A stretch of 64,000 nt of DNA from positions 692 through 64,691 of the forward strand of contig MGGS01000013.1 of NCBI GenBank assembly GCA_001792535.1, in the 5' to 3' direction. The notes below the pieces were generated by a model, which had not been told where the DNA came from, did not search any database, and saw nothing but the letters and a program-made list of their open reading frames with translations. The translations under genes were made by a program, and so were the position numbers. The DNA is from Candidatus Woesebacteria bacterium RIFCSPHIGHO2_02_FULL_42_20. Its GTDB lineage: Bacteria > Patescibacteriota > Microgenomatia > UBA8517. Positions 1 to 64,000 of the stretch are shown here, one piece after another. Position 1 is the first letter of the stretch, and every line of letters begins with the position of its first letter.

Positions 1-428
1 GAGCGAATGGTCATTTTGCGCACTTCGCCCTCGAAGGCGCCGATTTTGACAAAATCTCCGATATTAAAAACGTCTTCCATAATTATGAAAAAGCCGCCAA
101 TGAAATCTTTGACCATAGATTGTGAACCGAATGAAAGGCCGACGCCAAGCACCCCCAACCCGGCGAGTAACGGTCCGATATTTACTCCCCATTGACCCAA
201 AATCATTAAAACTGCAATCAGTAAAATGCCAAAATTAATAATGTTTAAGAGGAGTGAACGAACGGTTTTTGTTTTGGCGAGGCGCTTTTCATTAAAACGA
301 CCAGACACCTTTGCGAAAGCAAATTTTAAAGCGTTTTTTGTGATAAACCGTATGACAAAAGTAGCAACTATGATTCCAGCGGAAGCGGCTATTTTACCGA
401 TGTTTTCGACTATAAAATTACTATTCAT
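1..428 (-). CDS. MscS-family small-conductance mechanosensitive channel (N-terminal about 140 aa; C-terminus runs off window start)
   Basis: Reverse-strand translation from ATG(428) gives MNSNFIVENIGK...GVLGVGLSFGSQSMVKDFIGGFFIIMEDVFNIGDFVKIGAFEGEVRKMTIRS: three TM helices plus the conserved MscS pore/beta-domain signature (GD.V.I....G.V....R.T.IR). Not in ORF track because it leaves the window. Confidence 0.7.
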   Translation of the reverse strand, partial: MNSNFIVENIGKIAASAGIIVATFVIRFITKNALKFAFAKVSGRFNEKRLAKTKTVRSLLLNIINFGILLIAVLMILGQWGVNIGPLLAGLGVLGVGLSFGSQSMVKDFIGGFFIIMEDVFNIGDFVKIGAFEGEVRKMTIR

Positions 429-442
429 GCTATTATTGTACC

Positions 443-1123
443 ATGCTTAATAATATTCTCCCCGCCTATAAACTTCCCGGTATGTCCACCTACGACATAA
501 TTAGGTGGTTTAAAAAAGAAACAGGGTTTAAAGGCAAGGTTGGCCACGGAGGAACACTAGACGTTTTTGCAAGTGGCGTTGTGCTGCTTCTTCTTGATCA
601 AGCGACTAAGAGGTTTGCCGATATCCAGAAACTTGAAAAAACTTATTTGGCTGGGGTCAGGCTGGGTGTAGAGTCTACAACATTGGATGTTGAGGGGGAT
701 TTCAGTCGCGAAGCAATAAATAAAGATCTTGCCGTTTCTGATATAAAAGCTGGGCTGGAGAAGTTTAAAGGTGAATTTCTCCAGAGTGTGCCTGCTTATT
801 CTGCGGCCAAGCATCACGGCAAACCGCTTTACGAATTAGCCAGAAAAGGAATAGAAGTCGACAAGAACAAACTAGTAACTATTTATTCGTTGGATATTGT
901 TTCGTTTAAATCACCGCTAATTACCCTAAAAATTGGATGCTCTTCGGGGACCTATGTGAGACAGCTTGCTTATGACATCTTTAACGCTTTGGGGAGCGCA
1001 AGTTTTTTGTACTTTTTAGAGAGGCAAAAAATCGGAAAAATTGATAAAAAGATGTGCGCCGAAGTAGAAGATTTGGCTTCAAACTGGAAGAAACATCTTT
1101 TTGGAGTGGCTGATCTCTTGTAG
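443..1123 (+). CDS. truB: tRNA pseudouridine(55) synthase TruB
   Basis: N-terminal KLPGMSTYD and GHGGTLD motifs with the catalytic Asp context typical of the TruB family; 226 aa. Confidence 0.85.
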   Translation: MLNNILPAYKLPGMSTYDIIRWFKKETGFKGKVGHGGTLDVFASGVVLLLLDQATKRFADIQKLEKTYLAGVRLGVESTTLDVEGDFSREAINKDLAVSDIKAGLEKFKGEFLQSVPAYSAAKHHGKPLYELARKGIEVDKNKLVTIYSLDIVSFKSPLITLKIGCSSGTYVRQLAYDIFNALGSASFLYFLERQKIGKIDKKMCAEVEDLASNWKKHLFGVADLL

Positions 1124-1132
1124 AATTTAAGT

Positions 1133-1771
1133 ATGTCTAAAGACAAAGAAAAAAAGGAGCATAAAAAGAGGGTCAAAGCTGTTATTGAGGAAACGCTTGC
1201 CGAACAAAGTACCGTGGAAACGGCAGGTCAAGTGGCCCAAAAAGACGTGGAGCCTAATCTGAAGGAAGCCGATGACAGACCGCACCCCAATGTTGTTAAA
1301 TTGTTTGCAATTGCATTTGCCTCGATGGTCTTTGTCGCAGTCATATCCGGAGCTGTTTATACTTATCTTAATGGTGTTAGTTCTTTAAGAACTGAAGGAG
1401 TGACGCCTACGTCTACGCCACACCCAGAGGATAAAGAGCCTTTGACAGGGACCCCCGGGCCAGCTCCTACACTCAAGGAACAAGTTGACTTGTCAGTCTA
1501 TAAACTTGTTGTTTTGAACGGCAGCGGAAAAATCGGAGTTGCCTCGCAAGCTAAGTCAGACTTAGCCAAAGCTGGTTTTGTGTCTATTAGCACAAATAAT
1601 GCCGGTGCTTTCGACTTTGCTGAAACTTTGGTGTCCGCCAAGGAAAGCGTGCCCGAGTCCGTGAAAAGTTTGGTTAAGGGAACTCTTTCGAAAAGTTATG
1701 CTGTGGCAGATGGTGAAGCGTTACCGCCCGCCTCCGGTTTTGATATCGAAATTACTTTAGGATCGAAGTAG
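1133..1771 (+). CDS. membrane-anchored LytR_C (LytR/CpsA/Psr C-terminal) domain protein
   Basis: Lys-rich N-terminus, one TM helix (LFAIAFASMVFVAVISGAVYTYL), Pro/Thr linker, C-terminal VVLNGSGKIGVASQAKSDLAKAGF resembling the LytR_C domain. Confidence 0.6.
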   Translation: MSKDKEKKEHKKRVKAVIEETLAEQSTVETAGQVAQKDVEPNLKEADDRPHPNVVKLFAIAFASMVFVAVISGAVYTYLNGVSSLRTEGVTPTSTPHPEDKEPLTGTPGPAPTLKEQVDLSVYKLVVLNGSGKIGVASQAKSDLAKAGFVSISTNNAGAFDFAETLVSAKESVPESVKSLVKGTLSKSYAVADGEALPPASGFDIEITLGSK

Positions 1772-2456
1772 GATTGATAGGTACACCGTTTTCGATAATT
1801 TCAAAGTGCAAATGATCCCCAAATGCCCGGCCGGAGGAACCCATTTCGCCAATTTGTGTGTATAAATCCACTTCTTGACCTTCTTTAACCTTGATTGTGG
1901 ACAAATGTGCATAGCGGGATATAATCCCGTTCCCGTGATTTACGATGACCGAGTTTCCGTAGCCGATTCTGGAATAAGTAATGTTTTCTACTATTCCCGT
2001 CATTACGGGTCTGATAACGTCTCCTGTGATTCCGTCGAGATCAACCCCCGGGTGGAAAAAATGGTATCCTTGTGTGATTCTTATAGTTTCGACTGGGTAC
2101 TGAATGCCGCTTTTAGTTACTAATGGTTCGCTGCTAGTCACATACAGTTCTTCCTCGAGGCTTGAACCTAAAGCAGTATTTGAAGTAAAGAGGGACCCGG
2201 TAATGAGCGCAAATGCCAGGTTTCCGCCAAGGATCTTGTTTATTTTACTGTGCTCAAAAATGTGCCTGAAAAACCTAGAGACGATATTGCCTCCACGAAA
2301 TCTTCGAAGATGTTTCATTTTTGGAATGAAGGGAAATTCGCGTACATTGACCTTTCGCCTTTTAATTACCTTTAAGTTTAAAATAAGGCGATATTTGGGC
2401 AGATTAAAGGAATAATTTAACATTAAAAAATCCCGATTATCTCGGGAAGTCGCCAA
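1752..2456 (-). CDS. M23 family metallopeptidase (LytM-like)
   Basis: HFFHPGVDLD ... NHGNGIISRYAHL ... GSSGRAFGDHLHFEI: canonical HxxxD and HxH zinc motifs of peptidase M23; N-terminal signal/TM. Confidence 0.8.
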   Translation of the reverse strand: MATSRDNRDFLMLNYSFNLPKYRLILNLKVIKRRKVNVREFPFIPKMKHLRRFRGGNIVSRFFRHIFEHSKINKILGGNLAFALITGSLFTSNTALGSSLEEELYVTSSEPLVTKSGIQYPVETIRITQGYHFFHPGVDLDGITGDVIRPVMTGIVENITYSRIGYGNSVIVNHGNGIISRYAHLSTIKVKEGQEVDLYTQIGEMGSSGRAFGDHLHFEIIENGVPINPTSILK

Positions 2457-2501
2457 TTATATCCTATAATAACTTGAAAAGTCAAGTTCAGTGATGTTTT
2501 T

Positions 2502-3440
2502 TCATACACCGGCTACTGACACTCCGGTATAGAGAATGAAAATCATCGCTAGTGTCCAGAGGATAACCGATGCCACTAGTGACACATCGGTTAAAAGCAG
2601 TTTTTCGGGTGCTTCGCTTCTGCCTTCAAAAATTAATTTCTGATACCTCATTATTCCGAATATTACTATTGGAATAGTGATCATAAGTAGTTTGTTTATT
2701 GTTGTGGTTCTTGAAATCTCGGCTAAAAGTAGCCAAATAGGAAGTGACGCCTTGGGTGACTCAAAGAAAGTAAACAGTGCCCAGCTCATCCAAGACGCGT
2801 TGCCAAACATAGTAACATAAGAGTTTAGTAATTCCTTCTGGTAGTGATTGAGGCTTTTTCTGGTTTCAAGCTTGGTTGCCTTTACAAAATTCAACTCGGC
2901 CCGGCGCTTGCCTGAGGCTAAAAATAGCGCTGTCGAGACGACACAGAGGAGAAACCACACGGAAAGATGAGCGTCGATGACTACGGCACCTGCATAGACT
3001 CTAATGATAAATCCCGATGCAATGATCAAAATGTCAGCGACAGCGATATTTTTGATCCCCAATGAATAAATGAGCTGTAAAAAAAGGTAGCCCAAAATGA
3101 GGGCAAAGAAAAGATCTCCTGCCCTGTTTGCCATGAAAAGCGATAAAAAAGCCAAAATGGCAGCAATGCTAGTGGCAACAGTCGGTGAAACCGTATTTGC
3201 CGCGACAGGTCTATTTTTTTTGGTGGGGTGGAGCTTGTCGTTTTTGGCGTCTAAGACGTCGTTAAAAACGTAAGTAGCGCTGGCGGCAATGCTAAAAACG
3301 ATGAAAGCGTAGAATGAGAAAACAAACAAATTTCTATCTAAGAGTGAACCACTAAAAAGGAGGGCAGCAAAAACCGATAAGTTTTTGATCCAATGAATTG
3401 GGCGGGTCAGCTTTATTATTTCGATCGGTAAGTAAGCCAT
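2502..3440 (-). CDS. UbiA-superfamily polyprenyl-phosphate transferase (context suggests decaprenyl-phosphate phosphoribosyltransferase-like)
   Basis: Eight to nine TM helices; Asp-rich motif NDVLDAKNDKLHPTKKNRPVAANTVS (NDxxDxxxD followed by HP.K..RP), the UbiA fold signature. Overlaps the next gene by 25 nt. Confidence 0.7.
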   Translation of the reverse strand: MAYLPIEIIKLTRPIHWIKNLSVFAALLFSGSLLDRNLFVFSFYAFIVFSIAASATYVFNDVLDAKNDKLHPTKKNRPVAANTVSPTVATSIAAILAFLSLFMANRAGDLFFALILGYLFLQLIYSLGIKNIAVADILIIASGFIIRVYAGAVVIDAHLSVWFLLCVVSTALFLASGKRRAELNFVKATKLETRKSLNHYQKELLNSYVTMFGNASWMSWALFTFFESPKASLPIWLLLAEISRTTTINKLLMITIPIVIFGIMRYQKLIFEGRSEAPEKLLLTDVSLVASVILWTLAMIFILYTGVSVAGV

Positions 3441-4447
3441 AAGAGTAGTCCACCTACAAAGAACGCGACTCCCACAATTGTATATAACTTAAGGTTTGCA
3501 TTCAAACTCAAAGAGATCACGCCCAAAAGCGCAGTTACTAACCAATAGAAAAGGGCAACTTTTCTTTTGCTCCATCCCGAGTCGAGCAGTTTGTGGTGAA
3601 GGTGACCCCTGTCTCCCCAAACGGGGGATTTTCCGGAAAGTACTCTTCGTACTATGGTGTACCCGGTATCGATTATGGGTACACCCAAAACAACAGCCAG
3701 GGTCCCAACTTTAGTCGTTGAAAGTATCGAGAGGATGGCAAGCATAAAACCTGCGAGGTTTGACCCTGCAAAAGACGGCATGATTTTTTGGGGATAAATA
3801 TGCCAAGGAAGGAAACCAAGAAAGGCTCCGGCGGTAATTGACGCGAGAATAATTACAGGCCACTGTGCAATATCGGCCGAGAACTTGAGAGAAAGAATAC
3901 CGATAAAGATTGCCGCTATGGCGACGGTTCCAGACAGTTGTCCGTCAACTCCTTTTGCTCCCATATTAAGTATGTTCATTAAAAATACTATCCAAAAGAT
4001 TGCGAAAATGTCGGCGAGAATAGGGTATTTGGATAGGTCGATTATGCCCGTTCCAAAGGGGTTATTAATAAAATTTATTCCGATGCCCGCAAGTATAGGA
4101 ATAGTCGCGGCGACTAACTGAGCTAGAAGCCTGAAGTAAGGATTGATGTCATATTTGTCATCGAGAATTCCTATGATGGTGATGAAAGTGGCAGCCAAGA
4201 GAATTGCTTGGATGTGGCTGTCTAAAGGTAGAAAGGAAGCTATGGCGAGCGCTAAGGCGATGAAAATTGCCAGCCCTCCACCGCGTGGGACAGGATATGT
4301 GTGGATGGTCTTGGGGTGAGTTGTTTTTTTAGGATCGTCGATAATGCCGATTTTCCAGGCAAACTTAATTACAACAGGTGTGGTTACGAAGGCGAGGAAG
4401 AAAGCCAATAGAACCGGGTTTATAAAGAGTCGGACAAAGTTGTTCAT
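3416..4447 (-). CDS. MraY/WecA-family (GT4) polyprenyl-phosphate N-acetylhexosamine-1-phosphate transferase
   Basis: Ten to eleven TM helices; GIIDDPKKTTHPKTIHTYPVPRGGG and ILDDKYDINP acidic motifs typical of MraY/WecA/WbpL. Not in a dcw/mur context, so a WecA-like role is more likely than MraY. Confidence 0.75.
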   Translation of the reverse strand: MNNFVRLFINPVLLAFFLAFVTTPVVIKFAWKIGIIDDPKKTTHPKTIHTYPVPRGGGLAIFIALALAIASFLPLDSHIQAILLAATFITIIGILDDKYDINPYFRLLAQLVAATIPILAGIGINFINNPFGTGIIDLSKYPILADIFAIFWIVFLMNILNMGAKGVDGQLSGTVAIAAIFIGILSLKFSADIAQWPVIILASITAGAFLGFLPWHIYPQKIMPSFAGSNLAGFMLAILSILSTTKVGTLAVVLGVPIIDTGYTIVRRVLSGKSPVWGDRGHLHHKLLDSGWSKRKVALFYWLVTALLGVISLSLNANLKLYTIVGVAFFVGGLLLWLTYRSK

Positions 4448-4465
4448 CTATTTAGATTGGTCATC

Positions 4466-4822
4466 TTAAAAATTACCCACAAGCGAAAGAGTTTTATAAA
4501 CGGCGAAGGCTGCCATGACCGAGGTGACGGCAACCGTACTGGTGAGCAATTTTTGTAAAAATTTATCTTTGATTATCTTTGCAACCCCAACGTTTACCAT
4601 CGTTGCAATTAAGGCGGTGGCAGGTGGTAAAACCAGGTATATTTTAGGTAAAAGTTGTTCGTTCCCCCTGGGCTTCCCGTAAAAAAGCGGTATCTCGGGG
4701 GGAAGGTTGTTTTGGAAAAGTAAACTGACAAAGATTGCAAGCGAGTCAATTGCCAGGCTCAGTGTGACAATTCTTTTAAACGGCAAGCCGCTTGCAACTA
4801 ATTTACGATCAGTGTTTTTCAC
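4466..4822 (-). CDS. small integral membrane protein (3 TM), unknown function
   Basis: 118-aa ORF overlapping the downstream GT-C gene by 4 nt; hydrophobic helices; no recognisable motif. Confidence 0.35.
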   Translation of the reverse strand: MKNTDRKLVASGLPFKRIVTLSLAIDSLAIFVSLLFQNNLPPEIPLFYGKPRGNEQLLPKIYLVLPPATALIATMVNVGVAKIIKDKFLQKLLTSTVAVTSVMAAFAVYKTLSLVGNF

Positions 4823-6318
4823 TCTTGGTGGATTTTACCTCGACTTTGTTGTAAGTACCAAATTTCCGCCGTCTGAATGGTTTTTATTTTTATAAAGTTT
4901 TGTTTTAGAAATTGGTTTAGTTGAGGAAAACTGTCTGCCTCGCTTAGTACGACCACGGCTTTAGGGGGGTTAGCAGCCAGATCAATTAAAACTGTTTCGG
5001 GTGAATAAAAATCCTTTACGTGATAATCTGCTACATATTTTATTGGCGGGAGCCTTTTGGCAAGGGCGTAAATTGTTGATGTGCTGCCCCAGACAAAAAT
5101 TCTGTCGTACCGGTCCGTTATAGTAGTTAGAAACTGCGCTACTTCATAGTCTCGTGGTGTATTGGAGTCAAAATTCTTGAGGTAATCGTTTATGGTTACT
5201 TTGCTTGTAGCAAATTCAAAGAAGCGGTTATAGTAACTTGAGGTGGAGTAATACCAAAACTTAAAATAAAATGGGACGACTGCAAATAGCGAGAGCGGGA
5301 TAATTGAGTAAACCTGTTCTTTCTTTGGCGAAGTTGCCAATAATGCAACCAACAGAGAAAGGGGTGGTACCGTTTGCATTAAATAATGGGGGTAGGGCCG
5401 CTCGGAAAGAGTTGCCGCAAAAAGCGTGAAGACAAGCCAAACAGTAGCAAAAGTAAAAGTAAGCGACAGTTTTTTGCGAAGAAGGTAAAGAGTAACCGTT
5501 ACAATTAATACAATTAAGCCACGAATAAGAATGGGTGCGTTACGCTCTAAAAACGGCGCTTGCGTTTCATCTGGCCTCCAGGAAGATAAATATCCGACGT
5601 TTTGAGCAAAAGCGGCGCTTATATATTGGCTTAATCCGCCCCGAAAATAATACCAAGCGAAAGTTAGAAGTATAGGGGTTGCAAACCCGATGGCTAATGG
5701 AAGAGCTTTTCTTGCAGTATTAAGTAGTCCTTTAATGTTAAACGTCTCTTTAAATAGCCAAATTATAATAATTACAGGCAGATCAAAGGCAGCTGGGATT
5801 TTAAACAGTGTTGCAAGCGAAAATAAAGCTCCGGCGATTAGTATTTTTTGAGTATTTAGTTTTCCGGCCAAGAGTAGTAGAAAAGCAGCAACACTTAGTC
5901 CAATCATAAAAACTTCGGAATTGGCTATTTGACCTTCAAAAAGCGGGATTGTAGACAAAAGTGCAAAAACAAACGTGGCAACTTTTTGAGCCTTCAAGTT
6001 TTTGGGAAAGAGCCTTTTGGTAAGTTGCCAGAAAATTACGATGTAGACTATATTCCAAAGCGCAAGGATCATTCTAAACCAAAAAACGCTTCCGGCAATT
6101 GCAGCAAGGACATAAAGGAGAGGCGGTTTGTTGTCATGGATGTCGCGGTAAAGCACCAAGCCTTGGCGTATTCCTTCTCCCAGAGTTAAATAAATCATTT
6201 CATCGCCATAAGCGTAGGGCTCAAAAAAAGAGGGAATTCGAAGAATAAAAACCAAAACTAGTGTCGCAATTAACCAATTGGGTAGCGAGGCACCGACGAT
6301 TTTTTTGAGGAGTTTCAT
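4819..6318 (-). CDS. GT-C fold glycosyltransferase, ArnT/PMT (GT39/GT83)-like
   Basis: N-terminal YGDEMIYL ... KPPLLY (the DE and PPL motifs of PMT_2/ArnT enzymes), about 11 TM helices, then a C-terminal soluble domain of about 150 aa. Confidence 0.7.
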   Translation of the reverse strand: MKLLKKIVGASLPNWLIATLVLVFILRIPSFFEPYAYGDEMIYLTLGEGIRQGLVLYRDIHDNKPPLLYVLAAIAGSVFWFRMILALWNIVYIVIFWQLTKRLFPKNLKAQKVATFVFALLSTIPLFEGQIANSEVFMIGLSVAAFLLLLAGKLNTQKILIAGALFSLATLFKIPAAFDLPVIIIIWLFKETFNIKGLLNTARKALPLAIGFATPILLTFAWYYFRGGLSQYISAAFAQNVGYLSSWRPDETQAPFLERNAPILIRGLIVLIVTVTLYLLRKKLSLTFTFATVWLVFTLFAATLSERPYPHYLMQTVPPLSLLVALLATSPKKEQVYSIIPLSLFAVVPFYFKFWYYSTSSYYNRFFEFATSKVTINDYLKNFDSNTPRDYEVAQFLTTITDRYDRIFVWGSTSTIYALAKRLPPIKYVADYHVKDFYSPETVLIDLAANPPKAVVVLSEADSFPQLNQFLKQNFIKIKTIQTAEIWYLQQSRGKIHQE

Positions 6319-6340
6319 TGTTAATTGAGTTTAGCAGGTA

Positions 6341-7693
6341 TTATCTTGCCAGCAAAATAAACTTTAATTCGCCAAACTCCTTAACAAGGCCTTGCCTATA
6401 GTTTTCGATTTTAACTTCGTCGGGGTTTCCGCTGGTTATAACACCCACCCGAAAGGTTTTTTTGGGAATATCGTTTACAATGTCGTTTTCAGTCATTTGA
6501 GCCGTTCCTACATAAAAAGGCAACTCGGCTCCGCTTGGGACGTATAAAGGAGCTTCTAATTTATAGTATTTTGTTTCCCAAATGTGATGGGCGGCAGCAT
6601 TCCAATTAATGAGAAAGTCGTCGCCGCGTTTGACCTCGTGGATATATTGGGCGAGTTCCCGAAAAGGTCTCTTTGTGGGGTGGACGAAATATTGGTAGTC
6701 GACGAAGACGAATACTATTAGCAAAATACCCAATAAGACACCCGAGACTTTTCTGGTATTGGTTGCAAGCAAGATCATCGCGGCAGGGATTGTGTAGAGT
6801 AGGTAGCGGTCGAAAAAGATCGACTGAAATTTTTGGGAGACTGACCAGGTGAGCACTATTGGTCCCAAAAACCAGGAGAGCAAAAAGGTTGATTTGGCGA
6901 CGTTTGTGCCCCACCGTCGCACAATATATGTGGTATATGTTAAATACAGCCCGTAGCGTGCTAATTTATTTGGCAACCCCTCCGCGATATATTTTTGTAT
7001 GAGTCCGCGCAGGTCGGTTAGATTTGGTGTTGCGAGCCAGAACCCGGAGCCGACGAGTGTTGTTTGGTAATAAAGTGCAGACAGCCAGGGTGCGTAAATT
7101 AAGCCGATTGCCAGATATGACTTAAATATATTAAACGCCGTCTTTCTATGTCCCCAAACTGCAACTTTTACGAACCATAAGCCTTGGATAAATATGGCAA
7201 ATAGTGCAAAATGATGGCTGTAGAGTGCCCAGGAAGTACCAATAACATACCCCAAATAATCTTTGAAACTTGCTCGCTTTCGTACTCTTCCAAGCGTGTC
7301 GGTTTTTGGAAAAATTATTTTTGCAAAAAAATACATCGATATAGTGACACCGGCAGCTAGTATCGAATACATCCGGCCCTCAAATGCATACTGGAAGAAG
7401 AAGGGATTAAAAAAGGTAAAAGCGGTGGCTAAGATTGCGGCTCTTCGATTCCATAGCAAGGCCGTAATTTTATAAACGAAAAAGATAGCAACACAATAGT
7501 AAACAAATGACAGCGCTCTTATTGCCACTTCCCCGTCGCCGAATATTTTATACCAGTAGTGAAGCGTGAGGTTATACAGCGGTGGGCTGGTGTCACGGCT
7601 GATTATTTCCAAAATTTTCGGTACGGAATTTCTTGAAAGTACAGCGCTAAACGCTTCGTCCCCCCAAAGGCTTTGATTGAATACAGTTTGCAT
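6341..7693 (-). CDS. GT-C fold glycosyltransferase, ArnT/PMT-like (paralogue)
   Basis: WGDEAFS ... SPPLYN motifs, multiple TM helices, C-terminal soluble domain; same architecture as 4819..6318. Confidence 0.7.
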   Translation of the reverse strand: MQTVFNQSLWGDEAFSAVLSRNSVPKILEIISRDTSPPLYNLTLHYWYKIFGDGEVAIRALSFVYYCVAIFFVYKITALLWNRRAAILATAFTFFNPFFFQYAFEGRMYSILAAGVTISMYFFAKIIFPKTDTLGRVRKRASFKDYLGYVIGTSWALYSHHFALFAIFIQGLWFVKVAVWGHRKTAFNIFKSYLAIGLIYAPWLSALYYQTTLVGSGFWLATPNLTDLRGLIQKYIAEGLPNKLARYGLYLTYTTYIVRRWGTNVAKSTFLLSWFLGPIVLTWSVSQKFQSIFFDRYLLYTIPAAMILLATNTRKVSGVLLGILLIVFVFVDYQYFVHPTKRPFRELAQYIHEVKRGDDFLINWNAAAHHIWETKYYKLEAPLYVPSGAELPFYVGTAQMTENDIVNDIPKKTFRVGVITSGNPDEVKIENYRQGLVKEFGELKFILLAR

Positions 7694-7700
7694 AATTTAA

Positions 7701-8861
7701 CTATTTTGGGTACCAAACAAGGTATGTTCTTAGTGAATCCCACTCATCCTCTGATAAGTCGTTAAAAAAGTTGGAATAAATTTCATCCGAGCATAGGACT
7801 TTTTCAACATTTTTGCCGCTTTCCCAAACGAACCAGCAATCATTGAAAAAGGGATTGTATATAGTGTGATCAAAAAAGATTCTGCCGCCGGCATCGGCCA
7901 AAAGAAAAGGAGCCAGGTAGTCAGAAACATAATTTCCCTCCGGCTTTACGCGATTAAAATATAGGTTGTTAGAATAGTGTTCTTCAGCCACGTTATAAAT
8001 TGTGTAAACATAGTTTTCCTTGGTAGGTTCCAGTTGGAGGGGTAAAAGGCCGAAATTCCAGAAACGCTCTATACTGGTTGAAAAGTGGGTAGTAACTTTT
8101 CCTTTTAGAATCGTTTGGGCACCGGTATTTATATCAAGCACGACATCTTTGGTCCCCGTCAGTAATACTTTATTTTGTTTCAGCGAGCCGACAGCGCCGA
8201 AGTAGTAATAAGTTTTTGTAGCCGGTAGTGGGAGGCTGGAAATGTTTTTGTACTCCTGATAATCGTAAATTTGGATTTTGTTTAGATTGCAACTTGAAGA
8301 GTCTGTTATTGAAGGCGTGTTTGTTGACACAAGAAGCAGATGGTTTTCGATGCCCCAGTCGATAACGTCTATCTTTCCGCAATCGCCGCCGATTCTGAAT
8401 TCAGCTAGCTTTTCAGGCCCGTGAGTTTTCAAGTCATATCCCCAAACTTCCTGTTTGTTTTTTTCCCATTCCAGGACAGACAGTATAACCAATGGATAGT
8501 ATCTTTCAGTTTCTAACTCAATCTCTACATAGGCGTCTGAGGGTTTATTGGCTACTTTTTTGAACTCTGTCGTATCAATCTCTTTTCGCCTTAGTGAAAC
8601 TTCTTTTTCGTATTCAAAATAGGGGTGGGAAAACGCAGCGCGCGTTAATTTTCTGGTTTCTACATTCAGTTCCCAGTACGTTTCGTTTTTATCATATTCT
8701 CCCACTGGTTTTGATCCGAGCCCAGTATCTGTATAAAAAACCGCAGTCTCTTCGGTGGAAGTGGGTGTAGCGATGCCGTTATTTTTGTTGGCAATGAGAA
8801 AAATAATGGCAAGAAAGACAATGATCAAAATTGGGATTAGAATAAACCCCCTTTGCTTCAT
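7701..8861 (-). CDS. secreted/membrane-anchored hypothetical protein (candidate glycosylation target)
   Basis: N-terminal signal anchor MKQRGFILIPILIIVFLAIIFLIA, then a 360-aa soluble domain rich in Thr/Ser/Tyr; last gene of the GT-C block. Confidence 0.45.
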   Translation of the reverse strand: MKQRGFILIPILIIVFLAIIFLIANKNNGIATPTSTEETAVFYTDTGLGSKPVGEYDKNETYWELNVETRKLTRAAFSHPYFEYEKEVSLRRKEIDTTEFKKVANKPSDAYVEIELETERYYPLVILSVLEWEKNKQEVWGYDLKTHGPEKLAEFRIGGDCGKIDVIDWGIENHLLLVSTNTPSITDSSSCNLNKIQIYDYQEYKNISSLPLPATKTYYYFGAVGSLKQNKVLLTGTKDVVLDINTGAQTILKGKVTTHFSTSIERFWNFGLLPLQLEPTKENYVYTIYNVAEEHYSNNLYFNRVKPEGNYVSDYLAPFLLADAGGRIFFDHTIYNPFFNDCWFVWESGKNVEKVLCSDEIYSNFFNDLSEDEWDSLRTYLVWYPK

Positions 8862-9197
8862 GACTTAAATATAACAAAAATTTAGTACAATTGGAGAGAT
8901 TCTTGTTGTAACTCATCGCGGCCACAAAACCGATCAAAAATTGGCGAAAAGTGAGTACAGGATTTATAGAGTTAAAGACGAACCAAAATTAGTCGACCAA
9001 CTGCATTTAGAACTTGCGATAGGAGAAAGCGATTGGCAAGGCTATTTACTCCCAACCGGTTTTCCCAAGGACTAAAAAGCCAAAAGCAGAATTGTTCCTA
9101 CAAACGAGTTAATATCTCCTAATTCGAAGGTAGTTGCTCCTTGCCGCCTCTAAAAATAAAGTGGTAAACTGTGGTAAACTACAGTTACTATTAAGTT

Positions 9198-10058
9198 ATG
9201 GGGGTAATTGCAGGGTTACTGGCGATGTCTTTCTGGGGAACGGCTATTTTTTTGGCCGCACTTGCTTCTCGTAAATTAGGAAACGTATTGACTCTTTTTT
9301 GGATGCAGCTTTTCGGGTTTCTGGTTGGTCTTGCTTACTTTCTATTCAACTTAAATTCATTTACTTTTTCTAGAATTTCTCAAAACGCACCGGTCTTACT
9401 TTTAGTGGCAGTGTTTCAGGTAATTGCCTATCTTGGTTTTTACAAAGGACTGGAAAAAGCAGAAGTTTCCTTGGTTGGTCCGGTTGGTGCAGCTTGGGGA
9501 TTGGTTGTCGCAATCTTAGGTGTAATATTTTTGAAGGAGGTCTTAAGTACCCCTCAACTTTTAGCAATAGGACTTATTATTGTTGGTATTATACTCCTTT
9601 CGGTTAATATAAAGGATTTAGTAAGTTCTAAAAAAGTTAATCTTTTGGTTGGTGTTAAAGAGGGGGTTATTGCAATGCTGGGGTGGGGAATATCGCTATA
9701 TCTTTTGGTCTTTCCAAGCAAAGACTTGGGGTGGTTTTTACCGACAATAACTTTCCGTTTTATGGTATTAGTAATTTTGGTAGGATATATTCTTTTTTCA
9801 AAGGGAATTTTCGTTCCAGATAAAAAGAAGTTTCCAATAAAACTTCTTTTAGCAATCGGCTTTTTTGATATTGGTGGATTTTTTGCTTATTCATTTGGAG
9901 TGGCAGGAATACAAGCTTCTATAGTCGCCCCGATCGGTAGTGCTTTTGCACTGGTATCTGTGCTTTTGGCTAAAGTATTTTTAAAAGAGAAGATTGACCA
10001 ATATAAGACAGTTGGAATATTGGCTATTGTGGGCGGGTTAGTTCTCATGTTCGTTTAA
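9198..10058 (+). CDS. EamA/DMT-family transporter
   Basis: 286 aa, ten TM helices in a 5+5 duplicated arrangement typical of the drug/metabolite (EamA) superfamily. Confidence 0.65.
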   Translation: MGVIAGLLAMSFWGTAIFLAALASRKLGNVLTLFWMQLFGFLVGLAYFLFNLNSFTFSRISQNAPVLLLVAVFQVIAYLGFYKGLEKAEVSLVGPVGAAWGLVVAILGVIFLKEVLSTPQLLAIGLIIVGIILLSVNIKDLVSSKKVNLLVGVKEGVIAMLGWGISLYLLVFPSKDLGWFLPTITFRFMVLVILVGYILFSKGIFVPDKKKFPIKLLLAIGFFDIGGFFAYSFGVAGIQASIVAPIGSAFALVSVLLAKVFLKEKIDQYKTVGILAIVGGLVLMFV

Positions 10059-10092
10059 TTACTCTCTTTGCTTATTGTAATATAATTCGGCC

Positions 10093-10806
10093 ATGACTTG
10101 GGAACTCGACCCGGACCTCAGGCAAAGATCCGAAGCCATACTAGAGACAAAATCTGACCGTATAGGTCGTGCGTATTGGGATTCTCGATTGAAAAGAAGC
10201 CTTGACCTAGTGGCATCTGGCATGAGTCTGCCGTTTGCCTCCTTCCCCGTTGTCTTGGGGGGGTTAGCTATCTTAGCTAGCGACAGACACAATCCATTAG
10301 TCGACGTTGGTTACGATCTTTTGGATAGCGGCAGAAAAACCAGACATTACAAAATGAGGACAATGGTACCCAATGCTCAGGTGCTCGAGGCAGAAGTTGT
10401 CGGTGGAATGTTGCTAAAAGATTTCAAAAAAGGAAGAAGAGATCCTAGGGTTACTAGAGTTGGTAAGTTTTTAAGAAAGACAACTCTTGATGAGTTGCCA
10501 CAGCTGATTAATGTTTTACAAGGAGACCTTTCGATGGTTGGACCAAGGATGCCTTCGATGACCGACTGGGGGTATATAAGAGAAAATAGAGATTCGGAGC
10601 CTTATAAAAGTTTTATTGATCTTCTGCATGAGGGGTTGAAAATTGGAGCTACCGGTTTTTACGGAATCATGGGTAGGTCAAATTTAGATATGGGAAATAG
10701 GCTTGGTTTGGATGTTGTTTACGGAGAAAAAGCCAGTTTTAAGGGCGACTTAAGAATAATTGGATTGACTTTCCCGATATTTCTTTCAAGAAATAAAAGC
10801 GCATGA
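10093..10806 (+). CDS. small monotopic phosphoglycosyl transferase (bacterial sugar transferase; PglC/WbaP C-terminal-domain type)
   Basis: Single re-entrant hydrophobic segment, then KMRTMVPNA ... TLDELPQLINVLQGDLSMVGPR: the KxRSM and DELPQL...GxMSxVGPRP signatures of polyprenyl-phosphate hexose-1-P transferases. Confidence 0.8.
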   Translation: MTWELDPDLRQRSEAILETKSDRIGRAYWDSRLKRSLDLVASGMSLPFASFPVVLGGLAILASDRHNPLVDVGYDLLDSGRKTRHYKMRTMVPNAQVLEAEVVGGMLLKDFKKGRRDPRVTRVGKFLRKTTLDELPQLINVLQGDLSMVGPRMPSMTDWGYIRENRDSEPYKSFIDLLHEGLKIGATGFYGIMGRSNLDMGNRLGLDVVYGEKASFKGDLRIIGLTFPIFLSRNKSA

Positions 10807-10815
10807 TTTTTTAAA

Positions 10816-12309
10816 TTAGACCTTCTCGGTAACGCGGTACTCGATATATTTTCCAAGCATGAGGCGGGTGTGGGCGTCGAGGCCAGGGAGAGCCGAGAAG
10901 AAAAACCCGGCTATTGGCATCAAGACAAATTCCAAAGGCATAAGAACAGCCCTCCACAAGGGAAAGTCTTTGGGTCGCTTGGGTTTATAAATGTTGTCAA
11001 AAATAAGCATGACAACCAAGAATCCCAAAGAAAGGGTTAGGATAAAAGAAGAAATTTTTGGTAGCATAAATCCGATTGTCGTCCTTCCAAAGGTGGGGTT
11101 TAAGAATGTCGGGATGGTAAGCCCCAGCGTGATAATAAACCAGTTGACCGGCCACATAAAATGTGACCATGTTACGTGAACCAGGCGCATTGTTTTATTG
11201 AAAAACGGCACGCTTGGTTTAAGAAAATAATCCCGCATGATCCAGGGATAGTCGGATACTCCCCAGGCCCACCTTCTATATTGTTCATATTGGTTTTTGA
11301 GAGTTTTCCAAAAACTGGTGGACTCGGCGGCGTCGATGTACAAAGGAAGGTAAATAGGCTCGACTTCGACCTCACCGTGGTTGATGTAGAATGCTTTGAA
11401 AAATATGCCCCAGTCCTCCGGAATTTTGTCTGGGTCCCAATAGCCGGATTCGTGGAGCAACTTAAACGAAAGGCTGTAGTTTGCTTGGTTCAAGAGCCTG
11501 TCCCGACGCGGGAGAATTGACAAATTCCAAATTGACCCCATTGTATTTTGTATACGAGTGATTGCCGGGAGTCGCCAAATGTTGTTGTAGTAAAGTATTG
11601 CCGCTTGCCAAAACATTAAATGCCTTTTGGGATTGTCTAAAAATTTGTAAGTAAGACACGCAAAGTGATTTGGGTGGTAAACGTGGTCGGCGTCGCAACT
11701 GGTGACTGTTAAATAATTTATGTCCATTTTTTGTTTATTAATCAGTTCGTTGTATACCCAGATAGCGGCGTACCTCTCGTTGCTTGCTTTACCGACAATC
11801 TCGCCCTTGGCTAGTTCGTGGACAGTGACGAAGAAGTTTGCAAATTTTTTGCCAAAAGTCTTTTGAAGATGGTTTGCTTTTTTAGTTCTTTCGCCTTCCT
11901 CTTCTCTCACTTCCATTGCCAATGCAACCGAGATTTGTTTTAAGGGTAAGGTTTGATTCACTATGGCATTAAAAGTTCGCTCTAGGGTGTGAAGTGGTTC
12001 TTTGTAGGTGGTTAGGATAATCACATTGTGGACTTTTTTCCAATCCGGAAAGCTTTTGACGTCGGCTGTCCAGTCAAACCTCATTGCGGCCTGAATTCTG
12101 AAATGAGAGATAAAAGAGCTAATGGCAATCTGAAATGACTGGTAAAACCAGTAAATGTCAAAAAATAAAATGTAATACGCCGCGACAAACGGCATAACAA
12201 AAATTCCCCAATAGGGAAAAAGTATCAAGTTCCATGAAACAAGCCCTGGAACTATCTCAAAAAAACGTAGAAATCGCTTCTCGTGTTTAGCTATAAATTG
12301 TTTGACCAT
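10816..12309 (-). CDS. processive GT2 glycosyltransferase, cellulose-synthase-like
   Basis: N- and C-terminal TM helices flanking a GT-A domain with ILTTYKEP, SCDADH (DxD), PEDWG and QYRRWAWG (QxxRW) motifs. Confidence 0.7.
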   Translation of the reverse strand: MVKQFIAKHEKRFLRFFEIVPGLVSWNLILFPYWGIFVMPFVAAYYILFFDIYWFYQSFQIAISSFISHFRIQAAMRFDWTADVKSFPDWKKVHNVIILTTYKEPLHTLERTFNAIVNQTLPLKQISVALAMEVREEEGERTKKANHLQKTFGKKFANFFVTVHELAKGEIVGKASNERYAAIWVYNELINKQKMDINYLTVTSCDADHVYHPNHFACLTYKFLDNPKRHLMFWQAAILYYNNIWRLPAITRIQNTMGSIWNLSILPRRDRLLNQANYSLSFKLLHESGYWDPDKIPEDWGIFFKAFYINHGEVEVEPIYLPLYIDAAESTSFWKTLKNQYEQYRRWAWGVSDYPWIMRDYFLKPSVPFFNKTMRLVHVTWSHFMWPVNWFIITLGLTIPTFLNPTFGRTTIGFMLPKISSFILTLSLGFLVVMLIFDNIYKPKRPKDFPLWRAVLMPLEFVLMPIAGFFFSALPGLDAHTRLMLGKYIEYRVTEKV

Positions 12310-12319
12310 GGAGCTAGGT

Positions 12320-13771
12320 CTATTTTAGTCGAGGGAACAATATTTCTCCACTTTTTACTTTAGGGCCAGAAAAAATTTTCAGGATTTTTTCCGAAGTTTT
12401 GGGGAGGAAGGGTTGAAGGCCAAAAGCAATGTGCTTTATTTGCCTAACGTATCCAGGTATCTTATCTAAATTTTTCCCCTCCCAAGGTTGGTCGACATTG
12501 ATATCTCTGTCAATTTCAGTGATATCTCTCCACAACTCTTCAAGTGCTAAGTTGAACTCGAAGTTTTCCAAATGAATATGATAGCCCCCGAGTTCTGAAG
12601 AGGTTGGTAAGCGTGATTTTATTGGGTTTATTATTACATTGTTTATTTCGCAAAGTTTGGCAACTCTTGCGACTAAGTTTCCCAAACCATTTGCTAAATC
12701 GGAGTTGTAGACCTCCTTAAATTTATTTTCGGAAAAATCTCCATCACTAAAAGGTGAGAATTTAGCTAATAGATAATAACGCAACCCGTCTACAGTAGCA
12801 TTATTTCCTACGAGTTTTGAATATCTTTCGATTAATTCTTCAGGATCAACAACGTTACCTAAAGTTTTGGACATCTTTTGTCCATTTACTGTAAAGTACT
12901 CATGAATAAAAATTTTCTTGGGTAGCTCTAATCCTGCCGATAAAAGAAACGCTGGCCAATAAATGCTATGAAATCTAAGTATACCCTTTCCGATAACATG
13001 AAGGTCCGCAGGCCAAAGTTTTTTATATTTTTGGTCGTCCCAGCCAAAGCCAATTCCACTTTGATAGATGTTCAAGGCATCGAACCAGACATACATCCTT
13101 TGTGTGCTGTCGCCTGGGACTGGTACGCCCCAGTTTCTGGCGCGTTCGTTTGTGCGCGATATACTTATATCCTCAAGTTTTCCAGACAAAAATGATAGTA
13201 CTTCATTTCTTCTTTTATCAGGAATAATCTCGAGTTTATTTGATTGAATTAAGTCGACTAGCCGTTTTTGATATTTTGATAAAGCAAAGAAGTAATTGCT
13301 TTCCTCGACCTTCTCAAGCTTTTTGCCAGGATGTTCAAAACATTCCCCTTTGTCGTTTAGTTCGCCGGTAGCATAAAAAGTTTCGCAGCCGACACAATAT
13401 AAACCTTTGTATTGTTTTTGATAAATATCCTTTTTGCAAAGTTCCCAAAGTTTCTGACTTGAACGATAATGGTTTTTTTGATCACTCCCTTTTTGCCAAA
13501 TGTCATACTTAGCATTTAATTTAATTGCCAATCTTTCAAATAAACTATTGTTTCTATCGACAAATTCTTGTACAGGTGTCCCTTCTTTTTCAGCGGCCTG
13601 TACATTTTTAAGCGCATTTTCGTCTCCTCCACAAAGTTTAGTTATATTATTTCTGAGGAGTTTATAGTATCGAGCTATGACATCGGTTTGGACGAACTCT
13701 AGAGCATGGCCAATATGCGGCTTGGCGTTAACATAAGGGATTGCGCTGGTTATATAAAATTTCTTGCCCAT
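12320..13771 (-). CDS. metG: methionyl-tRNA synthetase
   Basis: Class I aaRS motifs PYVNAKPHIGHA (HIGH) and KMSKTLGNVVDP (KMSKS); MetRS-type zinc knuckle CVGCETF...C; 483 aa, no C-terminal tRNA-binding extension. Confidence 0.9.
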   Translation of the reverse strand: MGKKFYITSAIPYVNAKPHIGHALEFVQTDVIARYYKLLRNNITKLCGGDENALKNVQAAEKEGTPVQEFVDRNNSLFERLAIKLNAKYDIWQKGSDQKNHYRSSQKLWELCKKDIYQKQYKGLYCVGCETFYATGELNDKGECFEHPGKKLEKVEESNYFFALSKYQKRLVDLIQSNKLEIIPDKRRNEVLSFLSGKLEDISISRTNERARNWGVPVPGDSTQRMYVWFDALNIYQSGIGFGWDDQKYKKLWPADLHVIGKGILRFHSIYWPAFLLSAGLELPKKIFIHEYFTVNGQKMSKTLGNVVDPEELIERYSKLVGNNATVDGLRYYLLAKFSPFSDGDFSENKFKEVYNSDLANGLGNLVARVAKLCEINNVIINPIKSRLPTSSELGGYHIHLENFEFNLALEELWRDITEIDRDINVDQPWEGKNLDKIPGYVRQIKHIAFGLQPFLPKTSEKILKIFSGPKVKSGEILFPRLK

Positions 13772-13780
13772 AAGAGTATT

Positions 13781-14575
13781 CTACAACAATCTAATTTTAT
13801 CTCCGACTTTTAAATTCAATTTAAATGCTGCGCTGCCAACTCGGTTTTGGGTGGCAAGTTCTATAAAACGCTGGTTTCCAATTCCCGAACTGCCAATATA
13901 GAAAGCTGTTTCGCCGTCGGGAACGTCTTTGAGTCTTTGGTAAAATTTGAATTTTTTAGTTAATTTTTTTACCTCGCAATCCAGGAGTGTCGTTTTGGCA
14001 TTTCCGAATGAATCAATATACCAGATACAAACTGGCACATCTGCAATTTGATTGATTGATATGGGTAGAGATGGGATTTTACGACCGTCCCAGAGCCACC
14101 TGCTGGCCCATGGGGTAAAGTCAAAGCTTCGAAACTGGGATTTCACAACTCTCTCGCTCGTTGTTTGACTAATTAAACTACGTTCGATCGCAAAGTCAAT
14201 TACTTTTGAAATATCAAGCAGATATATTTCCTCTACTAAATTTAGTTTTTTGACAAGTGACAGGTTGTAACCCTTTATTGTGGAAACGACTAAAGTATTT
14301 TTGTACCAGAAGTAACAGAATCTTGAGCCGTTTTCTCCATCGTCTTTGGTTTGCCCGCGGGGGGCGACATTTAGCAAAATCACACCTTCGCTTCCTTCCG
14401 AAGCGTCTAAAATATCGACTAAATTTCCTGCAGCCTCGAGGGTAGAAGCGGTTTCCAGATTACTGTCTACTCCCACAAATGAAATGAGCGTGTTAGGAAA
14501 CAGGCAAGCCCAGCGCGTTTCTTGGCGCCCTATGTCATTCTCGCTTTTACAATCGTTAATTATGGTGATAAACAT
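13781..14575 (-). CDS. SAM hydroxide adenosyltransferase-like protein (DUF62 / fluorinase-chlorinase superfamily)
   Basis: C-terminal VCIWYIDSFGNAKTTL matches the conserved V.yiD.FGN motif; N-terminal ITIINDC...NDIG resembles the TDFG...D.YVG start of the family; 264 aa is the typical size. Confidence 0.55.
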   Translation of the reverse strand: MFITIINDCKSENDIGRQETRWACLFPNTLISFVGVDSNLETASTLEAAGNLVDILDASEGSEGVILLNVAPRGQTKDDGENGSRFCYFWYKNTLVVSTIKGYNLSLVKKLNLVEEIYLLDISKVIDFAIERSLISQTTSERVVKSQFRSFDFTPWASRWLWDGRKIPSLPISINQIADVPVCIWYIDSFGNAKTTLLDCEVKKLTKKFKFYQRLKDVPDGETAFYIGSSGIGNQRFIELATQNRVGSAAFKLNLKVGDKIRLL

Positions 14576-14689
14576 AAAAAAACCTCCTTTTGGAGGCCGG
14601 TTCCCAAAGGAAATAAAACCTCCGACTAGGAAGTTTCCATTTCCATCATCATCTGTTTTTGGGTCATTTGGATTATTCTAACCGATAAA

Positions 14690-15073
14690 TTATTTTTTGA
14701 CAATCTTTTTGATTCTCTCGGCCCATCTATTTGCCCACTCATCCGACTCGATCTTTTTAATTGCAAGCATGAAACCTGGCTTTTTGAGCATTTCCGAAAC
14801 AGTCGCTATGGTAGCGCTTGAAACCTTAAGGTTCTTTTTTATATTTTCATAATTTCTTTTTTTTGCTAGCCAGTATCCGATGGCAAGCCTTTTTGTAAAA
14901 AGAATTTGTTCGGTTTCGGTCAGGAAGTCTTTAATAAAAGAAATTGACTCCCCGGGTGTTTTTAAATCAGTAATCAGTTGGGCAAAAACAGTAGTTATTT
15001 CTTTTTCTAACGATTTGTTTAATTTTTCTTTCGCAGTGCGCATGAACCCTTTAATTTGAGTGAAGTATATCAA
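14690..15073 (-). CDS. YerC/YecD (TrpR-like) family HTH protein
   Basis: C-terminal RLAIGYWLAKKRNYENIKKNLKVSSATIATVSEMLKK aligns to the HTH of B. subtilis YerC (RLQVAKMIKQGYTYATIEQESGASTATISRVKRSL). Confidence 0.5.
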   Translation of the reverse strand: MIYFTQIKGFMRTAKEKLNKSLEKEITTVFAQLITDLKTPGESISFIKDFLTETEQILFTKRLAIGYWLAKKRNYENIKKNLKVSSATIATVSEMLKKPGFMLAIKKIESDEWANRWAERIKKIVKK

Positions 15074-15399
15074 CTTGGCTTTCGAAAGTAAAACTCAAAA
15101 GCAACCACTATTCCGGTAATCAGAATGAGATTTAAAATATTGCCTATCCCTATTATTCTCAAGATCAAAAACAACGTTATTGCACTCGAAATAACTATTC
15201 CTTTTCCGGTATTGAGTAATAAAATTGAGAGTGTAAAAAGCATCGCAAGGAAAAAATTAGTAATAAAAAGGCTTACTAAAAGATTGTTATCCGGCCTGGT
15301 AAAGAAAAGCAGCGACAAAAATGATAACCAGAGCAAGATTGTGATAACAGTGCTTAGTTTTGCTTTTTTCGAAGCATCTATTTGCCTTTTTGGTTTCAT
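15070..15399 (-). CDS. small membrane protein (3 TM), unknown
   Basis: 109-aa hydrophobic ORF overlapping the YerC-like gene start by 4 nt. Confidence 0.3.
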   Translation of the reverse strand: MKPKRQIDASKKAKLSTVITILLWLSFLSLLFFTRPDNNLLVSLFITNFFLAMLFTLSILLLNTGKGIVISSAITLFLILRIIGIGNILNLILITGIVVAFEFYFRKPS

Positions 15400-15438
15400 A
15401 CCTTTTTCATTTTAGCCTTTTTACCGATATAATTTGAA

Positions 15439-16416
15439 TTGAACATGAACGAAGTACTCCTTTTTGTGACTGTTTTGATAGGCTTTGTCGTATTAGGCTA
15501 TTATGTTAATCGCAAACTTTCGGAGTTTGGTGACAAACAAAAACCAGCGGATGAATTACTTGAGTATCTGCGTACTACCAATACCCGTCTCGATGAACAA
15601 GGTAAAAACTTTAATGCCAGGCTAGATAACGCGGCCAAGGTGATTTCCGATGTTCAGAAAAACATTGGTGAAATGAGCGAAATTGGCCGAAGCATGCGCG
15701 ATTTACAAGAGTTTCTTAAAAGCCCCAAGCTACGCGGCAATGTCGGCGAGCATGTATTAAATGAGCTCTTGGGTCAAATGTTGCCTAAGCAATCCTTTCA
15801 TCTGCAGTATTCTTTTAAGTCGGGAGAAAAGGTAGATGCTGCTATCAAAACAACGGCCGGGATTATTCCGATTGATTCGAAGTTTCCGATGGAGAACTTT
15901 CGCAGAATGATGACGGCGGATTCTGATGCGGCAAAAAAAGATGCAGCGAGGCAGTTTGTAAAAGATGTCAAAAAACACATAGACGACATATCCCAAAAAT
16001 ACATTTTGACCGAAGAGGGGACTATCGATTATGCCTTGATGTATGTGCCCTCGGAAGCCGTTTATTATGAAATTGTGAATGACGCCGGTCTTTTTGATTA
16101 TTCGGGAACAAAAAGGGTATTACCGGTTTCGCCCACTACTTTCTATGCCTATCTTAGGGCGATTTTAATGAGTTTCGAAGGCCAAAAAATTGAATCGAAA
16201 GCAAAAGAAGTACTCGCCTCAATCCGAGCTATTCAAAAAGATTATGCAAAAGTGGATGACAATTTATCTGTTTTGCGCAAACACATACGCAACTCGTATA
16301 AGTCGCTGTCGGGTTTACAAGTCTCTTTTTCGGCCTTGGGTAGTAAAATTTCCTCTGCGGGTAAACTGGAAAACAGGGATGGCAAAAGTCTAGGAGATTC
16401 ACAAGATGAAGAGTAG
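15439..16416 (+). CDS. rmuC: DNA recombination protein RmuC
   Basis: N-terminal TM anchor, long coiled coil, conserved C-terminal RmuC region (KLRGNVGEHVLNELL ... YVPSEAVYYEI ... VLPVSPTTFYAYLRAI). Confidence 0.8.
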   Translation: MNMNEVLLFVTVLIGFVVLGYYVNRKLSEFGDKQKPADELLEYLRTTNTRLDEQGKNFNARLDNAAKVISDVQKNIGEMSEIGRSMRDLQEFLKSPKLRGNVGEHVLNELLGQMLPKQSFHLQYSFKSGEKVDAAIKTTAGIIPIDSKFPMENFRRMMTADSDAAKKDAARQFVKDVKKHIDDISQKYILTEEGTIDYALMYVPSEAVYYEIVNDAGLFDYSGTKRVLPVSPTTFYAYLRAILMSFEGQKIESKAKEVLASIRAIQKDYAKVDDNLSVLRKHIRNSYKSLSGLQVSFSALGSKISSAGKLENRDGKSLGDSQDEE

Positions 16417-17074
16417 TAATAAATTTTCTTCAAAACTTATTTTAATACCAACCTTGCTTGTGGTTGCCATTTCTTTTTTGATTTTAACTATTTCTGGATT
16501 TAACTACGACAACCTTTCAGGACTTGTAACTTCTTACGGTGTTTTAGGGGCCGTGTTCTATATGGCCCTTGGTGTTTTGAGTATAGTCTTGGCGCCGACG
16601 TCGACAATTCCGCTTTGGCCGGTAGTACTCGGAGCTTACGGCTTCTGGGTTGCAGTTATTTTGACTTGGGTTAGTGGTATTGTGGGTGCGATTGTTAATT
16701 ATTATATAGCCAAAATATTTGGCCGACCGGTTGTAAAAAAACTAATTGGTGAAAAAGCTTTATCGGAGGTTGATAGGATAGCTGGAATTGTCGGTTGGAA
16801 AGGTTTGGTGGTTGTTCGAACGATCGGTAATGCTTCTTTTGATTATGCTTCATACGCATTTGGATTAGCGAAGTATAATTTTAAAAGTTATCTTGCAGTT
16901 ACGGCAATTACAACTTTTTTTTGGGATGCAGCTGTTTTCTTTTTTTTAGGCAAAGCTATATCTTTAACCCTAATTCCGTCAATTGCAGTGATGATAGGCA
17001 TGTATTTTTTAGCCGTATTTATAGGTGTTAAAGTTTGGCGGTACTACCTCAAAGTTGAAAAGAAGAGTAAATAA
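16406..17074 (+). CDS. DedA/TVP38-family membrane protein
   Basis: Six TM helices with the GxxxV/Y...G pattern of SNARE-associated/DedA proteins; overlaps rmuC end by 11 nt. Confidence 0.6.
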   Translation: MKSSNKFSSKLILIPTLLVVAISFLILTISGFNYDNLSGLVTSYGVLGAVFYMALGVLSIVLAPTSTIPLWPVVLGAYGFWVAVILTWVSGIVGAIVNYYIAKIFGRPVVKKLIGEKALSEVDRIAGIVGWKGLVVVRTIGNASFDYASYAFGLAKYNFKSYLAVTAITTFFWDAAVFFFLGKAISLTLIPSIAVMIGMYFLAVFIGVKVWRYYLKVEKKSK

Positions 17075-17193
17075 AAGAGAGTAAAAGTTGCGGAAGGGAA
17101 AACGGGAACAAACTTACCTTGGTGTATTTTAGAATTCGTGGTCTCCATGATGATTGTTGACAGGTATTTTTTCTACTGATAGTATTACAGTGT

Positions 17194-17442
17194 ATGAACG
17201 GCAAGCAAATAAAAAGAAAGACCAAGGTGGTATCGATCTCGCTTGATCCTGAGGTTTTGGTACTGGTTGATAAACTTAGGAAGGAAGACAGTCAAGACCG
17301 AAGCAGTTTTATAAATTCAATTGTTAAAAAACAGGCTTTATGGCAGGAGTTCAAAAAACTGCAAGAATACGGTCGCGAAAAGGCCAAAAAGTTCAAAATA
17401 ACCTCAGAGGAAGATGTTTACAGGATCATGGGTGATGCATGA
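17194..17442 (+). CDS. RHH/CopG-like antitoxin of a type II TA pair
   Basis: 82 aa; N-terminal beta-strand then two helices (VVSISLDPEVLVLVDKLRKE); 4-nt overlap with the downstream PIN gene. Confidence 0.5.
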   Translation: MNGKQIKRKTKVVSISLDPEVLVLVDKLRKEDSQDRSSFINSIVKKQALWQEFKKLQEYGREKAKKFKITSEEDVYRIMGDA

Positions 17443-17846
17443 AGGTTGTTTGCGATACCAATATCTATATCTCTTTCCTTAAGTTTGGAGGTAAGGCTGA
17501 AATACTTTTGGAGCACGCTTTTAAGGGTGAATTTGATTTGGTTATATCGCCTGAAATTATTAAAGAAACTGCTGATGTCCTTAAAAAGAAGTTCGGCTGG
17601 GATAATGAGAAAGTTAGTAGGTCTATCATGGTTATGACTAATGCGAGTCAGGTTGTAAAACCTACAAAGAAGATAGAAAAAATTAAAACCGATAAATCTG
17701 ACAATAAAATCTTAGAATGTGCAGTTGAAGGGAAGGCCGATTATATTGTTACTGGTGATAAAAAACATTTACTTCCCCTTAAAAAATTCAAAGGAATTCC
17801 AATTTATTCCCCGCAGGAATTTTTGAAAAAGGTTCTATATAATTAG
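17439..17846 (+). CDS. PIN-domain toxin (VapC-like)
   Basis: MKVVCDTNIYISFL ... ISPEIIKE ... YIVTGDKKH: the conserved Asp/Glu/Asp acidic residues of PIN nucleases. Confidence 0.7.
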   Translation: MKVVCDTNIYISFLKFGGKAEILLEHAFKGEFDLVISPEIIKETADVLKKKFGWDNEKVSRSIMVMTNASQVVKPTKKIEKIKTDKSDNKILECAVEGKADYIVTGDKKHLLPLKKFKGIPIYSPQEFLKKVLYN

Positions 17847-17865
17847 TCTGGATTTATGAAATACA

Positions 17866-17928
17866 GAACTCTTGGGAAAACAGGATTGAAGGTATCGGAA
17901 GTTGGAATGAGCACTTAGCAATTGACAA
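17866..17928 (+). pseudogene. aldo/keto reductase N-terminal stub (20 codons then stop)
   Basis: MKYRTLGKTGLKVSEVGMST* is the canonical AKR start (MKYR.LGKTGLKVSE.GLG) truncated by TAG; about 80% nt-identical to a second stub at 18563. Confidence 0.5.
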
Positions 17929-17967
17929 AAATGTTCATGATGTATATTATAAAAACATACAAATGAA

Positions 17968-18273
17968 ATGGCAAGGAGGAGCGGGGATTATTTTGAGTTT
18001 GATTGGGACAAAGGAAATAAAGACAAAAATTGGGTTAGACATCGAGTTTCTAACCAACAGGCGGAGCAAATTTTTGTAGATAAGTTTGCTTTTGTTACGC
18101 CCGACGTAAAACATTCGACTATCGAGCCCAGATATCAGATTTTAGGACAGACTTTTGCAGGTAGATATTTAGCCGTTTATTACACATTAAGAGGAATTAA
18201 AATCAGAATAATCTCAGCTAGGCCGATGAACAAAAAAGAAAGAACACAACATGAAAAGCAAAAAGAAATTTAA
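17968..18273 (+). CDS. BrnT-family ribonuclease toxin (DUF497)
   Basis: FEFDWDKGNKDKNWVRHRVSNQQAEQIF ... RIISARPMNKKE matches the BrnT signature (F.WD..K...N..KH.V...EAE..F ... ISAR.A...E). Confidence 0.7.
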   Translation: MARRSGDYFEFDWDKGNKDKNWVRHRVSNQQAEQIFVDKFAFVTPDVKHSTIEPRYQILGQTFAGRYLAVYYTLRGIKIRIISARPMNKKERTQHEKQKEI

Positions 18274-18547
18274 GACCGTACCGAAATTTAAGAATGAGGA
18301 TGAAGAAAGGGACTTTTGGGATAAAGCAGACTCTTCAGAGTATTTTGATTGGAGTAAGGGTCATCGTGCCAAATTTCCCAACCTGAAACTTTCGACGGAG
18401 ACAATTTCCTTACGTGTTCCAAAGGGGTTATTGGATGATATTAAAATTCAAGCAAACAAGCGTGATGTTCCCTATCAGTCTTTAATTAAAATTTATCTGG
18501 ATGAGGCGCTTCGTATTGACCAAAGAGAAAAAATCTTGAGGAGATAG
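18251..18547 (+). CDS. BrnA-family antitoxin
   Basis: Overlaps BrnT by 23 nt; ..EERDFWDKADSSEYFDWSKG ... ISLRVPKGLLDDIKIQANKRDVPYQSLIKIYLDEAL (RHH-like C-terminus) as in BrnA. Confidence 0.65.
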   Translation: MKSKKKFKTVPKFKNEDEERDFWDKADSSEYFDWSKGHRAKFPNLKLSTETISLRVPKGLLDDIKIQANKRDVPYQSLIKIYLDEALRIDQREKILRR

Positions 18548-18562
18548 CTTGTTTTGGTTCAG

Positions 18563-18625
18563 ATGAAATACAAAACTCTTGGTAAAACTGGATTGAAAGT
18601 TTTGGGGGTTGGAATAGGGGTGTGA
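18563..18625 (+). pseudogene. second aldo/keto reductase N-terminal stub
   Basis: MKYKTLGKTGLKVLGVGIGV* (20 codons, TGA); paralogous to 17866..17928. Confidence 0.5.
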
Positions 18626-20007
18626 AAGTTGACATGAACAAATTAAAATCTATAAACCCTTCAAACAAAGAACTCCTCGGAGAAATTGAGATTTCCTCGG
18701 AAGCAGAAATAAAGAGGAAAGTTGCAAACGCACAAAAAGCAAAAGAAGCATGGAAGTCTTTGGGTTTGGAAAAAAGAGTGAAAATTCTTAGAGAAATTTC
18801 GCAAAACCTTGTCAGTCGAAAAGAAGAAATTGCCGTTTTGGTTTCCAAGGAAATGGGAATGCCGATCAACGATAGTAGGTACGATGTTGATGATTCTGTT
18901 CGTTACTTTAACTGGTATTTAGATAATGCAGAGGAGTACTTATCGCCGGAGGTTGTATACGATAGTGAATCTGTAAAACATACAGTCTATTACGAGCCAT
19001 TGGGTGTTGATGCCTCAATTGCCCCCTGGAATTTTCCATTATCAAACTTTGTTTGGCTGGTCGGACAAAATTTGATTGCAGGCAATTGTGTTGTCTTTAA
19101 GCATTCTGAAGAAGTTCCTTTGTTTGGAAAATTAATAGAAGAAATAATTAATAGTTGTGGTTTACCAGAAGGTGTTTTTTCAGAAGTTTACGGAGATGGG
19201 AAAGTTGGGGACTTTCTTGCTCGTCAGAACATTAACTTAATTTGCTTTACAGGAAGCACTAGGGCTGGGAAGTATCTTTACAAGGTCGGAGCCGAAAAGT
19301 TTATAAAGGTTCTTCTGGAACTGGGCGGTTCTGCACCAGGAGTTATTTTTGAAGATACGAGTATAGACAAAGTTCTAAACTCAATTTACTCCTCAAGGTT
19401 TGGGAACTGTGGACAGATGTGTGACGCGTTAAAGAGGCTAATAATACATGAAAGTAAGATGAACGAGGTTTTAGAAAAACTTAAAGCAAAACTTGAATCG
19501 CTAAAAATTGGGAATGCTTTAGACGAAAGTACTGAACTAGGACCTCTGGTTGCCGAAAGACAGATTAAGCTGTTAGAAGAGCAAGTTGGAGACGCATTAA
19601 GCAAGGGTGCGATGTTAGTTACTGGAGGCACAAGGCATAAGGGTTTGGAAGGGTTTTTCTATCTTCCAACAATTCTTATCAACATAAAGAGAAATATGAG
19701 AGTTTGGAAAGAAGAAATTTTCGGACCAGTTCTTCCGGTTGTTTCTTTCAAGAAAGAAGAGAAGGCAGTTGAGTTAGCAAATGATACATCTTACGGGCTG
19801 GGCGGATATTTGTACACAGAGGATAAAGAAAAAGCAAAAAGGGTAGCGTCAAAACTTCAGACAGGAATGGTTTCGATTAACGGTCTGAGTTATTTGCAAC
19901 CTTGTAGCCCCTTCGGAGGTTATAAGGACTCTGGAATCGGCAGAGAGCATGGACGATTCGGGTTTCATGATGTTACGCAAGTAAAGGTCGTGGCGGAAGA
20001 AAAATGA
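18622..20007 (+). CDS. NAD(P)-dependent aldehyde dehydrogenase
   Basis: ALDH-family signatures SIAPWNFP, FTGSTRAGK, LELGGSAP and catalytic Cys context FGNCGQMC; 461 aa. Start may be the internal ATG at 18634. Confidence 0.85.
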   Translation: MKVDMNKLKSINPSNKELLGEIEISSEAEIKRKVANAQKAKEAWKSLGLEKRVKILREISQNLVSRKEEIAVLVSKEMGMPINDSRYDVDDSVRYFNWYLDNAEEYLSPEVVYDSESVKHTVYYEPLGVDASIAPWNFPLSNFVWLVGQNLIAGNCVVFKHSEEVPLFGKLIEEIINSCGLPEGVFSEVYGDGKVGDFLARQNINLICFTGSTRAGKYLYKVGAEKFIKVLLELGGSAPGVIFEDTSIDKVLNSIYSSRFGNCGQMCDALKRLIIHESKMNEVLEKLKAKLESLKIGNALDESTELGPLVAERQIKLLEEQVGDALSKGAMLVTGGTRHKGLEGFFYLPTILINIKRNMRVWKEEIFGPVLPVVSFKKEEKAVELANDTSYGLGGYLYTEDKEKAKRVASKLQTGMVSINGLSYLQPCSPFGGYKDSGIGREHGRFGFHDVTQVKVVAEEK

Positions 20008-20240
20008 ATAAGATTAAAATTTTGGTTGAGGGATATGCGAGGGTGAATTCTGACGGAACCTGGGACTCGACGTCGTCGACTACGTGTTTGTAACGCATTA
20101 TCACCCTGGCCACTGCCCCGAACACGCGTCGCTTCTGGTTAATACCGAAAAAGGGAAAGTAGTTGTCGCGGCCGCAGAAAAAGGCTTTTGGAGATGGCAG
20201 ATTTTATAATCCCCGGCCACGGAAAGATATTTAAAGTAAG
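20005..20240 (+). pseudogene. decayed MBL-fold metallo-hydrolase gene (frameshifted, internally deleted)
   Basis: Three frames carry fragments MNKIKILVEGYARVNSDG... / ...LDVVDYVFVTHYHPGHC... (degenerate HxHxDH) / ...IIPGHGKIFKV (typical MBL C-terminus) within 236 bp. Confidence 0.45.
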
Positions 20241-20655
20241 ATGACGGAGTTAGCAGAGATAACAGAAGAATCTGTTGATCACTTTGTTACACAGTTGCAA
20301 GCAGACAGGGTCAGGGCACTTAGCCGTGTTGAACCTGGGTCTACTGCGGCCTCAGTGCTAGGAGATCTTTATCCTCTGCTTCATGGGCCACTCTATCCTA
20401 GAAGAAAAAGTGCAGAGATAGCAACAGCTTAATCTTTTTGCAGTTTTAGCAGAGCCGACTGCCGAGGTAGAACTCCCATATTTGGCTAGAGCAGTTCAGG
20501 CTTTCCAAAGACCGGGATTGGCTGTTAACTCTACGGCTCTTCTAGTAAATTGGCCGGCAAAAGCGTCAAGAACCCTGGAAGGCATTACTCATAACTCTTC
20601 GTTGAGAGATGAGATTGACAAAACAGGCATATTTAGTGAGATCGAAAATATGTAG
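20241..20655 (+). pseudogene. unidentified decayed ORF(s), locally GC-rich
   Basis: A 63-codon ORF (20241..20432) is followed in another frame by a 77-codon start-less open frame to 20655; both Ala/Arg-rich, unlike neighbouring genes. Likely a frameshifted remnant. Confidence 0.3.
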
Positions 20656-20660
20656 GGGAT

Positions 20661-20924
20661 ATGGAAAATCTGGATACTAAATTAAAGAGGTGGTTGGTAA
20701 AGTTTTTGGCGCGTCAAAGAAGCTACGTTGACGTGGACACGAGAATACTGGGGATTGAGGCAAATACAGAGTTGGCTATGAGACAGAAAATTGGGAGGAG
20801 GATGGCTGAAGTTTCAGGACCCGGTCTCTCGCTTGGTTTGACTACTGAGAATAATCCACAGCTATTAAGATGTTATGGTAAACACGTATATTTGGCAAAC
20901 ATAGACGTTAGGTCAAAACAGTGA
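20661..20924 (+). CDS. hypothetical protein (87 aa)
   Basis: ORF with ATG start directly after the decayed region; no recognisable motif. Confidence 0.3.
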   Translation: MENLDTKLKRWLVKFLARQRSYVDVDTRILGIEANTELAMRQKIGRRMAEVSGPGLSLGLTTENNPQLLRCYGKHVYLANIDVRSKQ

Positions 20925-20997
20925 TTAAAGAGTTGGAGTTTAAACTAACGAGTTCCCATTCCGACTCTTTTAAACACAGGAGACAACGACTGGCCGT

Positions 20998-21486
20998 TTA
21001 AGGGTGGGAAGCGATTTTGAGTGCATATTTAGCATAAAACTTCACGTGTTTTTTGAGATTGTATCTCGGGTCGTCTAACTCTTCTTTTGTAAACCATTTG
21101 TGTCTTACTACATGTTTGTCCCTTGATTTTTTAACAGTGCTAGCGGTTGTCAGAAAGTATCTGAAGCCAATATGAAAATGATTTTTGCCGGCCTCGTGGA
21201 TATCTGAAAATGTTGGTGTCACAATGTTATGACCTTTCAAATCACTAAAGATATTTTCCTCAGGAATACTCTTTCTAGGATCGATTAGCCCAATTTCATT
21301 TTTAGTTATTCCGGTTTCCTCTTCTATTTCACGAAAGATACTCCCTTCGATGTTTTCGTCGGGGTCGATATGACCTCCTGGTGGAAGCCAGAGATAATAT
21401 CTATCGTTATAAATCAGCAGAACTTTATTTTTTTTGACTATAAAACAACTTACTGTGTAATCGAGGTATTTGCTGGTATGCGCCAT
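20998..21486 (-). CDS. NUDIX hydrolase
   Basis: NUDIX box GGHIDPDENIEGSIFREIEEETGI (Gx5Ex7REUxEExGU). Confidence 0.8.
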   Translation of the reverse strand: MAHTSKYLDYTVSCFIVKKNKVLLIYNDRYYLWLPPGGHIDPDENIEGSIFREIEEETGITKNEIGLIDPRKSIPEENIFSDLKGHNIVTPTFSDIHEAGKNHFHIGFRYFLTTASTVKKSRDKHVVRHKWFTKEELDDPRYNLKKHVKFYAKYALKIASHP

Positions 21487-21925
21487 GGGGATATTGTAGC
21501 TTAATTTTATTTATACTTTCAACACAAAGCCATGCAGCCATTGCACCAAATCCTGTCTTGTTAATTTGAAAAGGCTTTATTTGTTTTATGTTTTTAATAA
21601 AGATCAGAAGACAATACTTTTTGTCTTTAAATAATTCGAAATAATATTTGATTTTTTCTTTTTCAATTCCGTCTTCTTTGCCAAACTTTTGTAAAATGTT
21701 TTTGGCTTCCGAAGGATTTAGATTTTCGAGCTGCAATACCTTTGCCACAGCAGCCTCTACTGTTACTGACTCACCTGAATTTTTGAAATAAACAACGTCG
21801 CCCGGTTTAATTTTATTCCACGGTGCTCGTTTGGTTTTGTACCAGCGGGATTCAATAGATTTTCTGCCATCAAGAATCTCTGGGATTAGCCCCCAAGATT
21901 TCTTCATTATGGCGACGTGATCCAT
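21425..21925 (-). CDS. ASCH/PUA-like domain protein
   Basis: N-terminal ESRWYKTKRAPWNKIKPGDVVYFK pattern typical of ASCH domains; 3' end overlaps the NUDIX gene start by 62 nt in another frame. Confidence 0.45.
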   Translation of the reverse strand: MDHVAIMKKSWGLIPEILDGRKSIESRWYKTKRAPWNKIKPGDVVYFKNSGESVTVEAAVAKVLQLENLNPSEAKNILQKFGKEDGIEKEKIKYYFELFKDKKYCLLIFIKNIKQIKPFQINKTGFGAMAAWLCVESINKIKLQYPHGAYQQIPRLHSKLFYSQKK

Positions 21926-21931
21926 TTAACT

Positions 21932-22207
21932 CTATTTTATTCTCCAATACTTAATCTGACCAAAGTAAATACACAAGGAAAATAAAACTGTTACAAAAAG
22001 TGTTGTAAACTCGGTAAAGAAGTAACCAATGTCAACTAATTCTTGATTGCCAGAAAGGCGGAGCGTGAAACCGATAACGAAACTGACTAAAGGAAAAACA
22101 AATATTGCCAGCTTTCCTAATTTCAGATTAAAGTTGCCAACAAAGTTTTTGATTAGTATTACAGTTGCAGTTAAGACTATTAATTCTACAGAAATGCTTT
22201 TTATCAT
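21932..22207 (-). CDS. small membrane protein (3 TM), unknown
   Basis: 91-aa hydrophobic ORF. Confidence 0.3.
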   Translation of the reverse strand: MIKSISVELIVLTATVILIKNFVGNFNLKLGKLAIFVFPLVSFVIGFTLRLSGNQELVDIGYFFTEFTTLFVTVLFSLCIYFGQIKYWRIK

Positions 22208-22270
22208 GGCTAACTGGCGAGTATAGCATTTAGAAAATTTATTATCTTTTAAAATTTATCGGTGGTTAAA

Positions 22271-23257
22271 CTAATTTGTATACTGAAAAAGTTCGGGGTT
22301 AATTTTCCAATCAGGCGTGGGATAGTTTGTCCCCCAAGCTTCTGGACTATCCACAGCATTAAAATAGGAGATTGTTTTAAGAAGAGGGTAATTATAACTA
22401 CTGTTTACAGCATCTAGAAACCATTCTTTCTGGAATTGGTCATCGCCCGTTACGCCAAACTCAGTGATTATTATTGGTTTATTATACACCTTGAAGATAT
22501 TGTATTTTTCTGAAAATATCTCGTCAAAATCTCTTACCTTTCCGTAATTGTCTATGTCCCATTTGGGGTATATAAAAACCGATAAGCCAATAAGATCAAC
22601 ATATTCGTTACCGGGCCAGTAATTGTTGGCGTTTTTGTGGCCAACCGGGGACCATATATAAAAGTTTTTTGAATCAATACTTCGGCATTTATCGACAAAA
22701 TATCTGAATGCGTATATAAAGCTGTCATGGTCTTCTTTTGCCCAGGGGTATCTTTCTGTTACGTTTTCCATTTCGTGACCCCAGCGGACAAATACTGGAT
22801 TTTTGGAATTTTTAAAATCAGCGCATATAGTGTCGATTTCTCCGTCATACAGCCCATCAACGATATCGGTTAGCAAAGAAGTGTTTTTTTCCTGGCTGCC
22901 GTCTTTGCTGAATGGCTCGACAGTAACCATTGGCCAGCGATTTTTTTGAAATACATTTTCGAAAAACTCATCAAGATTTCCCTTTCGGTACTCGTTCCAC
23001 TTAATAAATTGATGTTGAATTGCCATTGTGTTTACTTTATCAAAGTGGTCTTCAGGGTCGTAAACCCCGAAATTTATTGTAATATTTTTCCATTCTAGGT
23101 TGCAGTTTTTCTGCAAAGGTTTTAATCCGGAGTTACACAGGATTGATTTGTATCCCCAAGTAATTCCGCTAATGGCAGACGTGCCACGGGTTACAATTGC
23201 AGATATGGGAAATATGAACAAAACCAAACCGAAAATTATTAGTAGAAATCTTTTCAT
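22271..23257 (-). CDS. secreted clan GH-A glycoside hydrolase, GH26-like (beta-mannanase-like)
   Basis: Signal anchor; VRWGHEMEN (acid/base Glu in the W.R.GHE.N context of GH26) and IIITEFG (nucleophile Glu in an ITE motif). Start overlaps the upstream GT2 stop by 1 nt. Confidence 0.55.
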   Translation of the reverse strand: MKRFLLIIFGLVLFIFPISAIVTRGTSAISGITWGYKSILCNSGLKPLQKNCNLEWKNITINFGVYDPEDHFDKVNTMAIQHQFIKWNEYRKGNLDEFFENVFQKNRWPMVTVEPFSKDGSQEKNTSLLTDIVDGLYDGEIDTICADFKNSKNPVFVRWGHEMENVTERYPWAKEDHDSFIYAFRYFVDKCRSIDSKNFYIWSPVGHKNANNYWPGNEYVDLIGLSVFIYPKWDIDNYGKVRDFDEIFSEKYNIFKVYNKPIIITEFGVTGDDQFQKEWFLDAVNSSYNYPLLKTISYFNAVDSPEAWGTNYPTPDWKINPELFQYTN

Positions 23258-24837
23258 TATTTATTTTCTCCGTATAATTTATTCTCTCTAAGATGGTTTC
23301 CGATAATAGCAAAGAGTGAAAGTGTGTAGGTAAGAGCATTTAGTATTGCAAAATAGTAATAACCATAAACTCTGTTTGACGCGTTTCCAAGGAGTGTAAT
23401 ATAACTCGATAGAATAATTATCAAAAGATATGGCGTTAACATGAAAATGGGTAATGGTTTTTTACCTGACTCTCCCTTTGTAGTCACTTTAAAAGAGACT
23501 TCCTTGCGAGAAAGGCCGGCAAGTAAACCGTATAATACTCCTGCTAAAATCCACGGCCATCTGACTATCTGAAAAATAAATGTTTCCCAAGAGATAATTT
23601 TTGAGTTAACAGGCCTTAGCAACTGTATTTTTTTAATCCATAAAGTAATTCCTAAAGCAACAATGGTAGTTAGCCAAGAAATAAAACTAAATGTAATGTA
23701 AGTTACGTTAGCCCACGGCCTATTAGTTAGTATTGCAAATATAGGCAGGCCATATGCAAAAACCATTGTTGTTGAAAAAAGTGGATACCAAAGTTGGGAA
23801 AACAAAAATTGCACCTTAAGTTTCAGAGGCAAGCTTTTTATATATTTAGGGGTAATGGTTAGCAGAATTATGACCAAACTTCTTGTCCATTGAAATTCTT
23901 GTATCATGCTGTCTGGGAAACTTCCGGCACCGTCGCCATGAGCAATAGCCTCAAATGCGTGAACACCCTTCCAGCCAAATGAATTCATCATAAGCGTTGT
24001 TGAATGGTCCTCTGCCAGTTCAGGGCCTAAGCCCCCAATTTCCTTGAGTGCTTTGGTGCGTACGGCATAATGCGATCCGATACAAAGTGGCGCCCATCCG
24101 GAGTTATAACCCGCTTGCAGGGGGCCATGAAGTGTTGCTTCGGAGTAAAGCCTGGCTCTTGCAGCCCAGCTTTTGTCCGTATTGGCATCGCAAATACTCG
24201 GCGCTGATACATATCCGACTCTGGGATTTGCAAACGGCCGTAGCATTTCTTCCAGGTATCCCTGTTCCGGTACGTGGTCGGCGTCCATTTGAACAACGAA
24301 CTCGTAGTTATCATAACCCCAACGATCGTAAAAGTAAGCTAGGTTTCCCTCTTTGCATTTAGTCCTTCTCGGCCAATTCTCACGATGGTATTCTACAACC
24401 CCCTTTCTGGTTGAAATAAATACGCGTTTTTGTTTGCACCAAGCAATTACTTCGTCAGTGGGGTTTTCATCCGCAAGCCAAGTGTCGTGGGGATATTTTT
24501 GGTTAAGCATCGCAGTGAGTGTCTTTTTGACTATTTCAAAAGGTTCTGATGGCGCTTTTGTGACTACCATTGCAACTCTAAGATCATCTGGAATTGGAAG
24601 GGCGGGGTTTGGCTTTTTCATTCTCGAGGCGAAAAAGAAAAAATAGGCGGGCATTAGCATGTTCCAAGCAATCAGCAGGCTATTGAAGACAAAACTCAAT
24701 TTTCCGACTACATGTGAAGGGTCGAGCCACCAAATCCAAAAAACAGCAACAAAGAAAAGCCATAGGCTAAGTAATATATAAAAAACCACCCTTTGCCTTA
24801 GGTTCATGACATCAACAAGATATGGCACTCTTTTCAT
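23257..24837 (-). CDS. processive synthase-type GT2 glycosyltransferase (cellulose/chitin-synthase-like)
   Basis: Two N-terminal and four to five C-terminal TM helices; VVTKAPSEP, QMDADH (DxD), LAEDHSTT (TED) and IQEFQWTRS (QxxRW variant with Q replacing R). Confidence 0.7.
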   Translation of the reverse strand: MKRVPYLVDVMNLRQRVVFYILLSLWLFFVAVFWIWWLDPSHVVGKLSFVFNSLLIAWNMLMPAYFFFFASRMKKPNPALPIPDDLRVAMVVTKAPSEPFEIVKKTLTAMLNQKYPHDTWLADENPTDEVIAWCKQKRVFISTRKGVVEYHRENWPRRTKCKEGNLAYFYDRWGYDNYEFVVQMDADHVPEQGYLEEMLRPFANPRVGYVSAPSICDANTDKSWAARARLYSEATLHGPLQAGYNSGWAPLCIGSHYAVRTKALKEIGGLGPELAEDHSTTLMMNSFGWKGVHAFEAIAHGDGAGSFPDSMIQEFQWTRSLVIILLTITPKYIKSLPLKLKVQFLFSQLWYPLFSTTMVFAYGLPIFAILTNRPWANVTYITFSFISWLTTIVALGITLWIKKIQLLRPVNSKIISWETFIFQIVRWPWILAGVLYGLLAGLSRKEVSFKVTTKGESGKKPLPIFMLTPYLLIIILSSYITLLGNASNRVYGYYYFAILNALTYTLSLFAIIGNHLRENKLYGENK

Positions 24838-24920
24838 AAACGAAGCATGAATTATAACTAAGATTGGAAGGCTGCGTCAATATAGCAAAGAAATTCTCCA
24901 GGCGTGGTAAAATTAGATTC

Positions 24921-27842
24921 ATGGCGGAAGAAAAGAAATTGAACAAGGAACAAAAAGAGGCGGTTGGGTTTAGGGACGGGCCGCTTTTGATTATTGCCGG
25001 GGCTGGGACGGGTAAAACCACTGTTGTAACCGAGCGGATAAAGCGGTTGATTAGCAAAGGACTGGCAAAACCTCAAGAAATTTTAGCCTTGACTTTTACC
25101 GAGAAAGCCGCGCTCGAGATGGAGACCAGGGTCGACGAGATAATGCCTTACGGCTACACACAGATGTGGATTATGACTTTCCACTCCTTCTGCGATCGGG
25201 TTTTGCGTGCTGATGCGCTTCACGTTGGCTTGGATCCAAGATATAAATTGATGACTGAAGCGGATGCAATAGCTTTAATCCGCAGAAATCTCTTTAAATT
25301 GGAGTTGGAATATTTTAGGCCTTTGGGTAATCCGACCAAATTCGTAAGCGGTATACTGCAACATTTTTCGCGTCTTCAAGACGAAGATGTAGACCCAAGT
25401 GACTATCTCACTTGGGTAAATTCCAATTTTCAAATTCCAAATTCCAAATTAAGTCAAGAACAAAGAGTTGAGGGAAATAAATACAGGGAGTTGGCAAATA
25501 CCTACAGAAAGTATGAGGAGTTAAAAATCAAAGAGGGTGTCATGGATTTTGGGGACTTAATTACCAAAACCCTAAAACTTTTTCGCGATCGGCCGAATGT
25601 TTTAAAACAGTATAAGTCCAAGTTTAAGTACGTCTTGGTAGATGAGTATCAGGATACCAACATTTCCCAAAACGAGTTAGTCAAACTTTTGGTCGGTAAA
25701 GAGGGCAATATTACTGTTGTAGCGGATGACGACCAAGCGATTTACCGCTGGAGGGGCGCTTCGATCTCTAACGTTATTCAGTTCAGAAAAAGCTTTCCTG
25801 AAACACACGTTGTAACGCTGACGAAAAATTATCGTTCTACCCAAAAAATTCTGGATAAAGCCTACCAACTTATACAGAATAATAACCCCGACAGATTGGA
25901 GGTTGTTGAGAAAATAGGCAAAAAACTTGTATCACAAGTTGACAAGAATGGCGAGGATATTAACTTTATTCATAGAGACCGTATTGAAAACGAAGCAGAC
26001 AGCGTGGCGAAAGAGGTAATTCAACTGATTAAACTGCAGAAATATGATTATAAGGATATCGCCGTGCTCGTGCGAGCCAATAATCACGCAGATGCCTTTG
26101 CCAGAGCCTTTGCCTGGCAGGGTATCCCTTATCAATTTTTAGGCCCCGGAAGACTTTTTAGACAATCGGAAGTTGTTGACCTGGTTTCTTATTTGCGAGT
26201 TTTGTATAACTTTGAAGATTCAGTGTCCTTTTATAGAGTTTTATCGATTGATTACTTTGATATTCTTGCGCGTGATTTGGCAAAAATTGGAAATTATGCC
26301 AAGCGCTATAACTTAAGCTTGTTTGAAACCGTTGAAAAAATTGATGAAGTGTCGGTCGGCGAGGAAACCAAGGAAAAACTAAAGAAGATTATGTTACTGA
26401 TAAACAAGCACCTAAAACTTGTACGGCGTGAAACCACGGGCCAAATTCTTTATTACTTTTTGCAGGATAGCGGTTTACTACAAAATCTTATTAACCCCCA
26501 GTCACCTGAGGCTGAAAAACAGGCTAAGAATATATCAAAATTTTTTGACAAACTAAAAAACTACGAAGCGGAGCACGAAGACGCGACTATTCCGGCCGTC
26601 GTTGATTGGTTGGATTTATCCACCGAGTTGGGCGAGTCTCCTTTGGCTGCAGACACTGACAGGCCGGAAGTTGACGCGGTAAATATTCTGACTGTTCACG
26701 GAAGTAAGGGCCTAGAATTTCCCGTTGTATTCTTGGTTAACCTCGTCGGCCAGCGCTTTCCGTCGACAGAAAGGCAGGAGCAGATTCCAATTCCGGAGGA
26801 GTTGATCAAAGAAATTTTACCGCAAGGTGATTTTCATCTGCAGGAGGAGCGAAGGCTTTTTTATGTCGGAATGACTCGGGCGCGCGAGCGCCTGTATTTT
26901 TCGGCGGCAGATTACTATGGGGAAGGGAAGAGAGAAAAGAAGCTTAGCCCGTTTATTTTTGAAGCGCTTGGGGATGAAGCAATAGCCAGCGAGCCCTTCG
27001 GCGATGCTCAGGGTAAACAGCTAAGTTTTTTGGATTACGAGCCCACCAATCACCAATCACTAATTACTAATCACCGGCAAAATTTCCATATAGATTATCT
27101 CTCTTACTCCCAAATCGAGACTTTCAAGGTCTGTCCTTTGCACTATAAACTTGGGTATATTTTACGGATTCCTACTCCCCTGTCTGCATCACAAAGTTTC
27201 GGGACCTCAATACACACGACTTTGAAATACTTCTACGAGCAAGTTAAAAATGGTAGTAAATCTGCTGAAAAGCTTCTTTTAGATATTTATAAGGACTCTT
27301 GGGTTAAAGAAGGCTATACTAGTCGTGAGCACGAGAAGAAGTTTTTCGAAAAAGGTAAGGATTATTTAAAAGGCTATTTTAATGTGGAATTTGATTCGAA
27401 GGTGTTACCGGCACTCCTTGAACAGCGATTTACGATCCCGTTGGCAGAAGAAAGTGAACGACCTTTAAAAATCGGCGGTGTAATAGATCGAGTTGATGAA
27501 CATGAAGACGGGTCAGTTGAAATAATTGACTACAAGACAGGAGCAAATATACCTTCCCAAAAAGAGGTTGATAGTAATTTGCAAATGACTTTTTACGCAC
27601 TCGCTGCAGTGATGTTACAAGATAATCCGTTTAATAAGGACCCCAAGGATATCGCCTTGTCTTTATATTTTCTTGACAACCAGCAAAAAATTTCGACGAG
27701 GAAAACTAAAGAACAGCTGCAAAGCGCAATAAAAGAAATCTTTGAAATTAGAAAAGAGATAGAGCAATCAAACTTTACCTGCTCCGGCCACATGTTCTGC
27801 CGTAACTGTGAGTATAAACTGATGTGCAATATTGACAACTAA
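24921..27842 (+). CDS. UvrD/PcrA-type SF1 helicase fused to a C-terminal Cas4/AddB-like PD-(D/E)XK Fe-S nuclease
   Basis: Walker A AGAGTGKTT; helicase motifs DEYQDTN, TKNYRST, VHGSKGLEF, GMTRAR; C-terminal nuclease with one upstream Cys (CPLHY), the EIIDYKTG motif and terminal Cys triad CSGHMFCRNCEYKLMC. Start chosen at ATG 24921 (MAEEKK). Confidence 0.8.
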   Translation: MAEEKKLNKEQKEAVGFRDGPLLIIAGAGTGKTTVVTERIKRLISKGLAKPQEILALTFTEKAALEMETRVDEIMPYGYTQMWIMTFHSFCDRVLRADALHVGLDPRYKLMTEADAIALIRRNLFKLELEYFRPLGNPTKFVSGILQHFSRLQDEDVDPSDYLTWVNSNFQIPNSKLSQEQRVEGNKYRELANTYRKYEELKIKEGVMDFGDLITKTLKLFRDRPNVLKQYKSKFKYVLVDEYQDTNISQNELVKLLVGKEGNITVVADDDQAIYRWRGASISNVIQFRKSFPETHVVTLTKNYRSTQKILDKAYQLIQNNNPDRLEVVEKIGKKLVSQVDKNGEDINFIHRDRIENEADSVAKEVIQLIKLQKYDYKDIAVLVRANNHADAFARAFAWQGIPYQFLGPGRLFRQSEVVDLVSYLRVLYNFEDSVSFYRVLSIDYFDILARDLAKIGNYAKRYNLSLFETVEKIDEVSVGEETKEKLKKIMLLINKHLKLVRRETTGQILYYFLQDSGLLQNLINPQSPEAEKQAKNISKFFDKLKNYEAEHEDATIPAVVDWLDLSTELGESPLAADTDRPEVDAVNILTVHGSKGLEFPVVFLVNLVGQRFPSTERQEQIPIPEELIKEILPQGDFHLQEERRLFYVGMTRARERLYFSAADYYGEGKREKKLSPFIFEALGDEAIASEPFGDAQGKQLSFLDYEPTNHQSLITNHRQNFHIDYLSYSQIETFKVCPLHYKLGYILRIPTPLSASQSFGTSIHTTLKYFYEQVKNGSKSAEKLLLDIYKDSWVKEGYTSREHEKKFFEKGKDYLKGYFNVEFDSKVLPALLEQRFTIPLAEESERPLKIGGVIDRVDEHEDGSVEIIDYKTGANIPSQKEVDSNLQMTFYALAAVMLQDNPFNKDPKDIALSLYFLDNQQKISTRKTKEQLQSAIKEIFEIRKEIEQSNFTCSGHMFCRNCEYKLMCNIDN

Positions 27843-28411
27843 AGCACTCTTCGGGGTAGGCGGTAGATATAAAAAGCGCTTGTGAAGCAAAGGGTCGCCA
27901 TTAAAATAAACAACGTGTTAAAACCAAACAAAGTTACGATAATCCCGCCAACTATAGCACCGATTGATAAGCTAAAGTAGTTAGTTGACTCCCATGCGCC
28001 CCACTGACGACCGGCCTTGTCTACATTGAGATGTTTTGAGTAAACAGCGTCGAAAGCGGGAGAATAAAATGCCTCGGCCGAACCGATTAGCACCTGGACC
28101 AATAAAAGAAAAAGAACCGAATTAGCTTGAGTATAAAGCAGGTACCCAAAAGCAATTACTCCGTATCCACCTGCGACTATTAGTTCGTTTTGTTTAATTT
28201 TATCTGCGAACCTTCCAGCGATTAAAGTAGTAGCACCTGCGGCGAATGCAAAAGCTCCTCCTGTGATGCTGGCATCTAACAAACTCCCCCCCACTTTGTC
28301 GACGAAAAGTGCATAAATTGGGGCAAGCATTGCACCGGAAACCAAAATAAGTGCGTTTGTTCCGAGTAAAATCTTCAACGCCTTGTTTAGGGGGATTTTA
28401 AAAAATGCCAC
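27839..28411 (-). CDS. six-TM membrane protein, MFS-like half-transporter
   Basis: 190 aa, six TM helices, GRFADK loop resembling an MFS motif-A; only half the length of a canonical MFS protein. Confidence 0.4.
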   Translation of the reverse strand: MAFFKIPLNKALKILLGTNALILVSGAMLAPIYALFVDKVGGSLLDASITGGAFAFAAGATTLIAGRFADKIKQNELIVAGGYGVIAFGYLLYTQANSVLFLLLVQVLIGSAEAFYSPAFDAVYSKHLNVDKAGRQWGAWESTNYFSLSIGAIVGGIIVTLFGFNTLFILMATLCFTSAFYIYRLPRRVL

Positions 28412-28453
28412 AAATACATATTAGCAAAAACGTAGTACCCTTGTTCAAATTGC

Positions 28454-28482
28454 TTGCGAAGTAAAAGTTGCTTTGCTATAAT
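28454..28482 (+). promoter_or_regulatory. sigma70-type promoter of the r-protein operon (TTGCGA-17-TATAAT)
   Basis: -35 TTGCGA at 28454..28459 and -10 TATAAT at 28477..28482, 17-nt spacer, about 100 nt upstream of rplC. Confidence 0.5.
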
Positions 28483-28543
28483 TCACTCTTGCATGGAGGT
28501 GATTAAACTATAACCTCTTAAGGATTGTCGGCAGGGAGTACCT

Positions 28544-28569
28544 AAAGGTGCCTGCGGCACCTTTTTTTT
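28544..28569 (+). terminator. intrinsic-terminator-like hairpin plus U8 tract in the rplC leader (candidate attenuator)
   Basis: AAAGGTGCC-TGC-GGCACCTTT perfect 9-bp stem directly followed by TTTTTTTT, ending 11 nt before the rplC ATG (28580). Confidence 0.55.
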
Positions 28570-28579
28570 GGTCAAATTT

Positions 28580-29218
28580 ATGATTAACACATTACTAGGA
28601 CAAAAACAACAAATGGATCAAGTATTTATTGAATGGGTCCGCTACCCGGTAACTTGGGTTGTGGCTGGGCCTTGTGTCGTTACTTATGTTAAAAAGGCTG
28701 ACCAAACCGATTACTGGTCCGTTCAACTTGGGTTTGGTGAAAAGCGGATTAAAAATACGACAAAACCAATGGAAGGACATCTCCGCGGGGTAATAAAAAA
28801 TAAGAAAGCCCCGCGTTTTTTGCGCGAAATAAAAGTGTTTGACGATCCCGGGCTTAAAGTCGGGGATGTGGTTTCTCTAAAGGACGTTTTTGAAGTCGGT
28901 AACGTCGTTGTAGTTACAGGCGTATCCAAAGGTAAAGGCTTTGCAGGAGTAGTTAAAAGGCATGGGTTTGCCGGCGGCCCCAAAACCCATGGGCAATCCG
29001 ACAGATGGAGGGCTCCCGGATCGATCGGTCAAGGTACGACTCCGGGTAGAGTTTATAAGGGTAAAAAAATGGCCGGACGAATGGGTAGCGAGAGAACGAC
29101 AGTAAAGGGTCTTAGGATAATGAAGATTGAAGAGGAGGCCGGTCGTATTGCAGTTCTTGGCGCCATTCCTGGTCGATATGGCAGCATGGTGACTATTACA
29201 AAAGGGGGTTTCAAATGA
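28580..29218 (+). CDS. rplC: 50S ribosomal protein uL3
   Basis: MINTLLGQKQQMDQVF ... matches the uL3 N-terminus (GKK.GMTQ.F); conserved operon position. The ORF track's TTG at 28568 is an alternative start. Confidence 0.85.
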   Translation: MINTLLGQKQQMDQVFIEWVRYPVTWVVAGPCVVTYVKKADQTDYWSVQLGFGEKRIKNTTKPMEGHLRGVIKNKKAPRFLREIKVFDDPGLKVGDVVSLKDVFEVGNVVVVTGVSKGKGFAGVVKRHGFAGGPKTHGQSDRWRAPGSIGQGTTPGRVYKGKKMAGRMGSERTTVKGLRIMKIEEEAGRIAVLGAIPGRYGSMVTITKGGFK

Positions 29219-29826
29219 AGGCGACAGTGTTTAGTGACAAAGGCGTGAAAAGTAAAATGGTTGACTTACCCAAGGAATACACCGAGAAAGTGAGCCGGAG
29301 TCTTCTTTGGCAAGTGCTTCATGTTTATCGCGACAGATTTCATACAGGTAGCTCGAAAGTGAAGACCAGATCGGAAATTAATAGGACTAAAAAGAAATTG
29401 TATAGGCAAAAAGGTACCGGGGGGGCCAGGCATGGAGCTAAATCGGCCCCGATATTTGTGGGTGGAGGTGTGGCTCACGGACCAAAGGTTGCAAGGAGGC
29501 TACTCGATGCCCCGAAAGTTATGAAAAAAAAGGCACTAAACCTTTCAATCAAAATGAAAGGTAAGGAAAATGCCATTTTGGTAGTTTCCGGGGTTGACAA
29601 GTTCACAAAAACCAAGGAAGTTGGAGAGTTTTTAGGCAAGCTTGGGTTTGCAGGCAAGCGGATTATTTTTGCGGTTTCAGAGGAGAATTACAAAAGTTTT
29701 AACAAAGCAGCAAGGAATTTAAAAAATATTAAAGTGAAACCCTTTACCGGCCTAACTGCTTATGATGTTTTTTTTAGCGACAAGCTTGTTTTCGACCAAA
29801 CAGTTTTAAGCAAGGACAAAAAATGA
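29215..29826 (+). CDS. rplD: 50S ribosomal protein uL4
   Basis: uL4-like translation, 203 aa, operon order. Confidence 0.85.
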   Translation: MKATVFSDKGVKSKMVDLPKEYTEKVSRSLLWQVLHVYRDRFHTGSSKVKTRSEINRTKKKLYRQKGTGGARHGAKSAPIFVGGGVAHGPKVARRLLDAPKVMKKKALNLSIKMKGKENAILVVSGVDKFTKTKEVGEFLGKLGFAGKRIIFAVSEENYKSFNKAARNLKNIKVKPFTGLTAYDVFFSDKLVFDQTVLSKDKK

Positions 29827-30116
29827 AGATAACACCGATATTGTCTGAGAAGAGTTTGACGCTTGCCAAAGGTGGTAAGTATAGTTTTTGGGTAGATTCA
29901 AAATTTGGTAAGCACGCAATAAAAAAAATTATAGGCAAAACCTTTGGGGTAGACGTCAAGAGTGTAAAAACACTGAATTTCCAAAAACGGATCCGGAAAA
30001 ATTATCTTGGGAAGAAAATAACCAAAAGTGCGGCTAAAAAAGCAGTCATCGAAATAGGTGAAAAACAAGAAATAGACATCTTTAAGGAAAGTATTAAGGA
30101 GAGCAAAGGAAAATGA
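29823..30116 (+). CDS. rplW: 50S ribosomal protein uL23
   Basis: MKITPILSEKSLTLAKGGKYSFWV...; uL23 signature and position. Confidence 0.85.
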   Translation: MKITPILSEKSLTLAKGGKYSFWVDSKFGKHAIKKIIGKTFGVDVKSVKTLNFQKRIRKNYLGKKITKSAAKKAVIEIGEKQEIDIFKESIKESKGK

Positions 30117-30853
30117 AGCTAAGAAGGATATTACCCAAAAAATCAGGACGGGCTAAGGGAACAGTCACTGTGCGCCACCAGGGTGGTAGACAAAAGAGAT
30201 TTTTACGCGAAATAGATTGGAAGAGGGACAAAAGAGGCATCGTTGGCTATGTGGAAACTATCGAGTATGATCCGAATAGAAATGCCAATATTGCCGGAAT
30301 AGTTTATGAAGACGGTGAGCGTAGATTCATATTGGCACCTGATGGGCTGGGTTTGGCAGATAAAGTGGTATCTGGTCCAGATTCTCCAATGGAAATCGGC
30401 AATGCCCTGCCGCTTGCTAAAATACCGGTTGGGACTACAATTCACAATATTGAAATAATTCCGGGCAAGGGTGGCCAAATAGCAAGAAGCGCCGGAGTCT
30501 CTGCTCTGGTTCAGGGCAAAGAAGAATCATACGTATTGATTAAGCTCTCATCGGGGGAGGTAAAGAGATTTAGGCCAGACTCGTATGCGACACTGGGCCA
30601 GGTTGGAAACGTTGAAGCGAGAACGGTAAGGCTTGGCAAGGCGGGGAGAAAAAGAAGAATGGGAATACGCCCGACGGTAAGAGGGACGGCTCAAAATCCT
30701 AGATCCCATCCTCATGGTGGCGGTGAAGGTAGGAGCGGAGTTGGTATGAAATACCCGAAAACTCCGTGGGGCAAGCCGGCTGTGGGAAAAACCAGAAAGC
30801 CAAGAAAATATTCGGATAGACTTATTATAGAAAGGAAAAAGAGTAAACACTAA
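30113..30853 (+). CDS. rplB: 50S ribosomal protein uL2
   Basis: Conserved uL2 core (...[22 protein letters not shown]...); 246 aa (short, N-terminally trimmed form). Confidence 0.85.
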
Positions 30854-31134
30854 TGTCAAGATCGTCTAAAAAGGGACCATTTGTAGACGCAAAGTTAATT
30901 AAAAAGCTTGGGCGCGGGCTTGGTATCAAGGCGAGTCCGATCAAAACATGGTCAAGGTCCAGTCAAATTCCGCCCGAGTTTGTTGGCAAATACTTTTCTG
31001 TCCACAATGGCAGGGTCTTTATAGGCGTTTTTGTGACCGAAGACATGGTTGGCCACAGGCTTGGCGAATTTGCGCCGACAAGAACATTTCGAGGCCACGG
31101 GCAAGTGGTGAAAAGAATTATTGAAAAGACTTGA
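30853..31134 (+). CDS. rpsS: 30S ribosomal protein uS19
   Basis: [12 protein letters not shown]...[33 protein letters not shown]. Confidence 0.9.
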
Positions 31135-31141
31135 GAAAATT

Positions 31142-31528
31142 ATGGAAATAGTTGCAGTGCAAAAATTTATCAGAATGTCGCCTAAGAAATTGAGAATTGT
31201 GGCCGACAAGGTTAGAAAAATGAAGCCCCAGGCGGCTGTCGATATTTTGCCGTTTGTTGAAAAAAGTGCGGCAGAGCCTTTGATGAAAGTAATTAAGACA
31301 GCAATTGCTAATGCGAGAGTAAAAAATGTAAGCGAGGATTTGCTTAGGATAAAGGAAGTTCAAATTAACGAAGGGCCACGGCTTAAACGCGGCCGGCCGG
31401 TGTCGCGAGGAAGGTCGCACCCTTATAAACGACGGATGAGTCACATTCGTGTTGTCTTAACCACCAAATCGGTGCCAAAGGCCAAGAAAGTGAAAGGAGA
31501 CAAAGAGAAAAATGGGACAGAAAATTAA
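31142..31528 (+). CDS. rplV: 50S ribosomal protein uL22
   Basis: MEIVAVQKFIRMSPKKLRIVADKVR matches the uL22 N-terminus; start moved to ATG 31142 (track ORF 31121 overlaps the rpsS stop). Confidence 0.8.
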   Translation: MEIVAVQKFIRMSPKKLRIVADKVRKMKPQAAVDILPFVEKSAAEPLMKVIKTAIANARVKNVSEDLLRIKEVQINEGPRLKRGRPVSRGRSHPYKRRMSHIRVVLTTKSVPKAKKVKGDKEKNGTEN

Positions 31529-32174
31529 TCCCATAGGTTTTAGAATTGGGTCGTATATTAATTGGAAATCAAGGTGGTTTTCGGAAGATAACAACTATAA
31601 AGATTACCTGGTTGAAGACATTTTGATCAGAAAAGTATTATCCGATAGACTTAAGCTTGCGGGCTTGACGGAGGTTGAAATTGAAAGGTTGCCAAAAAGC
31701 ATGACAGTGACTCTTAGCGTATCTAGGCCCGGTGTGGTTATAGGCCGGGGAGGAACGGGGATAGAAGACGTAAAAGGGTACATAATTGAGGCAATGAACA
31801 GCATGCGTGTTAAAGGTAAAAGGGTGGCTAAGTTGACCAAGATGGATATAGTAGTAAAAGAAGTAAAGAACCCTGAAATTAGTGCCCGGCTGGTAGCTCA
31901 GAGAATTGTCGGGGAACTGGAGAGAAGGTTTCCCCACAGAAGAGTAATAAATAAAGCCATGGAGAGGGTGATGGCCGCCGGTGCAAAAGGAGTAAAGGTG
32001 ACGTTGGGTGGCAGGATAGGTGGAGCAGACATCTCGAGGGTGGAAAAATATCATACAGGATCGGTTCCTACCCAGACTCTTCGGCAAAACATTGACTACT
32101 TTGAAACACCCGCGCTTCTCAAGAAAGGTTACGTTGGGGTGAAGGTCTGGATCCATAGAGGGGAAGAAAAATAA
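31512..32174 (+). CDS. rpsC: 30S ribosomal protein uS3
   Basis: MGQKINPIGFRIG... KH domain; 220 aa. Confidence 0.9.
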   Translation: MGQKINPIGFRIGSYINWKSRWFSEDNNYKDYLVEDILIRKVLSDRLKLAGLTEVEIERLPKSMTVTLSVSRPGVVIGRGGTGIEDVKGYIIEAMNSMRVKGKRVAKLTKMDIVVKEVKNPEISARLVAQRIVGELERRFPHRRVINKAMERVMAAGAKGVKVTLGGRIGGADISRVEKYHTGSVPTQTLRQNIDYFETPALLKKGYVGVKVWIHRGEEK

Positions 32175-32588
32175 ATGTTACAACCAAAACGAACAAAGTT
32201 TCGGAAAAGTTTTAGAGGCAGGCGCAAAGGCATAGCTGTTAGGGGCAGCAAATTATCCTTTGGTGAGTATGGCCTGAAATCGCTTGGGACTACGTGGATG
32301 TCTGCGGCGCAAATTGAAGCCGCAAGGCGTGCCGTAACGCATTATTTGAAAAGAAAGGGGCGGATGTGGATTCGGATTTTTCCGGATAAACCTGTTACTG
32401 CTCGGGCTGCGGGCCAGCGAATGGGTGGAGGCAAAGGAGACATTGACAGATATGTGGCGGTGATCAAACCGGGTAGGGTACTTTTTGAAGTTGCCGGGGT
32501 GCCGGAAGAGGTAGCACGAGAAGCGTTCAATAGAGCTGCGGTAAAGTTACCCGTTAAAACAAAGTTAGTCAGAAAGGAAAAGCAATGA
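32175..32588 (+). CDS. rplP: 50S ribosomal protein uL16
   Basis: [16 protein letters not shown]... uL16 N-terminus. Confidence 0.9.
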
Positions 32589-32803
32589 AAAGTAAGGACT
32601 TGGATGGAGCACGAAGAAAGTCACTGAAAGAACTTGAAGAAATGGTAATCAAACTTGAAGGCGATAAAATTAAGGAAATTAGCAATAAAATGTCAGCCAA
32701 GAGCAAAAATTTAAAGGTGGCCAGAAACTTAAGAAAAGAAATAGCACAAATAAAAACTTTGATTAGGGAAAAACAAATAATCGAGACATTGACCAAAAAA
32801 TAA
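32585..32803 (+). CDS. rpmC: 50S ribosomal protein uL29
   Basis: 72-aa helical protein in the canonical position after rplP. Confidence 0.75.
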
Positions 32804-32805
32804 TC

Positions 32806-33105
32806 ATGAAAATATTCACAGGGAAAGTGATTTCTAAAAGGATGCAAAAAACGGCAACCGTGTTGGTGGAAAGAAAGGTTTCGCACCCTGTTTATTTGAA
32901 GCTCATGAAAAGGACAAGGAAGTATCATGTGCATGATGAAGTAGACGTGAAAGTGGGCGACGCTGTCAGATTTGTTGCTACAAAGCCTGTCAGTAAACTG
33001 AAAAAATGGAAAATTATCGGGGTTGTTGGCGGTTTGTCGGTAAAATCTCCGGTAAAGGAGGGGAAGAAGCGAAGCAGTATTACAAAAAAGAAAGGCGATA
33101 AATGA
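32806..33105 (+). CDS. rpsQ: 30S ribosomal protein uS17
   Basis: GKVISKRMQKTATVLVER... uS17 OB fold with a basic C-terminal extension. Confidence 0.85.
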   Translation: MKIFTGKVISKRMQKTATVLVERKVSHPVYLKLMKRTRKYHVHDEVDVKVGDAVRFVATKPVSKLKKWKIIGVVGGLSVKSPVKEGKKRSSITKKKGDK

Positions 33106-33467
33106 TTCAATTTCGAAGTGTGATTAATCCGGCTGATAATTCGGGAGCCAAAAAATTAATGGTAATTGGAATTTCGCCGAAAATTGGCAAGAAAGCAAGT
33201 GTTGGAGACGTCGTGAAATGTGTAGTCAAAGGTGCAGACCCGAATGGAAATGTTGTAGACGGAGAGATGGTGTCGGTTGTAATAGTTCGGACGAAAAAAG
33301 AAGTCGGAAGGGCGGATGGTACTTATACTCGTTTTGACGATAATGCCGGAGTGGTAATCGATAAACAAGGGTTGCCCAAAGGGACTAGGGTTTTAGGTCC
33401 AATTGCAAAAGAAGTTAAAGAAACCGGATACACAAAAATTGCGTCACTGGCCAGGGAGGTTGTATAA
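33102..33467 (+). CDS. rplN: 50S ribosomal protein uL14
   Basis: MIQFRSVINPADNSGAKKLMVIG... uL14 N-terminus. Confidence 0.9.
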   Translation: MIQFRSVINPADNSGAKKLMVIGISPKIGKKASVGDVVKCVVKGADPNGNVVDGEMVSVVIVRTKKEVGRADGTYTRFDDNAGVVIDKQGLPKGTRVLGPIAKEVKETGYTKIASLAREVV

Positions 33468-33812
33468 ATGCTAAAAATTAAAAAAGGTGACACTGTCAAG
33501 GTGGTAGCGGGAAAAGATAAAGGTAAAGACGGGGTTGTCGAAAGGGTTTTTGCCGACAAGTTCGATTTGCTGGTGCCTAACTTAAATTTGTACAAAAAGC
33601 ATGTCAAGGCAGCCGTGGCGCCGGACAAAAAAGGCGGGATATATGAAATTCCAAAACCTCTTTCGATTGCCAACGTTGCTTTAGTTTGCCCCCACTGTAA
33701 AAAAATAGCCCGGGTGGGTTTTAAAGTCTTGGCAACGGGTGAGAAACAGAGATTTTGCAAGAAATGCAATCGGGCAATTGACACGAAATCAAAGAAGGAC
33801 AAAGGGGGCTAA
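33468..33812 (+). CDS. rplX: 50S ribosomal protein uL24 with an embedded C4 zinc ribbon
   Basis: MLKIKKGDTVKVVAGKDKGKDG (KOW motif); C-terminal half contains CPHC...CKKC. Confidence 0.85.
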   Translation: MLKIKKGDTVKVVAGKDKGKDGVVERVFADKFDLLVPNLNLYKKHVKAAVAPDKKGGIYEIPKPLSIANVALVCPHCKKIARVGFKVLATGEKQRFCKKCNRAIDTKSKKDKGG

Positions 33813-33815
33813 AAA

Positions 33816-34361
33816 ATGAAATCGCAACTTAGGAAAGACTATATTAGTAAAGTTAGGCCACAGCTAAGGGAGGAATTTGGGCTTACAAGCGTGATGGCTG
33901 TGCCGGGTATTACAAAAGTCGTAGTTAATTCTGGCGTTGGTTTTACCCTTAAGAACAAAGATTTACTGGCAAAGGTGAAAAAAGACATTGCGGCAATTAC
34001 CGGCCAGCAGCCTGCAACTCGAAAAGCTAGGATTTCCGTGGCAGGCTTCGACATAAGAGCTGGTATGCCTGTTGGCATTCAGGTTACTTTAAGAGGAGAC
34101 GCTGCCTACAACTTTTTGGCGAAGTTGTTTAATATTGTCCTTCCCAGGCTTAGAGACTTTAGGGGGATTAAAAAAAATGGGTTTGACCAAAATGGGAATT
34201 ATACTTTGGGAATCGGAGAGCACACCGTTTTTCCGGAAATCGATCTTTCCAAAGTAGAAAAGCCATTTGGAATGGAAATAACAATTGTCACTAGTACGAA
34301 CGACAAAAAACTGGCAATGAAACTGCTTGACTTATTAGGTGCACCATTTGAAAAGGAATAA
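33816..34361 (+). CDS. rplE: 50S ribosomal protein uL5
   Basis: uL5 translation, 181 aa, operon order. Confidence 0.85.
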   Translation: MKSQLRKDYISKVRPQLREEFGLTSVMAVPGITKVVVNSGVGFTLKNKDLLAKVKKDIAAITGQQPATRKARISVAGFDIRAGMPVGIQVTLRGDAAYNFLAKLFNIVLPRLRDFRGIKKNGFDQNGNYTLGIGEHTVFPEIDLSKVEKPFGMEITIVTSTNDKKLAMKLLDLLGAPFEKE

Positions 34362-34364
34362 ATT

Positions 34365-34550
34365 ATGGCAAAGACATCTAAAGAAGTTAGAGAGTACAAG
34401 AAATTGAAATACCAAGTTAGGTACAGAAATAGGTGCCGGCTTTGTGGAAGATCGAGGGGATTTATGAGAAAATTCGGACTTTGTAGACTTTGTTTCCGGA
34501 AACACGCGCATTTGGGCGAAATTCCGGGAGTTAGGAAGGCTAGTTGGTGA
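34365..34550 (+). CDS. rpsN: 30S ribosomal protein uS14, type Z (zinc-binding)
   Basis: 61 aa with CRLC...CRLC zinc knuckle. Confidence 0.9.
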
Positions 34551-34553
34551 CTT

Positions 34554-34937
34554 ATGGCTTATTCAAATTATTACATTGGCGACGCCCTTATCAGGATTAA
34601 AAACGCCTGTATGGCAAAGCAAACTGAAGTTGTTGTTCCAAACACAAAAATTGTAAGAGCCGTTATGGAGGTACTCAAGCGGGAAAAGTTTGTGGAAAGT
34701 GTGAATTCTAGGGAAGGTGGTCTTGAGGTGAAGTTGAAAACTAAAAAAGGACAGAGTTTGGTGACCGACATAAAGTTGATGTCAAAGCCGGGCAGAAGGC
34801 TGTATTTGACCAGAGCGCAAATAAAAGCAAAAAAGGGTTTTGCAACTTTAATACTCTCGACAAGTAAGGGAGTGAAATCGGGAAAAGAGGCACTGAAGGA
34901 AAACCAGGGTGGAGAGCTGATTGCGGAGGTAAGCTAA
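34554..34937 (+). CDS. rpsH: 30S ribosomal protein uS8
   Basis: uS8-like, 127 aa, position. Confidence 0.85.
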   Translation: MAYSNYYIGDALIRIKNACMAKQTEVVVPNTKIVRAVMEVLKREKFVESVNSREGGLEVKLKTKKGQSLVTDIKLMSKPGRRLYLTRAQIKAKKGFATLILSTSKGVKSGKEALKENQGGELIAEVS

Positions 34938-34938
34938 T

Positions 34939-35487
34939 ATGGCAAGATTTGGCAAATTACCGGTAAATATCCCAAAAGAGGTGAAAATTGAAGTAACGGG
35001 CGGCGTTATGAAGATAGAAGGACCTAAAGGTGCTTTGGAGAGAAAATTACCTGATAGAGTTAGTGTCAAACAAGAAGGCACTGTGCTGTTTGTTCTAAGC
35101 CGTGGTCGTGACAAACAAAGTTTGGCCAATCAGGGAACGACCAGGTCTCACATAATGAATATGATCACCGGAGTGACGCAAGGCTGGAAAAAAACTTTGG
35201 AGTTAGTCGGTTCCGGTTACAGAGCCGAAGTCCAAGGGAAGGACTTGATACTTACGGTAGGCTACTCGCACCCAGTGAAAGTTAGCGCGCCTGGTACTGT
35301 AAGTTTTTCGGTAGAGAAAAACGTAATAAACGTTGAAGGAATTGACTTGGAGGTAGTATGCCAGTTGGCTGCCAATGTCAGGCGAGTTCGTGAACCGGAG
35401 CCGTATAAAGGGAAAGGAATTAAATACATCGACGAAATCGTCCGAAGAAAGGCGGGTAAAGCTGCTGCAAAGGCAGTAGTAGCATAA
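34939..35487 (+). CDS. rplF: 50S ribosomal protein uL6
   Basis: MARFGKLPVNIPKEVKIEV... duplicated uL6 domains. Confidence 0.85.
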   Translation: MARFGKLPVNIPKEVKIEVTGGVMKIEGPKGALERKLPDRVSVKQEGTVLFVLSRGRDKQSLANQGTTRSHIMNMITGVTQGWKKTLELVGSGYRAEVQGKDLILTVGYSHPVKVSAPGTVSFSVEKNVINVEGIDLEVVCQLAANVRRVREPEPYKGKGIKYIDEIVRRKAGKAAAKAVVA

Positions 35488-35492
35488 AAGCT

Positions 35493-35840
35493 ATGAATAA
35501 AAGAGAAAACAGAATTAAAAGGAAAAGAAGGGTCAGGTCTAAAATTTTTGGTACTAAAGAAAGACCTCGAATTTCGGTGTTCAGGTCTTCAAAACACATT
35601 TATGCGCAATTGGTTAATGACGATAAAGGAGAAACGCTCGCCTTCGCTTCCAGCAAAGGATTTAAAATCGAGCAGACAAAGGGCAAACTTGGGATAGCTG
35701 TTATGGTTGGGGAAAAGCTTGCCGGTCTTGCAAAATTAAAAAAGGTTACAATGGCCGTTTTTGATAAGGGCGGATACAAATTTCATGGCCGGGTTAAAGC
35801 TTTGGCTGAAGGAGCCAGACGAGGCGGATTAAAGTTTTAA
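35493..35840 (+). CDS. rplR: 50S ribosomal protein uL18
   Basis: uL18-like, 115 aa, position. Confidence 0.85.
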   Translation: MNKRENRIKRKRRVRSKIFGTKERPRISVFRSSKHIYAQLVNDDKGETLAFASSKGFKIEQTKGKLGIAVMVGEKLAGLAKLKKVTMAVFDKGGYKFHGRVKALAEGARRGGLKF

Positions 35841-35843
35841 GCT

Positions 35844-36308
35844 ATGCAAAATTTTGAGAGAAATAAAGAGTATCAGGAGTCCGTAGTTCAAATAAACAGG
35901 ATTTCTAAAAAAACAAAAGGGGGTAACCAAATGAGATTCTCTGCCTTGGTAGTTGTGGGTGATAAAAAAGGCAGGGTTGGAGCAGGCCTTTCTAAAGCGA
36001 AAGATGTCCGAAATGCCATTACAAAGGCCATAAGTTTTGCAAAGAAGCGGATGTTTGAAGTACCCCTGAACGGTACAACTATCCCATTCGCTGTTACTCA
36101 TAAATATAGCGCGGCGAAAATATTGTTGAAACCTGCTCCCCCGGGTTCAGGGATAATTGCAGGAGGGCCGATGCGGTTGGTACTGGATGCCGCAGGAGTG
36201 CGGGATGTTGTAGGCAAAATTTTAGGGACAAAAAATAAAATATCAAATGTTTATGCAACATTGGAAGCTCTGAAGAAATTGAGCGATTTGCAGGAAAGGA
36301 GAAGCTAA
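35844..36308 (+). CDS. rpsE: 30S ribosomal protein uS5
   Basis: uS5 dsRBD and C-terminal domain; 154 aa. Confidence 0.85.
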   Translation: MQNFERNKEYQESVVQINRISKKTKGGNQMRFSALVVVGDKKGRVGAGLSKAKDVRNAITKAISFAKKRMFEVPLNGTTIPFAVTHKYSAAKILLKPAPPGSGIIAGGPMRLVLDAAGVRDVVGKILGTKNKISNVYATLEALKKLSDLQERRS

Positions 36309-36312
36309 AACT

Positions 36313-36750
36313 ATGGCAATGGTTGGAAAAGTAAATGCCAAAAAAAGAAAGAGGGTCGGGCGCGGCTATGGTTCGGGCCGTGGTGGGCATACGGCAGGAC
36401 GTGGCCAAAAAGGCCAAAAAAGTAGGAGAAAAATCGGCGTAATATTTGAGGGCGTCAAAATTAAGAAGTCCCTTTTAATTAGGCTTCCGGTCAGGCGTGG
36501 TAAAGAAAAATTAAAGCCTTCAAGCAAGCCTTTGATAGTTAATCTTAAGTACCTTGAAATTCTCCCTTCGGGAACGTTGGTGAATATTGAAAATTTGGTC
36601 AAATATAAAGTTGTTGATTCCCGGGATGCAAAAAGATTTGGATTGAAAATATTAGGCGACGGAAAACTTACTAAAAAACTTGAAATTGCATTGCCGATTT
36701 CAAAGTCTGCCATGGAAAAAGTTAAAAAGGTCGGAGGAAGCATCAGTTAA
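36313..36750 (+). CDS. rplO: 50S ribosomal protein uL15 (follows rpsE directly; no rpmD/L30)
   Basis: Gly/Arg-rich N-terminus [23 protein letters not shown] typical of uL15; only 4 nt separate rpsE and rplO. Confidence 0.85.
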
Positions 36751-38057
36751 TGATCAACCAAATTGTGGAATTTTTTTCACGCCTGCTGCGCTCGCGTGAA
36801 ATACGGCGCAAATTGCTTATAACAGCAGCAATTTTGGTGGTTTACCGTTTTGCGGCTCATATCCCGGCGGCCGGAGTGGACAGGTCTTCGCTTCAGAGAT
36901 TGTTTACAGGAAGCCCGCTGCTTTCACTTTTGGATGTATTCTCGGGCGGAACTTTGGCAAATTTCTCGATAATGGCGCTGGCACTTACCCCCTACATTAA
37001 CGCTTCGATTATATTGCAACTTTTGACAATGGTTGTTCCCCGCTTGGAGGAACTTTCAAAGGAAGGTGAATATGGTCAGGAAAAAATAAATCAATATACG
37101 AGATTTTTAATGGTGCCACTGGCTGCGATGCAATCTTTTGGCATGTACACGCTTTTGACTGGCCAAGGTGTCATAGACAGGCTGGAAACACTTCCATTGA
37201 TAGCAATGCTGGTTACCATGACGGCGGGGAGCGTTTTTTCGGTATGGCTTGGCGAACTCATCACAGAGTACGGTATCGGAAACGGAATATCGTTTTTAAT
37301 TTTTGCGGGGATTGTGGCGAGGCTGCCGGTTACCGTGGCGCAATCGGTTACGACCGTCCAAAGCAGCGACTTGCTGCGTATATCTGTGTTTTTGATCTTG
37401 GCGTTTGTAATAATTGCATTAATTGTTTTTGTGAATGAAGCCAAACGAAATATTCCAATTACTTATGCCAGGCGGTCTGTCCGTGGACTTGCTTCAAACA
37501 CCTCAATTCTTCCATTAAAGCTTAACCAGGCTGGTGTCATTCCCATAATCTTTGCCGTATCACTAGTGTTTTTACCATCAATGGTCGCCCAATTTCTTTC
37601 AAGCGGGAATGTCAGCGATCAGATTTATCAAATTAGTGTAAAAATTACCCAACTGTTTAACCCTAATTCTTTTGTCTACAATGGAACTTATTTCGCTCTG
37701 GTTTTTGGCTTTACTTACTTTTATACCTCTGTGGTTTTTAACCCTGAGAAAATTGCCGAAAATCTTCAAAAGAATGGTGGTTTCATTTCGGGGATTAGGC
37801 CCGGCGGGGCAACGAAAAATTATCTGTCTTACGTAATTACGCGCATAACTTTGGTGGGGGCTTTGTTTTTGGGCCTTATAGCCATTTTGCCGTCGCTGAT
37901 ACAAAACTCTATAGGGATTTCAAATCTCGCCATCGGGGGTACCGGCGTGCTGATAGTTGTTTCGGTTATCTTGGAGATGACCAGCGAGCTTGAGGGGCAG
38001 CTTGTAATGAAGAAGTACGAGAGCTTTATAGCAGTTTCGAGAAAACCCAGAGCGTAA
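36750..38057 (+). CDS. secY: preprotein translocase subunit SecY
   Basis: 435 aa, ten TM helices, conserved SecY plug/hinge regions; ATG overlaps the rplO stop (TAATG). Confidence 0.9.
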
Positions 38058-38146
38058 GCTCGGGGATGAATCGAACCTGATATGTCATCCTTTTTTAGAA
38101 AAGGAAACTCCGCTCGTAAGAGCGGAGAGGATGTCATTAAATAAAC

Positions 38147-38767
38147 ATGATTGTAGTTATACTTGGCCCTCAGGGGTCGGGAAAAGGAACACAGGCGAGG
38201 TTAATTGCCGAAAAACTCGGGTTTTTTTACTTTGGTATGGGAGATTTGGTAAGAAGGTTGGCAGATACCGATCCTGCTTTGTCCAGAGAATTGGCAAAAG
38301 GAGATTTAATGCCAGATTCGGAAGGATTTGAGTATGTCAAAAGATATCTGGAAAACAACAATTCCTTTGACAATATAGTTTTTGACGGCTTTCCGCGCTC
38401 AGTAGTTCAATATGAACTTTTGAAAAATTGGCTAAAAGAGAAGGGTTCGTCTATAGACTTTGCGGTTCTCATCAGTATCACTGAGAACGAGTCCATAAAG
38501 CGATTAACCAACAGAAGAAAAGATCCTAAAACCGGGGAAATTTACAATCTGGTTACCAATCCTCCTCCTGACAATGTGGACAGAAGTTCTCTGGTGCAGC
38601 GAGAAGATGATAACCCCGAAGCAATTAAAAAAAGATTGGAATTATATAAAAAAGTGACACTCCCTTTAATAGAGCAATTCAGGGAAGACGGAATTCTAAT
38701 CGAGATTGACGGTGAGCAGCCTATTGATGTGATATTTGATAACATTTCCAGTAAATTATCAAAATGA
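38147..38767 (+). CDS. adk: adenylate kinase
   Basis: P-loop GPQGSGKGTQA, NMP-binding and short lid regions; 206 aa. Confidence 0.9.
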   Translation: MIVVILGPQGSGKGTQARLIAEKLGFFYFGMGDLVRRLADTDPALSRELAKGDLMPDSEGFEYVKRYLENNNSFDNIVFDGFPRSVVQYELLKNWLKEKGSSIDFAVLISITENESIKRLTNRRKDPKTGEIYNLVTNPPPDNVDRSSLVQREDDNPEAIKKRLELYKKVTLPLIEQFREDGILIEIDGEQPIDVIFDNISSKLSK

Positions 38768-39525
38768 GTGCCAAAGTAAATGTAAAAACTGTAGCGGATA
38801 TTGAAAAAATGCGCCAGGGGGGCAAAAAACTGGCCGAAATCAGGCGCTCGCTAGAATCTGCCATAAAACCGGGAATCGCGGCAAGCGAAATTGACGCCCT
38901 GGCAGACAAATTAATTGAAAAGGCCGGATGTAAACCATCATTTAAAATGGTCTCCGGTTATTGTTGGTCCACATGTGTAAATGTGAATGAAGGAGTGGTT
39001 CACGGAATACCGAAAAAAGAAATAGTCTTTGCCGACGGGGACTTAGTGAGTGTCGACGTAGGGGTCTATTACAGAGGTTATCACACCGACACTTCAACTT
39101 CTGTGATTGCCGGTAAAGCTAAAAATGGCCAGTTGTCTTTTTTGGCCACTGGCCGCAATGCACTAAAGAAGGGAATACTTGCCGCTAGGATTGGTAACAA
39201 AGTAGGAGACATATCGGAAGCTATCGAATCTTCTTTAAAAAAAGCAAATCTTAGCCCAATTAGAGCTCTGGTCGGTCATGGAATAGGTAAAGAACTTCAC
39301 GAAGCGCCCTATATTCCGTGCTTTGTATCAAATTCGCTCGACGAGAGCCTCAAAATAAAGGAAGGCTGGACACTGGCGATTGAGGTTATGTATACCCAAG
39401 GCAAACCCGATCTTGTTCTCGAAGAAGATAATTGGACAATACGCACAAAAGATGCTAAAATTTCAGGGCTTTTTGAAGAGACCGTAGCGGTTATCCAAAA
39501 CGGTCCTATTATTTTAACAAAGTGA
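38764..39525 (+). CDS. map: methionine aminopeptidase type I
   Basis: Pita-bread fold metal ligands (D...D...H...E...E); 253 aa. Confidence 0.85.
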
Positions 39526-39541
39526 ATTTATGATTGGTTTT

Positions 39542-39757
39542 ATGGCTAAACAGATCAACGAAGTAGTCGATGGAGAAGTACTTGAAGCGCTGCCGAATAC
39601 AATGTTTCGGGTATCGCTAGGTGAAGGGCGGAGCGTGCTTACCACACTAACCGGAAAAATGAGAAGGCGGTTTGCACGAATTTTTCCAGGGGATAAAGTA
39701 AAAGTCGAGTTTACGCCGTACGACAAGGATAGAGGCAGAATAGTGTATAAATATTAG
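39542..39757 (+). CDS. infA: translation initiation factor IF-1
   Basis: [61 protein letters not shown]: S1-like OB fold of IF-1; start set at the second ATG (39542). Confidence 0.85.
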
Positions 39758-39770
39758 AAAGGCATTCAGG

Positions 39771-39884
39771 ATGAAAGTAAGATCGTCGGTAAAAAAAATT
39801 TGCAACAATTGTAAAATAGTCAAAAGAAAAGGGGTTTTGTATGTAATTTGCATTAACCCTAAACACAAACAGAGGCAAGGATAA
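39771..39884 (+). CDS. rpmJ: 50S ribosomal protein bL36 (zinc form)
   Basis: [37 protein letters not shown] (37 aa, C-x2-C-x12-C-x4-H); not in ORF track (below size cut-off). Confidence 0.85.
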
Positions 39885-39892
39885 AAGTATAT

Positions 39893-40306
39893 ATGGCTAG
39901 AATCGCTGGAGTAGAATTACCCGAAAATATTAAAATTGACTACGCGTTGACTAAAATTCATGGCATCGGCTGGTCAGCGGCAAAAGAGGTCTTAAGAGAT
40001 GCTAAAGTGAGTAATACTAAACATGTTGCCGAGCTTACCCCCGAGGAAATTACTCATATCGCGTCCGTTGTCGATAAATTTCCCACAGAAGGTGAGCTTT
40101 CGCGTCGAGTGCGCTCAAACATTCAAAGACTTCAAGTAATCGCCTCCTATAGAGGTGTCAGACACAATCGTGGCTTGCCTGTCCGGGGGCAAAGAACTAA
40201 GACGAATGCAAGGACCAAACGCGGCAAAAGAAAGACTGTTGGAGCGTTTAAAAAAGACATACTTACAAAGATGAAGCCAGGAGGAGAGGACAAAAGCAAG
40301 GAGTAA
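39893..40306 (+). CDS. rpsM: 30S ribosomal protein uS13
   Basis: MARIAGVELPENIKIDYALTKIHGIGWSAAKEVL... uS13 N-terminus. Confidence 0.9.
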   Translation: MARIAGVELPENIKIDYALTKIHGIGWSAAKEVLRDAKVSNTKHVAELTPEEITHIASVVDKFPTEGELSRRVRSNIQRLQVIASYRGVRHNRGLPVRGQRTKTNARTKRGKRKTVGAFKKDILTKMKPGGEDKSKE

Positions 40307-40309
40307 GCG

Positions 40310-40675
40310 ATGCCAGCAAAGAAAAAAATAGACACGGCAAAAGTTTTTATCGCTGCCAGTTTTAATAACACTCTGGTTAATATCACCGACGACGGTGGTA
40401 ATTCGCTGATATGGGGTTCGGCGGGTTCTTCAGGATTTAAAGGTACTAGAAAAGCAACGCCGTATGCGGCGACAACCGCTGTTGAAAAAGTTGTCAGCCA
40501 GGCCCGTGACCAGCTCGGGGTCAAGGAGGTTGAAGTTTATATCAAAGGCCCCGGGGCCGGCCGCGATGCGGCTCTGCGAGCTATTCGTGCCTCGGGACTG
40601 AAAATTTCGATGATAGCCGATGTTACGCCTGTGCCGCACGACGGTCCCAGGCCAAAAAAGAGGAGAAGGTCGTAA
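40310..40675 (+). CDS. rpsK: 30S ribosomal protein uS11
   Basis: uS11 core; 121 aa. Confidence 0.9.
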   Translation: MPAKKKIDTAKVFIAASFNNTLVNITDDGGNSLIWGSAGSSGFKGTRKATPYAATTAVEKVVSQARDQLGVKEVEVYIKGPGAGRDAALRAIRASGLKISMIADVTPVPHDGPRPKKRRRS

Positions 40676-40676
40676 T

Positions 40677-41276
40677 ATGGGAAGGTACCTGGGACCAAAA
40701 GACAGACTATCGAGGCGCGAAAACTTTGACTTGTTTGGCAAAGGCTCGAAGATTACTCGGCTTAGCGTTCCTCCTGGAATGCACGGTCATAAGGGAACCA
40801 GAAAAGTTTCTGAATACGGAAGTCAGCTGAGAGAGAAACAAAAAGTAAAGAGAATGTATGGCCTAATGGAAAGACAACTCCGTAAATATATTGGGCAGGC
40901 ACTTAAAACTTTAGGGAACACGACAAATGTGTTGTTTGCACTTTTGGAAAGACGGCTTGACAACGTGGTTTTCCGCCTTGGTTTTGCGCCAACTCGTCCA
41001 GCAGCACGCCAGCTGGTGTCTCATAGACATGTGACGGTAAATGGTAAAGTGGTAAACATACCCTCATATCAAGTCGAGAAAGATAACTTGATTAGTCTTA
41101 CAGCTAAGGGTGTGAAGGTACCTTCAACAAAATTGAAGCTGGAAGCTAAAGATCACAACTTACCCGACTGGTTGCAAAAAAAGGCTTTAGTAGGTAAAGT
41201 ATCAAGGTTGCCGATACGTGATGACGTTCAGGAAGAAATTGACGACGCGGGCGTGATTGAGTTTTATTCGAGATAA
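40677..41276 (+). CDS. rpsD: 30S ribosomal protein uS4
   Basis: MGRYLGPKDRLSRRENFDLFGKG... uS4 N-terminus; start moved to ATG 40677 (track ORF 40620 overlaps rpsK). Confidence 0.85.
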   Translation: MGRYLGPKDRLSRRENFDLFGKGSKITRLSVPPGMHGHKGTRKVSEYGSQLREKQKVKRMYGLMERQLRKYIGQALKTLGNTTNVLFALLERRLDNVVFRLGFAPTRPAARQLVSHRHVTVNGKVVNIPSYQVEKDNLISLTAKGVKVPSTKLKLEAKDHNLPDWLQKKALVGKVSRLPIRDDVQEEIDDAGVIEFYSR

Positions 41277-41423
41277 TATGAATATATTAACGAGAGTCAA
41301 GAGCCTTGTGCTCTTATTCGAGGTAATATGAATATATTAACGAGAGTCAAGAGCCTTGTGCTCTTATTCGAGGTAATATGCATATATTAACGGGAAGCAA
41401 GAGCTTATGCTCTTGCCGAGATA
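41274..41423. repeat. three tandem 50-bp direct repeats in the rpsD-rpoA spacer
   Basis: TAATATGAATATATTAACGAGAGTCAAGAGCCTTGTGCTCTTATTCGAGG occurs twice exactly (41274..41323, 41324..41373), then a diverged third copy (41374..41423); each contains the 6-bp inverted repeat AAGAGC-CTTGT-GCTCTT. The first unit begins on the rpsD stop codon. Confidence 0.8.
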
Positions 41424-41443
41424 GTTTTAAGGAGGTGAATTAA

Positions 41444-42358
41444 GTGAGCGAACCAATATTTGAGATACAAGAAGACAAAAAAGAAAAAGGATATTCGGTT
41501 TTTACATTATCGCCTTTGGAGCAAGGGTATGGTCACACTTTGGGAACTAGTTTGCGTAGAGTACTACTGACGAGTTTGGAAGGATCAGCTGTAACAAGTG
41601 TAAAAATTGCAGGTGTAAAACACCAGTTTTCCACTCTTAAAGGTATGAAGGAAGACGTTGTTGATTTTATATTAAATGTCAAGCAGATTAGATTTTCTTA
41701 TGACGGAGATAAACCGGTAAAATTGCATCTTGCTGCAAAAACCGCCGGTGAAATTAAAGCTGGTAATATCAAAGTTTCAGGAAATATTAAAGTGGCGAAT
41801 CCAGATCTAGTTCTTTCAAAGCTTTCTAAAGGAGCAAATTTTTCCGTAGATATGGTCGTTGAAAAAGGTTTTGGCTACTCTCCGGCAGAAGAAAGAGAGC
41901 GGGGAGAAATTGGCATGATTCCAATTGACGCGGCTTTTTCGCCGGTTGTCAAAGTTAACTATAAGGTAGAAGAAACAAGAGTTGGGCGTCTTACAAATTT
42001 TGATAAATTGACTTTGGAAGTCTGGACCGATGGCACTATAGAACCCAAAGAAGCATTAATTAGAGCTTCCAAAACTTTGGTTTCGTATTTCGAACAAGTC
42101 ATTTCACCTAAAAAGGTAAAAAAGAAAAAGGATGCGGGGCCTGTTGACGCTCTGGGGCCGGTAGGTAAATTGTCGGTTGAGGAGATAGGCCTTCCGACCA
42201 GAGTTGCGAATGCACTTTCCAGAGCAGGTTATGAGACGGTAGAAAAACTGGTTAAGGCAAACCCGCAAGACTTGATGAAGGTAAGAAACTTGGGAGAGAA
42301 ATCTTTTAAGATAACCCGCGCTGCACTGATGGAGAAAGGGGTGGATTTTGTAAAGTGA
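41444..42358 (+). CDS. rpoA: DNA-directed RNA polymerase subunit alpha
   Basis: GTG start preceded by AGGAGG; N-terminal dimerisation domain (...GYGHTLGTSLRRVLLTSLEG...) and C-terminal alpha-CTD; 304 aa. Confidence 0.9.
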   Translation: MSEPIFEIQEDKKEKGYSVFTLSPLEQGYGHTLGTSLRRVLLTSLEGSAVTSVKIAGVKHQFSTLKGMKEDVVDFILNVKQIRFSYDGDKPVKLHLAAKTAGEIKAGNIKVSGNIKVANPDLVLSKLSKGANFSVDMVVEKGFGYSPAEERERGEIGMIPIDAAFSPVVKVNYKVEETRVGRLTNFDKLTLEVWTDGTIEPKEALIRASKTLVSYFEQVISPKKVKKKKDAGPVDALGPVGKLSVEEIGLPTRVANALSRAGYETVEKLVKANPQDLMKVRNLGEKSFKITRAALMEKGVDFVK

Positions 42359-42786
42359 GAAATAAGGTTTTCGGACGAAAGTTGGGGAGAGATACCGACA
42401 CCAGAAAAGCATTGTTGCGAAGCATTGTGGCTGCTGTGGTCAAAAACGGTAGCATCATTACAACCAAACCCAAGGCAAAGTTTGTTCAAGGATTTGTGGA
42501 TAAACTTGTGGTTTTGGTTAAAAAAGATACGTTAGCCGCAAGAAGGATGGTTTTTGCAAAACTTGGAAATGATAAAACAACTACGCAAAAGTTGTTCGGA
42601 GACTACAAGCTTTCCTTTGGGTATCGGAAAAGCGGCTTTACAAGGATAGTCAATTTGCCAAAACGAAAAGGCGACAGAGCGTCAATTGTGCGCCTGGAAT
42701 TTGTGGATAGGCCGGTAGCCAAAAAGACTGTGGAGGCAAAAAAGATAAAGGTGGGTTTAACAAAACCACAGGTCAAAAAGGAATAG
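42355..42786 (+). CDS. rplQ: 50S ribosomal protein bL17
   Basis: GTG start overlapping the rpoA stop; RNKVFGRKLGRDTDTRKALLRS matches the bL17 N-terminus. Confidence 0.8.
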   Translation: MRNKVFGRKLGRDTDTRKALLRSIVAAVVKNGSIITTKPKAKFVQGFVDKLVVLVKKDTLAARRMVFAKLGNDKTTTQKLFGDYKLSFGYRKSGFTRIVNLPKRKGDRASIVRLEFVDRPVAKKTVEAKKIKVGLTKPQVKKE

Positions 42787-42790
42787 AAAA

Positions 42791-43210
42791 ATGAAAACAC
42801 ACCAACCAAAAGTAAGTAAGATTAAGCGGGATTGGCATTTGATGGATGCAGCGAGCGAGCCGTTGGGTAGGCTGGCCAGCCGTTCGGCTTATTTATTGAT
42901 TGGGAAAAATAAAAAAGACTATACACCCAATTATGATATGGGTGATTTTGTTGTTGTGGTAAATGCAAGGAAAGTAAAAGTGACGGGTAAAAAAGCCAGC
43001 CAGAAAGTTTATCGAAGCCATTCGGGGTACCCCGGGGGTTTTAAGGAAGTTACATTTAAAAGGCTTAGTGAGAAAAAGCCGGAGGACATAATTAAAAAGG
43101 CCGTTTTTGGTATGCTTCCCGACAACAGGCTTAAGAAATTCAGACTTAAAAGGCTGATGGTGGTTGCAGGCAGCGACAACCCTTTCCAAAATAAATTTGA
43201 AGGCAAATAA
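42791..43210 (+). CDS. rplM: 50S ribosomal protein uL13
   Basis: uL13-like, 139 aa. Confidence 0.85.
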   Translation: MKTHQPKVSKIKRDWHLMDAASEPLGRLASRSAYLLIGKNKKDYTPNYDMGDFVVVVNARKVKVTGKKASQKVYRSHSGYPGGFKEVTFKRLSEKKPEDIIKKAVFGMLPDNRLKKFRLKRLMVVAGSDNPFQNKFEGK

Positions 43211-43214
43211 AAAT

Positions 43215-43631
43215 ATGGCTAAAGATACAAAAACAAAAAAGGGCTATGTATACGCCATTGGGCGAAGGAAATCCGCTTCGGCAAGGGTGAGGCTTTTCAA
43301 AGGAAACAAGGAAAGCCTGGTAAATGGAGAGGTTATCGGAAAATACTTTCCCGGCGAAGCCATGAGAAAGGTTTGGTCCAAGCCGTTTACGCTAGCGGGT
43401 GTGGCCGGTAAGTACTTCGTTACTATAAAGGTTTCAGGTGGCGGTAAAATTGGGCAATTGGAAGCGGCAGTCCATGGAATTTCCAGAGCGCTCTCGCTTA
43501 TCGACTCGAATAAGTTTAGAAGTACTCTCAAGAAGTTTGGCTTACTTACCCGCGATCCCAGGGTTCGTGAGCGAAGAAAAATCGGCACTGGCGGAAAAGC
43601 CCGCCGTAAAAAGCAGTCACCAAAGAGGTAA
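43215..43631 (+). CDS. rpsI: 30S ribosomal protein uS9
   Basis: MAKDTKTKKGYVYAIGRRKSASARVRL ... C-terminal GGKARRKKQSPKR; start set at ATG 43215. Confidence 0.85.
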   Translation: MAKDTKTKKGYVYAIGRRKSASARVRLFKGNKESLVNGEVIGKYFPGEAMRKVWSKPFTLAGVAGKYFVTIKVSGGGKIGQLEAAVHGISRALSLIDSNKFRSTLKKFGLLTRDPRVRERRKIGTGGKARRKKQSPKR

Positions 43632-43660
43632 TTCTTCTTAGCACTGTCAAGAAGTAGACT

Positions 43661-44827
43661 TTAGCCTCCGGTAACTCGAATTGCTTCATCAATCGAAGTA
43701 ACTCCTTGGATTACCTTGTCGACGGACGAGTTCCGGAGGCTTTTTATCTTCTTTTGCTTAATTATCGGCAAGAGATCTGCCAGTTGCGGACTTTCAGTAA
43801 TAACAGATCTTATGTCGTCGTCGAAAGGGACAACTTCAAAAATTCCAATGCGGCCTTTGAAGCCGGAGGCTAAGCATTCGTTACAGCCCTTGCCTTTATA
43901 GACTGCATTGGTTTGGGAGTTGCCTAAAAATTTAGCTTCTTGGGGAGTGGGACTGTGTTGCTCTTTGCAACTGTTACAAATTTTGCGCACAAGCCTTGAG
44001 GAAATTACGGCATTAACAGAGTTGGCAGTTACAGACCTGGGCACCCCCATTTCGATTAGTCTTGCCGTTACTCCAAAGACGTTTAAAGTGTGAAATGTCG
44101 AAAACACCAATCTGCCGGTTAAGGCGGCTTGAATTGATATTTGAGCGGTTTCGCTGTCTCTGATTTCTCCTACCATGATAACGTCGGGATCTTGGCGTAA
44201 GACCGCCCGAAGCGCTTTGGCAAAGGTGAAACCGACTGCCTCGCTGATATGAGTTTGTCTGATGCCCTCCATTTGTACCTCGACCGGGTCCTCAATTGTA
44301 ATAATATTGTTGGTGTCTTTTTTTACCGAGTTTAGCATTGAGTAGAGGAGGGTTGTTTTGCCTGACCCGGACGGACCGGTAGTCAAAATCATTCCATAAG
44401 GTTGGCTGATGAGGTTTAAAACGGTTTTGTATTGAGTTTCATCAAACCCGAGTTGGGATATACTTATCAGGATGTCTTCGCGGTTTAGTATTCGCATTAC
44501 AATTGCTTCGCCGTAGATTGTCGGGAAGGCAGAAACCCTGATATTGTAAACCCTGATGTCATAGTTAAACTCAAAATGGCCGTCTTGGGGTAACCTGTGC
44601 TCCGTAATGTCAAGCCCGGCGAGGACTTTTATTCTCGAGGTGGTAGACTCGCTGCTGTCGAGATTAACGTGCTCGATATCCCGAAGCATACCGTCTATGC
44701 GAAATTTAATTTGGATCTTTTCCCTTTGAGGTTCGATGTGAATATCACTGGCACGCTTGCCTATGGCGTCCGTTAATACTTTGTTTAGCCAGTCGTTTTC
44801 CCCGGCCCGGAGTGTGAAATCTGCCAT
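43661..44827 (-). CDS. GspE/PilB/ComGA-family secretion/pilus ATPase (short, lacks N1 domain)
   Basis: Walker A GPSGSGKTT, Asp box, Walker B, His box, C-terminal tetracysteine CNSC...CNEC; 388 aa. Confidence 0.75.
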   Translation of the reverse strand: MADFTLRAGENDWLNKVLTDAIGKRASDIHIEPQREKIQIKFRIDGMLRDIEHVNLDSSESTTSRIKVLAGLDITEHRLPQDGHFEFNYDIRVYNIRVSAFPTIYGEAIVMRILNREDILISISQLGFDETQYKTVLNLISQPYGMILTTGPSGSGKTTLLYSMLNSVKKDTNNIITIEDPVEVQMEGIRQTHISEAVGFTFAKALRAVLRQDPDVIMVGEIRDSETAQISIQAALTGRLVFSTFHTLNVFGVTARLIEMGVPRSVTANSVNAVISSRLVRKICNSCKEQHSPTPQEAKFLGNSQTNAVYKGKGCNECLASGFKGRIGIFEVVPFDDDIRSVITESPQLADLLPIIKQKKIKSLRNSSVDKVIQGVTSIDEAIRVTGG

Positions 44828-45171
44828 ATGACCATTATGTTACTTTTCGGTAAGTTCGGCAAATGCTGCTGTAAACTTTCTTTTTTAATCAAATCTATAA
44901 ATCGCTTTAGGGTATCGACTATTACTGGTATTTCCAGGTAATCAATAAAAATTGCAGTTCAGGCAAGCCATCCGGGAAGAAGCGAAACACTGCTGTCGGA
45001 AAATCTTTCTACCACAAATTCATCGGTTAGCCAGAGTATATGAAGCCATTAACTTCAAACTTGGTACCACGGGCGTAGCGACAGCGTAGCCCGTGCGGGG
45101 AAGTTAAACCCGTATCCTGCGTGGTAGGATAATCATGTAAGTGAAATTCAAAGTACAATCACACGTAACCT

Positions 45172-45483
45172 ATGTGGGAACAAATGAAAATACAATTAGA
45201 GATTACATTCAAAATCAGGGAAAACAGGATACGGGTCGATCAGAGATCGTACGAGGAAATGATACCACAGGTGAAGTGTAACGGAACCCGTGGAGACTCA
45301 TTGATTGTGACAAAAAGTGGCGGTATATTAAGCCACGCTGCAATACTCTCAAGAGAGTTAAAAAAACCTTGTATTGTTGGCGTAGGTGAGTCTATTAGTA
45401 TTTTAAAGAATGGTGATGTCGTAAGTGTTAGGGCAGATTTGGGAGTTGTGGAATTAGTGAATAACCCATCCAATAATGCATGA
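45172..45483 (+). CDS. stand-alone PEP-utilising-enzyme mobile (phosphohistidine swivel) domain protein
   Basis: GDSLIVTKSGGILSHAAILSRELKKPCIVGVGE matches the swivel-domain consensus (GG.TSHAAI.ARE.GIP.VVG) including the phosphocarrier His; 103 aa. Confidence 0.65.
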   Translation: MWEQMKIQLEITFKIRENRIRVDQRSYEEMIPQVKCNGTRGDSLIVTKSGGILSHAAILSRELKKPCIVGVGESISILKNGDVVSVRADLGVVELVNNPSNNA

Positions 45484-45521
45484 CCAAAGAGGAGGTACTT
45501 TCTAAAATTGATCAGGGTGCT

Positions 45522-46997
45522 TTAGGTGTTTCTTAGTATTTTAATAGTTCCTTTATCTGCATGGACTTCGACCAAGTCCCCATCTCTTAAAATAGCAGTT
45601 GCATTAACCGTGCCGACAATACACGGCACACCGAATTCTCGGGCAACAATTGCGGCATGGCAGGTGATACCACCTTCGTCGGTTACGAAAGCTGCTGCTT
45701 TTTCCATAGCAATTACAAAATCAGGGTTTATCATTGAAGAGACCAGAATATCACCTTTATTTACTTTTGGTATATCTTTATTGCTGAAAACAACTTTTAC
45801 TTTTCCTTTCGCAGTGCCTCTTGAAGCACAAATTCCTTTAATTTGATTAGTTGCATCTTTCGACCCGGCCTTTTTTTGTTTTTTGTATTTTTTAGAAACT
45901 AAGTTTTGCAAATTTACTGCCTCATCGCCAAACCGTTTGGCCAGTTTTCCCTGGATCCAAATAATGGCAAACCCCTTTTGTCTTTCTTTAACTAGGTGGA
46001 CTAAATTCTGCTTGCTAACTTTGTTGTCTAGACAGGAGGCAATTTCATCTGGTTCTAAAGAAAGGATTACAGAAAAGGGTAGACCTGCCCTTTTTGCGAT
46101 TTCCTTAAAAAGAGCGACTTTTGTGGCCTGGAAAAGATGTTCGTTAGATTCTGTAGTCAAGGTCCTTAGAAAAATAAATGTTCTCAAAGCCTCGACAAGC
46201 TTTAGTAATTTTCCATGAATGGTATATTTTTGTATGCTTTCCTTGTACTCTTTTTCAGCCTTTGTCCTTTCGCTCCTGATTCTATTAATTTCATAATCTA
46301 GGTTTGTTTTTAATAGATAAAGTTTAATTCGCTCTAAATAGTCATTTTTGGTGAAGGAAACATCTTCGGTTGTTATCGGACCCTTTTGCCATGCATAGTT
46401 TCGGACATGAAACTCAATATCTTTGTCTATCTTTTTACCCTCTTTAATTTTTTGCGCAGTCAACATTAATTTTAGGGGCTCGTCTCTATAGGCCAGCTCG
46501 CCTAAATCTGCCGGTATAGTAACTTTTCCAATAGCATTTTTGGGCAACTCTTTTGATAATCTTTCTTCCAGATACATATCGGGCCTAACCCACGCAGGAA
46601 TCATTGATTTTACATACATTTCAGAGAATTGATTTAAGTGTTTGAGCAGTTCTTGGTTACTCAATTCTTTAAAATTAATTTGTTCTAAATAATAGCGGAA
46701 GTTTTCAACGTTTTCTGTTATATCAAAAATTTTCTTTGCAAATTTTTCAAAGAAACTTTGATCTTCGTTGAATTTATTATCAAAAAAGTTATAAAAACTT
46801 TGAAGGTCGTCTTCAAGGTAATATTCGTCACCGTTTAGGATCATAAAGTTATCTGAGGTAATTGACAACCCTGTATATTTTATCTGATTGCTTTTTGTGT
46901 TGGCCTGAATTTGTCCCCATTCAATAAACCAGCAAAACTTTCTACTAACTTCAAAAGTCCAGTTTAGGTGATTAACTTTTTCTAAAACCATTCTCAA
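45522..46997 (-). CDS. protein with unknown N-terminal 390-aa domain and C-terminal PEP-utilising swivel domain
   Basis: C-terminus DEGGITCHAAIVAREFGVPCIVGTVNA is a second phosphohistidine domain. No ATP-grasp (PPDK_N) or PEP-binding TIM barrel is present; convergent with 45172..45483. Confidence 0.6.
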   Translation of the reverse strand: MRMVLEKVNHLNWTFEVSRKFCWFIEWGQIQANTKSNQIKYTGLSITSDNFMILNGDEYYLEDDLQSFYNFFDNKFNEDQSFFEKFAKKIFDITENVENFRYYLEQINFKELSNQELLKHLNQFSEMYVKSMIPAWVRPDMYLEERLSKELPKNAIGKVTIPADLGELAYRDEPLKLMLTAQKIKEGKKIDKDIEFHVRNYAWQKGPITTEDVSFTKNDYLERIKLYLLKTNLDYEINRIRSERTKAEKEYKESIQKYTIHGKLLKLVEALRTFIFLRTLTTESNEHLFQATKVALFKEIAKRAGLPFSVILSLEPDEIASCLDNKVSKQNLVHLVKERQKGFAIIWIQGKLAKRFGDEAVNLQNLVSKKYKKQKKAGSKDATNQIKGICASRGTAKGKVKVVFSNKDIPKVNKGDILVSSMINPDFVIAMEKAAAFVTDEGGITCHAAIVAREFGVPCIVGTVNATAILRDGDLVEVHADKGTIKILRNT

Positions 46998-47037
46998 GTT
47001 ATAAATATCCAGGAAATTAAACCGAAGAAGTGCTTAA

Positions 47038-47748
47038 TCAGATTATATTTCCTGTTTTTCTGAATTCCTCGTACATTCTTGCTACGTCTCCAAGCCTATC
47101 CAAAATGTCAGGGATATTACCTGTGTTTAAATCATTTAATACATCCTTCGCTTCTTCCCTTGACAAAACATCGCGTGCCAGATCAGTTACACTTTTTGGA
47201 TCTTGATTGCCGATTCTTCTAACCATAATAGCTGCCAGTATCAGATTTATTCCGGAAATATCTTCATCAACGTGCCTTATATGTGCCCCACTCTTGGTAA
47301 CTAAAACTTCAATAGCAATTCCTCCTTGTGGAGTTACTTGCGCGGTTACCCATTTTTTATCCGGTGTTTTATTATCGCCGTTAACAATAAACGTTTGTGC
47401 ATCTCCAGTTGCCTCGACATCATCAATCTCTGTTCTTATGACCGGCCAAAATATTGAGTCTTCTACACTCGCCATTTTTGCAAGACCGGCCTGTTGTAGC
47501 CGTCTCGCTTCACCTCTTTTACCTTCTGAAAGTCTTTGTTTGGCTTGCACCGATTCATCCGGAAATTGGAATTCCGGTTTTTGTTTGGTCAAGATATATG
47601 TAGCTTCCACGGGGTAAATTACTGCATGAGTATAGCCCTCACCGGCTTTAATTTGAATTAACCTCCCCGTTTCTTTTACGGTTTCAGTTACTTGCTTATT
47701 GTCTATATTATCATGGGATACATCGGAGGATTCATCAGGCGATGGCAT
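47038..47748 (-). CDS. hypothetical protein (236 aa)
   Basis: ORF only; acidic, no recognised motif. Confidence 0.35.
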   Translation of the reverse strand: MPSPDESSDVSHDNIDNKQVTETVKETGRLIQIKAGEGYTHAVIYPVEATYILTKQKPEFQFPDESVQAKQRLSEGKRGEARRLQQAGLAKMASVEDSIFWPVIRTEIDDVEATGDAQTFIVNGDNKTPDKKWVTAQVTPQGGIAIEVLVTKSGAHIRHVDEDISGINLILAAIMVRRIGNQDPKSVTDLARDVLSREEAKDVLNDLNTGNIPDILDRLGDVARMYEEFRKTGNII

Positions 47749-47749
47749 A

Positions 47750-48124
47750 TTAGGGATTCTTTTGTGAAGTAACCTTTTCCAAAACCTCTTTTTCCTTGAG
47801 TTCCACCTTAATTGTGCGGAGAAGTTGAGTACCTAAACTTGCAAGTTTAAACCCTGTTGATGCCACAAAGCCCATGAAAAATAAGTGGGCGGCAATGTTT
47901 AGTGGTTTATTTAATTTATCGGAACTGACGAGTTCCTGTTTAAAGTCTGCGTCAGCCGGGGCTTGGTCGGCAAACTTTGAAAAATCCAAAGAAACCGATT
48001 CGAAGGAAAAGAGATTAATAGGCTCTACTTTTTTAGTAAATACCTGATAAACATTGAGTACGGAGAATAAAATCGCAGCAACCCCGACTCCAAGTAAGAC
48101 ATAACCTACCAACTTTTCACTCAT
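47750..48124 (-). CDS. small N-terminally anchored membrane protein
   Basis: One TM helix (LVGYVLLGVGVAAILFSVLNVY), 124 aa; start abuts the stop of 47038..47748 gene. Confidence 0.35.
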   Translation of the reverse strand: MSEKLVGYVLLGVGVAAILFSVLNVYQVFTKKVEPINLFSFESVSLDFSKFADQAPADADFKQELVSSDKLNKPLNIAAHLFFMGFVASTGFKLASLGTQLLRTIKVELKEKEVLEKVTSQKNP

Positions 48125-48199
48125 ACGATGTTATTATACAACAAACTGAACCTTAATTTCACTAGTGGATCAAAGATAGCAGTTCCAATGGAGTGGGCG

Positions 48200-48227
48200 T
48201 TGACATTGAGTATCAAAACACTATAAT
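48200..48227 (+). promoter_or_regulatory. consensus sigma70 promoter TTGACA-16-TATAAT; predicts a near-leaderless transcript for 48237..48524
   Basis: TTGACA at 48200..48205 and TATAAT at 48222..48227; start codon ATG at 48237, about 3 nt after the expected TSS. Confidence 0.5.
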
Positions 48228-48236
48228 TATATTAGT

Positions 48237-48524
48237 ATGCAGAAGGTAATACTACAAGTACCAATGGACAAATCTCTTCGAGACCTTGCCGAGTTTTCGG
48301 CATCAACCCAGGGGTTTTCTTCACTCCAGGAAGCTGTGCGCCTTTTTGTGAACAAACTTGCCAAAGGATTAATAAATGTCTCCCTTGAAGAAGTAGAATA
48401 TCTTAGTAAGGCTGAAGGTCGAGCTTTGACCAAAAAATATAAGGCCTTCGTTTCGGAAAAGAAGAAGGGTAAAACACACCTTGCCCACTCGGCCAATGAA
48501 ATGTTGGATCAGTTGACTTCCTAA
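48237..48524 (+). CDS. hypothetical small protein (95 aa)
   Basis: ORF downstream of a consensus promoter; helical, Lys-rich; no motif. Confidence 0.35.
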   Translation: MQKVILQVPMDKSLRDLAEFSASTQGFSSLQEAVRLFVNKLAKGLINVSLEEVEYLSKAEGRALTKKYKAFVSEKKKGKTHLAHSANEMLDQLTS

Positions 48525-48713
48525 TAAGGTTAGACTTTTTTGTAAATGGCAGATCTAATCCGATATTAAAAGATCATAAATTAATTGGAAGCTTAAAAGG
48601 GTCTCGTGCATTCAGCGTCACCGGGAATTATAGAGTTACTTATATAGAGGTCAAAAGCGGCCACTATATATTTATAGATGTTGGCACTCACTCTCAGATA
48701 TATAAATAGATAT

Positions 48714-49367
48714 CTACTCTTTTGTTTCAATTTCAAAGTTGTTTAATTGATCAAAGAGCATTTTTACTTTCTCTTCTGTGACATCCTCCGGTTTTATTTT
48801 GCGGTGAGCAAAGATTTGTTTTTCAATTTCGAACCACATTGGAATAAATTTATCAAATTGTTCTTTTGTGTAAATAAGCTTATCTCTTGACAAATAACTC
48901 CTTTTTACCTCATTGAGACGATGTTCTAGTGATGTTGTTTTGTGTGGAGATACTCTTAAATCGGAGTATACACAAAGTTTTCGCATTATATTCGAATTGA
49001 AAGTTTCTTCTGTCTTTGCAAAACCAAACCCTTTGATCAAAACGAATGTTTTTGAGTTGACGTCCAGTTCTTCACAAATTGTATATGTCGCAATATGATC
49101 GTTATTGCTGAACTTGTCGATAAATTCTCTTTGTACTTTTTTCCAATATTTAATCCCTCTCTCTTCTAAATATTCGGGAAATAGGTCCAGATCTGCCTTA
49201 ATAATATTTCCCATGTTATGGAGAAGACAAGCAGAAATAATTGAGTTTTTATCTAGAGGTTTTTCGAAATTATCACAAATGATGGATGCTACTCCGGCAA
49301 CGCGGAGCATATGAGTCTGTAGCTGTGGCATGATTTTATATTTTTGATAAATTTGGGAGATTTTCAT
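48714..49367 (-). CDS. HD-domain-like phosphohydrolase-fold protein (HD motif degenerate: HN)
   Basis: THMLRVAGVASII ... ISACLLHNMGNI resembles HD-domain motifs I/II, but the invariant Asp of the HD doublet is Asn. Confidence 0.45.
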   Translation of the reverse strand: MKISQIYQKYKIMPQLQTHMLRVAGVASIICDNFEKPLDKNSIISACLLHNMGNIIKADLDLFPEYLEERGIKYWKKVQREFIDKFSNNDHIATYTICEELDVNSKTFVLIKGFGFAKTEETFNSNIMRKLCVYSDLRVSPHKTTSLEHRLNEVKRSYLSRDKLIYTKEQFDKFIPMWFEIEKQIFAHRKIKPEDVTEEKVKMLFDQLNNFEIETKE

Positions 49368-49377
49368 AAAAAATTTT

Positions 49378-49470
49378 GTCGAGATTTACGAAAAAGTTAG
49401 AACCGAATTTCGCAAAGGGTAGCTCGGCCGCCTGCGGCGGCCTCGCTTCCGTTATTTTTTGCGCGCGCGA
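49378..49470 (+). repeat. att-arm repeat copy A (element-end arm; candidate attL)
   Basis: GTCGAGATTTACGAAAAAGTTAGAACCGAATTTC followed by GC-rich hairpins (GGCCGCC-TGC-GGCGGCC, CCTCGC-TTC-GCGAGG) and a T-run; about 80% identical to copies at 55568 and 57184 (inverted). Confidence 0.6.
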
Positions 49471-49493
49471 TTTTATCCTCGCTTCGCGAGGAG

Positions 49494-49955
49494 CTATAGA
49501 GAAATTGAATTCACCAAATCTCTAAAAATAGGAAGATTGGCTTCGTCAATTTGTTGATAAGCTGTTTTCCACTCGGATTTATTAACAACCTCAACATTAT
49601 TTGGCGAGCCTTGAATTCTTACCGTATCATAGTTATCGTTGATAAGAAAAACCTCTCGTGAATATACCCATTCTGTTTGAGCTGTTTCTGATAGAGTTGA
49701 GATATACTCAACTCCTTTGTAATTTCCGATATTCGTTTGTTTAATTCTGATCAACTTACTTCTTAAATCTGATTTTGTTTCCCCATCTTTCATTGTAAGT
49801 AAGGGTAAGTAGCCCTCGAGCCAAGGTTGATTCTTTTTGTACTCGTCTATCGCGGTTCCTTGTGGTTTCTTTGTGTACTGTACACTTATATAATATGAAT
49901 TTTTCTTATCGTACTTTCTGTCTAACCGATCTGTTCCGTATGGATATCTTAACAA
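49494..49955 (-). CDS. hypothetical protein (153 aa) occupying the position of the missing recombinase catalytic domain
   Basis: ORF only; its 5' end abuts the truncated recombinase homology at about 49960. Confidence 0.3.
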   Translation of the reverse strand: MLRYPYGTDRLDRKYDKKNSYYISVQYTKKPQGTAIDEYKKNQPWLEGYLPLLTMKDGETKSDLRSKLIRIKQTNIGNYKGVEYISTLSETAQTEWVYSREVFLINDNYDTVRIQGSPNNVEVVNKSEWKTAYQQIDEANLPIFRDLVNSISL

Positions 49956-49959
49956 TCCG

Positions 49960-50976
49960 AAAACCAGAGGAATAGATGTTGACCCTGAAAAATCAAAGGC
50001 AGTAAAACGAGCTTTTGAAATGTTTGCGGAAGGAAGTCATACTTTTACGGATATTGCCAAATATCTTCATAAATTTGAATTGGGGCGCAAAAACGGGAAA
50101 CCACTTCATATCAACGAAATCCGGCAAATACTCTCGAATAAGTTTTACGTTGGGATAATGTTTTATAACGGTGAGTATCACGACGGAAACCACAAGAGTT
50201 TTGTTTCCAAGGAGCTATTCCAGAAAGTACAAGAGGAAATGCAAAGACGGAGTAAACATTTCAAAAAGTCATATCATTTCCCGTTTTTAGGACTAGCAAG
50301 GTGTAGCGAATGCGGCGCGGCGATCACGGCCGAGCAACACATCAAGTTTTACAAAACCACCAACCGCAAGGTTACTTACGTTTATTATCGTTGCACCAAA
50401 AAACTTGGTCCATGTTCTCAAACGCCAATTACCAATTTTGAAATGGAGGAACAATTAAGAAAAGTTGTTTCTGATGTCGTGCTTCCGCAGTCTTGGGCAG
50501 ACCAGTGGTTGAAATTTTTGGAACGAGACGAGTTAGTCGAAAAACAATCATCAGGAACAACTATCCAAAATCTCAAAACTGAAATTCAAGATCTAGATCG
50601 AAAACAAAACACACTTTTGGACAGTTATCTTGATAGCGTTGTTGATCCTGAAACTTATAAATCTAAGAAAAACGAAATGTTCGAAACAAAACTTAAATTA
50701 CAAGAAGAAATCGTCAAAGTTGAGGAGACGGGTTCGAGTTGGCTCGAACCTATGAGAAATTTCGTAAATTGCGCCTTACAGGCGCAAAAAATCGCGCGCG
50801 CAAAAAATAATTGCGAAGAATTAGCATTCTTCGCAAAACGTGTCGGCTCGAACTTCTTTTTATCCAATCGGCAGCTCTCAGCAGAGCATAAAAAGGGCTT
50901 TGCGGCGCTCCGTGCGGGCGGCGGCGCACGGAGCGCCTCCACCGACTCTATCGATTTTTCTCTCTTGGTCGCATAG
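49960..50976 (+). pseudogene. 5'-truncated large serine recombinase (lacks catalytic resolvase domain)
   Basis: Homology begins at TRGIDVDPEKSKAVKRAFEMFAEGSHTFT and runs to the stop; about 90% aa identity to residues 165-536 of the recombinase at 57432; Ser-nucleophile N-terminal about 165 aa absent; ends at a TTGGTCG core junction (50965). Confidence 0.75.
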
Positions 50977-51141
50977 AAGCGAACAATCTTGAACTAGTTA
51001 CCGAAGCTATTTTATCACATTGGAAACTAATAAACTTTGACGAAAAAAGTATAGTCCTCAATCCATATAATGTGTTCCAAGATAGAAACAGCATGGGTTT
51101 TGTATACAGCTATTGATAATGAAGTCATGGCTTGAACTGAT

Positions 51142-51576
51142 ATGAAGACAGACAAACTAACATTAAAGCAGCGCAAATGGTTAGAAATCTACCTTGAAAC
51201 CGGTAACGCAACTGCAGCAGCGCGTCGCGCGTACAACTGCAACGAACGTAGCGCAAGGCAAATAGGTTACGAGAACATGACAAAACTTGACTTTACAGAC
51301 GTTCTAGAAGCCCATGGCGCTACTGCAGCAATGCTTGTGAAGTTAATTGTAGAAGGTGCTAAAGCAACAAAACTGATTAAAGACAAGGAATTTCCCGATT
51401 GGGAAGTAAGGCACAAATACTTAATAACCATTCTGCGCTTGAAGAAAATGTACCCGCAGCCGGAAGCTATAGGCAATAATGGCGAGGAACCAATCCGTAT
51501 TGTCTTCCAAGACCCGTTTCAAGACCCAACACCAAGCACAAAAATTGACACGAATAGACCTAATTTGATAACATAA
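51142..51576 (+). CDS. phage terminase small subunit (Terminase_2/TerS-like)
   Basis: LTLKQRKWLEIYLETGNATAAARRAYNCNERSARQIGYENMTK matches the TerS HTH signature (LT.KQ..F..EYL..GNAT.AA..AGY). Confidence 0.6.
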   Translation: MKTDKLTLKQRKWLEIYLETGNATAAARRAYNCNERSARQIGYENMTKLDFTDVLEAHGATAAMLVKLIVEGAKATKLIKDKEFPDWEVRHKYLITILRLKKMYPQPEAIGNNGEEPIRIVFQDPFQDPTPSTKIDTNRPNLIT

Positions 51577-51937
51577 TGTTGCTACAATAAGTAGCAAATT
51601 AAGTTAATTAGCTTCATAGAACGCTTTAAGCAGTCCGAAGCAAGTCGCAACGGCTGCTTTTTTATTTGTCCAAAAAGCGTCTATGAAGAAACGTTTCAAA
51701 AGAAAACTAAACGTAGTTCCCACAAAACCGAATTCCGGTTACGCTTCTATTCCCCAAAATCCAACAGAACGGGTAATTCAACTTGTGACGCTTATGGCGT
51801 CGGTGAAAACCGATACAGAAGAAGCAAAGCTAAATGCTACAACCATTTCCGATAACAACGGCAGAAGAATAAACTTATAAAGCCCCTACAATTCCGCATA
51901 AACCCTATAAAAAAATGATATACTTACAGCAAAGATT

Positions 51938-52921
51938 ATGGCTAAAAGCGGTCTATCCATTATTGTTATTGGTGGTTTAAATACAGATATTGTTGCAATT
52001 GGTGCTAAAAAACTATTAAAAGCGGGTGAACACACCTATGCTAGCGAATTAAGGATTGGTGCCGGCGGGAAATCGCGCAATATGGCACAAATGATTGCTA
52101 CTTTAGTTGGTAAGGATAAAGTAGCGATGGTTGGAAAGACTTCAAAAGACCCATATGGTTTTTGGAAAGTGCCATTAGTAGCCTTAAAGCAAGCAAAAGT
52201 AAACACCGAATATGTAAAGATAGCGTCTTTTAAGGAAAGTAATCAGTTCCCCGGAATTGCACTTATACCCGTAGACACGGAGGGAAGAAACCAAATCTAT
52301 GTATTACCGGGAATTACAAATAGTTTTTTGCCCAAAGATATTGATGACGCAAGCGAACTTTTCAAATCGGTTGCAAAAAACAATGGCATATTACTTGTTT
52401 CATTGGAATTACCCTTGCAAACAGCAATTTACGCAATCAAAAAGGCTAATCAAATGGGTATAAAAGTTTTCTTTGACCCCGGTGGAATAGACGAAACAGA
52501 AAATTATAGTGAATTACTAAAACAGAATATCTATTTGATTAAACCAAACGAACATGAAGCTAAAATTCTAACAAGTATAGCAGTTATTGATTTTGATACT
52601 GCGAAGAAAGCAGCGACAAAGTTATTAGGCAAAGGTACAGAAAATGTCCTTATCACAGTTGGGGTAAATGGTGGCTACTTCTTTAACAAAATCGTAGGAA
52701 AACATATCCCTATCCCTAAAATTAAAAGCAGTTCTGTAAAAGACGAAACGGGTTGCGGCGACCAAACCATGGCGGCTTTGTGCACGGCACTTGCCGAAGA
52801 CAAAGATATTCTTGAAGCAATCAATATCGGACTACTTGCGGGAACCTTGCAGTTTGGCAAATCGGGCATTGTCCCTATTACCAAAAAAGAAATTAACAAG
52901 TATTTACATAACAGACTATGA
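51938..52921 (+). CDS. pfkB/ribokinase-family carbohydrate kinase
   Basis: N-terminal IIVIGGLNTDIV (GG dipeptide region) and C-terminal ETGCGDQTMAAL (DTxGAGD-type anion hole) motifs; 327 aa. Confidence 0.7.
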   Translation: MAKSGLSIIVIGGLNTDIVAIGAKKLLKAGEHTYASELRIGAGGKSRNMAQMIATLVGKDKVAMVGKTSKDPYGFWKVPLVALKQAKVNTEYVKIASFKESNQFPGIALIPVDTEGRNQIYVLPGITNSFLPKDIDDASELFKSVAKNNGILLVSLELPLQTAIYAIKKANQMGIKVFFDPGGIDETENYSELLKQNIYLIKPNEHEAKILTSIAVIDFDTAKKAATKLLGKGTENVLITVGVNGGYFFNKIVGKHIPIPKIKSSSVKDETGCGDQTMAALCTALAEDKDILEAINIGLLAGTLQFGKSGIVPITKKEINKYLHNRL

Positions 52922-53310
52922 TTTCCGATGTTTTAGCAGTTTATAATTTAATTAAAGAAACAGTTGACGAAGCGAGTGTATTAAACGCTTTATTTTCGTT
53001 TGATGGTACGCGAAAAGAAGGTGACGAAGTAATTAAAGTGAGGATTAACAAGGCAACAGACAACCAATGGTTTTATGAAATAGAACCGTATGAAGATTAT
53101 ATTTTAATTCCCTTTCCGGTTAACCAAGCAGTATATGTGGATTATGGTCTAGAAAAGGATAGTCAAAACCCTTCGGTAAAATTTTTTAGGTATGTATCAA
53201 GCCCGCTTTCAAGATATAGCCAAGGTGGTGAACCTAATGTTAGGGTAGATTTTTTTGTGTTTGGGTACAGACCTTCGGATTTAATGGCAAGTCGCAAGAA
53301 AAAAGCCTAG
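52918..53310 (+). CDS. hypothetical protein (130 aa)
   Basis: ORF overlapping the pfkB stop by 4 nt; no motif. Confidence 0.3.
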   Translation: MISDVLAVYNLIKETVDEASVLNALFSFDGTRKEGDEVIKVRINKATDNQWFYEIEPYEDYILIPFPVNQAVYVDYGLEKDSQNPSVKFFRYVSSPLSRYSQGGEPNVRVDFFVFGYRPSDLMASRKKKA

Positions 53311-53326
53311 CAAGGAAAAAATAACA

Positions 53327-54034
53327 ATGAACGTCAATGGTAATTTACAGTATAAGCAAGCACAACGGGAACTTTTTGACGAACTTGAAAATAAGTTCAA
53401 AAACGGTGAAAAACCCTCAACCATTGTTGAACCCGTAAAAGATTATGAAAATGATAATAGAATTTGTTTAACAAGCGTAGCTTTTATTCCACCACACCTT
53501 CAAGAAATAATATTGTCCACGGTTGTTGACCCGCTTAAAAGTGCAGATAGCCAACAATACTATTACATTCAAAACTCCTTCCATTTAACCATTCAAAATA
53601 TACGAACGATTAACTTGCCGCCGTTGTTTAGCGATAGCGATATTGAAAAGGCAATAAAAGTATTTGACCAAATAGTGCCAAAACATAAACATTTGTTCTT
53701 TGATATTGAAGGTCTTTTTGAACTTCCAACAAGTCTATCTTTGCGTGCCTATGCTGATAAAGGATTAAAAGATTTAGCCTTGGAATTAAGGCGGGGGTTA
53801 AAAGAAGCCGGGGTTCCCGATAACAAAACGTATGCTTCAAGTGATGTAGTATTTGGCAATACAAGTGTTTGCAGATATACAACAACACCAAATGATTTGT
53901 TTTTTAATGAAGTTAAACGGCTAAAAAATATAAAGATAGGTCGTTTAGAAGTTTCAACAGTTTCCTTAATCACGACAAATTCTGTTTGTCACCCTAGTAA
54001 AACAAAAATAATCAAAGAATTTAACTTGGCTTAA
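53327..54034 (+). CDS. hypothetical protein (235 aa), weak 2H-phosphoesterase-like HxT/S motifs
   Basis: FHLTIQ and CHPSK could be the two H-x-T/S-x motifs of the 2H superfamily; weak. Confidence 0.3.
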   Translation: MNVNGNLQYKQAQRELFDELENKFKNGEKPSTIVEPVKDYENDNRICLTSVAFIPPHLQEIILSTVVDPLKSADSQQYYYIQNSFHLTIQNIRTINLPPLFSDSDIEKAIKVFDQIVPKHKHLFFDIEGLFELPTSLSLRAYADKGLKDLALELRRGLKEAGVPDNKTYASSDVVFGNTSVCRYTTTPNDLFFNEVKRLKNIKIGRLEVSTVSLITTNSVCHPSKTKIIKEFNLA

Positions 54035-54046
54035 AGTGTTTATTTT

Positions 54047-55591
54047 ATGGATAATGACATTGACCTAACAAAGCTAAAATATGTTTTATATGCCCGTAAA
54101 TCCACAGACGACCCCGAACGGCAAGTAAGGTCGGTTGAAGACCAAATAGCCGAATGTGAACATTTGGCAATGCGGTTAGGTATACACCTCGTAAAACCCC
54201 ACATAATTGAAAAAAAGTCCGCTAAAAGACCCGGACAAAGACCATTGTTCAAACAAATGCTAAATGACATCAGGAAAGGCGTCTACGACGGCATAGTGGC
54301 GTGGAACCCGGATAGGTTGGCAAGGAACATGAAGGAAGGTGGGGAAATTATTGATATGGTGGACGAAGACCTAATAAAAGATATGCGCTTTGTTACCCAC
54401 CACTTTTCAAAAGACGCGAACGGTAAAATGTTACTTGGAATGGCATTTGTATTATCAAAGCAGTATTCGGACAAATTATCACAAGACGTAACAAGGGGCT
54501 TGCACCGTAAAGTTGAAGAAGGCAAATCACACATTCCAAAACACGGCTATATTAAAGACGAAGAAGGGTTGTATAGACCCGACGGCAGAAACTTTGAATT
54601 GATTTGTGAAGCGTGGGCAATGCGTAAAGAAGGCACGTCCTTGGAACAAATAGAAGAATATCTTGATAAAGAAGGCTATCAACGAATAATTAAAACGTCC
54701 GGTAAACCCGTAAAACTTACCTTCAAGCGATTAAGCGATTTGTTCAAAGACCCATTCTACTACGGCTTACTTATTCAAGGCGCAAAACGGATTGATTTAC
54801 GTGAAGTATACGAATTCAAACAAGCTGTAACCGAAGCGGACTACAACCAAATTCAACAGCTTTTTTATAACAAAACCAAGCCATATCGTACGCGCCGGTT
54901 AAGTTTCTATCCCCTTAAACTAATGCTTAAGTGCAGTTTTTGCAGTAGTAATATGGTGATTGCGCCTTCAACCGGTTCAACAAAGCGGTATTTGAATGCA
55001 AGGTGTGATAACAAGTTCTGTTCGCGCAAAAAGAAATCAATACGTATGATAAACGTATTTAACTTTATTTACGACTTTTTGGACAAAGGACTTAATTTTA
55101 CAGTAAAGGATTATAACGACTACTACAAGGGAATGACCACGTATTCCGAAGCCAAACAACAAAAGGTGCAAATTGAAATTCACAGCAAGCAAGCAATTTT
55201 GCGCAATGTTGATATTGAAGTGCGGGAACGCGCATTAAAGATATTGGATTTTGAAAAGTCTTCAACGGTGCGGAAGATTAACGAAGACAAAATCGCCGAG
55301 CTTGAAGACCAAAAAGAACAATTGAAGGAACAAATAGCCAAGTTGCAGCAGCAAATAGCAGAACCCGAAAAGGATAGATTAACGTTAGAAGAATTCTTGA
55401 ACTTGTCAAAAAATGCCGCCACGGTGGTCAAATCGGGTGACGCAAGTGTTAAAGACCAAATTTGCCGTTTAATTTTCTTGAACTTTACCGTTGATGAAGC
55501 GAAAGTGGCGTCATATCAACTAAAAGAACCATTTACCACCCTACTAAAACATCATAGTTTGTCATTTGGTCGAGATTTACGAAAAAGTTAG
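54047..55591 (+). CDS. large serine recombinase (resolvase catalytic domain, recombinase domain, zinc ribbon, coiled coil)
   Basis: YARKSTDDPERQVRSVEDQ (catalytic Ser), DRLARN, Cys cluster CSFC...C.NKFC, C-terminal coiled coil; last 7 codons lie inside att-arm repeat B. Confidence 0.85.
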   Translation: MDNDIDLTKLKYVLYARKSTDDPERQVRSVEDQIAECEHLAMRLGIHLVKPHIIEKKSAKRPGQRPLFKQMLNDIRKGVYDGIVAWNPDRLARNMKEGGEIIDMVDEDLIKDMRFVTHHFSKDANGKMLLGMAFVLSKQYSDKLSQDVTRGLHRKVEEGKSHIPKHGYIKDEEGLYRPDGRNFELICEAWAMRKEGTSLEQIEEYLDKEGYQRIIKTSGKPVKLTFKRLSDLFKDPFYYGLLIQGAKRIDLREVYEFKQAVTEADYNQIQQLFYNKTKPYRTRRLSFYPLKLMLKCSFCSSNMVIAPSTGSTKRYLNARCDNKFCSRKKKSIRMINVFNFIYDFLDKGLNFTVKDYNDYYKGMTTYSEAKQQKVQIEIHSKQAILRNVDIEVRERALKILDFEKSSTVRKINEDKIAELEDQKEQLKEQIAKLQQQIAEPEKDRLTLEEFLNLSKNAATVVKSGDASVKDQICRLIFLNFTVDEAKVASYQLKEPFTTLLKHHSLSFGRDLRKS

Positions 55592-55671
55592 AACCGAATT
55601 TCAAAGTTGTTAGCTCGGCCGCTTCGCGGCCTCGCAAGGTGAGCGCGGCGCCCCCACCCGCCGCGCTTCCG
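55568..55671 (+). repeat. att-arm repeat B; left copy of a perfect 104-bp inverted repeat
   Basis: GGTCGAGATTTACGAAAAAGTTAGAACCGAATTTCAAAGTTGTTAGCTCGGCCGCTTCGCGGCCTCGCAAGGTGAGCGCGGCGCCCCCACCCGCCGCGCTTCCG; reverse complement found exactly at 57184..57287; contains two GC hairpins. Confidence 0.85.
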
Positions 55672-55733
55672 TTATTTTATGCGTATTTTATGCGCGCGCG
55701 ATTTTTAGATAGCAATTATTAATGCGAAATATT

Positions 55734-56966
55734 CTAATAAGACTTCAGTGTGCTTTTCAGTAAAATTCCGTTTGCCCAATATTCACCAGTACCCCCAGAG
55801 GGTAAAATGTCATAGGTATAGTGCTGGTTATACAATTTACTTTCTACTTTTATAACTTTGACTCCGGCTATGTAGTCACTATCTTTTATTTGTCCCACCA
55901 AACGCCCATCTCCCAAAGGATGTCCGGAAGAAGCGCTTAGCTCCTTACCATCAGCTAAAAGTATGTGTGCAATTCTAAAGTCAGCAGGAACAAGGGAATG
56001 GCTAACTTGTTGAACAGTTCCAGCAACTGGTTCACCAGTATCATTGGTTGTCCAAACGGGCGTACCAATAACAACGTCTTTAATCAAAACTTCTCCCTGC
56101 GGTGTAGAAATTTTTGCTTGACTATCAAGACAAATTGGTCCGGGTCCGCCGCGATAGCGTTGTATCAACTCGACTGATTCAAATAAATCTAAGGTCTTAA
56201 GCTTGTTCTGAAAATCAGTTTCTTTTCCACTAGGGACGTTCAATTCAGTGGAAAGGGCTTCATACCATGGATTCGTTCTGTTCCCAAAAGATTCCTGTCC
56301 GCTTTCAATATTTACCACCGCAATTTCAACAGTAGAGCTGCCAATCTGTTTTTTAGCCACATCGACTAAATCGGGATAATTCGCATGTAACCATTCATCT
56401 TCTTCAAACCAGCTCAATGGTGTTCTAAATGTTACCCATAAATAAGCTGTGTCTTCTCTAATGCGTTCTTTGTATTTGCCCAACTGTTCGTCAGTATAGG
56501 TATAGTCCACATTGAGTATCTTGGAATCCGTGCTTAGTTTGCGTCCATAGAGCTGGCCGCCGATACGACTAGGTGTGGCAAAAAGAGTGGTTTTAATCTT
56601 CAAAACATCTGAAGGAAGTTGTAAGTCCATAAGAGATAATTGATCACTGGCGATCTTGATATCTGCATTCGGTTTAAACTTTACCCGCAACTTGCCCGTC
56701 ACAATATCTTCTGTTTCATTTTTACCCAAGGTAAGCTTATCTATCTTCTTGTTCAGTGTATAGAAAGTATAAAACCCTCCAAATAATAAAACGGCAAACA
56801 GAATCATCGCTGAAAACATCCATGGATTTATCTTTCTCCTTCTGGAAGATGCTGTGAGATTGCTTGTCTGATTTTGCCCGATTTGCTGCGTATTTTGATC
56901 ACCAATATTTGTTTGATTTTCCATATGTATCTCTATGAAAAAGTATATCATATTTGAAGATTTCAA
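55734..56966 (-). CDS. membrane-anchored protein with C-terminal Hint (Hedgehog/intein-like, bacterial intein-like) domain
   Basis: TM anchor (MFSAMILFAVLLFGGFYTFY), 230-aa unknown domain, then GGPGPI-CLDSQAKISTPQGEVLIKDVVIGTPV...HPL...YTYDILPSGGTGEYWANGILLKS: Hint signature beginning with the nucleophile Cys and ending in the Y.YD....F.ANGIL.HN block. Confidence 0.7.
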   Translation of the reverse strand: MKSSNMIYFFIEIHMENQTNIGDQNTQQIGQNQTSNLTASSRRRKINPWMFSAMILFAVLLFGGFYTFYTLNKKIDKLTLGKNETEDIVTGKLRVKFKPNADIKIASDQLSLMDLQLPSDVLKIKTTLFATPSRIGGQLYGRKLSTDSKILNVDYTYTDEQLGKYKERIREDTAYLWVTFRTPLSWFEEDEWLHANYPDLVDVAKKQIGSSTVEIAVVNIESGQESFGNRTNPWYEALSTELNVPSGKETDFQNKLKTLDLFESVELIQRYRGGPGPICLDSQAKISTPQGEVLIKDVVIGTPVWTTNDTGEPVAGTVQQVSHSLVPADFRIAHILLADGKELSASSGHPLGDGRLVGQIKDSDYIAGVKVIKVESKLYNQHYTYDILPSGGTGEYWANGILLKSTLKSY

Positions 56967-57183
56967 GTATCAAAATGCTCTTGTATTTTTATTGCCTTCT
57001 CTGGTATATTGTTATCGTACTCAACTCATGGCGGATCTCTTTTTTGATGGCCGTCTTGGTCAACTAGGAGAGATCCGAGTTGAGTACAACCAGGGCGGCC
57101 ATTTAAGTTGTATAAAAGTTCTTTAAAATTTTTGCGTTTTTTTTAGTTTTGCTCAGAACAAAACCAATTCGAGCTGACACGTT

Positions 57184-57372
57184 CGGAAGCGCGGCGGGTG
57201 GGGGCGCCGCGCTCACCTTGCGAGGCCGCGAAGCGGCCGAGCTAACAACTTTGAAATTCGGTTCTAACTTTTTCGTAAATCTCGACCAAAAGAGAAAGAG
57301 AGTCCGTCGAGTTGGAGGCGCTCCTTGCGCCGCCGCCCGCACGGAGCGCCGCAAAGCCCTTTTTATATTCTG
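57184..57372 (-). repeat. inverted att-arm repeat C (104 bp identical to B) fused to an inverted 85-bp copy of a recombinase 3' end
   Basis: 57184..57287 is the exact reverse complement of 55568..55671; 57288..57372 reverse complement matches 58838..58925 (3' end of recombinase 57432..) with few mismatches. An inverted attP-like site. Confidence 0.85.
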
Positions 57373-57431
57373 CCGAGAGCTACCGGAAAAAAGAAGGAAA
57401 GAAAACGCAAAAATTTTAGGAAAACAAAAAT

Positions 57432-59042
57432 ATGAACAAATACATAGCTTATTGCCGAAAATCGAGAGACGAAGCAGACAAACAAATTTTGTCCATTGAG
57501 GCGCAAATTGCTGAATTAAAAGAATTTGCCAAACGGGAGCATTTGGAGATTGTCGAGTTTGTCGAGGAAGCCAAAACCGCCAAAATACCAGGAAGGGAGC
57601 AGTTTGCCAAAGTCCTAAAGAAAATCGAACAGGGGCACGCAAACGGAATCGTTGCGTGGCACCCCGATCGTTTGGCTAGAAACTCAATGGATGGCGGTAA
57701 AATTATTTACCTTCTGGATACCGGCAAACTGCTTGATCTGAAATTTCCAACGTCTTGGTTTGAGAATACACCACAAGGAAAGTTTATGCTTTCAATCGCC
57801 TTTGGCCAATCGAAATATTATGTAGACAATCTTTCCGAGAACGTAAAGCGAGGATTGCGCCAGAAACTCCGCAACGGAGTTTGGCCGGCTAAAGCTCCTT
57901 ATGGCTATGTGAACAATCCCAAAACCAGAGGAATTGATGTTGACCTCGAAAGATCAAAAGCCATCAAACGAGCTTTTGAAATGTTTGCGGAAGGAAGCCA
58001 TACATTTACTGATATTGCCAAGTATCTCCATAAATTCGATCTGAAACGCAAAAACGGAAAACCTCTCCATGTCAACGAAATCCGGCAGATACTCTCAAAC
58101 AAATTTTATATTGGAATTATGTTTTACAACGGTGAGTATCACGACGGAAATCATAAATGTTTTATCTCTAAAGAGTTATTCCAAAAAACACAAGGAGAAA
58201 TGAACCGAAGAAGCAAACATTTTAAAAAGTCATACCGTTTTCCGTTTTTGGGACTCGTAAGGTGCAGCGAATGTGGCGCGGCAATCACCGCCGAGCAACA
58301 CACGAAGTTCTACAAAACTACCAACCATAAAGTTACCTACGTTTACTATCGCTGCACCAAAAAACTTGGTCCTTGTTCTCAAATACCAATTACCAGTTTT
58401 GAGATGGAAGAACAAATAAGAAAGGTTGTTTCTGATGTGAGCTTGCCGCAAAGCTGGGCTGATAATTGGTTGAAATTTTTAGAACGGGACGAATTAATCG
58501 AGAAACAATCATCAGAAACAACTATCCAAAATCTCAAAACTGAAATGCAGGAAATAGATCGAAAGCAAAACACACTTTTGGACAGCTATCTCGATAGTGT
58601 CGTTGACCCCGAAACTTATAAAAGCAAGAAAAACGAAATGTTTGAATCAAAACTCAAATTACAAGAAGAAATCGCCAAAGTTGAGGAGACGGGTTCGAAT
58701 TGGCTCGAACCTATGAGAGAATTTGTAAATTGCGCCTTACAGGCGCAAAAAATCGCGCGCGCAAAAAATAATTGCGAAGAATTAGCATTCTTCGCAAAAC
58801 GTGTCGGCTCGAACTTCTTTTTATCTGATCGGCAGCTCGCGGCAGAATATAAAAAAGGCTTCTCGGCGCTCCGTGCGGGCGGCGGCGCAAGGAGCGCCTC
58901 CAACTCGACGGACTCTCTTTCTCTTTTGGTCGGGGTACCAGGAATCGAACCTGGACCGCACGGCCCCCAGCCGCGCATTCTACCACTAAACTATACCCCG
59001 GTAGAGAGTATTTTATACCCAAAATACCTTAGTTTGCACTAA
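57432..59042 (+). CDS. large serine recombinase; 3' end continues antisense through tRNA-Pro
   Basis: YIAYCRKSRDEADKQILSIEAQ (catalytic Ser), recombinase domain, zinc ribbon CSECG...C.KKLGPC, coiled coil. Homology with the other copies ends at about 58925; the last 39 codons (GVPGIEPGPHGPQPRI...) are antisense tRNA, so the native C-terminus is replaced by the integration junction. Confidence 0.85.
   Translation: MNKYIAYCRKSRDEADKQILSIEAQIAELKEFAKREHLEIVEFVEEAKTAKIPGREQFAKVLKKIEQGHANGIVAWHPDRLARNSMDGGKIIYLLDTGKLLDLKFPTSWFENTPQGKFMLSIAFGQSKYYVDNLSENVKRGLRQKLRNGVWPAKAPYGYVNNPKTRGIDVDLERSKAIKRAFEMFAEGSHTFTDIAKYLHKFDLKRKNGKPLHVNEIRQILSNKFYIGIMFYNGEYHDGNHKCFISKELFQKTQGEMNRRSKHFKKSYRFPFLGLVRCSECGAAITAEQHTKFYKTTNHKVTYVYYRCTKKLGPCSQIPITSFEMEEQIRKVVSDVSLPQSWADNWLKFLERDELIEKQSSETTIQNLKTEMQEIDRKQNTLLDSYLDSVVDPETYKSKKNEMFESKLKLQEEIAKVEETGSNWLEPMREFVNCALQAQKIARAKNNCEELAFFAKRVGSNFFLSDRQLAAEYKKGFSALRAGGGARSASNSTDSLSLLVGVPGIEPGPHGPQPRILPLNYTPVESILYPKYLSLH
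58926..58999 (-). tRNA. tRNA-Pro (anticodon GGG), CCA encoded
   Basis: Folded by hand: acceptor CGGGGTA/TACCCCG, D arm with GG, anticodon stem CGCGG/CCGTG, loop CUGGGGG (anticodon GGG), T arm CCAGG-TTCGATT-CCTGG, discriminator A plus CCA; 74 nt. Confidence 0.8.
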
Positions 59043-59154
59043 AAATATTATTTTGGGGAATCATAATCTCTTGCGAGAGTTACAAACTCGAGTAAGAGGA
59101 GTATATCATAAGAAACCCTTGTTTTTACCAAATGCGTGTGATACAAGATAGTCA

Positions 59155-60234
59155 ATGGCAAGAGGGAAAAGTGGATCTGCTGCAACCGAAACTTCAGGCA
59201 ATAGCTCCGGTTCCCAGAAACTTCAGGCAATAAAATTGGCGATGGAGCAGATAGAAAAGCAATACGGCAAGGGGTCGATTATGAAACTTGGAGATAGACA
59301 GTCAGTAAAAGTAGACATTATTCCGACCGGGTCTATTGCTCTTGATTTAGCACTCGGAGTCGGAGGTCTCCCTCGCGGTAGAATAGTAGAAATTTATGGG
59401 CCTGAAGCTTCTGGGAAAACAACACTTGCTTTACACGTCGTCGCCGAGGCTCAAAAAAGGGGTGGCCAGGCTGCTTTTATTGATGCCGAGCACGCGTTGG
59501 ACCCGGCCCGAGCCGAAACAATAGGGGTGAATCTGGATGACTTGCTCATGAGTCAACCTGATTCAGGGGAACAGGCCTTAGAAATCACCGAAACACTGAT
59601 AAGATCCGGAGCAGTGGACGTAATTGTGGTCGACTCGGTAGCGGCTTTGGTCCCGAGAGCTGAATTGGAAGGAGAGATGGGGGACGCGGTTATGGGTATG
59701 CAGGCCAGGCTTATGAGTCAAGCTTTGCGCAAGCTTACAGGAGCTATCTCAAAGTCCAAAACTATTTTGATTTTTACCAATCAGCTTCGGCAAAAGATCG
59801 GTGTAATGTTTGGCAATCCCGAAACTACACCCGGAGGATTGGCTTTGAAATTTTACTCTTCAGTCAGGATCGACATTAGAAGAATCGATACGATTAAAGA
59901 AGGGGATAATGTGGTTGGAGTGCGAGCGAGGGTCAGGGTTGTAAAAAATAAAGTCGCCCCCCCGCTTCGGGTTGCTGAGTTTGACATAATGAATGATGAG
60001 GGTATTTCCAAAGCAGGTGGGTTATTGGATGTAGCTATAGAGCTTGGAATAATGTCCAAAAGCTCTTCATTTTATAACTATGCAGGCAAGACACTGGCCC
60101 AAGGCAGAGAGGGAGCGAAACAACATATTAAGGATAATCCCAAATTTGCCGAGGAATTGGAAAAGAAAATCCGTGAAACAGTTGCTTCGGGTAAAAAAAT
60201 TCCGAAAGAGTTGGGAGATGAAGAAAAAGAGTAG
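59155..60234 (+). CDS. recA: recombinase RecA
   Basis: [20 protein letters not shown] (Walker A), L1/L2 loop regions, 359 aa. Confidence 0.9.
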
Positions 60235-60289
60235 TAAAAAACTCGAGGAATCCAAAAGCTAGACTTTCAAATAAGTCGTCAAATAACTA

Positions 60290-60973
60290 TTAAAATCGTT
60301 CAAATGCACTTCCGGAGAAATCGGTTTGCGGCCCCCTTAATTGATCAGCAAATGTCTTCATAAAAATTTTTCGAATCCTTCTGTCTGGGATAATAACAAT
60401 TGAATCAGAATCGATATGTGGGTAGTCATTTGGTGCATGAGAATTATTAGTATAATCGTGTTCGTATAAAGGATTCCAATCTATAGGAGCTCCTAATAAC
60501 CTTTCGGCTAAATGAACTATTTTGTCATGATCGCCCAAATTAAGAACATTAACACCGGGCTGAGCGACGAAGGTTACATCTTGATCCGAATTTATACTTG
60601 GAGTGGTTCTTATTCTAACTCTACTGCCAGTTAATATTAGCCCAGCGAAATTATCATGGGCCGTTGATTTCAAATAAGCCGAAAGAACAAATCCTCCTGC
60701 CAAGAGCCTTAATCTCGCTGGTTTATCCTTCGGATTTCCAAGACCCAAGATGGTCATAGCTTTTTTTCTATCGTCACCAGGGTTGCTGGTAATGTTAATC
60801 GCAATTAATTGACTTACTCGTCCAGCAAGTTCGGTAAGTTGTATTTCTGTAGCATCTGCAACTTCTCGAGGTTTTATGATATTCTTATCAATCAAACTGT
60901 TTATTTTAACTGCTTCCTCATAAGCGCTACTGGTCGGATCTTCAATAGTAAGTTCAGTATATTCTTCAGGCAT
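60290..60973 (-). CDS. hypothetical protein (227 aa) between recA and recX
   Basis: ORF only; soluble, His/Asp-rich C-terminal half; no motif recognised. Confidence 0.35.
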   Translation of the reverse strand: MPEEYTELTIEDPTSSAYEEAVKINSLIDKNIIKPREVADATEIQLTELAGRVSQLIAINITSNPGDDRKKAMTILGLGNPKDKPARLRLLAGGFVLSAYLKSTAHDNFAGLILTGSRVRIRTTPSINSDQDVTFVAQPGVNVLNLGDHDKIVHLAERLLGAPIDWNPLYEHDYTNNSHAPNDYPHIDSDSIVIIPDRRIRKIFMKTFADQLRGPQTDFSGSAFERF

Positions 60974-60993
60974 ACTGTATTATTATATAGCCA

Positions 60994-61623
60994 ATGTGTG
61001 TGATAACTTCAATACAACCTCAAAAAAATAAAAGAAATGTAAATGTCTACCTAGACGGAAGGTTCGGGTTCGGAATTGATCTTGTGAATTTTGTTAAGCT
61101 GGGTATCAAAATCGGACAGGAAGTTAGTGAAGAAAAAATTCTCGAGATAATCAAGAAGTCAGAACAGCAAAAAGCCTTAGATAAACTTCTGAGATTTGCA
61201 ACATTGCGGCCGAGATCTCAAAAGGAGATTGAAAGTTGGCTTGGCAAATACAAGGTTCATCAAAGTATGCGGGATGAGTTTTTGGCCAAGCTTAGACATT
61301 TGGAACTTTTAGACGACAAAAAATTTACCCAATGGTGGGTTGAGCAGAGGCGAAATTTCAGGCACTTTGGGGACAAGCTGATTAAAATGGAGTTGATCTG
61401 GAAAGGGGTTGACAAATCTATAATTAACGACGTATTTGAGGGGAACAAAGATTCAAATGATCAAAAGAGTGATGCAATGTTAATTCTGAGTAGGAAATTA
61501 CAACATCTGAGAAAAGTACCTCGTGAAAAGATGTATCGGAAACTTTTTGGATTTTTACAACGAAAAGGGTTTGATTATGAAGTCATTAAGCAGGCAATTG
61601 ACGAATTACTTCTTAAAGAATAA
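60994..61623 (+). CDS. recX: RecA regulator RecX
   Basis: ITSIQPQKNKRNVNVYLDGRFGFGI... and three-helix repeat architecture typical of RecX; 209 aa. Confidence 0.7.
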   Translation: MCVITSIQPQKNKRNVNVYLDGRFGFGIDLVNFVKLGIKIGQEVSEEKILEIIKKSEQQKALDKLLRFATLRPRSQKEIESWLGKYKVHQSMRDEFLAKLRHLELLDDKKFTQWWVEQRRNFRHFGDKLIKMELIWKGVDKSIINDVFEGNKDSNDQKSDAMLILSRKLQHLRKVPREKMYRKLFGFLQRKGFDYEVIKQAIDELLLKE

Positions 61624-61734
61624 AATAGGCGATAAGGAAGTAATATGCTGAAAAGTAAAGCGCAACAATTGCTTCAGCTAGTCGGTTAAATCTAGTTTCA
61701 ACCGATACACTTCCTTTAATAGAAAGAAGTTTTT

Positions 61735-62979
61735 ATGTCCAGTGACGATGTTAAATTAATATTAGAAGAAATTAAAAAAGATCGGAATAGACTCGAGAGG
61801 AAAGAAAAAGATCTTAAAGAGATAGAAGAGAAATTAACCTCAAAACTTGAGAAAGTGGCTTCACTGACTCGTGATGAAGCTAAAAAAGAGCTTTTGGACG
61901 TTATTCAAAAGAATTTAACGGTTGATATCGCCAAGAAAATCCGCCAAGGCGAGGAAAGGATAAAGCTTGAAGCCAGAGATAAGGCAAGAGAAATTTTAGC
62001 CGACGCAATGAAACATGGAGCGACAACCTATGTCGCCGAATATACTGTCTCGACAGTTTCTGTTGATTCCGAAGAAGCAAAAGGGAGGATAATCGGCCGT
62101 GAGGGAAGGAATATCAGGAGTTTTGAAAAGGAAACTGGTGTGGAAATTGAACTCGATGAAGGGAATGTAATCAGGCTTTCTTCTTTTGATTCTATTAGAA
62201 GGGAAATCGCAAGAAGATCGCTTGAGATTTTACTCAAGGATACGAGGATTCAGCCTTCAAGAATTGAAGAAGTGGTGCGACAGGTAAAATCCCAAATGGA
62301 AGATATTCTTCTTGAGGAGGGCAAAAAAATTGTTCAGGAATGTGGGGTATTTAATCTTCCGATCGAAGTTATAAAACTTATTGGCCGTTTTAAATTTAGA
62401 ACTTCGTATGGGCAAAACCTGGGCCTTCATACAATTGAGGAGACAAAAATTGGGGTAGCCATTGCTGCAGAGATCGGTGCGAACACAGAGGTCGTTAGAC
62501 TTGGTTGCCTCTTGCACGACATTGGTAAGGTGGTTACCGATGTCGAAGGTAACCATGTTGACGCCGGGGTTACGACCGTAAAGCGTTTCGGCTTTCCTAA
62601 AGAAGTTGTAGCAGCCGTTTCCGAGCACCATGAAGATAAGCCGTTTTCGTCGACAGAATCTGTGATTGTTTGGATAGCTGACGCGATTTCAGGTTCCCGG
62701 CCGGGTGCGCGCTACGAGCCGTATGAAAACTATGTCAAAAGAATGACCAAAATAGAAGAAATATCTGGAAGCTTTTCTGGTGTGGAGCAAGCGATTGCCT
62801 TTCAGGCAGGGCGCGATGTAAGAATTATTGTCAGGCCCGAGGAAGTGGAGGAAGACAAATTGACAGTTCTTGCAAATGACATAGCCAGAAGGTTGGAGAA
62901 AGAAGCCGAGTATGCCGGACAGGTCAAAGTTACTGTAATTAGGGAAACAAGGGCCCAGGCCACAACTGCGGCAAAATAA
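61735..62979 (+). CDS. rny: ribonuclease Y (KH + HD domains; no N-terminal TM anchor)
   Basis: Coiled-coil N-terminus, KH motif IIGREGRNIRSFEKETGVEIELD, HD motif LGCLLHDIGK ... SEHHE; 414 aa (shorter than canonical Rny). Confidence 0.85.
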   Translation: MSSDDVKLILEEIKKDRNRLERKEKDLKEIEEKLTSKLEKVASLTRDEAKKELLDVIQKNLTVDIAKKIRQGEERIKLEARDKAREILADAMKHGATTYVAEYTVSTVSVDSEEAKGRIIGREGRNIRSFEKETGVEIELDEGNVIRLSSFDSIRREIARRSLEILLKDTRIQPSRIEEVVRQVKSQMEDILLEEGKKIVQECGVFNLPIEVIKLIGRFKFRTSYGQNLGLHTIEETKIGVAIAAEIGANTEVVRLGCLLHDIGKVVTDVEGNHVDAGVTTVKRFGFPKEVVAAVSEHHEDKPFSSTESVIVWIADAISGSRPGARYEPYENYVKRMTKIEEISGSFSGVEQAIAFQAGRDVRIIVRPEEVEEDKLTVLANDIARRLEKEAEYAGQVKVTVIRETRAQATTAAK

Positions 62980-63035
62980 ATCTTCAAACTTGACAAAGGA
63001 AATTCTTTAAATTATGCTTGTGGCTGTAAATATCT

Positions 63036-63314
63036 ATGACAAAAAGAGAGTTAATCGAGTTAGTTGCCCGCAAATCGCACCTTACTAAAAGGGCGACGGA
63101 GGAATGTTTAGACGTTTTTCTATCTGAAATTGGGCGAGTTTTGGCAAAAGGAGAGAAGAGGGTTGTATTATCCGGCTTTGGAACTTTTCGGGTGATTCCC
63201 GTTAAGTCTAAAACGGTTAAAATTCCAAATACTGAAAAGTTTGTAACGATTAAGTCGCATAGATCTCCTAAATTCACTCCGGGTAAAAAATTCAAAAGAG
63301 CTATAGCCCGGTGA
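63036..63314 (+). CDS. hup: HU/IHF-family DNA-binding protein
   Basis: MTKRELIELVA...GFGTFRVIPVKSKTVKIPNTEKFVTIKSHRSPKFTPGKKFK: HU arm signature (GFG.F......R.GRNP.TG). Confidence 0.85.
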   Translation: MTKRELIELVARKSHLTKRATEECLDVFLSEIGRVLAKGEKRVVLSGFGTFRVIPVKSKTVKIPNTEKFVTIKSHRSPKFTPGKKFKRAIAR

Positions 63315-63337
63315 TATACTTTGACTAATGGGTCCTT

Positions 63338-64000
63338 CGATCAGGGTTAATCGCTTAACCAAAGATTTTGACGTAACAATAAGAGAACCTGGCTTGTCCG
63401 GAACGATCAAGAGTTTGCTTAAGCCCAGAAAAAAAAACGTTCACGCCTTAAAACAGGTTTCGTTTAGTATTGACAAAGGTGAACTTGTTGGTTTTATTGG
63501 TCCTAATGGCGCCGGCAAAACGACTACGCTCAAAACTCTTTCGGGGTTGCTTTATCCGACCAGTGGCCATGTATGGGTGGAGGGATACGATCCTTGGGAG
63601 CGCAAGAGTGAGTTTTTAAAAGGAATTACACTTGTGATGGGGCAAAAAAACCAACTGTGGTGGGATTTACCTGCGGTTGAAACATTCGAACTTAACAGGG
63701 TAATTTATGAGGTTTCCAAAAAGGACTACGCTGAAAACTTAAACGAGTTGGTGAGTCTTCTTGATGCCAAGAAATTTCTTAATATTCCGGTCAGAAGACT
63801 TTCATTAGGGCAAAGAATGAGGTTGGAGCTGATTGCGGCTCTGATACATAAACCCAAAGTATTGTTTTTGGATGAACCTACGATTGGTTTGGATGTCGTA
63901 GCCAGTCAAAAAATGAGAGACTTTATAGCAAGTTACAATAAGAAATACCAGGCAACCATTGTTTTGACGTCGCACAATATGAGCGACATAGCTAATCTCG
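63338..64000 (+). CDS. ABC transporter ATP-binding protein (C-terminus beyond window)
   Basis: Walker A GPNGAGKTTTLKTLSG, signature LSLGQRMRLELI, Walker B VLFLDEPTIGLD; not in ORF track because it runs off the end. Confidence 0.8.

Follow-up and report, generated by a model that had tools for sequence, protein, structure and literature searches.

A conserved PPPRS and GT-C gene cluster in Woesebacteria: a probable extracytoplasmic pentofuranose-glycosylation system

Three-component systems for extracytoplasmic pentofuranose addition, consisting of a polyprenyl-phosphate phosphoribosyltransferase (PPPRS), a flippase, and a GT-C glycosyltransferase, were established in 2024 (Kelly et al. 2024, PMC11127046). 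In Citrobacter, the addition of alpha-Ribf and Xylf by such a trio was shown biochemically; in Citrobacter youngae O1/O2 the components are ORF15 (PPPRS-PRP), ORF14 (a MATE flippase), and ORF12 (GT-C/GT136) (PMC11127046). Epimerase genes, in the characterised systems, lie within the cluster (PMC11127046). The mycobacterial DPA/arabinan pathway comprises Rv3806c, Rv3807c, DprE1/DprE2, Rv3789, and the Emb/Aft GT-Cs. Cryo-EM of Rv3806c shows the pyrophosphate of PRPP bound by R22, K87, R90, Y138, K143, and K208, the ribose by N73 and Q135, the 5-phosphate by K28, Y70, and Y157, and the lipid phosphate by K28 and K191; the phosphoribose-binding residues are not common to ordinary UbiA enzymes (PMC10994848). 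Further PPPRS-GT-C clusters are annotated in Lactococcus cremoris pF27D, Legionella adelaidensis, Chondrinema litorale, and plasmids of Haloterrigena sp. KLK7 and Natronococcus sp. CG52, a span that takes in Lactococcus, Legionella, Bacteroidota, and haloarchaea.

Genomes in the CPR/Patescibacteria are tiny, and these bacteria rely on surface contact with their hosts; to our knowledge almost nothing has been learned experimentally about their envelope glycopolymers. The 64-kb window considered here, meaning the whole stretch of DNA that was analysed, had been predicted to come from a CPR-type host, and its closest relatives are indeed Candidatus Woesebacteria MAGs. The original prediction also described five or six co-directional minus-strand genes at 2502-8861; the ORF list shows six, and the motif positions agree with it. 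The genes are tightly packed: the UbiA gene overlaps the GT4 (WecA-like) gene by 25 nt, the small membrane protein gene overlaps the GT-C1 gene by 4 nt, and the remaining junctions are gaps of 7 to 22 nt. This block is probably a Woesebacterial extracytoplasmic pentofuranose-glycosylation system of the PPPRS and GT-C kind.

The gene at 2502-3440 (minus strand) encodes a putative 312-aa PPPRS/DPPRS-like polyprenyl-phosphate 5-phosphoribosyltransferase of the UbiA superfamily. Could it instead be a conventional prenyltransferase (MenA, CtaB/heme O, UbiA, or lipid-ether type) whose glycosylation neighbours are coincidental? The Pfam UbiA match (PF01040, 70.6 bits) and the generic NDxxDxxxD motif (N60-D61-x-x-D64-x-x-x-D68) would fit such an enzyme, as would the label "4-hydroxybenzoate polyprenyltransferase" that JGI pipelines place on many homologues. 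However, the DPPRS models NF008977 and NF008978 score 205.6 bits (cutoff 234) and 202.2 bits (cutoff 207), both just under their NCBIfam equivalog cutoffs, against 20 to 38 bits for rival UbiA-subfamily models (heme-O synthase 38, 4-hydroxybenzoate prenyltransferase 24, chlorophyll synthase ChlG 24), and no MenA model matched in the NCBIfam scan. The sole PDB sequence match is M. tuberculosis Rv3806c (8j8j, E 7e-37), at about 38% identity over 224 aligned residues as counted by eye from the search alignment; no other UbiA-superfamily structure was matched at E < 0.01.

The residues that contact the substrates point the same way. All 13 of those compared in Rv3806c (R22, K28, Y70, N73, D77, K87, R90, Q135, Y138, K143, Y157, K191, and K208) are kept, 12 identically and Tyr157 as Phe, a substitution also present in some mycobacteria. 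Their counterparts in the window protein include R13, K74, R77, Y125, K130, K195, N60, Q122, K19, Y57, F144, and K178. Among 32 sequences (the window protein and 31 orthologues), the substrate residues are kept in at least 31, except K208, which is kept in 26; N60, D61, D64, and D68 are invariant in all 32, and the ribose- and 5-phosphate-binding K19, Y57, and Q122 are likewise invariant. Model scores, the PDB search, and these residues effectively refute a conventional prenyltransferase, and the conserved GT4 and GT-C synteny described below also speaks against one, leaving it very hard to credit. On sequence evidence the protein is a PPPRS homologue of the Rv3806c clade, which is where the original prediction had placed it, apart from MenA, CtaB, and UbiA proper. 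It carries no extra domain, such as a fused HAD PRP domain. Some Woesebacteria homologues already bear the NCBI name "decaprenyl-phosphate phosphoribosyltransferase."

What accompanies the PPPRS gene? Its start is overlapped by the 3' end of a gene at 3416-4447 (minus strand) for a 343-aa WecA/TagO-like polyprenyl-phosphate HexNAc-1-P transferase of the PNPT superfamily. This protein matches Pfam Glycos_transf_4 (PF00953) at 80.5 bits and the NCBIfam WecA model TIGR02380 at 111 bits, far below the cutoff of 326, versus 43 to 56 bits for MraY models; its PDB match is MraY (E 2e-8), and a DRGHLHH motif can be read off the sequence. Next to it, at 4466-4822 (minus strand), lies the gene for a 118-aa membrane protein of an uncharacterised family, with three hydrophobic segments (hence 3-TM protein) and a conserved loop, LPPExPLFYGxPxGxxQL. 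The 3-TM protein has no Pfam match, and 47 members of its family gave no GtrA, SMR, or MatE match. The family counts 563 representatives in a 1.84-billion library, and almost all of these are small proteins that stand alone. Position alone makes the 3-TM protein a candidate for a flippase or an accessory subunit.

The arrangement was compared across 40 related genome loci, 37 of them Woesebacteria-like. The core of GT-C1, 3-TM protein, WecA-like transferase, and PPPRS is uninterrupted and co-directional in 31 to 35 of the 40, despite protein identity of only 45 to 66%, and this recurrence is more than chance. The gene overlap within the core is conserved as well. The GT4 gene occurs in 37 loci, directly upstream of PPPRS every time; the 3-TM gene occurs in 35, between GT-C1 and GT4; and in at least 31 PPPRS is never parted from GT-C1. 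The predicted linkage of the UbiA protein to a WecA-like transferase and GT-C enzymes is thus a matter of tight, conserved synteny. Housekeeping genes adjoin the operon, which is kept intact across Woesebacteria.

The two GT-C enzymes differ in their conservation and their relatives. GT-C1 (4819-6318, minus strand, 499 aa) is a conserved GT-C-fold glycosyltransferase with a C-terminal extracytoplasmic alpha/beta domain and the motifs YGDE37-40 and KPPL64-67. The 499-aa protein itself has no Pfam match, 14 of 30 orthologues match PMT_2, and in structure GT-C1 comes closest to mannosyltransferases and ArnT; the fold is established, and a pentofuranose donor is its putative substrate. GT-C2 (6341-7693, minus strand, 450 aa), an accessory PMT_2/GT39-like GT-C found in only 12 of the 40 loci, matches PMT_2 at 32.7 bits (cutoff 26.1) and carries WGDE10-13 and PPL37-39, unusually with no TM helix ahead of the WGDE motif. 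By hhalign the two are unrelated, and neither is like the Emb/Aft family of arabinofuranosyltransferases. The GT-C2 family profile matches a Haloterrigena GT39 gene that adjoins PPPRS (E 1.7e-46; 31% identity over 167 aa by BLASTP), and a GT-C2 homologue adjoins PPPRS in Natronococcus too.

Do these enzymes in fact use the PPPRS product? They might draw on some other lipid-linked donor, either a polyprenyl-P-hexose from a neighbouring or unlinked GT2 or, in the manner of an oligosaccharyltransferase, a polyprenyl-PP-glycan, with the PPPRS product serving another purpose. The GT-C1 structural matches would suit such a reading, and so would the GT-C2-like GT39 genes found without PPPRS on plasmids of Salmonella and Serratia. 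The GT-C1 family shows no sequence resemblance to the GT-Cs that adjoin PPPRS elsewhere, and it is gene linkage only that points to GT-C1 as a user of this product. The linkage is close, however, with PPPRS and GT-C1 unbroken in at least 31 loci, and a GT-C donor precursor is the only known fate of a PPPRS product (PMC11127046, PMC10994848).

The original prediction that no GT2 donor synthase is present holds within 2502-8861; beyond it, a syntenic GT2 of 497 aa lies at 10816-12309 (minus strand) and a second GT2 at 23257-24837. The 497-aa protein, a cellulose-synthase-like integral-membrane GT2, is syntenic in 30 of the 40 loci and in some relatives opens a contiguous six-gene row, but it is often parted from PPPRS and GT-C1 by unrelated inserted genes. 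Enzymes of the Dpm1/ArnC/GtrB type were taken to have a GT-A domain, one or two (up to four) C-terminal TM helices, no QxxRW, and a DPMS/GtrB/ArnC-like structure. The 497-aa GT2 carries a D,D,D,QxxRW signature, its alignments with HAS and BcsA span 354 to 372 residues, versus 195 to 207 with DPMS, GtrB, and ArnC, and it was rejected as a polyprenyl-phosphate glycosyltransferase of that type; possibly it is a backbone synthase. Its top structural match is PcManGT, which we take to be a dolichyl-phosphate-dependent mannosyltransferase, and since this is its nearest structural neighbour its product could conceivably be a lipid-linked hexose. A donor other than the PPPRS product is nevertheless improbable. 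Given the PPPRS clade, the conserved linkage, and a neighbouring GT2 that is not of the donor type, a polyprenyl-phospho-pentose route to the GT-Cs, with the UbiA protein as its donor-forming enzyme and no competing synthase, is the best reading, as had been proposed.

Which pentose is involved? The pathway was originally called arabinan-like. Under that proposal, DprE1/DprE2-type enzymes encoded elsewhere would convert polyprenyl-P-ribose to polyprenyl-P-arabinofuranose, and the GT-Cs would be arabinofuranosyltransferases. Homology of the PPPRS to the first enzyme of DPA synthesis agrees with this, a WecA-type primer and GT-Cs parallel the logic of arabinogalactan (PMC11127046), and clusters of PPPRS, DprE1-like, DprE2-like, and GT39 genes are also seen beyond Actinobacteria, as in Chondrinema, where the epimerase genes are annotated inside the PPPRS cluster. 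Yet tblastn with DprE1 (a query verified against the PDB) and DprE2 (an unverified sequence) gave no match (best E 3.9-6.8) in about 760 kb around the cluster, made up of the 64-kb window and about 700 kb from the 40 loci. On this absence ribofuranose becomes the default sugar, and the arabinan label, which finds no support in this search, is unlikely to be right. No HAD, PAP2, or PHP phosphatase was found among the scanned window ORFs or conserved neighbours, and no MATE, GtrA, or SMR flippase in the conserved cluster, so that dephosphorylation and flipping are steps we infer.

The remaining neighbours appear to be local. The sixth gene of the block (7701-8861, minus strand) encodes a genome-specific, signal-anchored protein of 386 aa with a single N-terminal hydrophobic/TM helix (residues 6-24) and no Pfam or NCBIfam match. 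It had been suggested as a secreted acceptor, but none of the 40 loci has an orthologue, and it is therefore not part of the conserved system. Two accessory insertions follow on the plus strand. One (9198-10058), divergently transcribed, encodes a 10-TM EamA/DMT transporter (Pfam EamA, 95.9 bits), which recurs close to the cluster in just one of the other loci and is possibly a lipid-linked-sugar flippase; DMT/EamA transporters also adjoin PPPRS in Haloterrigena and Marivivens. The other (10093-10806) encodes a small monotopic phosphoglycosyl transferase (Pfam Bac_transf, 118.5 bits; NCBIfam EPS_sugtrans, 135 bits, under cutoff) and is absent from the other loci compared.

How might these parts work together? 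The UbiA-family enzyme would transfer ribose-5-phosphate from PRPP to polyprenyl phosphate, giving polyprenyl-P-ribofuranose-5-P, a step for which the sequence argues strongly. A phosphatase encoded elsewhere would remove the 5-phosphate, and with no linked epimerase the donor most likely stays polyprenyl-P-ribofuranose rather than becoming arabino- or xylofuranose. It would then be flipped outward, perhaps by the 3-TM protein, the only conserved unassigned membrane protein, or by the EamA transporter as a genome-specific alternative. On the outer face, GT-C1 and, where present, the accessory GT-C2 would move the pentofuranose to an acceptor, presumably a polyprenyl-PP-HexNAc-primed surface or wall glycan. 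The WecA-like enzyme, translationally coupled to PPPRS, would start this glycan, and the syntenic cellulose-synthase-like GT2 may lengthen it.

That the operon stays intact across Woesebacteria, beside housekeeping genes, implies an important surface glycan decorated with or built from a PRPP-derived, lipid-linked pentofuranose. A bolder speculation, unlikely to hold, is that the four-gene core is a self-contained minimal machine that polymerises a ribofuranose-based (pentofuranan) wall polymer on a lipid-PP-HexNAc primer, with the 3-TM protein as flippase or GT-C subunit and its family as a new class of lipid-linked-sugar flippase. If true, this polymer would correspond in function to mycobacterial arabinan or teichoic acids and would be a hallmark of the Woesebacteria envelope. 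The 312-aa PPPRS, the two GT-Cs, and the 118-aa membrane protein offer clonable targets for biochemical assays and could help to predict envelope sugars.

Set against known systems, the locus differs from ArnT/Und-P-L-Ara4N and Gtr/CsbB-GtcA-YfhO in the origin of its donor, which there comes from a GT2 (ArnC/GtrB/CsbB) and a nucleotide sugar and here would come from a UbiA-fold phosphoribosyltransferase and PRPP. With mycobacterial DPA synthesis it shares the first enzyme family and would share a lipid-linked pentofuranose donor for GT-Cs outside the membrane and a WecA-primed acceptor, but DprE1/DprE2, the PAP2 phosphatase, and the GtrA-like protein were not found and the GT-Cs are not Emb/Aft-like; the Woesebacterial sugar is therefore probably not arabinose. 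In the annotated PPPRS-GT39 clusters, known from annotation alone, the PPPRS is 28 to 33% identical to the window protein and adjoins PMT_2/GT39-type GT-Cs, the haloarchaeal GT39 being a true homologue of GT-C2. Those clusters, unlike the Woesebacterial core, carry HAD/PHP/PAP2 phosphatases, GtrA/DMT/EamA/LPG_synthase_TM flippase candidates, and often epimerases, and none has the WecA-like/3-TM/GT-C1 core. The Citrobacter system has a fused or adjacent HAD phosphoribose phosphatase, a MATE flippase, a GT136 transferase, and an LPS O antigen as its product, whereas the Woesebacterial cluster lacks such a phosphatase and any MATE, GtrA, or SMR flippase, has the 3-TM protein in their place, uses PMT_2/GT39-like or unclassified GT-Cs, keeps the WecA-like gene inside the operon, overlapping PPPRS, and belongs to a CPR host with a presumably Gram-positive-type envelope. 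Common to both are an Rv3806c-homologous, UbiA-family PPPRS with the same catalytic motifs beside one or more GT-C-fold transferases, no epimerase, which implies a ribofuranose donor, and, on the reading given here, a WecA-type enzyme to prime the acceptor glycan. Since the combination of PPPRS, flippase, and GT-C was published in 2024, the Woesebacterial operon would be a further instance of a known principle, one that extends the PPPRS-GT-C pentofuranose pathway to the CPR and, through GT-C2 homologues, links it to the haloarchaeal clusters.

What does the UbiA-fold protein make? The 312-aa product of the gene at 2502-3440 (minus strand), which carries the Pfam UbiA domain, scores 205.6 and 202.2 bits against the two NCBIfam decaprenyl-phosphate phosphoribosyltransferase (DPPRS) models, just under their equivalog cutoffs of 234 and 207. 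The heme-O synthase model gives 38 bits; no other matching UbiA-subfamily model (4-hydroxybenzoate prenyltransferase, chlorophyll synthase, and others) exceeds 34 bits. Searched against all PDB sequences, the protein has a sole match, M. tuberculosis Rv3806c (8j8j/8j8k; E = 7e-37), and hits no other UbiA-superfamily structure. The cryo-EM work on Rv3806c assigned binding of the PRPP pyrophosphate to R22, K87, R90, Y138, K143, and K208, of Mg2+ and ribose to N73, D77, and Q135, of the 5-phosphate to K28, Y70, and Y157, and of the lipid phosphate to K28 and K191; ordinary UbiA enzymes lack the phosphoribose-binding residues (PMC10994848). All 13 binding residues are kept in the window protein, with Y157 changed to F, as in some mycobacteria. 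Across the window protein and 31 orthologues they are kept in at least 31 of the 32 sequences, with the exception of K208 (26/32). Could the protein instead be a MenA or CtaB enzyme? The DPPRS scores, the match to Rv3806c, and the conserved binding residues together led us to reject this alternative. On the class of enzyme and the logic of the donor the original prediction was right, and the protein is referred to below as a polyprenyl-phosphate phosphoribosyltransferase (PPPRS) homologue.

The PPPRS gene belongs to a row of six minus-strand ORFs, whose predicted positions proved exact. It overlaps by 25 nt a gene for a Pfam Glycos_transf_4 protein (GT4; 3416-4447), followed by genes for a 118-aa membrane protein (4466-4822), a 499-aa GT-C protein (GT-C1; 4819-6318, a 4-nt overlap), a 450-aa accessory GT-C protein assigned to Pfam PMT_2 (GT-C2; 6341-7693), and a 386-aa protein with a single N-terminal hydrophobic helix (7701-8861). 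Beyond these, two plus-strand genes encode an EamA transporter (9198-10058) and, at 10093-10806, a small phosphoglycosyl transferase of the Bac_transf type; next comes a 497-aa cellulose-synthase-like GT2 (10816-12309, minus strand), which lies beside the gene for MetRS and upstream of a variable slot. The motifs quoted in the prediction are present in the window proteins and invariant among orthologues. The guess of a CPR genome was also correct, because the best homologues come from Candidatus Woesebacteria and Microgenomates MAGs. A ribosomal-protein operon in the window is consistent with a small chromosome.

How much of this row is conserved? For 40 genome loci that encode relatives of the UbiA protein, ORFs were called and clustered; L039, an Iainarchaeum UbiA locus, was set aside as not being a PPPRS. 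The unit GT-C1/small membrane protein/GT4/PPPRS is co-directional and uninterrupted in 31 to 35 of the 40 loci, with protein identity of only 45-66%, and the same unit emerged when genes were called independently and marked by Pfam. GT-C2 occurs in only 12 of the 40. The GT2 beside MetRS keeps its synteny in 30 of the 40 and in some genomes directly abuts the GT-C genes, giving a contiguous six-gene row (as in related locus L042). The operon is also carried by the complete Woesebacteria genomes CP066686.1 and OY970314.1. The 386-aa protein, proposed as a secreted acceptor, has an orthologue in none of the 40 loci, which leaves that role unsupported. Its slot, shared in the window with the EamA and Bac_transf genes, is elsewhere empty or holds a UDP-xylose synthase or unrelated genes. 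A reading of this slot, from the GT2 to the GT-C genes, as a glycan-diversification cassette was rejected on account of the unrelated genes found there in other genomes. A scan for promoters and terminators gave signal no better than chance. At the other end of the unit, a convergent gene for a membrane-anchored PEGA and SH3_3 protein immediately follows PPPRS in 35 of the 40 loci (e.g., L009:10957-11835). It is missing from the window, in which an M23 peptidase gene (1752-2456) comes directly instead.

Is the sugar epimerized? The pathway had been called arabinan-like, a description that found no support: tblastn with DprE1 and DprE2 gave no match across the window and some 700 kb of sequence from related loci. 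Of the two queries, the DprE1 one was verified: it has the same length as PDB DprE1 and scores 1058 bits against it. Pfam and NCBIfam scans of the larger window ORFs found no FAD_binding_4 oxidase, classical SDR, HAD, PAP2, or PHP protein. A 314-aa SDR, encoded in 20 of the 40 related loci and absent from the window, raised the possibility of an ORF13-like lipid-sugar epimerase, but its match to human UXS1 (E = 1e-104) identifies it as a UDP-glucuronate decarboxylase (UXS), and the idea was dropped. The UXS gene sits on the opposite strand between GT2 and GT-C1 (e.g., L009:5993-6937), a placement hinting that UDP-xylose feeds the same glycan in those Woesebacteria.

PDB sequence and profile searches with GT-C1, GT-C2, and GT2 returned nothing useful, so fold comparison was needed. 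At the profile level, hhalign found no relationship between the GT-C1 and GT-C2 families, which are therefore not recent paralogues. GT-C1 may already be covered by a new Pfam family, PF27757, which precomputed annotation assigns to many of its homologues (P0121 and others) and which lies outside the Pfam copy used here. GT-C2 starts only about 10 residues ahead of its catalytic-loop WGDE motif and thus lacks the first TM helix of canonical GT-C enzymes, a helix present in GT-C1 and in the Haloterrigena homologue. No upstream extension of the ORF is possible, and all 12 orthologues share the start.

The small membrane protein is marked by three hydrophobic segments and by a loop, LPPExPLFYGxPxGxxQL, that is nearly invariant. 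It always lies between GT-C1 and the WecA-like gene and defines an unannotated family; a library of 1.84 billion representatives contains 563 relatives, nearly all of them small and stand-alone, and no fusion among the 563 was informative. A GtrA- or SMR-type flippase was considered and rejected, as 47 family members gave no Pfam match (GtrA, SMR, and MATE included). The neighboring GT4 scores 111 bits with the WecA model and 43-56 bits with MraY models; it is WecA-like, yet far under the WecA cutoff, and in the PDB it matches MraY alone, weakly. Eight kilobases from the operon is a DedA/VTT-domain membrane protein (16406-17074, plus strand). This family is implicated in polyprenyl phosphate recycling (flipping), and the window's member could serve the operon's lipid-carrier cycle.

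Taken together, a pathway can be proposed. The PPPRS, with strong sequence support, would join PRPP to polyprenyl-P to give polyprenyl-P-Ribf-5-P, and an unlinked phosphatase would remove the 5-phosphate. Epimerization presumably does not follow, to judge from the genes near the cluster. Speculatively, the three-TM protein or EamA flips the donor. GT-C1, joined by GT-C2 where present, would then transfer the sugar at the outer face; the GT-C fold is shown, while gene linkage suggests the donor. The likely acceptor is a lipid-PP-HexNAc-primed glycan begun by the overlapping WecA-like gene and possibly elongated by the synthase-like GT2. The O:54 antigen of Salmonella, WecA-primed and synthase-dependent, offers a precedent.

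Other features of the window lie apart from this operon. A second synthase-type GT2 (526 aa; Glyco_transf_21/Glyco_trans_2_3) overlaps a GH26-like glycoside hydrolase by 1 nt (22271-24837, minus strand), and the two look like a separate exopolysaccharide synthase/hydrolase pair. A stretch of about 1.4 kb (20008-21424) holds no ORF of at least 90 aa, tRNA, or Rfam match at the gathering threshold. The region 50020-59042 contains three serine-recombinase genes (50020-50976, 54047-55591, and 57432-59042), a terminase small-subunit-like gene (51142-51576), and a PfkB sugar kinase. The window's only tRNA, a tRNA-Pro (58927-59000, minus strand), overlaps the end of a recombinase ORF. The region probably represents a mobile element integrated at the tRNA, or what remains of a prophage there.

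How does the operon compare with known systems? In Citrobacter youngae, Und-P-ribofuranose is made from PRPP by a PPPRS in which an Rv3806c homologue is fused to a HAD phosphatase. The predicted flippase is a MATE protein, and the periplasmic addition of alpha-Ribf to the O antigen falls to a GT-C of family GT136; an extra SDR epimerase leads to Xylf, and DprE1/E2 homologues lead to Araf (Kelly et al. 2024, PMC11127046). The list in that study holds no CPR example, and literature searches that paired CPR/Patescibacteria with decaprenyl, DprE1, or UbiA brought up nothing of relevance. Annotated plasmids of other taxa follow the same logic: a 462-aa unannotated protein, PPPRS, HAD, and GtrA in Lactococcus; PPPRS, an FAD oxidase, an SDR, and GT39s in Chondrinema; PPPRS and GT39 in Legionella; and a small EamA, PPPRS, and PAP2 in Marivivens. 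A Clostridiales MAG has a MatE transporter near its PPPRS. In haloarchaea, the plasmid loci of Haloterrigena (L045) and Natronococcus (L050) bring together GT39, a PPPRS-like UbiA, a PHP-domain phosphoesterase, LPG_synthase_TM, a DolP-Man-type GT-C, and an NAD epimerase, a gene content that points to pentofuranose glycosylation by an archaeal system, as yet undescribed, in which phosphatase and flippase are of other types. The window PPPRS is 28-37% identical to those of all these groups. In six annotated or external PPPRS clusters, nothing matched HMMs built from GT-C1 or from the three-TM protein, nor did tblastn of GT-C1 find a match among plasmids; in these clusters only GT-C2 found a counterpart, the GT39 adjoining the Haloterrigena PPPRS (E = 1.7e-46). 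A GT-C2 homologue likewise adjoins PPPRS in Natronococcus. The principle itself has been published before, and automatic annotation captures part of it (homologue P0021 is named DPPRS at NCBI). The novelty lies in the host lineage and in the composition: a PPPRS coupled to a WecA-like enzyme, an uncharacterized three-TM partner, and the lack of a linked phosphatase, flippase, or epimerase.

Follow-up and report, generated by a model that had tools for sequence, protein, structure and literature searches.

Two short open reading frames in a groundwater Woesebacteria genome, both started by ATG and 20 codons long, are fragments of aldo/keto reductase (AKR) genes and not reductases. They flank a BrnT/BrnA toxin–antitoxin (TA) cassette, with an RHH-like/PIN_3 cassette upstream and an aldehyde dehydrogenase (ALDH) gene downstream. 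This part of the genome is a hypervariable islet bordered by two conserved DNA-repair genes, rmuC and one for a UvrD-like helicase. The stubs are best read as scars, left by gene loss and the swapping of DNA, and not as a dedicated site of insertion. The features of the locus are listed here in positions of the window (the whole stretch of DNA that was analysed, 64 kb).

15439..16416, + strand: rmuC, conserved left border of the islet (Pfam RmuC, 1.3e-56)
16406..17074, + strand: gene for a VTT/DedA-like membrane protein (Pfam VTT_dom, 2.4e-14)
17157..17185, + strand: promoter of the RHH-PIN cassette, TTGACA-17-TAGTAT (10/12 consensus match), left edge of that cassette
17194..17442, + strand: RHH-like antitoxin candidate, 82 aa (weak RHH_1 match, E=0.036, below the Pfam cut-off)
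17439..17846, + strand: predicted PIN_3 toxin (Pfam PIN_3, 3e-20)
17847..17927, + strand: stub 1, 9 nt of AKR upstream sequence and AKR codons 1-24 (ORF 17856-17918; TAG at the Trp-21 position)
17922..17950, + strand: brnTA promoter, TTGACA-17-TATTAT (11/12 consensus match), the -35 hexamer overlapping codons 23-24 of stub 1
17968..18273, + strand: predicted BrnT toxin (Pfam BrnT_toxin, PF04365, 2.6e-23)
18251..18547, + strand: predicted BrnA antitoxin (Pfam BrnA/CopG_antitoxin, PF12441, 3.6e-32)
18548..18637, + strand: stub 2, 15 nt of upstream sequence and AKR codons 1-24 (ORF 18563-18625)
18634..20007, + strand: ALDH, a frequent occupant of the islet (Pfam Aldedh, 2.1e-139)
20001..20241, + strand: MBL-fold gene relic, reduced by internal deletions (three tblastn fragments)
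24864..27842, + strand: UvrD/PDDEXK helicase gene, conserved right border of the islet (by its Pfam families)

An earlier sequence-only reading of this DNA had reported two 20-codon AKR-like frames. Both exist, with the peptides it quoted; the start it gave for stub 2 (18563) is correct, and that for stub 1 (17866) lies ten bases off the true one (17856). It was also right that they match the AKR N-terminus: they carry the N-terminal strand motif M-x-Y-R-x-L-G-x-T-G-x-x-V-S-x-x-G-x-G-T-W (Aldo/keto reductase, PF00248), and they are true 5' ends, aligned through codon 23/24 to intact AKR genes of related Woesebacteria that encode 332 aa and 349 aa. Their stop codons (TAG in stub 1, TGA in stub 2) stand where the intact genes carry TGG. 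Neither has the full (alpha/beta)8 barrel and its catalytic residues, which take about 280-350 aa: tblastn with two intact AKRs recovered residues 1-24 only, twice, and no residue past position 24 in any frame of the window. A nhmmer profile built from five stub/AKR 5' ends recognizes stub 1 with an E-value of 1.4e-18 and stub 2 with 8.8e-16. Over residues 1-24, stub 1 matches the intact AKR of a related locus, L043, at 87.5%, and stub 2 matches intact AKR at 67% (tblastn); against the AKR consensus, stub 1 has two residue changes and stub 2 has seven. In the first 53 nt (codons 1-18), stub 1 differs from the L043 gene at eight nucleotides, every one of them a synonymous change.

The nucleotide identity of the two stubs, put at about 80% by that reading, is 85% (45/53) over the first 53 nt, and about 75% (51/69 to 54/72) over the entire AKR-like stretch. 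When the stubs were aligned with their flanks, as that reading had proposed, the similarity extended only to about 10 nt 5' of each ATG and to a TTGACA hexamer right after codon 22. A 38-nt degenerate stub pattern has two matches in 64 kb, the two stubs, and none in 100 shuffles; taken as a direct repeat around brnTA, the two stubs reach z=20 relative to shuffles. The repeats contain identical blocks of 8-10 nt, and both stubs have the TTG ACA junction and several derived third-position states in common. In its original frame stub 2, as read from the sequence, ends at a TGA (18635-18637) that overlaps the ALDH start codon at 18634 as ATGA; its present TGA at the Trp-21 position overlaps a GTG at 18622 (GTGA), 12 nt before the ALDH ATG. 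The second TTGACA, at 18629-18634, is the junction between stub 2 and ALDH.

The stub arrangement is not an assembly artefact, since 15 contigs, from samples and assemblers independent of one another, carry it at 99.96-100% identity. Over the 11 kb compared among these contigs, at 99.96-100% identity, the population carries no signal on selection at the stubs. Nearby, the contigs vary at one place only, where rmuC has a deletion of 27 nt. A possible third, degenerate stub 5' of the RHH gene (17085-17162, GGGAAAAC...TTGACA) was rejected: the nhmmer stub profile returned nothing there and the local alignment was at chance level. So was the idea that CAATTG (AKR codons 22-23) fixes the break point as a restriction site, as the window has 30 copies of the hexamer against 25.5 expected and so shows no avoidance. 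Structured RNA in the stub region was sought and neither an Rfam match nor a significant fold was found; scans of viral contigs with RmuC and with the stub pattern, for a phage or plasmid origin, were empty, and none of the N-terminal extensions of 20 ALDH homologues is AKR-like.

A TA cassette does precede each stub, and ALDH follows the second, as first described (Pfam PIN_3, BrnT, BrnA and Aldedh are all confirmed). The label RHH-PIN is secure for its PIN_3 half; the antitoxin half rests on the weak RHH_1 match, yet the 82-aa gene overlaps the PIN gene by ATGA, and an 82-aa homologue precedes PIN_3 in the related islet L046. Homology with the L046 cassette starts at the window promoter (the block TAGTATTACAGTGTATGAACGGCAAGCA is identical in both) and ends at the PIN stop codon, and no stub follows there. 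The brnT and brnA genes overlap by 23 nt. The same pair is found in L050, L051, L053 and L054, with BrnA homologues of 78-85% amino acid identity in these four loci and in L056. The predicted sigma-70-like brnTA promoter and an operator-like palindrome beside it (ATGTATATTATAAAAACATAC) are conserved 5' of brnT in L050, L051 and L053; because its -35 box is among the conserved elements, the TTGACA after stub 1 belongs to the brnTA cassette. Each cassette has its own promoter and is self-contained, starting with its -35 box and ending where its second gene stops. The AKR stub is absent beside the BrnTA homologues of L051, L053, L054 and L056. Since the same cassettes occur elsewhere without it, the stub is not part of them.

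Ten islets were compared for variation in borders and content. The backbone GT-MetRS-TrpR-RmuC is conserved in L016, L042, L046-L050, L052 and L053, and what follows it differs: the islet of L048 is empty, with uvrD directly after rmuC, that of L049 holds one 189-aa ORF, L047 has ALDH, L046 has ALDH and RHH-PIN, L016 an AbiEii TA module and ALDH-CutA-MBL, L052 ALDH-MBL-MazE/PIN, and L050 BrnTA-stub-ALDH-MBL. In L016, L047 and L049 uvrD comes after one to six variable genes, and in L046, L047 and L052 ALDH stands directly after rmuC. The ALDH genes of these three islets and of L016 have no stub-type leader. No homologue of the VTT/DedA-like gene was found by tblastn in 26 ALDH loci (L016-L041), nor do the genes listed for the islets of L046-L050, L052 and L053 include one with VTT_dom. 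An intact AKR gene lies 5 nt after the rmuC stop in L042 (Pfam Aldo_ket_red, 2.7e-54), and another precedes cutA in L043. The intact AKR-ALDH pair that the sequence-only reading expected in relatives was seen neither in the 26 ALDH loci from species genomes nor in eight islets, and neither RHH-PIN-stub-ALDH nor BrnTA-intact AKR-ALDH turned up in any lineage, which counts against the model given below. In this clade ATGA overlaps are usual (RHH/PIN, ALDH/MBL, AKR/CutA); that between AKR and cutA in L043 is the same start/stop overlap by which an AKR relic would have been left on ALDH in the model given below. An insertion at a NUDIX/ASCH overlap in L013 proved to be a scaffold artefact (Ns and a duplicated edge).

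Identities of border and islet genes are discordant: between the window and L052 they are 56% for RmuC and 68% for ALDH, and between the window and L050 68% for RmuC and 54% for ALDH, as expected if islet contents have been exchanged between lineages. The RmuC tree is star-like. The ALDHs of the window and of L050 belong to different groups, with 45-54% identity between groups. AKR homology stops at codon 23/24 at three junctions, namely stub 1 with brnTA, stub 2 with ALDH, and the L050 stub with its ALDH. The L050 stub is 67-72% identical to the window stubs at the nucleotide level, similar to the surrounding coding genes; its frame of 23 codons ends as ATGA on the ALDH start, and stub 2 has 24 codons if the stop at Trp-21 is ignored. 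In L050 and L052 an intact gene of 193-197 aa follows ALDH, and the three fragments of the MBL relic correspond to its N-terminal, central and C-terminal parts; such a collapse, to 240 nt, shows that deletional decay is active at the locus.

Copies of gene ends beside cassettes are not limited to AKR: in other islets, copies of 70-86 nt derive from the ends of rmuC or uvrD. For example, the 3' end of rmuC is duplicated around brnTA in L053 (75 nt, 83%, z=28.8), and the 5' end of uvrD around an orphan Phd antitoxin gene in L056 (70 nt, 89%, z=34.5); L049 has a marginal relic of the uvrD 3' end. In all three the neighbouring gene is intact on one side, with a stub on the other. Direct repeats derived from the target gene are present at both ends of the insert at brnTA in the window, in L053 and in L056, and the flanking repeat is absent from 11 of the 15 cassette instances tested. 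A putative rmuC 3' relic after the AbiEii cassette of L016 was left uncounted (short peptide similarity only, TQNLGSG...KELE*, not significant at the nucleotide level).

We consider it probable that the AKR relics were left by deletion, and that illegitimate or homology-anchored recombination between diverged lineages then took place at a common TTGACA. Reconstructed from the end products, the order of events would be as follows. Deletion of the AKR body would have spared a leader of 24 codons, its stop overlapping the ALDH start (ATGA). This relic would have existed in two diverged versions, following RHH-PIN in one case and brnTA in the other, which would then have been joined in tandem, either by an illegitimate or homology-anchored crossover or by a microhomology tandem duplication followed by replacement; the join would lie at TTGACA, found both as the brnTA -35 box (17922) and at the stub/ALDH junction (18629), 707 bp apart. 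The Trp-21 codons of both stubs would have mutated to stops later. Stub 1 today likely has no role except to provide the first bases of the brnTA -35 box, and stub 2 is no more than a remnant leader ORF 5' of ALDH. Some observations speak against this model. A single inherited deletion needs a swap of ALDH, because the window and L050 ALDHs belong to different groups, and independent deletions need near-identical end points. The identity of the window and L050 stubs exceeds what is expected of an old neutral relic, and a simultaneous origin would not predict that decay looks less advanced in stub 1 than in stub 2.

Exchange of this kind has known counterparts. In Neisseria, minimal mobile elements are variable cassettes that one fixed pair of conserved genes encloses and that transformation, with homologous recombination in the flanking DNA, exchanges between strains. 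The window islet resembles them in its fixed flanks (the core pair rmuC and uvrD), which enclose different whole-gene cassettes in each lineage, in having no mobility genes, and in the discordant phylogenies of islet and flank genes; the discordant RmuC and ALDH identities suggest, indirectly, that the islet may be exchanged by DNA uptake and homologous recombination in its flanks. It differs in that the host is an uncultured CPR bacterium and the lineages are only about 70% identical in the flanks; moreover, the definition of minimal mobile elements does not include the partial duplicates of flanking gene ends that window-type islets carry. Homology-facilitated illegitimate recombination is a feature of natural transformation in Acinetobacter and Streptococcus pneumoniae, and one homologous anchor with one microhomology joint would give the junctions of the window; candidate joints are TTGACA, or AATTG between the AKR CAATTG and the cassette's AATTGACA. 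We know of no demonstration of this process in CPR bacteria, and here, unlike in those species, it would be deduced from what it left behind. In Photorhabdus, a published study describes chromosomal TA islets in small 'spots' between core genes, TA operons standing alone or in small groups with no mobile-element genes, and their spread by homologous recombination at the flanks (PMC13617665). In the window, as a difference from those islets, erosion affects the neighbouring metabolic genes (AKR, MBL) and not the TA genes, and the scars are gene-end duplicates.

It is possible, and compatible with an origin as relics, that stub 2 and the L050 stub have been kept as a functional leader ORF, by translational coupling: ribosomes would load at the former AKR initiation region, stop at or beside the ALDH start, and re-initiate there. 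An ATG and an open frame ending as ATGA on the ALDH start are kept in both lineages, the premature TGA of stub 2 overlaps a GTG, the stubs are as similar between lineages as the surrounding coding genes, and there is no terminator-like site between brnA and ALDH. However, with ATGA overlaps so usual in the clade the layout may be simply inherited, four other ALDHs do without such a leader, and stub 2 has its seven residue changes and a nonsense codon. Differences between stubs 1 and 2 by codon position are 3/5/10, a bias that is not significant with three sequences only.

We regard it as unlikely that the gene ends are themselves the means of insertion, i.e. that TA pieces or circles carry about 70-90 nt of a neighbouring gene end and enter the same gene end of another lineage by a RecA-type single crossover (Campbell-like). 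Such an event, which we likewise hold to be rather improbable, would regenerate the gene and leave a stub on the far side, and repeated rounds would build stub-cassette-stub arrays. Three or four independent islets have cassettes flanked by gene-end direct repeats of comparable length, the neighbouring gene is intact on one side in L053, L056 and L049 as predicted, BrnTA and stub stand together directly before two different ALDH types, and a fixed patch end would account for the limit at codon 23/24. But most of the cassette instances have no flanking repeat, the AKR patch is missing from four BrnTA cassettes and from the RHH-PIN of L046, stub 2 of the window and the L050 stub are not followed by an intact AKR, and no circle or excision variant occurs among the 15 near-identical contigs. 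Homology-facilitated illegitimate recombination would give the same end structure, and the data cannot tell it from this model. If the model held, the AKR patch, which ends at a fixed point and stands before brnTA and before two different ALDH types, would be one portable handle, and it could double as a ready-made translation start for any gene that comes to lie behind it. That small TA and other cassettes in Woesebacteria, perhaps in CPR bacteria generally, move in this way without a recombinase of their own is doubtful. The sequence-only reading had offered, as one option, a recombination site carried by each TA unit; the stub-free cassettes and the lack of a fold speak against it, and what survives is that gene-end copies recur beside islet cassettes and may have served as recombination homology.

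Some integrative elements bring a replacement gene end with them, for example phage 21 and e14 in icd, and SXT in the 5' end of prfC. By analogy, the AKR 5' end could have been the attachment site of site-specific elements now without an integrase, each carrying a replacement AKR start and accreting in tandem (CIME-like), which we consider very unlikely. Diverged gene-end direct repeats around an inserted module, with the gene intact on one side in L053, L056 and L049, do resemble the classical attL/attR picture, the repeats contain identical 8-10 nt blocks, and a fixed attP arm would explain the shared limit at codon 23/24. Against this, no integrase, transposase or recombinase was found among the precomputed Pfam hits for genes within 10 kb on either side, nor an integrase in any relative's islet examined; the relics come from four different gene ends and not from one target, the repeats are 15-25% diverged, the modules of 600-700 bp (inserts of 0.3-0.7 kb across the islets) have no other element genes, and the target gene is not regenerated in the window.

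The staggered target-site duplication that the sequence-only reading had offered as one of its options, and an integron-like array with attC-type sites, share with the locus a general picture only: repeats between small single-function cassettes, TA modules included, in one orientation. Both are highly improbable, because the locus has neither an integrase nor a hairpin nor a short identical repeat: the copies measure about 70 nt (53-72 nt) at 75-85% identity, they are fragments of a coding gene, no terminal or other inverted repeats bracket the cassettes, no transposase or IntI was found within 10 kb on either side, the cassettes have their own promoters, and fold z-scores of the inter-cassette DNA on both strands (-0.4 to -1.0) reveal no attC-like hairpin. 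A target-site duplication is contradicted, too, by stub 1 being at least as close to the L043 AKR as to stub 2 (85% and 85% over 53 nt, 82% and 75% over 72 nt). A full-length AKR broken by a sequencing error, or an assembly chimera, is refuted: no AKR body can be read in any frame of the window, and the locus is identical in 15 contigs from different samples and assemblers.

For annotation, the 20-codon 'AKR starts' are a warning: they are relics, not genes. On the ordinary reading, the locus is a clean, dated example of streamlined CPR genomes losing genes and trading small modules: the rmuC-uvrD interval is a defined hotspot in which TA cassettes have minimal boundaries and gene ends are left as scars. 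If the 70-90-nt gene-end copies were true integration handles, which would explain both the fixed end of the stubs and their open frame onto the next gene, they would amount to a way for cassettes to move without a recombinase, in organisms for which dependence on DNA uptake is assumed.

Two 20-codon ORFs that resemble the start of an aldo/keto reductase (AKR) gene lie on either side of brnTA, stub 1 behind an RHH-PIN toxin–antitoxin (TA) cassette and stub 2 in front of an aldehyde dehydrogenase (ALDH) gene. The sequence-only reading had described this arrangement accurately, as judged from ORFs, domains and nucleotide identity. Its position for stub 2 (18563) stands, but stub 1 starts at 17856 and not at 17866.

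Genes (ORF and domain search) and stub ORFs around brnTA in the window.
15439–16416, +, rmuC
16406–17074, +, VTT/DedA-like membrane gene
17194–17442, +, 82-aa RHH-like gene, overlapping the PIN_3 gene
17439–17846, +, PIN_3 gene
17856–17918, +, stub 1, 20-codon ORF (MKYRTLGKTGLKVSEVGMST, then a stop) between the PIN_3 gene and brnT
17968–18273, +, brnT
18251–18547, +, brnA
18563–18625, +, stub 2, 20-codon ORF (MKYKTLGKTGLKVLGVGIGV, then a stop) between brnA and ALDH
18634 (ATG)–20007, +, ALDH

The stubs are identical at 45 of 53 nt and then ∼75% identical across 69–72 nt; a degenerate 38-mer has only two sites in the window (both stubs) and none in 100 shuffles. The stub locus recurs at 99.96–100% identity in 15 contigs from other Rifle aquifer samples and assemblers (e.g. 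GenBank MGFW01000013.1, Candidatus Woesebacteria bacterium RIFCSPHIGHO2_02_FULL_42_20), so the two-stub layout is real and not an assembly artefact.

Some other features of the neighborhood were observed (numbers beginning with L are our handles for fetched contigs or loci of relatives or population members). The window RmuC has a long branch and an atypical C-terminal tail, which the VTT gene overlaps, and 27 nt of rmuC (window 16267–16293, as compared with L044) are deleted in frame in one population variant, Ga0209751_10043827. In L010, an otherwise identical population contig, a 332-aa HTH_38 (IS30-like) gene at 623–1621 splits the EamA transporter gene (window 9198–10058); no other mobile-element gene was seen in the vicinity. 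The NUDIX (20998–21486) and ASCH-like (21425–21925) ORFs, both on the minus strand, overlap by 62 nt; their apparent fusion in contig L013 is a scaffold artefact, an N-gap with a duplicated edge.

A codon-degenerate pattern scan of metagenome contigs yielded two intact AKR genes sharing the 5' end of the stubs. L042, whose contig shows synteny with the window, has an AKR of 332 aa (Aldo_ket_red, 2.7e-54) that starts 5 nt past the rmuC stop; the AKR of L043 is 349 aa long, and a cutA-like gene begins within its stop (ATGA overlap). Both stubs can be aligned to these genes as far as codon 23/24, and their stop codons fall at Trp-21 of the intact genes (TGG to TAG in stub 1, TGG to TGA in stub 2). 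Between stub 1 and L043 there are 8 differences in the first 53 nt, every one synonymous, and stub 2 shows seven residue changes relative to the AKR consensus. A tblastn search of the whole 64 kb with the intact proteins found no AKR sequence past residue 24; a read-through AKR gene masked by a sequencing error is therefore ruled out. The stubs are very probably AKR relics within a variable islet.

This islet is the stretch between rmuC and the UvrD-like helicase gene. Using RmuC, BrnA and ALDH homologues as anchors, we retrieved the corresponding region of relatives, in which there is a conserved backbone (GT-MetRS-TrpR-RmuC ... UvrD/PDDEXK helicase-NUDIX) but no conservation of the rmuC–uvrD interval. 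The islet is empty in L048 and holds one 189-aa ORF in L049, ALDH in L047, ALDH with a membrane ORF and an RHH-PIN_3 cassette in L046, ALDH with a metallo-beta-lactamase-fold (MBL) gene and MazE/PIN in L052, an AbiEii-type TA with ALDH, CutA and MBL in L016, the intact AKR in L042, and BrnTA, an AKR stub, ALDH and MBL in L050. RmuC identities are star-like (64–79% among the compared lineages), and ALDH forms two groups that do not track RmuC: the window shares 56% (RmuC) and 68% (ALDH) identity with L052, versus 68% and 54% with L050, as would be produced by islet contents exchanged between lineages. The window, too, shows deletional decay, in its collapsed MBL (Lactamase_B) gene: an intact gene of 193–197 aa follows ALDH in L050, L052 and L016, and at window 20001–20241 three fragments within 240 nt match its N-terminal, middle and C-terminal parts, the ATG still overlapping the ALDH stop (ATGA). 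The adjoining ∼750 nt (20241–20990), with ORFs of 63 aa and 87 aa, have no Pfam or Rfam match, at a GC content (0.42–0.46) slightly above the surroundings (about 0.36–0.40); in L053, an ORF located upstream of rmuC gives one weak tblastn match to window 20820–20897 (E = 2e-4).

The stubs are not part of the cassettes. For RHH-PIN, homology between L046 and the window starts at the TTGACA of the -35 box and goes no further than the stop codon of PIN, and the alignment shows no stub after the L046 cassette. BrnTA homologues (BrnA 78–85% identical) are found without an AKR stub in four other contexts: after a hydrolase gene and abutting MBL (L051), after groEL (L054) and after rmuC (L053 and L056). 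Given cassettes without a stub in these five contigs, the suggestion that each TA unit carries a recombination site is not borne out in that form. Since the brnTA promoter (TTGACA-17-TATTAT plus a palindrome) is kept in L050, L051 and L053, the TTGACA after stub 1 is brnTA's own -35 box; its junction with AKR codons 22–23 (CAATTG) is a 3–5-nt microhomology.

The promoters have features of their own. A conserved AT-rich palindrome-like block, (A)TGTATATTATAAAAACATAC, spans the brnTA -10 box (window 17935–17962, L050 7683–7712, L053 2010–2033); it is a likely BrnA operator, and it bears a superficial likeness to a dif core. In the predicted RHH-PIN promoter, 8 nt separate the end of the -10 box from the ATG (window 17157–17196; L046 7880–7918), and the mRNA would therefore be nearly leaderless; a block in this region, TAGTATTACAGTGTATGAACGGCAAGCA, is identical in the window and L046 despite RmuC being only 71% identical. 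In L042, a promoter-like TTGACA-17-TAGAAT (107–79, minus strand) lies 3 nt past the intact AKR stop, which suggests that another self-promoted cassette comes next; the contig ends ∼80 nt on.

In L050 (order BrnTA-stub-ALDH) the single stub has 23 codons with Trp intact, and its stop overlaps the ALDH start (CAA TTA TGA). If the Trp-21 stop is ignored, the stub 2 frame ends TTG ACA TGA on the ALDH ATG (18634), and stub 1 ends TTG ACA, followed by the remainder of the brnTA promoter; the two TTGACA (17922 and 18629) are spaced by exactly one repeat period, 707 bp. Together with TTG ACA, the stubs share several derived third-position states (ACT, GGA, GTT), which fits a common truncated ancestor. 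The layout could have arisen by an unequal microhomology-mediated crossover between two diverged molecules, both with a stub–ALDH junction, one having RHH-PIN before the stub and the other brnTA; a second crossover would be anchored in flanking homology. Alternatively, brnTA and stub could have been duplicated in tandem through microhomology, the first of the two brnTA copies then being replaced via rmuC and stub homology. A small circle with brnTA and an AKR patch, if inserted in a Campbell-like manner, would yield the same end product and may have been the route instead; any specific recombination route is proposed only tentatively.

Among 15 cassette instances, three are strongly positive for flanking direct repeats and one is marginal; all four are in the rmuC–uvrD islet, and the repeats are ends of neighboring genes (53–86 nt), the gene-end relics being oddly uniform in length (70–86 nt). 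In L053, the final ∼80 nt of rmuC are present on both sides of brnTA (75 nt, 83%, z = 28.8), at 1882–1956 (completing rmuC) and 2623–2697 (the relic). In L056, an orphan antitoxin gene (Phd/YefM; minus strand), whose toxin is apparently deleted, has a copy of the uvrD 5' end (70 nt, 89%, z = 34.5) upstream of it; the order after brnA (343–816) is a few rmuC-relic codons (LGQKITS) fused to a 23-codon uvrD 5' stub, the Phd/YefM gene and then intact uvrD. The marginal case, a possible uvrD 3' relic in L049 (9598–9672 and 10375–10449; 75 nt, 68%, z = 4.9), is placed after an inserted 2-phosphosulfolactate-phosphatase-like gene. The L053 contig ends, after brnTA, in an apparent RHH-PIN promoter (TTGACT...TAGTATTTAAAGTGTG); the two cassettes of the window would thus stand there in reverse order.

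The window and L050 stubs are 67–72% identical at the nucleotide level, equal to the surrounding coding genes, which is not expected of an old neutral relic. AKR homology ends at codon 23/24 in all three junctions, although the ALDHs behind stub 2 and the L050 stub belong to different groups. This fixed end, the stub identity and the uniform relic lengths keep two less ordinary readings alive. In one, the gene-end pieces may be homology handles by which cassettes integrate. In the other, stub 2 may be kept as a leader ORF through which translation is coupled into ALDH, a reading that the coding-level identity favors; however, ATGA overlaps are the local norm (RHH/PIN, the ALDH/MBL relic, AKR/CutA in L043), and ALDH occurs without such a leader in four other lineages. 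A transposon target duplication and an integron-type array are rejected, because neither an integrase nor a transposase is present within 10 kb of the locus and the inter-cassette DNA folds no better than shuffles on either strand and has no Rfam match; the staggered target-site duplication of the sequence-only reading is not supported as stated.

Phage 21/e14 at icd and SXT at prfC insert into gene ends, bring a replacement end and are flanked by attL/attR; the gene-end duplicates of the islet are like these, except that the islet has no integrase. In their junctions, the duplicates of the islet resemble products of homology-facilitated illegitimate recombination. The rmuC–uvrD islet behaves in the manner of Neisseria's 'minimal mobile element' sites, and it is similar to the small TA 'spots' that lie between core genes of Photorhabdus, for which spread via homologous recombination at the core genes that flank them has been proposed (PMC13617665). 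That gene-end scars recur is a side observation of modest interest, and the two stubs are best classed as pseudogene relics, located at a recombination hotspot in a CPR genome.

Follow-up and report, generated by a model that had tools for sequence, protein, structure and literature searches.

A synthase-hydrolase gene pair, probably of the ApsS/ApsE type, in a Woesebacteria genome

Results

Two overlapping genes on the minus strand

The window (the whole 64-kb stretch of DNA analysed here) carries a gene for a GT2 synthase followed, on the same strand, by a gene for a GH26-like hydrolase. The features of the locus, in reading direction, are:

24851..24880, minus strand: promoter-like TTGACG-18 nt-TATAAT, 11/12 matches, by pattern match only
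23257..24837, minus strand: ApsS-like GT2 synthase, ORF of 526 aa
24277..24285, minus strand: DAD, residues 185-187 of the synthase, the DxD metal/UDP-binding motif (from the alignment)
24007..24015, minus strand: AED, residues 275-277, inside the invariant GPELAED and aligned to the TED of BcsA
23887..23901, minus strand: QEFQW, residues 313-317, a family-invariant variant of QxxRW (from the alignment)
23268..23271, minus strand: GGAG, Shine-Dalgarno-like, 10 nt upstream of the hydrolase ATG (read from the sequence)
23255..23259, minus strand: TAATG, stop/start overlap from synthase to hydrolase, 1 nt in common
22271..23257, minus strand: ApsE-like, divergent GH26-like hydrolase, ORF of 328 aa
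23192..23248, minus strand: hydrophobic N-terminal helix, residues 4-22 of the hydrolase, preceded by K2 and R3 (hydropathy, AlphaFold model and fusions)
22763..22786, minus strand: RWGHEMEN, residues 158-165, with E162 aligned to the acid/base Glu109 of CtLic26A
22454..22468, minus strand: ITEFG, residues 264-268, with E266 aligned to the nucleophile Glu222 of CtLic26A

An earlier sequence-only reading of this locus had given the span of the two ORFs exactly and had recognized their overlap. The single shared nucleotide is an A, which belongs both to the stop codon TAA of the synthase (23259..23257) and to the ATG of the hydrolase (23257..23255), and the GGAG preceding this ATG lies within the 3' end of the synthase gene. 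Upstream of the synthase, a divergent intergenic region of 83 bp contains the promoter-like site; its end is 13 nt before the synthase ATG, which makes it a candidate promoter for the operon. The GC contents of the two genes (0.41 and 0.38) are close to that of the window (0.41), and thus there is no sign of a recent transfer of the pair. A downstream ORF encoding 91 hydrophobic residues (21932..22207) was considered as a third component and rejected, as none of the related loci contains a homologue of it.

The synthase has a BcsA-like fold and its own motif signatures

Hydropathy and the AlphaFold model of the GT2 (pLDDT 91.6) agree on two N-terminal and four C-terminal transmembrane helices; in the model a cytoplasmic GT-A domain is placed between them and an interfacial helix bears QEFQW. 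Pfam detects neither a PilZ nor any other C-terminal domain, and the protein ends after its last transmembrane helix. The top Foldseek matches of the model are to BcsA (4p00 and 9b8v; TM-score 0.70-0.72 over about 530-550 columns), followed by plant CesA and then by hyaluronan synthases, and phmmer retrieves BcsA with an E-value of 9e-18. However, identity to BcsA is only about 20%, both the PilZ domain and a BcsB partner are missing, and the scores against the NCBIfam models of UDP-forming cellulose synthases fall far below the cut-offs (65.4 bits versus 699 for TIGR03030; 37 versus 992 for NF008558).

The GT2 motif residues D123, D185xD187, E276-D277, Q313 and W317 are all present, D185 and D187 being invariant across the family and D277 being the predicted catalytic base. 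The DAD and QxxQW motifs and the helices at both ends of the protein had been correctly read earlier; the TED that was also listed does not occur in the protein, where AED takes its place, and this was the sole wrong detail. Two motif substitutions separate the protein from BcsA, T to A in TED and R to Q316 in QxxRW, and both AED and QxxQW are invariant signatures of the whole GT2 family. The sequence-only reading had called the second substitution unusual; it does depart from QxxRW, but it is no local oddity, since all 55 aligned family members share it, and for the same reason it is not by itself an argument for a loss of processivity. In BcsA the Arg of QxxRW contacts the UDP diphosphate. 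With Gln at this position in the ApsS-like GT2s, a processive, BcsA-like catalysis is something that we infer. A near-invariant arginine just after QEFQW, R319, may compensate for Q316.

The hydrolase is a divergent GH26 enzyme close to non-mannanase branches

The hydrolase exceeds the Pfam cut-off for GH26 (PF02156; 23.8 bits versus 20.2), as do all 44 of the 44 hydrolase homologues matched to this family (best E-value 3.6e-10), and both catalytic glutamates are invariant in 44 hydrolase sequences. Its H161-E162 pair aligns with His108-Glu109 of CtLic26A, as expected for GH26, in which the acid/base Glu follows a His on strand 4 and the nucleophile Glu is on strand 7. In the AlphaFold model (pLDDT 93.3) the catalytic domain is a (beta/alpha)8 barrel, for which Foldseek returns CtLic26A first and exclusively GH26 enzymes among the top 12 matches, in agreement with the earlier assignment as closest to GH26.

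Within this family, phmmer, the profile HMM and Foldseek all rank CtLic26A ahead of the beta-1,3-xylanases and these ahead of the mannanases. In the profile search with the hydrolase family, CtLic26A is found at 6e-26 and the beta-1,3-xylanases at 1e-14 and 2e-8, whereas the mannanases reach 9e-7 or weaker, trailing the lichenase and beta-1,3-xylanases by 6 to 20 orders of magnitude. The structural comparison for which the sequence-only reading had chosen a mannanase as reference gave CtLic26A as the best match and left the mannanases far behind. These sequence and model comparisons support a divergent GH26 enzyme whose nearest relatives are the non-mannanase branches. With CtLic26A of Clostridium thermocellum and the beta-1,3-xylanases (Vibrio XYL4, AlXyn26A), its best sequence, profile and structure matches, it shares the fold, the His-Glu acid/base, the Glu nucleophile and a YPWA segment after the acid/base. 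It differs from them in its low identity (22-24%) and, as predicted, in being membrane-tethered with a biosynthetic partner, whereas these enzymes are cellulosomal or secreted and degradative.

The N-terminal helix and both catalytic motifs reported before are present. In fused homologues, the equivalent of this helix forms the link between the C-terminus of the synthase and the hydrolase domain; in the present protein it could be a signal anchor, a cleaved signal peptide being also possible.

Pairing and fusion across phyla

Relatives of the GT2 occur in at least 537 GTDB species genomes, from CPR, cyanobacteria, Planctomycetota, Verrucomicrobiota, Bacteroidota, Myxococcota and Proteobacteria. 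We surveyed the best 80 of these for a hydrolase homologue within 6 kb of the GT2 and found one in 78, covering more than eight phyla, a pairing far beyond chance. In 32 of these loci the hydrolase gene is directly downstream of the synthase, in another 32 it is downstream with at least one gene between them, in eight it is divergent and in six the two are fused into a single ORF. Further fusions (P0121, P0139 and P0159) have all motifs intact, and at least seven fusions of 853-1173 aa are found among the representatives listed; fusion has been repeated and independent. Outside Proteobacteria, the neighbourhood of the pair in the related loci contains no further recurrent gene family. Because of this synteny across phyla, the natural fusions and the BcsA-like fold of the GT2, a dedicated synthase with its cognate hydrolase, as first proposed from the sequence, is strongly supported.

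Orthology to the Sinorhizobium aps operon

The pairing itself is already known to science through the aps operon. According to papers that cite the work on this operon, its gene order is uxs1-uxe-apsS-apsH1-apsE-apsH2 with cuxR divergent, and its product APS is an 'arabinose-containing', Congo-red-binding polysaccharide involved in biofilm formation by S. meliloti (PMC7902896, PMC12560781, PMC9495663). In S. meliloti, CuxR together with c-di-GMP activates the operon, and MucR silences it. The surveyed literature does not describe the aps system as a GT2 with a GH26, and a literature search on DUF995 and on GH26 with cellulose-synthase-like, cyanobacterial or synthase-dependent exopolysaccharides returned nothing relevant.

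In the unannotated PLSDB record of S. meliloti 2011 pSymB, we identified the aps locus by gene order and domain content. Here and in S. medicae, a divergent AraC gene is followed by two SDR genes, the GT2, a DUF995 gene, the GH26-like gene and a second DUF995 gene. This order matches the published operon, in which the GT2 and the GH26-like protein correspond to ApsS and ApsE, which we take to be SMb20460 and SMb20462 in S. meliloti. Over 518 aa, the window GT2 and ApsS of S. meliloti 2011 pSymB have 53.3% identity, and the window hydrolase is 29% identical to ApsE over 261 aa (E-value 5e-42). Synthase and hydrolase correspond as well in their motifs (DAD, GPELAED and QE(F/Y)QW are invariant; the catalytic Glu pair is the same) and in gene order, the hydrolase gene following that of the synthase in the same orientation.

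Apart from the divergence of the hydrolase from ApsE, the differences lie in the surroundings. The window holds the two core genes alone: no uxs1/uxe-type SDR homologue was found in the 64 kb at E<=1e-5 (such genes may be elsewhere in the genome), nor any match there for DUF995 (ApsH1/ApsH2) or AraC/CuxR, so that UDP-xylose synthase (uxs1), UDP-xylose 4-epimerase (uxe), DUF995 proteins and CuxR are all lacking from the locus. Its two genes overlap, whereas apsS and apsE are split by apsH1, and the host is a monoderm-like CPR bacterium as opposed to a diderm rhizobium. Among the related loci, uxs1/uxe are restricted to alpha- and beta-proteobacteria, and DUF995 and CuxR to rhizobial-type loci; a GalE/Uxe-like epimerase is a neighbour of the GT2 not only in alpha- and beta-proteobacteria but also in the cyanobacterial loci L004 and L005 and in a single locus from Saccharibacteria, L016. 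The active-site motifs are the same in GT2s with and without linked uxs1/uxe. At strict thresholds no residue splits the two groups, and the five conservative ones that do so at relaxed thresholds are confounded with phylogeny.

Discussion

Based on the evidence presented here, we consider the window pair to be a synthase-hydrolase module of the ApsS/ApsE type, with a probability of roughly 0.8. Such a module would be a minimal, two-gene version of a synthase-dependent exopolysaccharide system. The GT2 would act as a membrane-embedded, inverting and processive synthase like BcsA, its cytoplasmic GT-A domain polymerizing a UDP-sugar and its own six-helix channel extruding the chain. The hydrolase, translated from the same mRNA by way of the TAATG overlap, would be a retaining endo-hydrolase of family GH26, held by its N-terminal helix at the outer face of the membrane, where it may cut, trim or release the nascent chain as BcsZ, PgaB and PelA do elsewhere. 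A conserved segment next to the membrane, RG..A..GITWG, may dock where the chain leaves the channel. The arrangement is reminiscent of BcsA and BcsZ, likewise a membrane GT2 with its own channel and a dedicated extracytoplasmic endo-hydrolase, but BcsZ is an inverting GH8 enzyme whereas the window hydrolase belongs to the retaining GH26 family of clan GH-A.

Further systems were considered. The mixed-linkage beta-glucan synthase BgsA/BgsB of Sinorhizobium and the curdlan synthase CrdS of Agrobacterium resemble the pair in relying on a single GT2 for linear, Congo-red-binding polymers of rhizobia (PMC9495663), but they represent other GT2 lineages, have no GH26 partner and are absent among the relatives of the window GT2. 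BgsA moreover has a C-terminal c-di-GMP-binding domain, which the window GT2 lacks. The GH26 of Actinoplanes wpsE was rejected as a counterpart, since it is part of another system, a Wzx/Wzy cluster. We also set aside gmsA of Rhizobium leguminosarum (glucomannan), which presumably belongs to a polar UPP-type pathway and does not encode a BcsA-like GT2.

The nature of the polymer is less firmly indicated than the module. By orthology with Sinorhizobium ApsS/ApsE, the most likely product would be APS-like, that is a Congo-red-binding homopolymer, rich in arabinose or built from a 4-epimerized UDP-sugar (UDP-L-arabinose, UDP-galactose). APS is said, in work of 2019 by Schaeper, to consist solely or mainly of arabinose. 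By analogy, an arabinose- or galactose-type product in the Woesebacteria host is a tentative assignment, to which we give slightly less than even odds. We agree with the earlier suggestion of a polymer other than cellulose, PNAG or Pel. Since lichenase and beta-1,3-xylanases accommodate a 1,3-linkage between subsites -2 and -1, there is, by analogy, a hint of 1,3-linkages in the polymer. A bolder version, which we regard as rather unlikely, is that the GT2 + GH26 cassette suffices by itself to make a homopolymer new to BcsA-type synthases, either a pentosan or one of galacto configuration; examples would be a galactan or an L-arabinopyranan with 1,3-linkages. In that case AED and QxxQW, invariant in the family, would be the mark of this donor chemistry.

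The strongest competitor retains the module and changes the sugar: the CPR host, and perhaps all members without uxs1/uxe, would make a beta-glucan (mixed-linkage, 1,3-linked or cellulose-like) from UDP-glucose, with a lichenase-like hydrolase. Of the possible donors, UDP-glucose is the one that a reduced genome can most readily supply. The best solved relative of the hydrolase, CtLic26A, is a beta-1,3-1,4-glucanase, the best structural match of the GT2 is BcsA with weak NCBIfam matches to CelA, and pentose-nucleotide genes are missing from the window and from most of the loci outside Proteobacteria. However, the catalytic motifs are the same as those of uxs1/uxe-linked ApsS, with no differences of the kind expected for a change of specificity; AED and QxxQW set this GT2 apart from all characterized glucan synthases; and the accessory sugar-nucleotide gene, where there is one, encodes a 4-epimerase, for which a glucan has no need. 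We consider a glucan an unlikely product, though one to be taken seriously.

A beta-mannan or glucomannan, made by a CslA-like synthase from GDP-mannose and processed by a GH26 beta-mannanase, was the product put forward in the sequence-only reading. Most characterized GH26 enzymes are indeed beta-mannanases (PMC13390465), and database annotators have named several homologues accordingly. Yet mannanases are the most distant of the GH26 structures, the Foldseek ranking agreeing with that of the profiles, and none of the 80 loci has a GDP-mannose pathway gene beside the pair. The only studied orthologues, ApsS/ApsE, stand behind uxs1/uxe in an operon whose product, derived from UDP-sugars, is a polymer containing arabinose (PMC7902896, PMC12560781). 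A mannan product is thus unlikely, and in our estimate strongly so. That the hydrolase is a nutrient-acquisition enzyme lying beside an unrelated glycosyltransferase without functional coupling, as its secretion signal and the scavenging glycoside hydrolases secreted by CPR organisms might suggest, is effectively refuted by the repeated fusions, along with the adjacency across phyla and the TAATG overlap with its internal Shine-Dalgarno-like site.

Preferring the ApsS/ApsE-type reading, we see the pair as a CPR member of a published but biochemically uncharacterized system. To our knowledge, the APS system is known from genetics in Sinorhizobium only, and we are not aware of an enzyme assay on any member of the ApsS or ApsE families. 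Its catalytic core can now be described as a two-gene module, at times a single fused gene, whose synthase keeps more than 50% identity from rhizobia to CPR and cyanobacteria, and whose family signatures are AED, QxxQW and a lichenase/xylanase-like GH26 branch; the inference from GH26 to mannan is thereby corrected. The two-gene core offers biochemistry a minimal and easily expressed version of the system. In the very small genome of the CPR organism, it is one of the few systems for a surface polymer. If the pentosan or galacto-configured homopolymer proves true, it would be a widespread and hitherto unrecognized matrix or cell-surface polysaccharide, present even in CPR cells of ultra-small size, which might use it to attach to their hosts.

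Genomic context of the synthase-hydrolase pair

The host of the window, Candidatus Woesebacteria bacterium RIFCSPHIGHO2_02_FULL_42_20, belongs to the candidate phyla radiation (CPR), and the GT2 synthase and GH26-like hydrolase genes, with the elements around them, are arranged as follows.

24864-27842, plus strand: UvrD/PcrA-type helicase with a C-terminal PD-(D/E)XK (Cas4/AddB-like) nuclease in one polypeptide (domain matches)
24880..24851, minus strand: near-consensus sigma-70-type promoter pattern, TTGACG-18-TATAAT (pattern match)
23257..24837, minus strand: GT2 synthase, 526 aa (ORF call)
23259..23257, minus strand: synthase stop codon TAA, its last base being the first of the hydrolase ATG (TAATG overlap, read from the sequence)
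10 nt 5' of the hydrolase ATG, minus strand: GGAG (read from the sequence)
22271..23257, minus strand: GH26-like hydrolase, 328 aa, directly 3' of the synthase (ORF call)
21932-22207, minus strand: hydrophobic ORF of 91 aa with three predicted helices, 63 nt 3' of the hydrolase

Both ORFs and their overlap are as the sequence-only reading had described them at 22271-24837, the TED motif of the synthase excepted. The TAATG overlap and upstream GGAG form a layout typical of genes that would be translationally coupled. The promoter-like pattern ends 13 nt 5' of the synthase ATG, within the 83-bp divergent spacer that separates the synthase from the helicase-nuclease gene, which probably begins in reality with the ATG at 24921. 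A hypothetical protein of the RIFCSPHIGHO2_02_FULL_42_20 bin matches the hydrolase with 100% identity. The 91-aa ORF has a low GC content (0.315), no homologue of it was found in 80 related loci, and it may not be a true gene; together with the ASCH-like and NUDIX genes beyond it, it was placed outside the conserved unit.

Elsewhere in the window, an envelope-glycan gene cluster (2502-8861, minus strand; 10093-10806, plus strand) encodes a UbiA-family prenyltransferase, a Glycos_transf_4 protein (MraY/WecA-type), a PMT_2 GT-C glycosyltransferase and two large proteins without a Pfam match, with a Bac_transf sugar transferase nearby; it is reminiscent of polyprenyl-phosphate-sugar/GT-C pathways. 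An ORF of 190 aa (27839-28411, minus strand), with a 4-nt overlap at the helicase stop, corresponds to just one half of an MFS transporter; it may be a gene fragment or a half-transporter. The stretch 46000-55600, low in GC (0.36-0.37 vs a window mean of 0.41), contains a Recombinase-domain ORF lacking the resolvase N-terminus (50020-50976), together with a serine recombinase of 514 aa (54047-55591). It may represent an integrated element; a tRNA-Pro is found at 58927-59000.

The synthase resembles BcsA

The Pfam matches of the synthase are to generic GT2 models only, and it scores 65 bits against the cellulose synthase NCBIfam models (cut-off 699); its closest solved relative by sequence is BcsA (E 9e-18). 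In a confident AlphaFold model built with 55 homologues (pLDDT 91.6, pTM 0.90), a GT-A domain and a long interfacial helix lie between two TM helices at the N-terminus and four at the C-terminus; hydropathy places TM helices at both ends as well. The closest structural matches of the model are Rhodobacter and E. coli BcsA (TM-score 0.70-0.72), followed by plant CesA and hyaluronan synthases. Sequence and model thus predict a BcsA-like synthase. It is not a BcsA orthologue, since it scores below the curated cut-off, lacks PilZ or any other C-terminal domain and carries changed motifs:

residues 185-187: DAD
residues 275-277: AED, aligned with TED of BcsA
residues 313-317: QEFQW, aligned with QRGRW of BcsA

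The TED reported from sequence alone is not present, AED occupying the equivalent site. In BcsA the Arg of QxxRW touches the UDP diphosphate. The Q in its place had been considered unusual; Q316 is in fact invariant across the 55-member family alignment, as are D185, D187, G271-P-E-L-A-E-D277, Q313, E314 and W317, with R319 near-invariant; this or another basic residue may stand in for the Arg. The invariance of Q-for-R and AED-for-TED argues that both are defining features of the ApsS family and not signs of decay.

The hydrolase is a divergent GH26 enzyme close to lichenase

At its N-terminus the hydrolase carries a hydrophobic helix (residues 4-22) directly after a Lys-Arg pair; its model (pLDDT 93.3) shows a (beta/alpha)8 domain. 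It scores barely above the Pfam GH26 threshold (23.8 vs 20.2 bits), and all 44 of the 44 collected homologues match this model. H161-E162 (RWGHEMEN) aligns with His108-Glu109, acid/base, and E266 (ITEFG) with the nucleophile Glu222, of the Clostridium thermocellum lichenase CtLic26A; E162 and E266 are invariant within the family. Alignment and model both point to a divergent GH26 enzyme.

Three independent rankings concur in placing enzymes other than mannanases nearest to it within GH26. With a single query sequence, phmmer placed CtLic26A first (2e-9), then a beta-1,3-xylanase (9e-7) and mannanases (about 1e-3); the family profile gave CtLic26A (E 6e-26), XYL4 (1e-14), AlXyn26A (2e-8) and mannanases (9e-7 or weaker); Foldseek with the model returned CtLic26A (E 4e-17, TM-score 0.75), then XYL4, then Man26A. 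The GH26-like call of the sequence-only reading thus stands, but not its proximity to mannanases.

The pair belongs to the ApsS/ApsE family

Many of the 80 best loci are rhizobial. In Sinorhizobium medicae (locus L026) a divergent AraC regulator is followed by two SDR epimerase/dehydratase genes, GT2, DUF995, GH26-like and a second DUF995, as also on pSymB of S. meliloti 2011 (467-479 kb). [quoted passage not shown] According to four articles (PMC7902896, PMC12560781, PMC9495663, PMC8546604), which cite Schaeper et al. 2016, 2017 and 2019, this operon directs synthesis of a Congo-red-binding, c-di-GMP-induced, arabinose-containing polysaccharide (APS). The window synthase shares 53.3% identity with S. 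meliloti ApsS over 518 residues, and the hydrolase 29% with ApsE over 261 residues (E 5e-42). As both core proteins are orthologous, the window pair is a CPR member of the already known, biochemically uncharacterised ApsS/ApsE kind; it differs from the rhizobial operon in being without accessory and regulatory genes. No description of the wide distribution, natural fusions or invariant motif variants was found in the searchable literature.

Relatives of the synthase number in the thousands (53-60% identity) in widely differing phyla. A scan of GTDB, with a single genome per species, yielded at least 537, and the neighbourhoods of the best 80 were searched within 6 kb with a hydrolase-family HMM. 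A hydrolase homologue is present in 78 of these 80 loci, which bears out the proposed pairing: immediately downstream in 32, frequently overlapping as in the window; downstream with at least one gene intervening in another 32; on the other strand in eight; and fused into a single ORF in six (Caballeronia, Burkholderia, Nostoc, Saccharibacteria). One of the two loci without it breaks off at the edge of its contig. In Taylorbacteria and the cyanobacterium Pannus, fused proteins of 865-880 aa keep the catalytic motifs of both parts, the N-terminal helix of the hydrolase serving as linker. An exhaustive profile search (E<=1e-30) gathered the hydrolase into 474 clusters of 50% identity, among them additional fusions, of 853-1173 aa, as well as forms with two domains in tandem. 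No further gene family recurs around the pair outside Proteobacteria among the 80 loci, so the functional unit consists of these two genes.

Individual loci vary. Tandem two-domain ApsE-like forms of 514-577 aa are numerous in the representative library, and two to three paralogous ApsE-like GH26 genes adjoin one synthase in some proteobacterial loci, namely L010 (Microbaculum sp., 9173-12668), L029, L061 and L066. In L001, on a 2.4-Mb metagenome contig (9330-11337), the hydrolase lies 5' of a synthase split into genes of 324, 169 and 166 aa, possibly a frameshifted or decaying copy. In cyanobacterial loci L004, L005 and L015 synthase and hydrolase genes are transcribed divergently and a 523-aa TPR protein gene lies 3' of the synthase, adjoined in L004 and L005 by a GalE/Uxe-like epimerase; this layout recalls the scaffolds for outer-membrane export in diderm synthase systems. 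A sulfatase-family gene (about 510 aa) lies near the synthase in L008, L013, L018 and L031 (Bacteroidota, Planctomycetota), directly 5' in L031, and its recurrence makes a sulfated or desulfated polymer a possibility in those lineages.

Probable nature of the polymer

In 2019 Schaeper and colleagues are reported to have found that APS consists wholly or chiefly of arabinose and that Uxe is a bifunctional UDP-xylose/UDP-glucose 4-epimerase. Among the 80 loci, uxs1 and uxe flank the synthase only in alpha- and beta-proteobacteria; L004, L005 and the Saccharibacteria locus L016 have a GalE/Uxe-like 4-epimerase and no UXS. None of the uxs1/uxe, 4-epimerase or TPR genes occurs in most CPR, Bacteroidota, Planctomycetota and Verrucomicrobiota loci, or within the 64-kb window. 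Active-site segments are identical in uxs1/uxe-linked and unlinked synthases, which differ at five conservative positions only (M73A, K160R, Y168F, K450R, Y493F), these being confounded with phylogeny; this argues for a single chemistry family-wide. That a 4-epimerase recurs suggests that the donor is 4-epimerised (UDP-L-arabinose or UDP-galactose), and from established stereochemistry an inverting GT2 would turn either into the linkage geometry cut by clan GH-A retaining enzymes. We tentatively favour an APS-like polymer of arabinose or galactose type (probability roughly 0.45).

Lichenase and beta-1,3-xylanases all accommodate a 1,3-linkage from subsite -2 to subsite -1, and the kinship of the hydrolase to these enzymes hints that the polymer contains such linkages. 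A beta-glucan or xylan-type product is only slightly less probable than the APS-like polymer; within it, a beta-glucan made from UDP-glucose is by itself rather unlikely. The mannan or glucomannan first proposed is unsupported and very improbable, the nearest GH26 members being lichenase and beta-1,3-xylanases rather than mannanases.

The GT-A domain of the synthase would have to face the cytoplasm, and with 2+4 TM helices its C-terminus would be cytoplasmic as well; the additional helix would then place the hydrolase domain outside the cytoplasm. The pair would work in the manner of BcsA/BcsZ and other synthase-plus-hydrolase systems.
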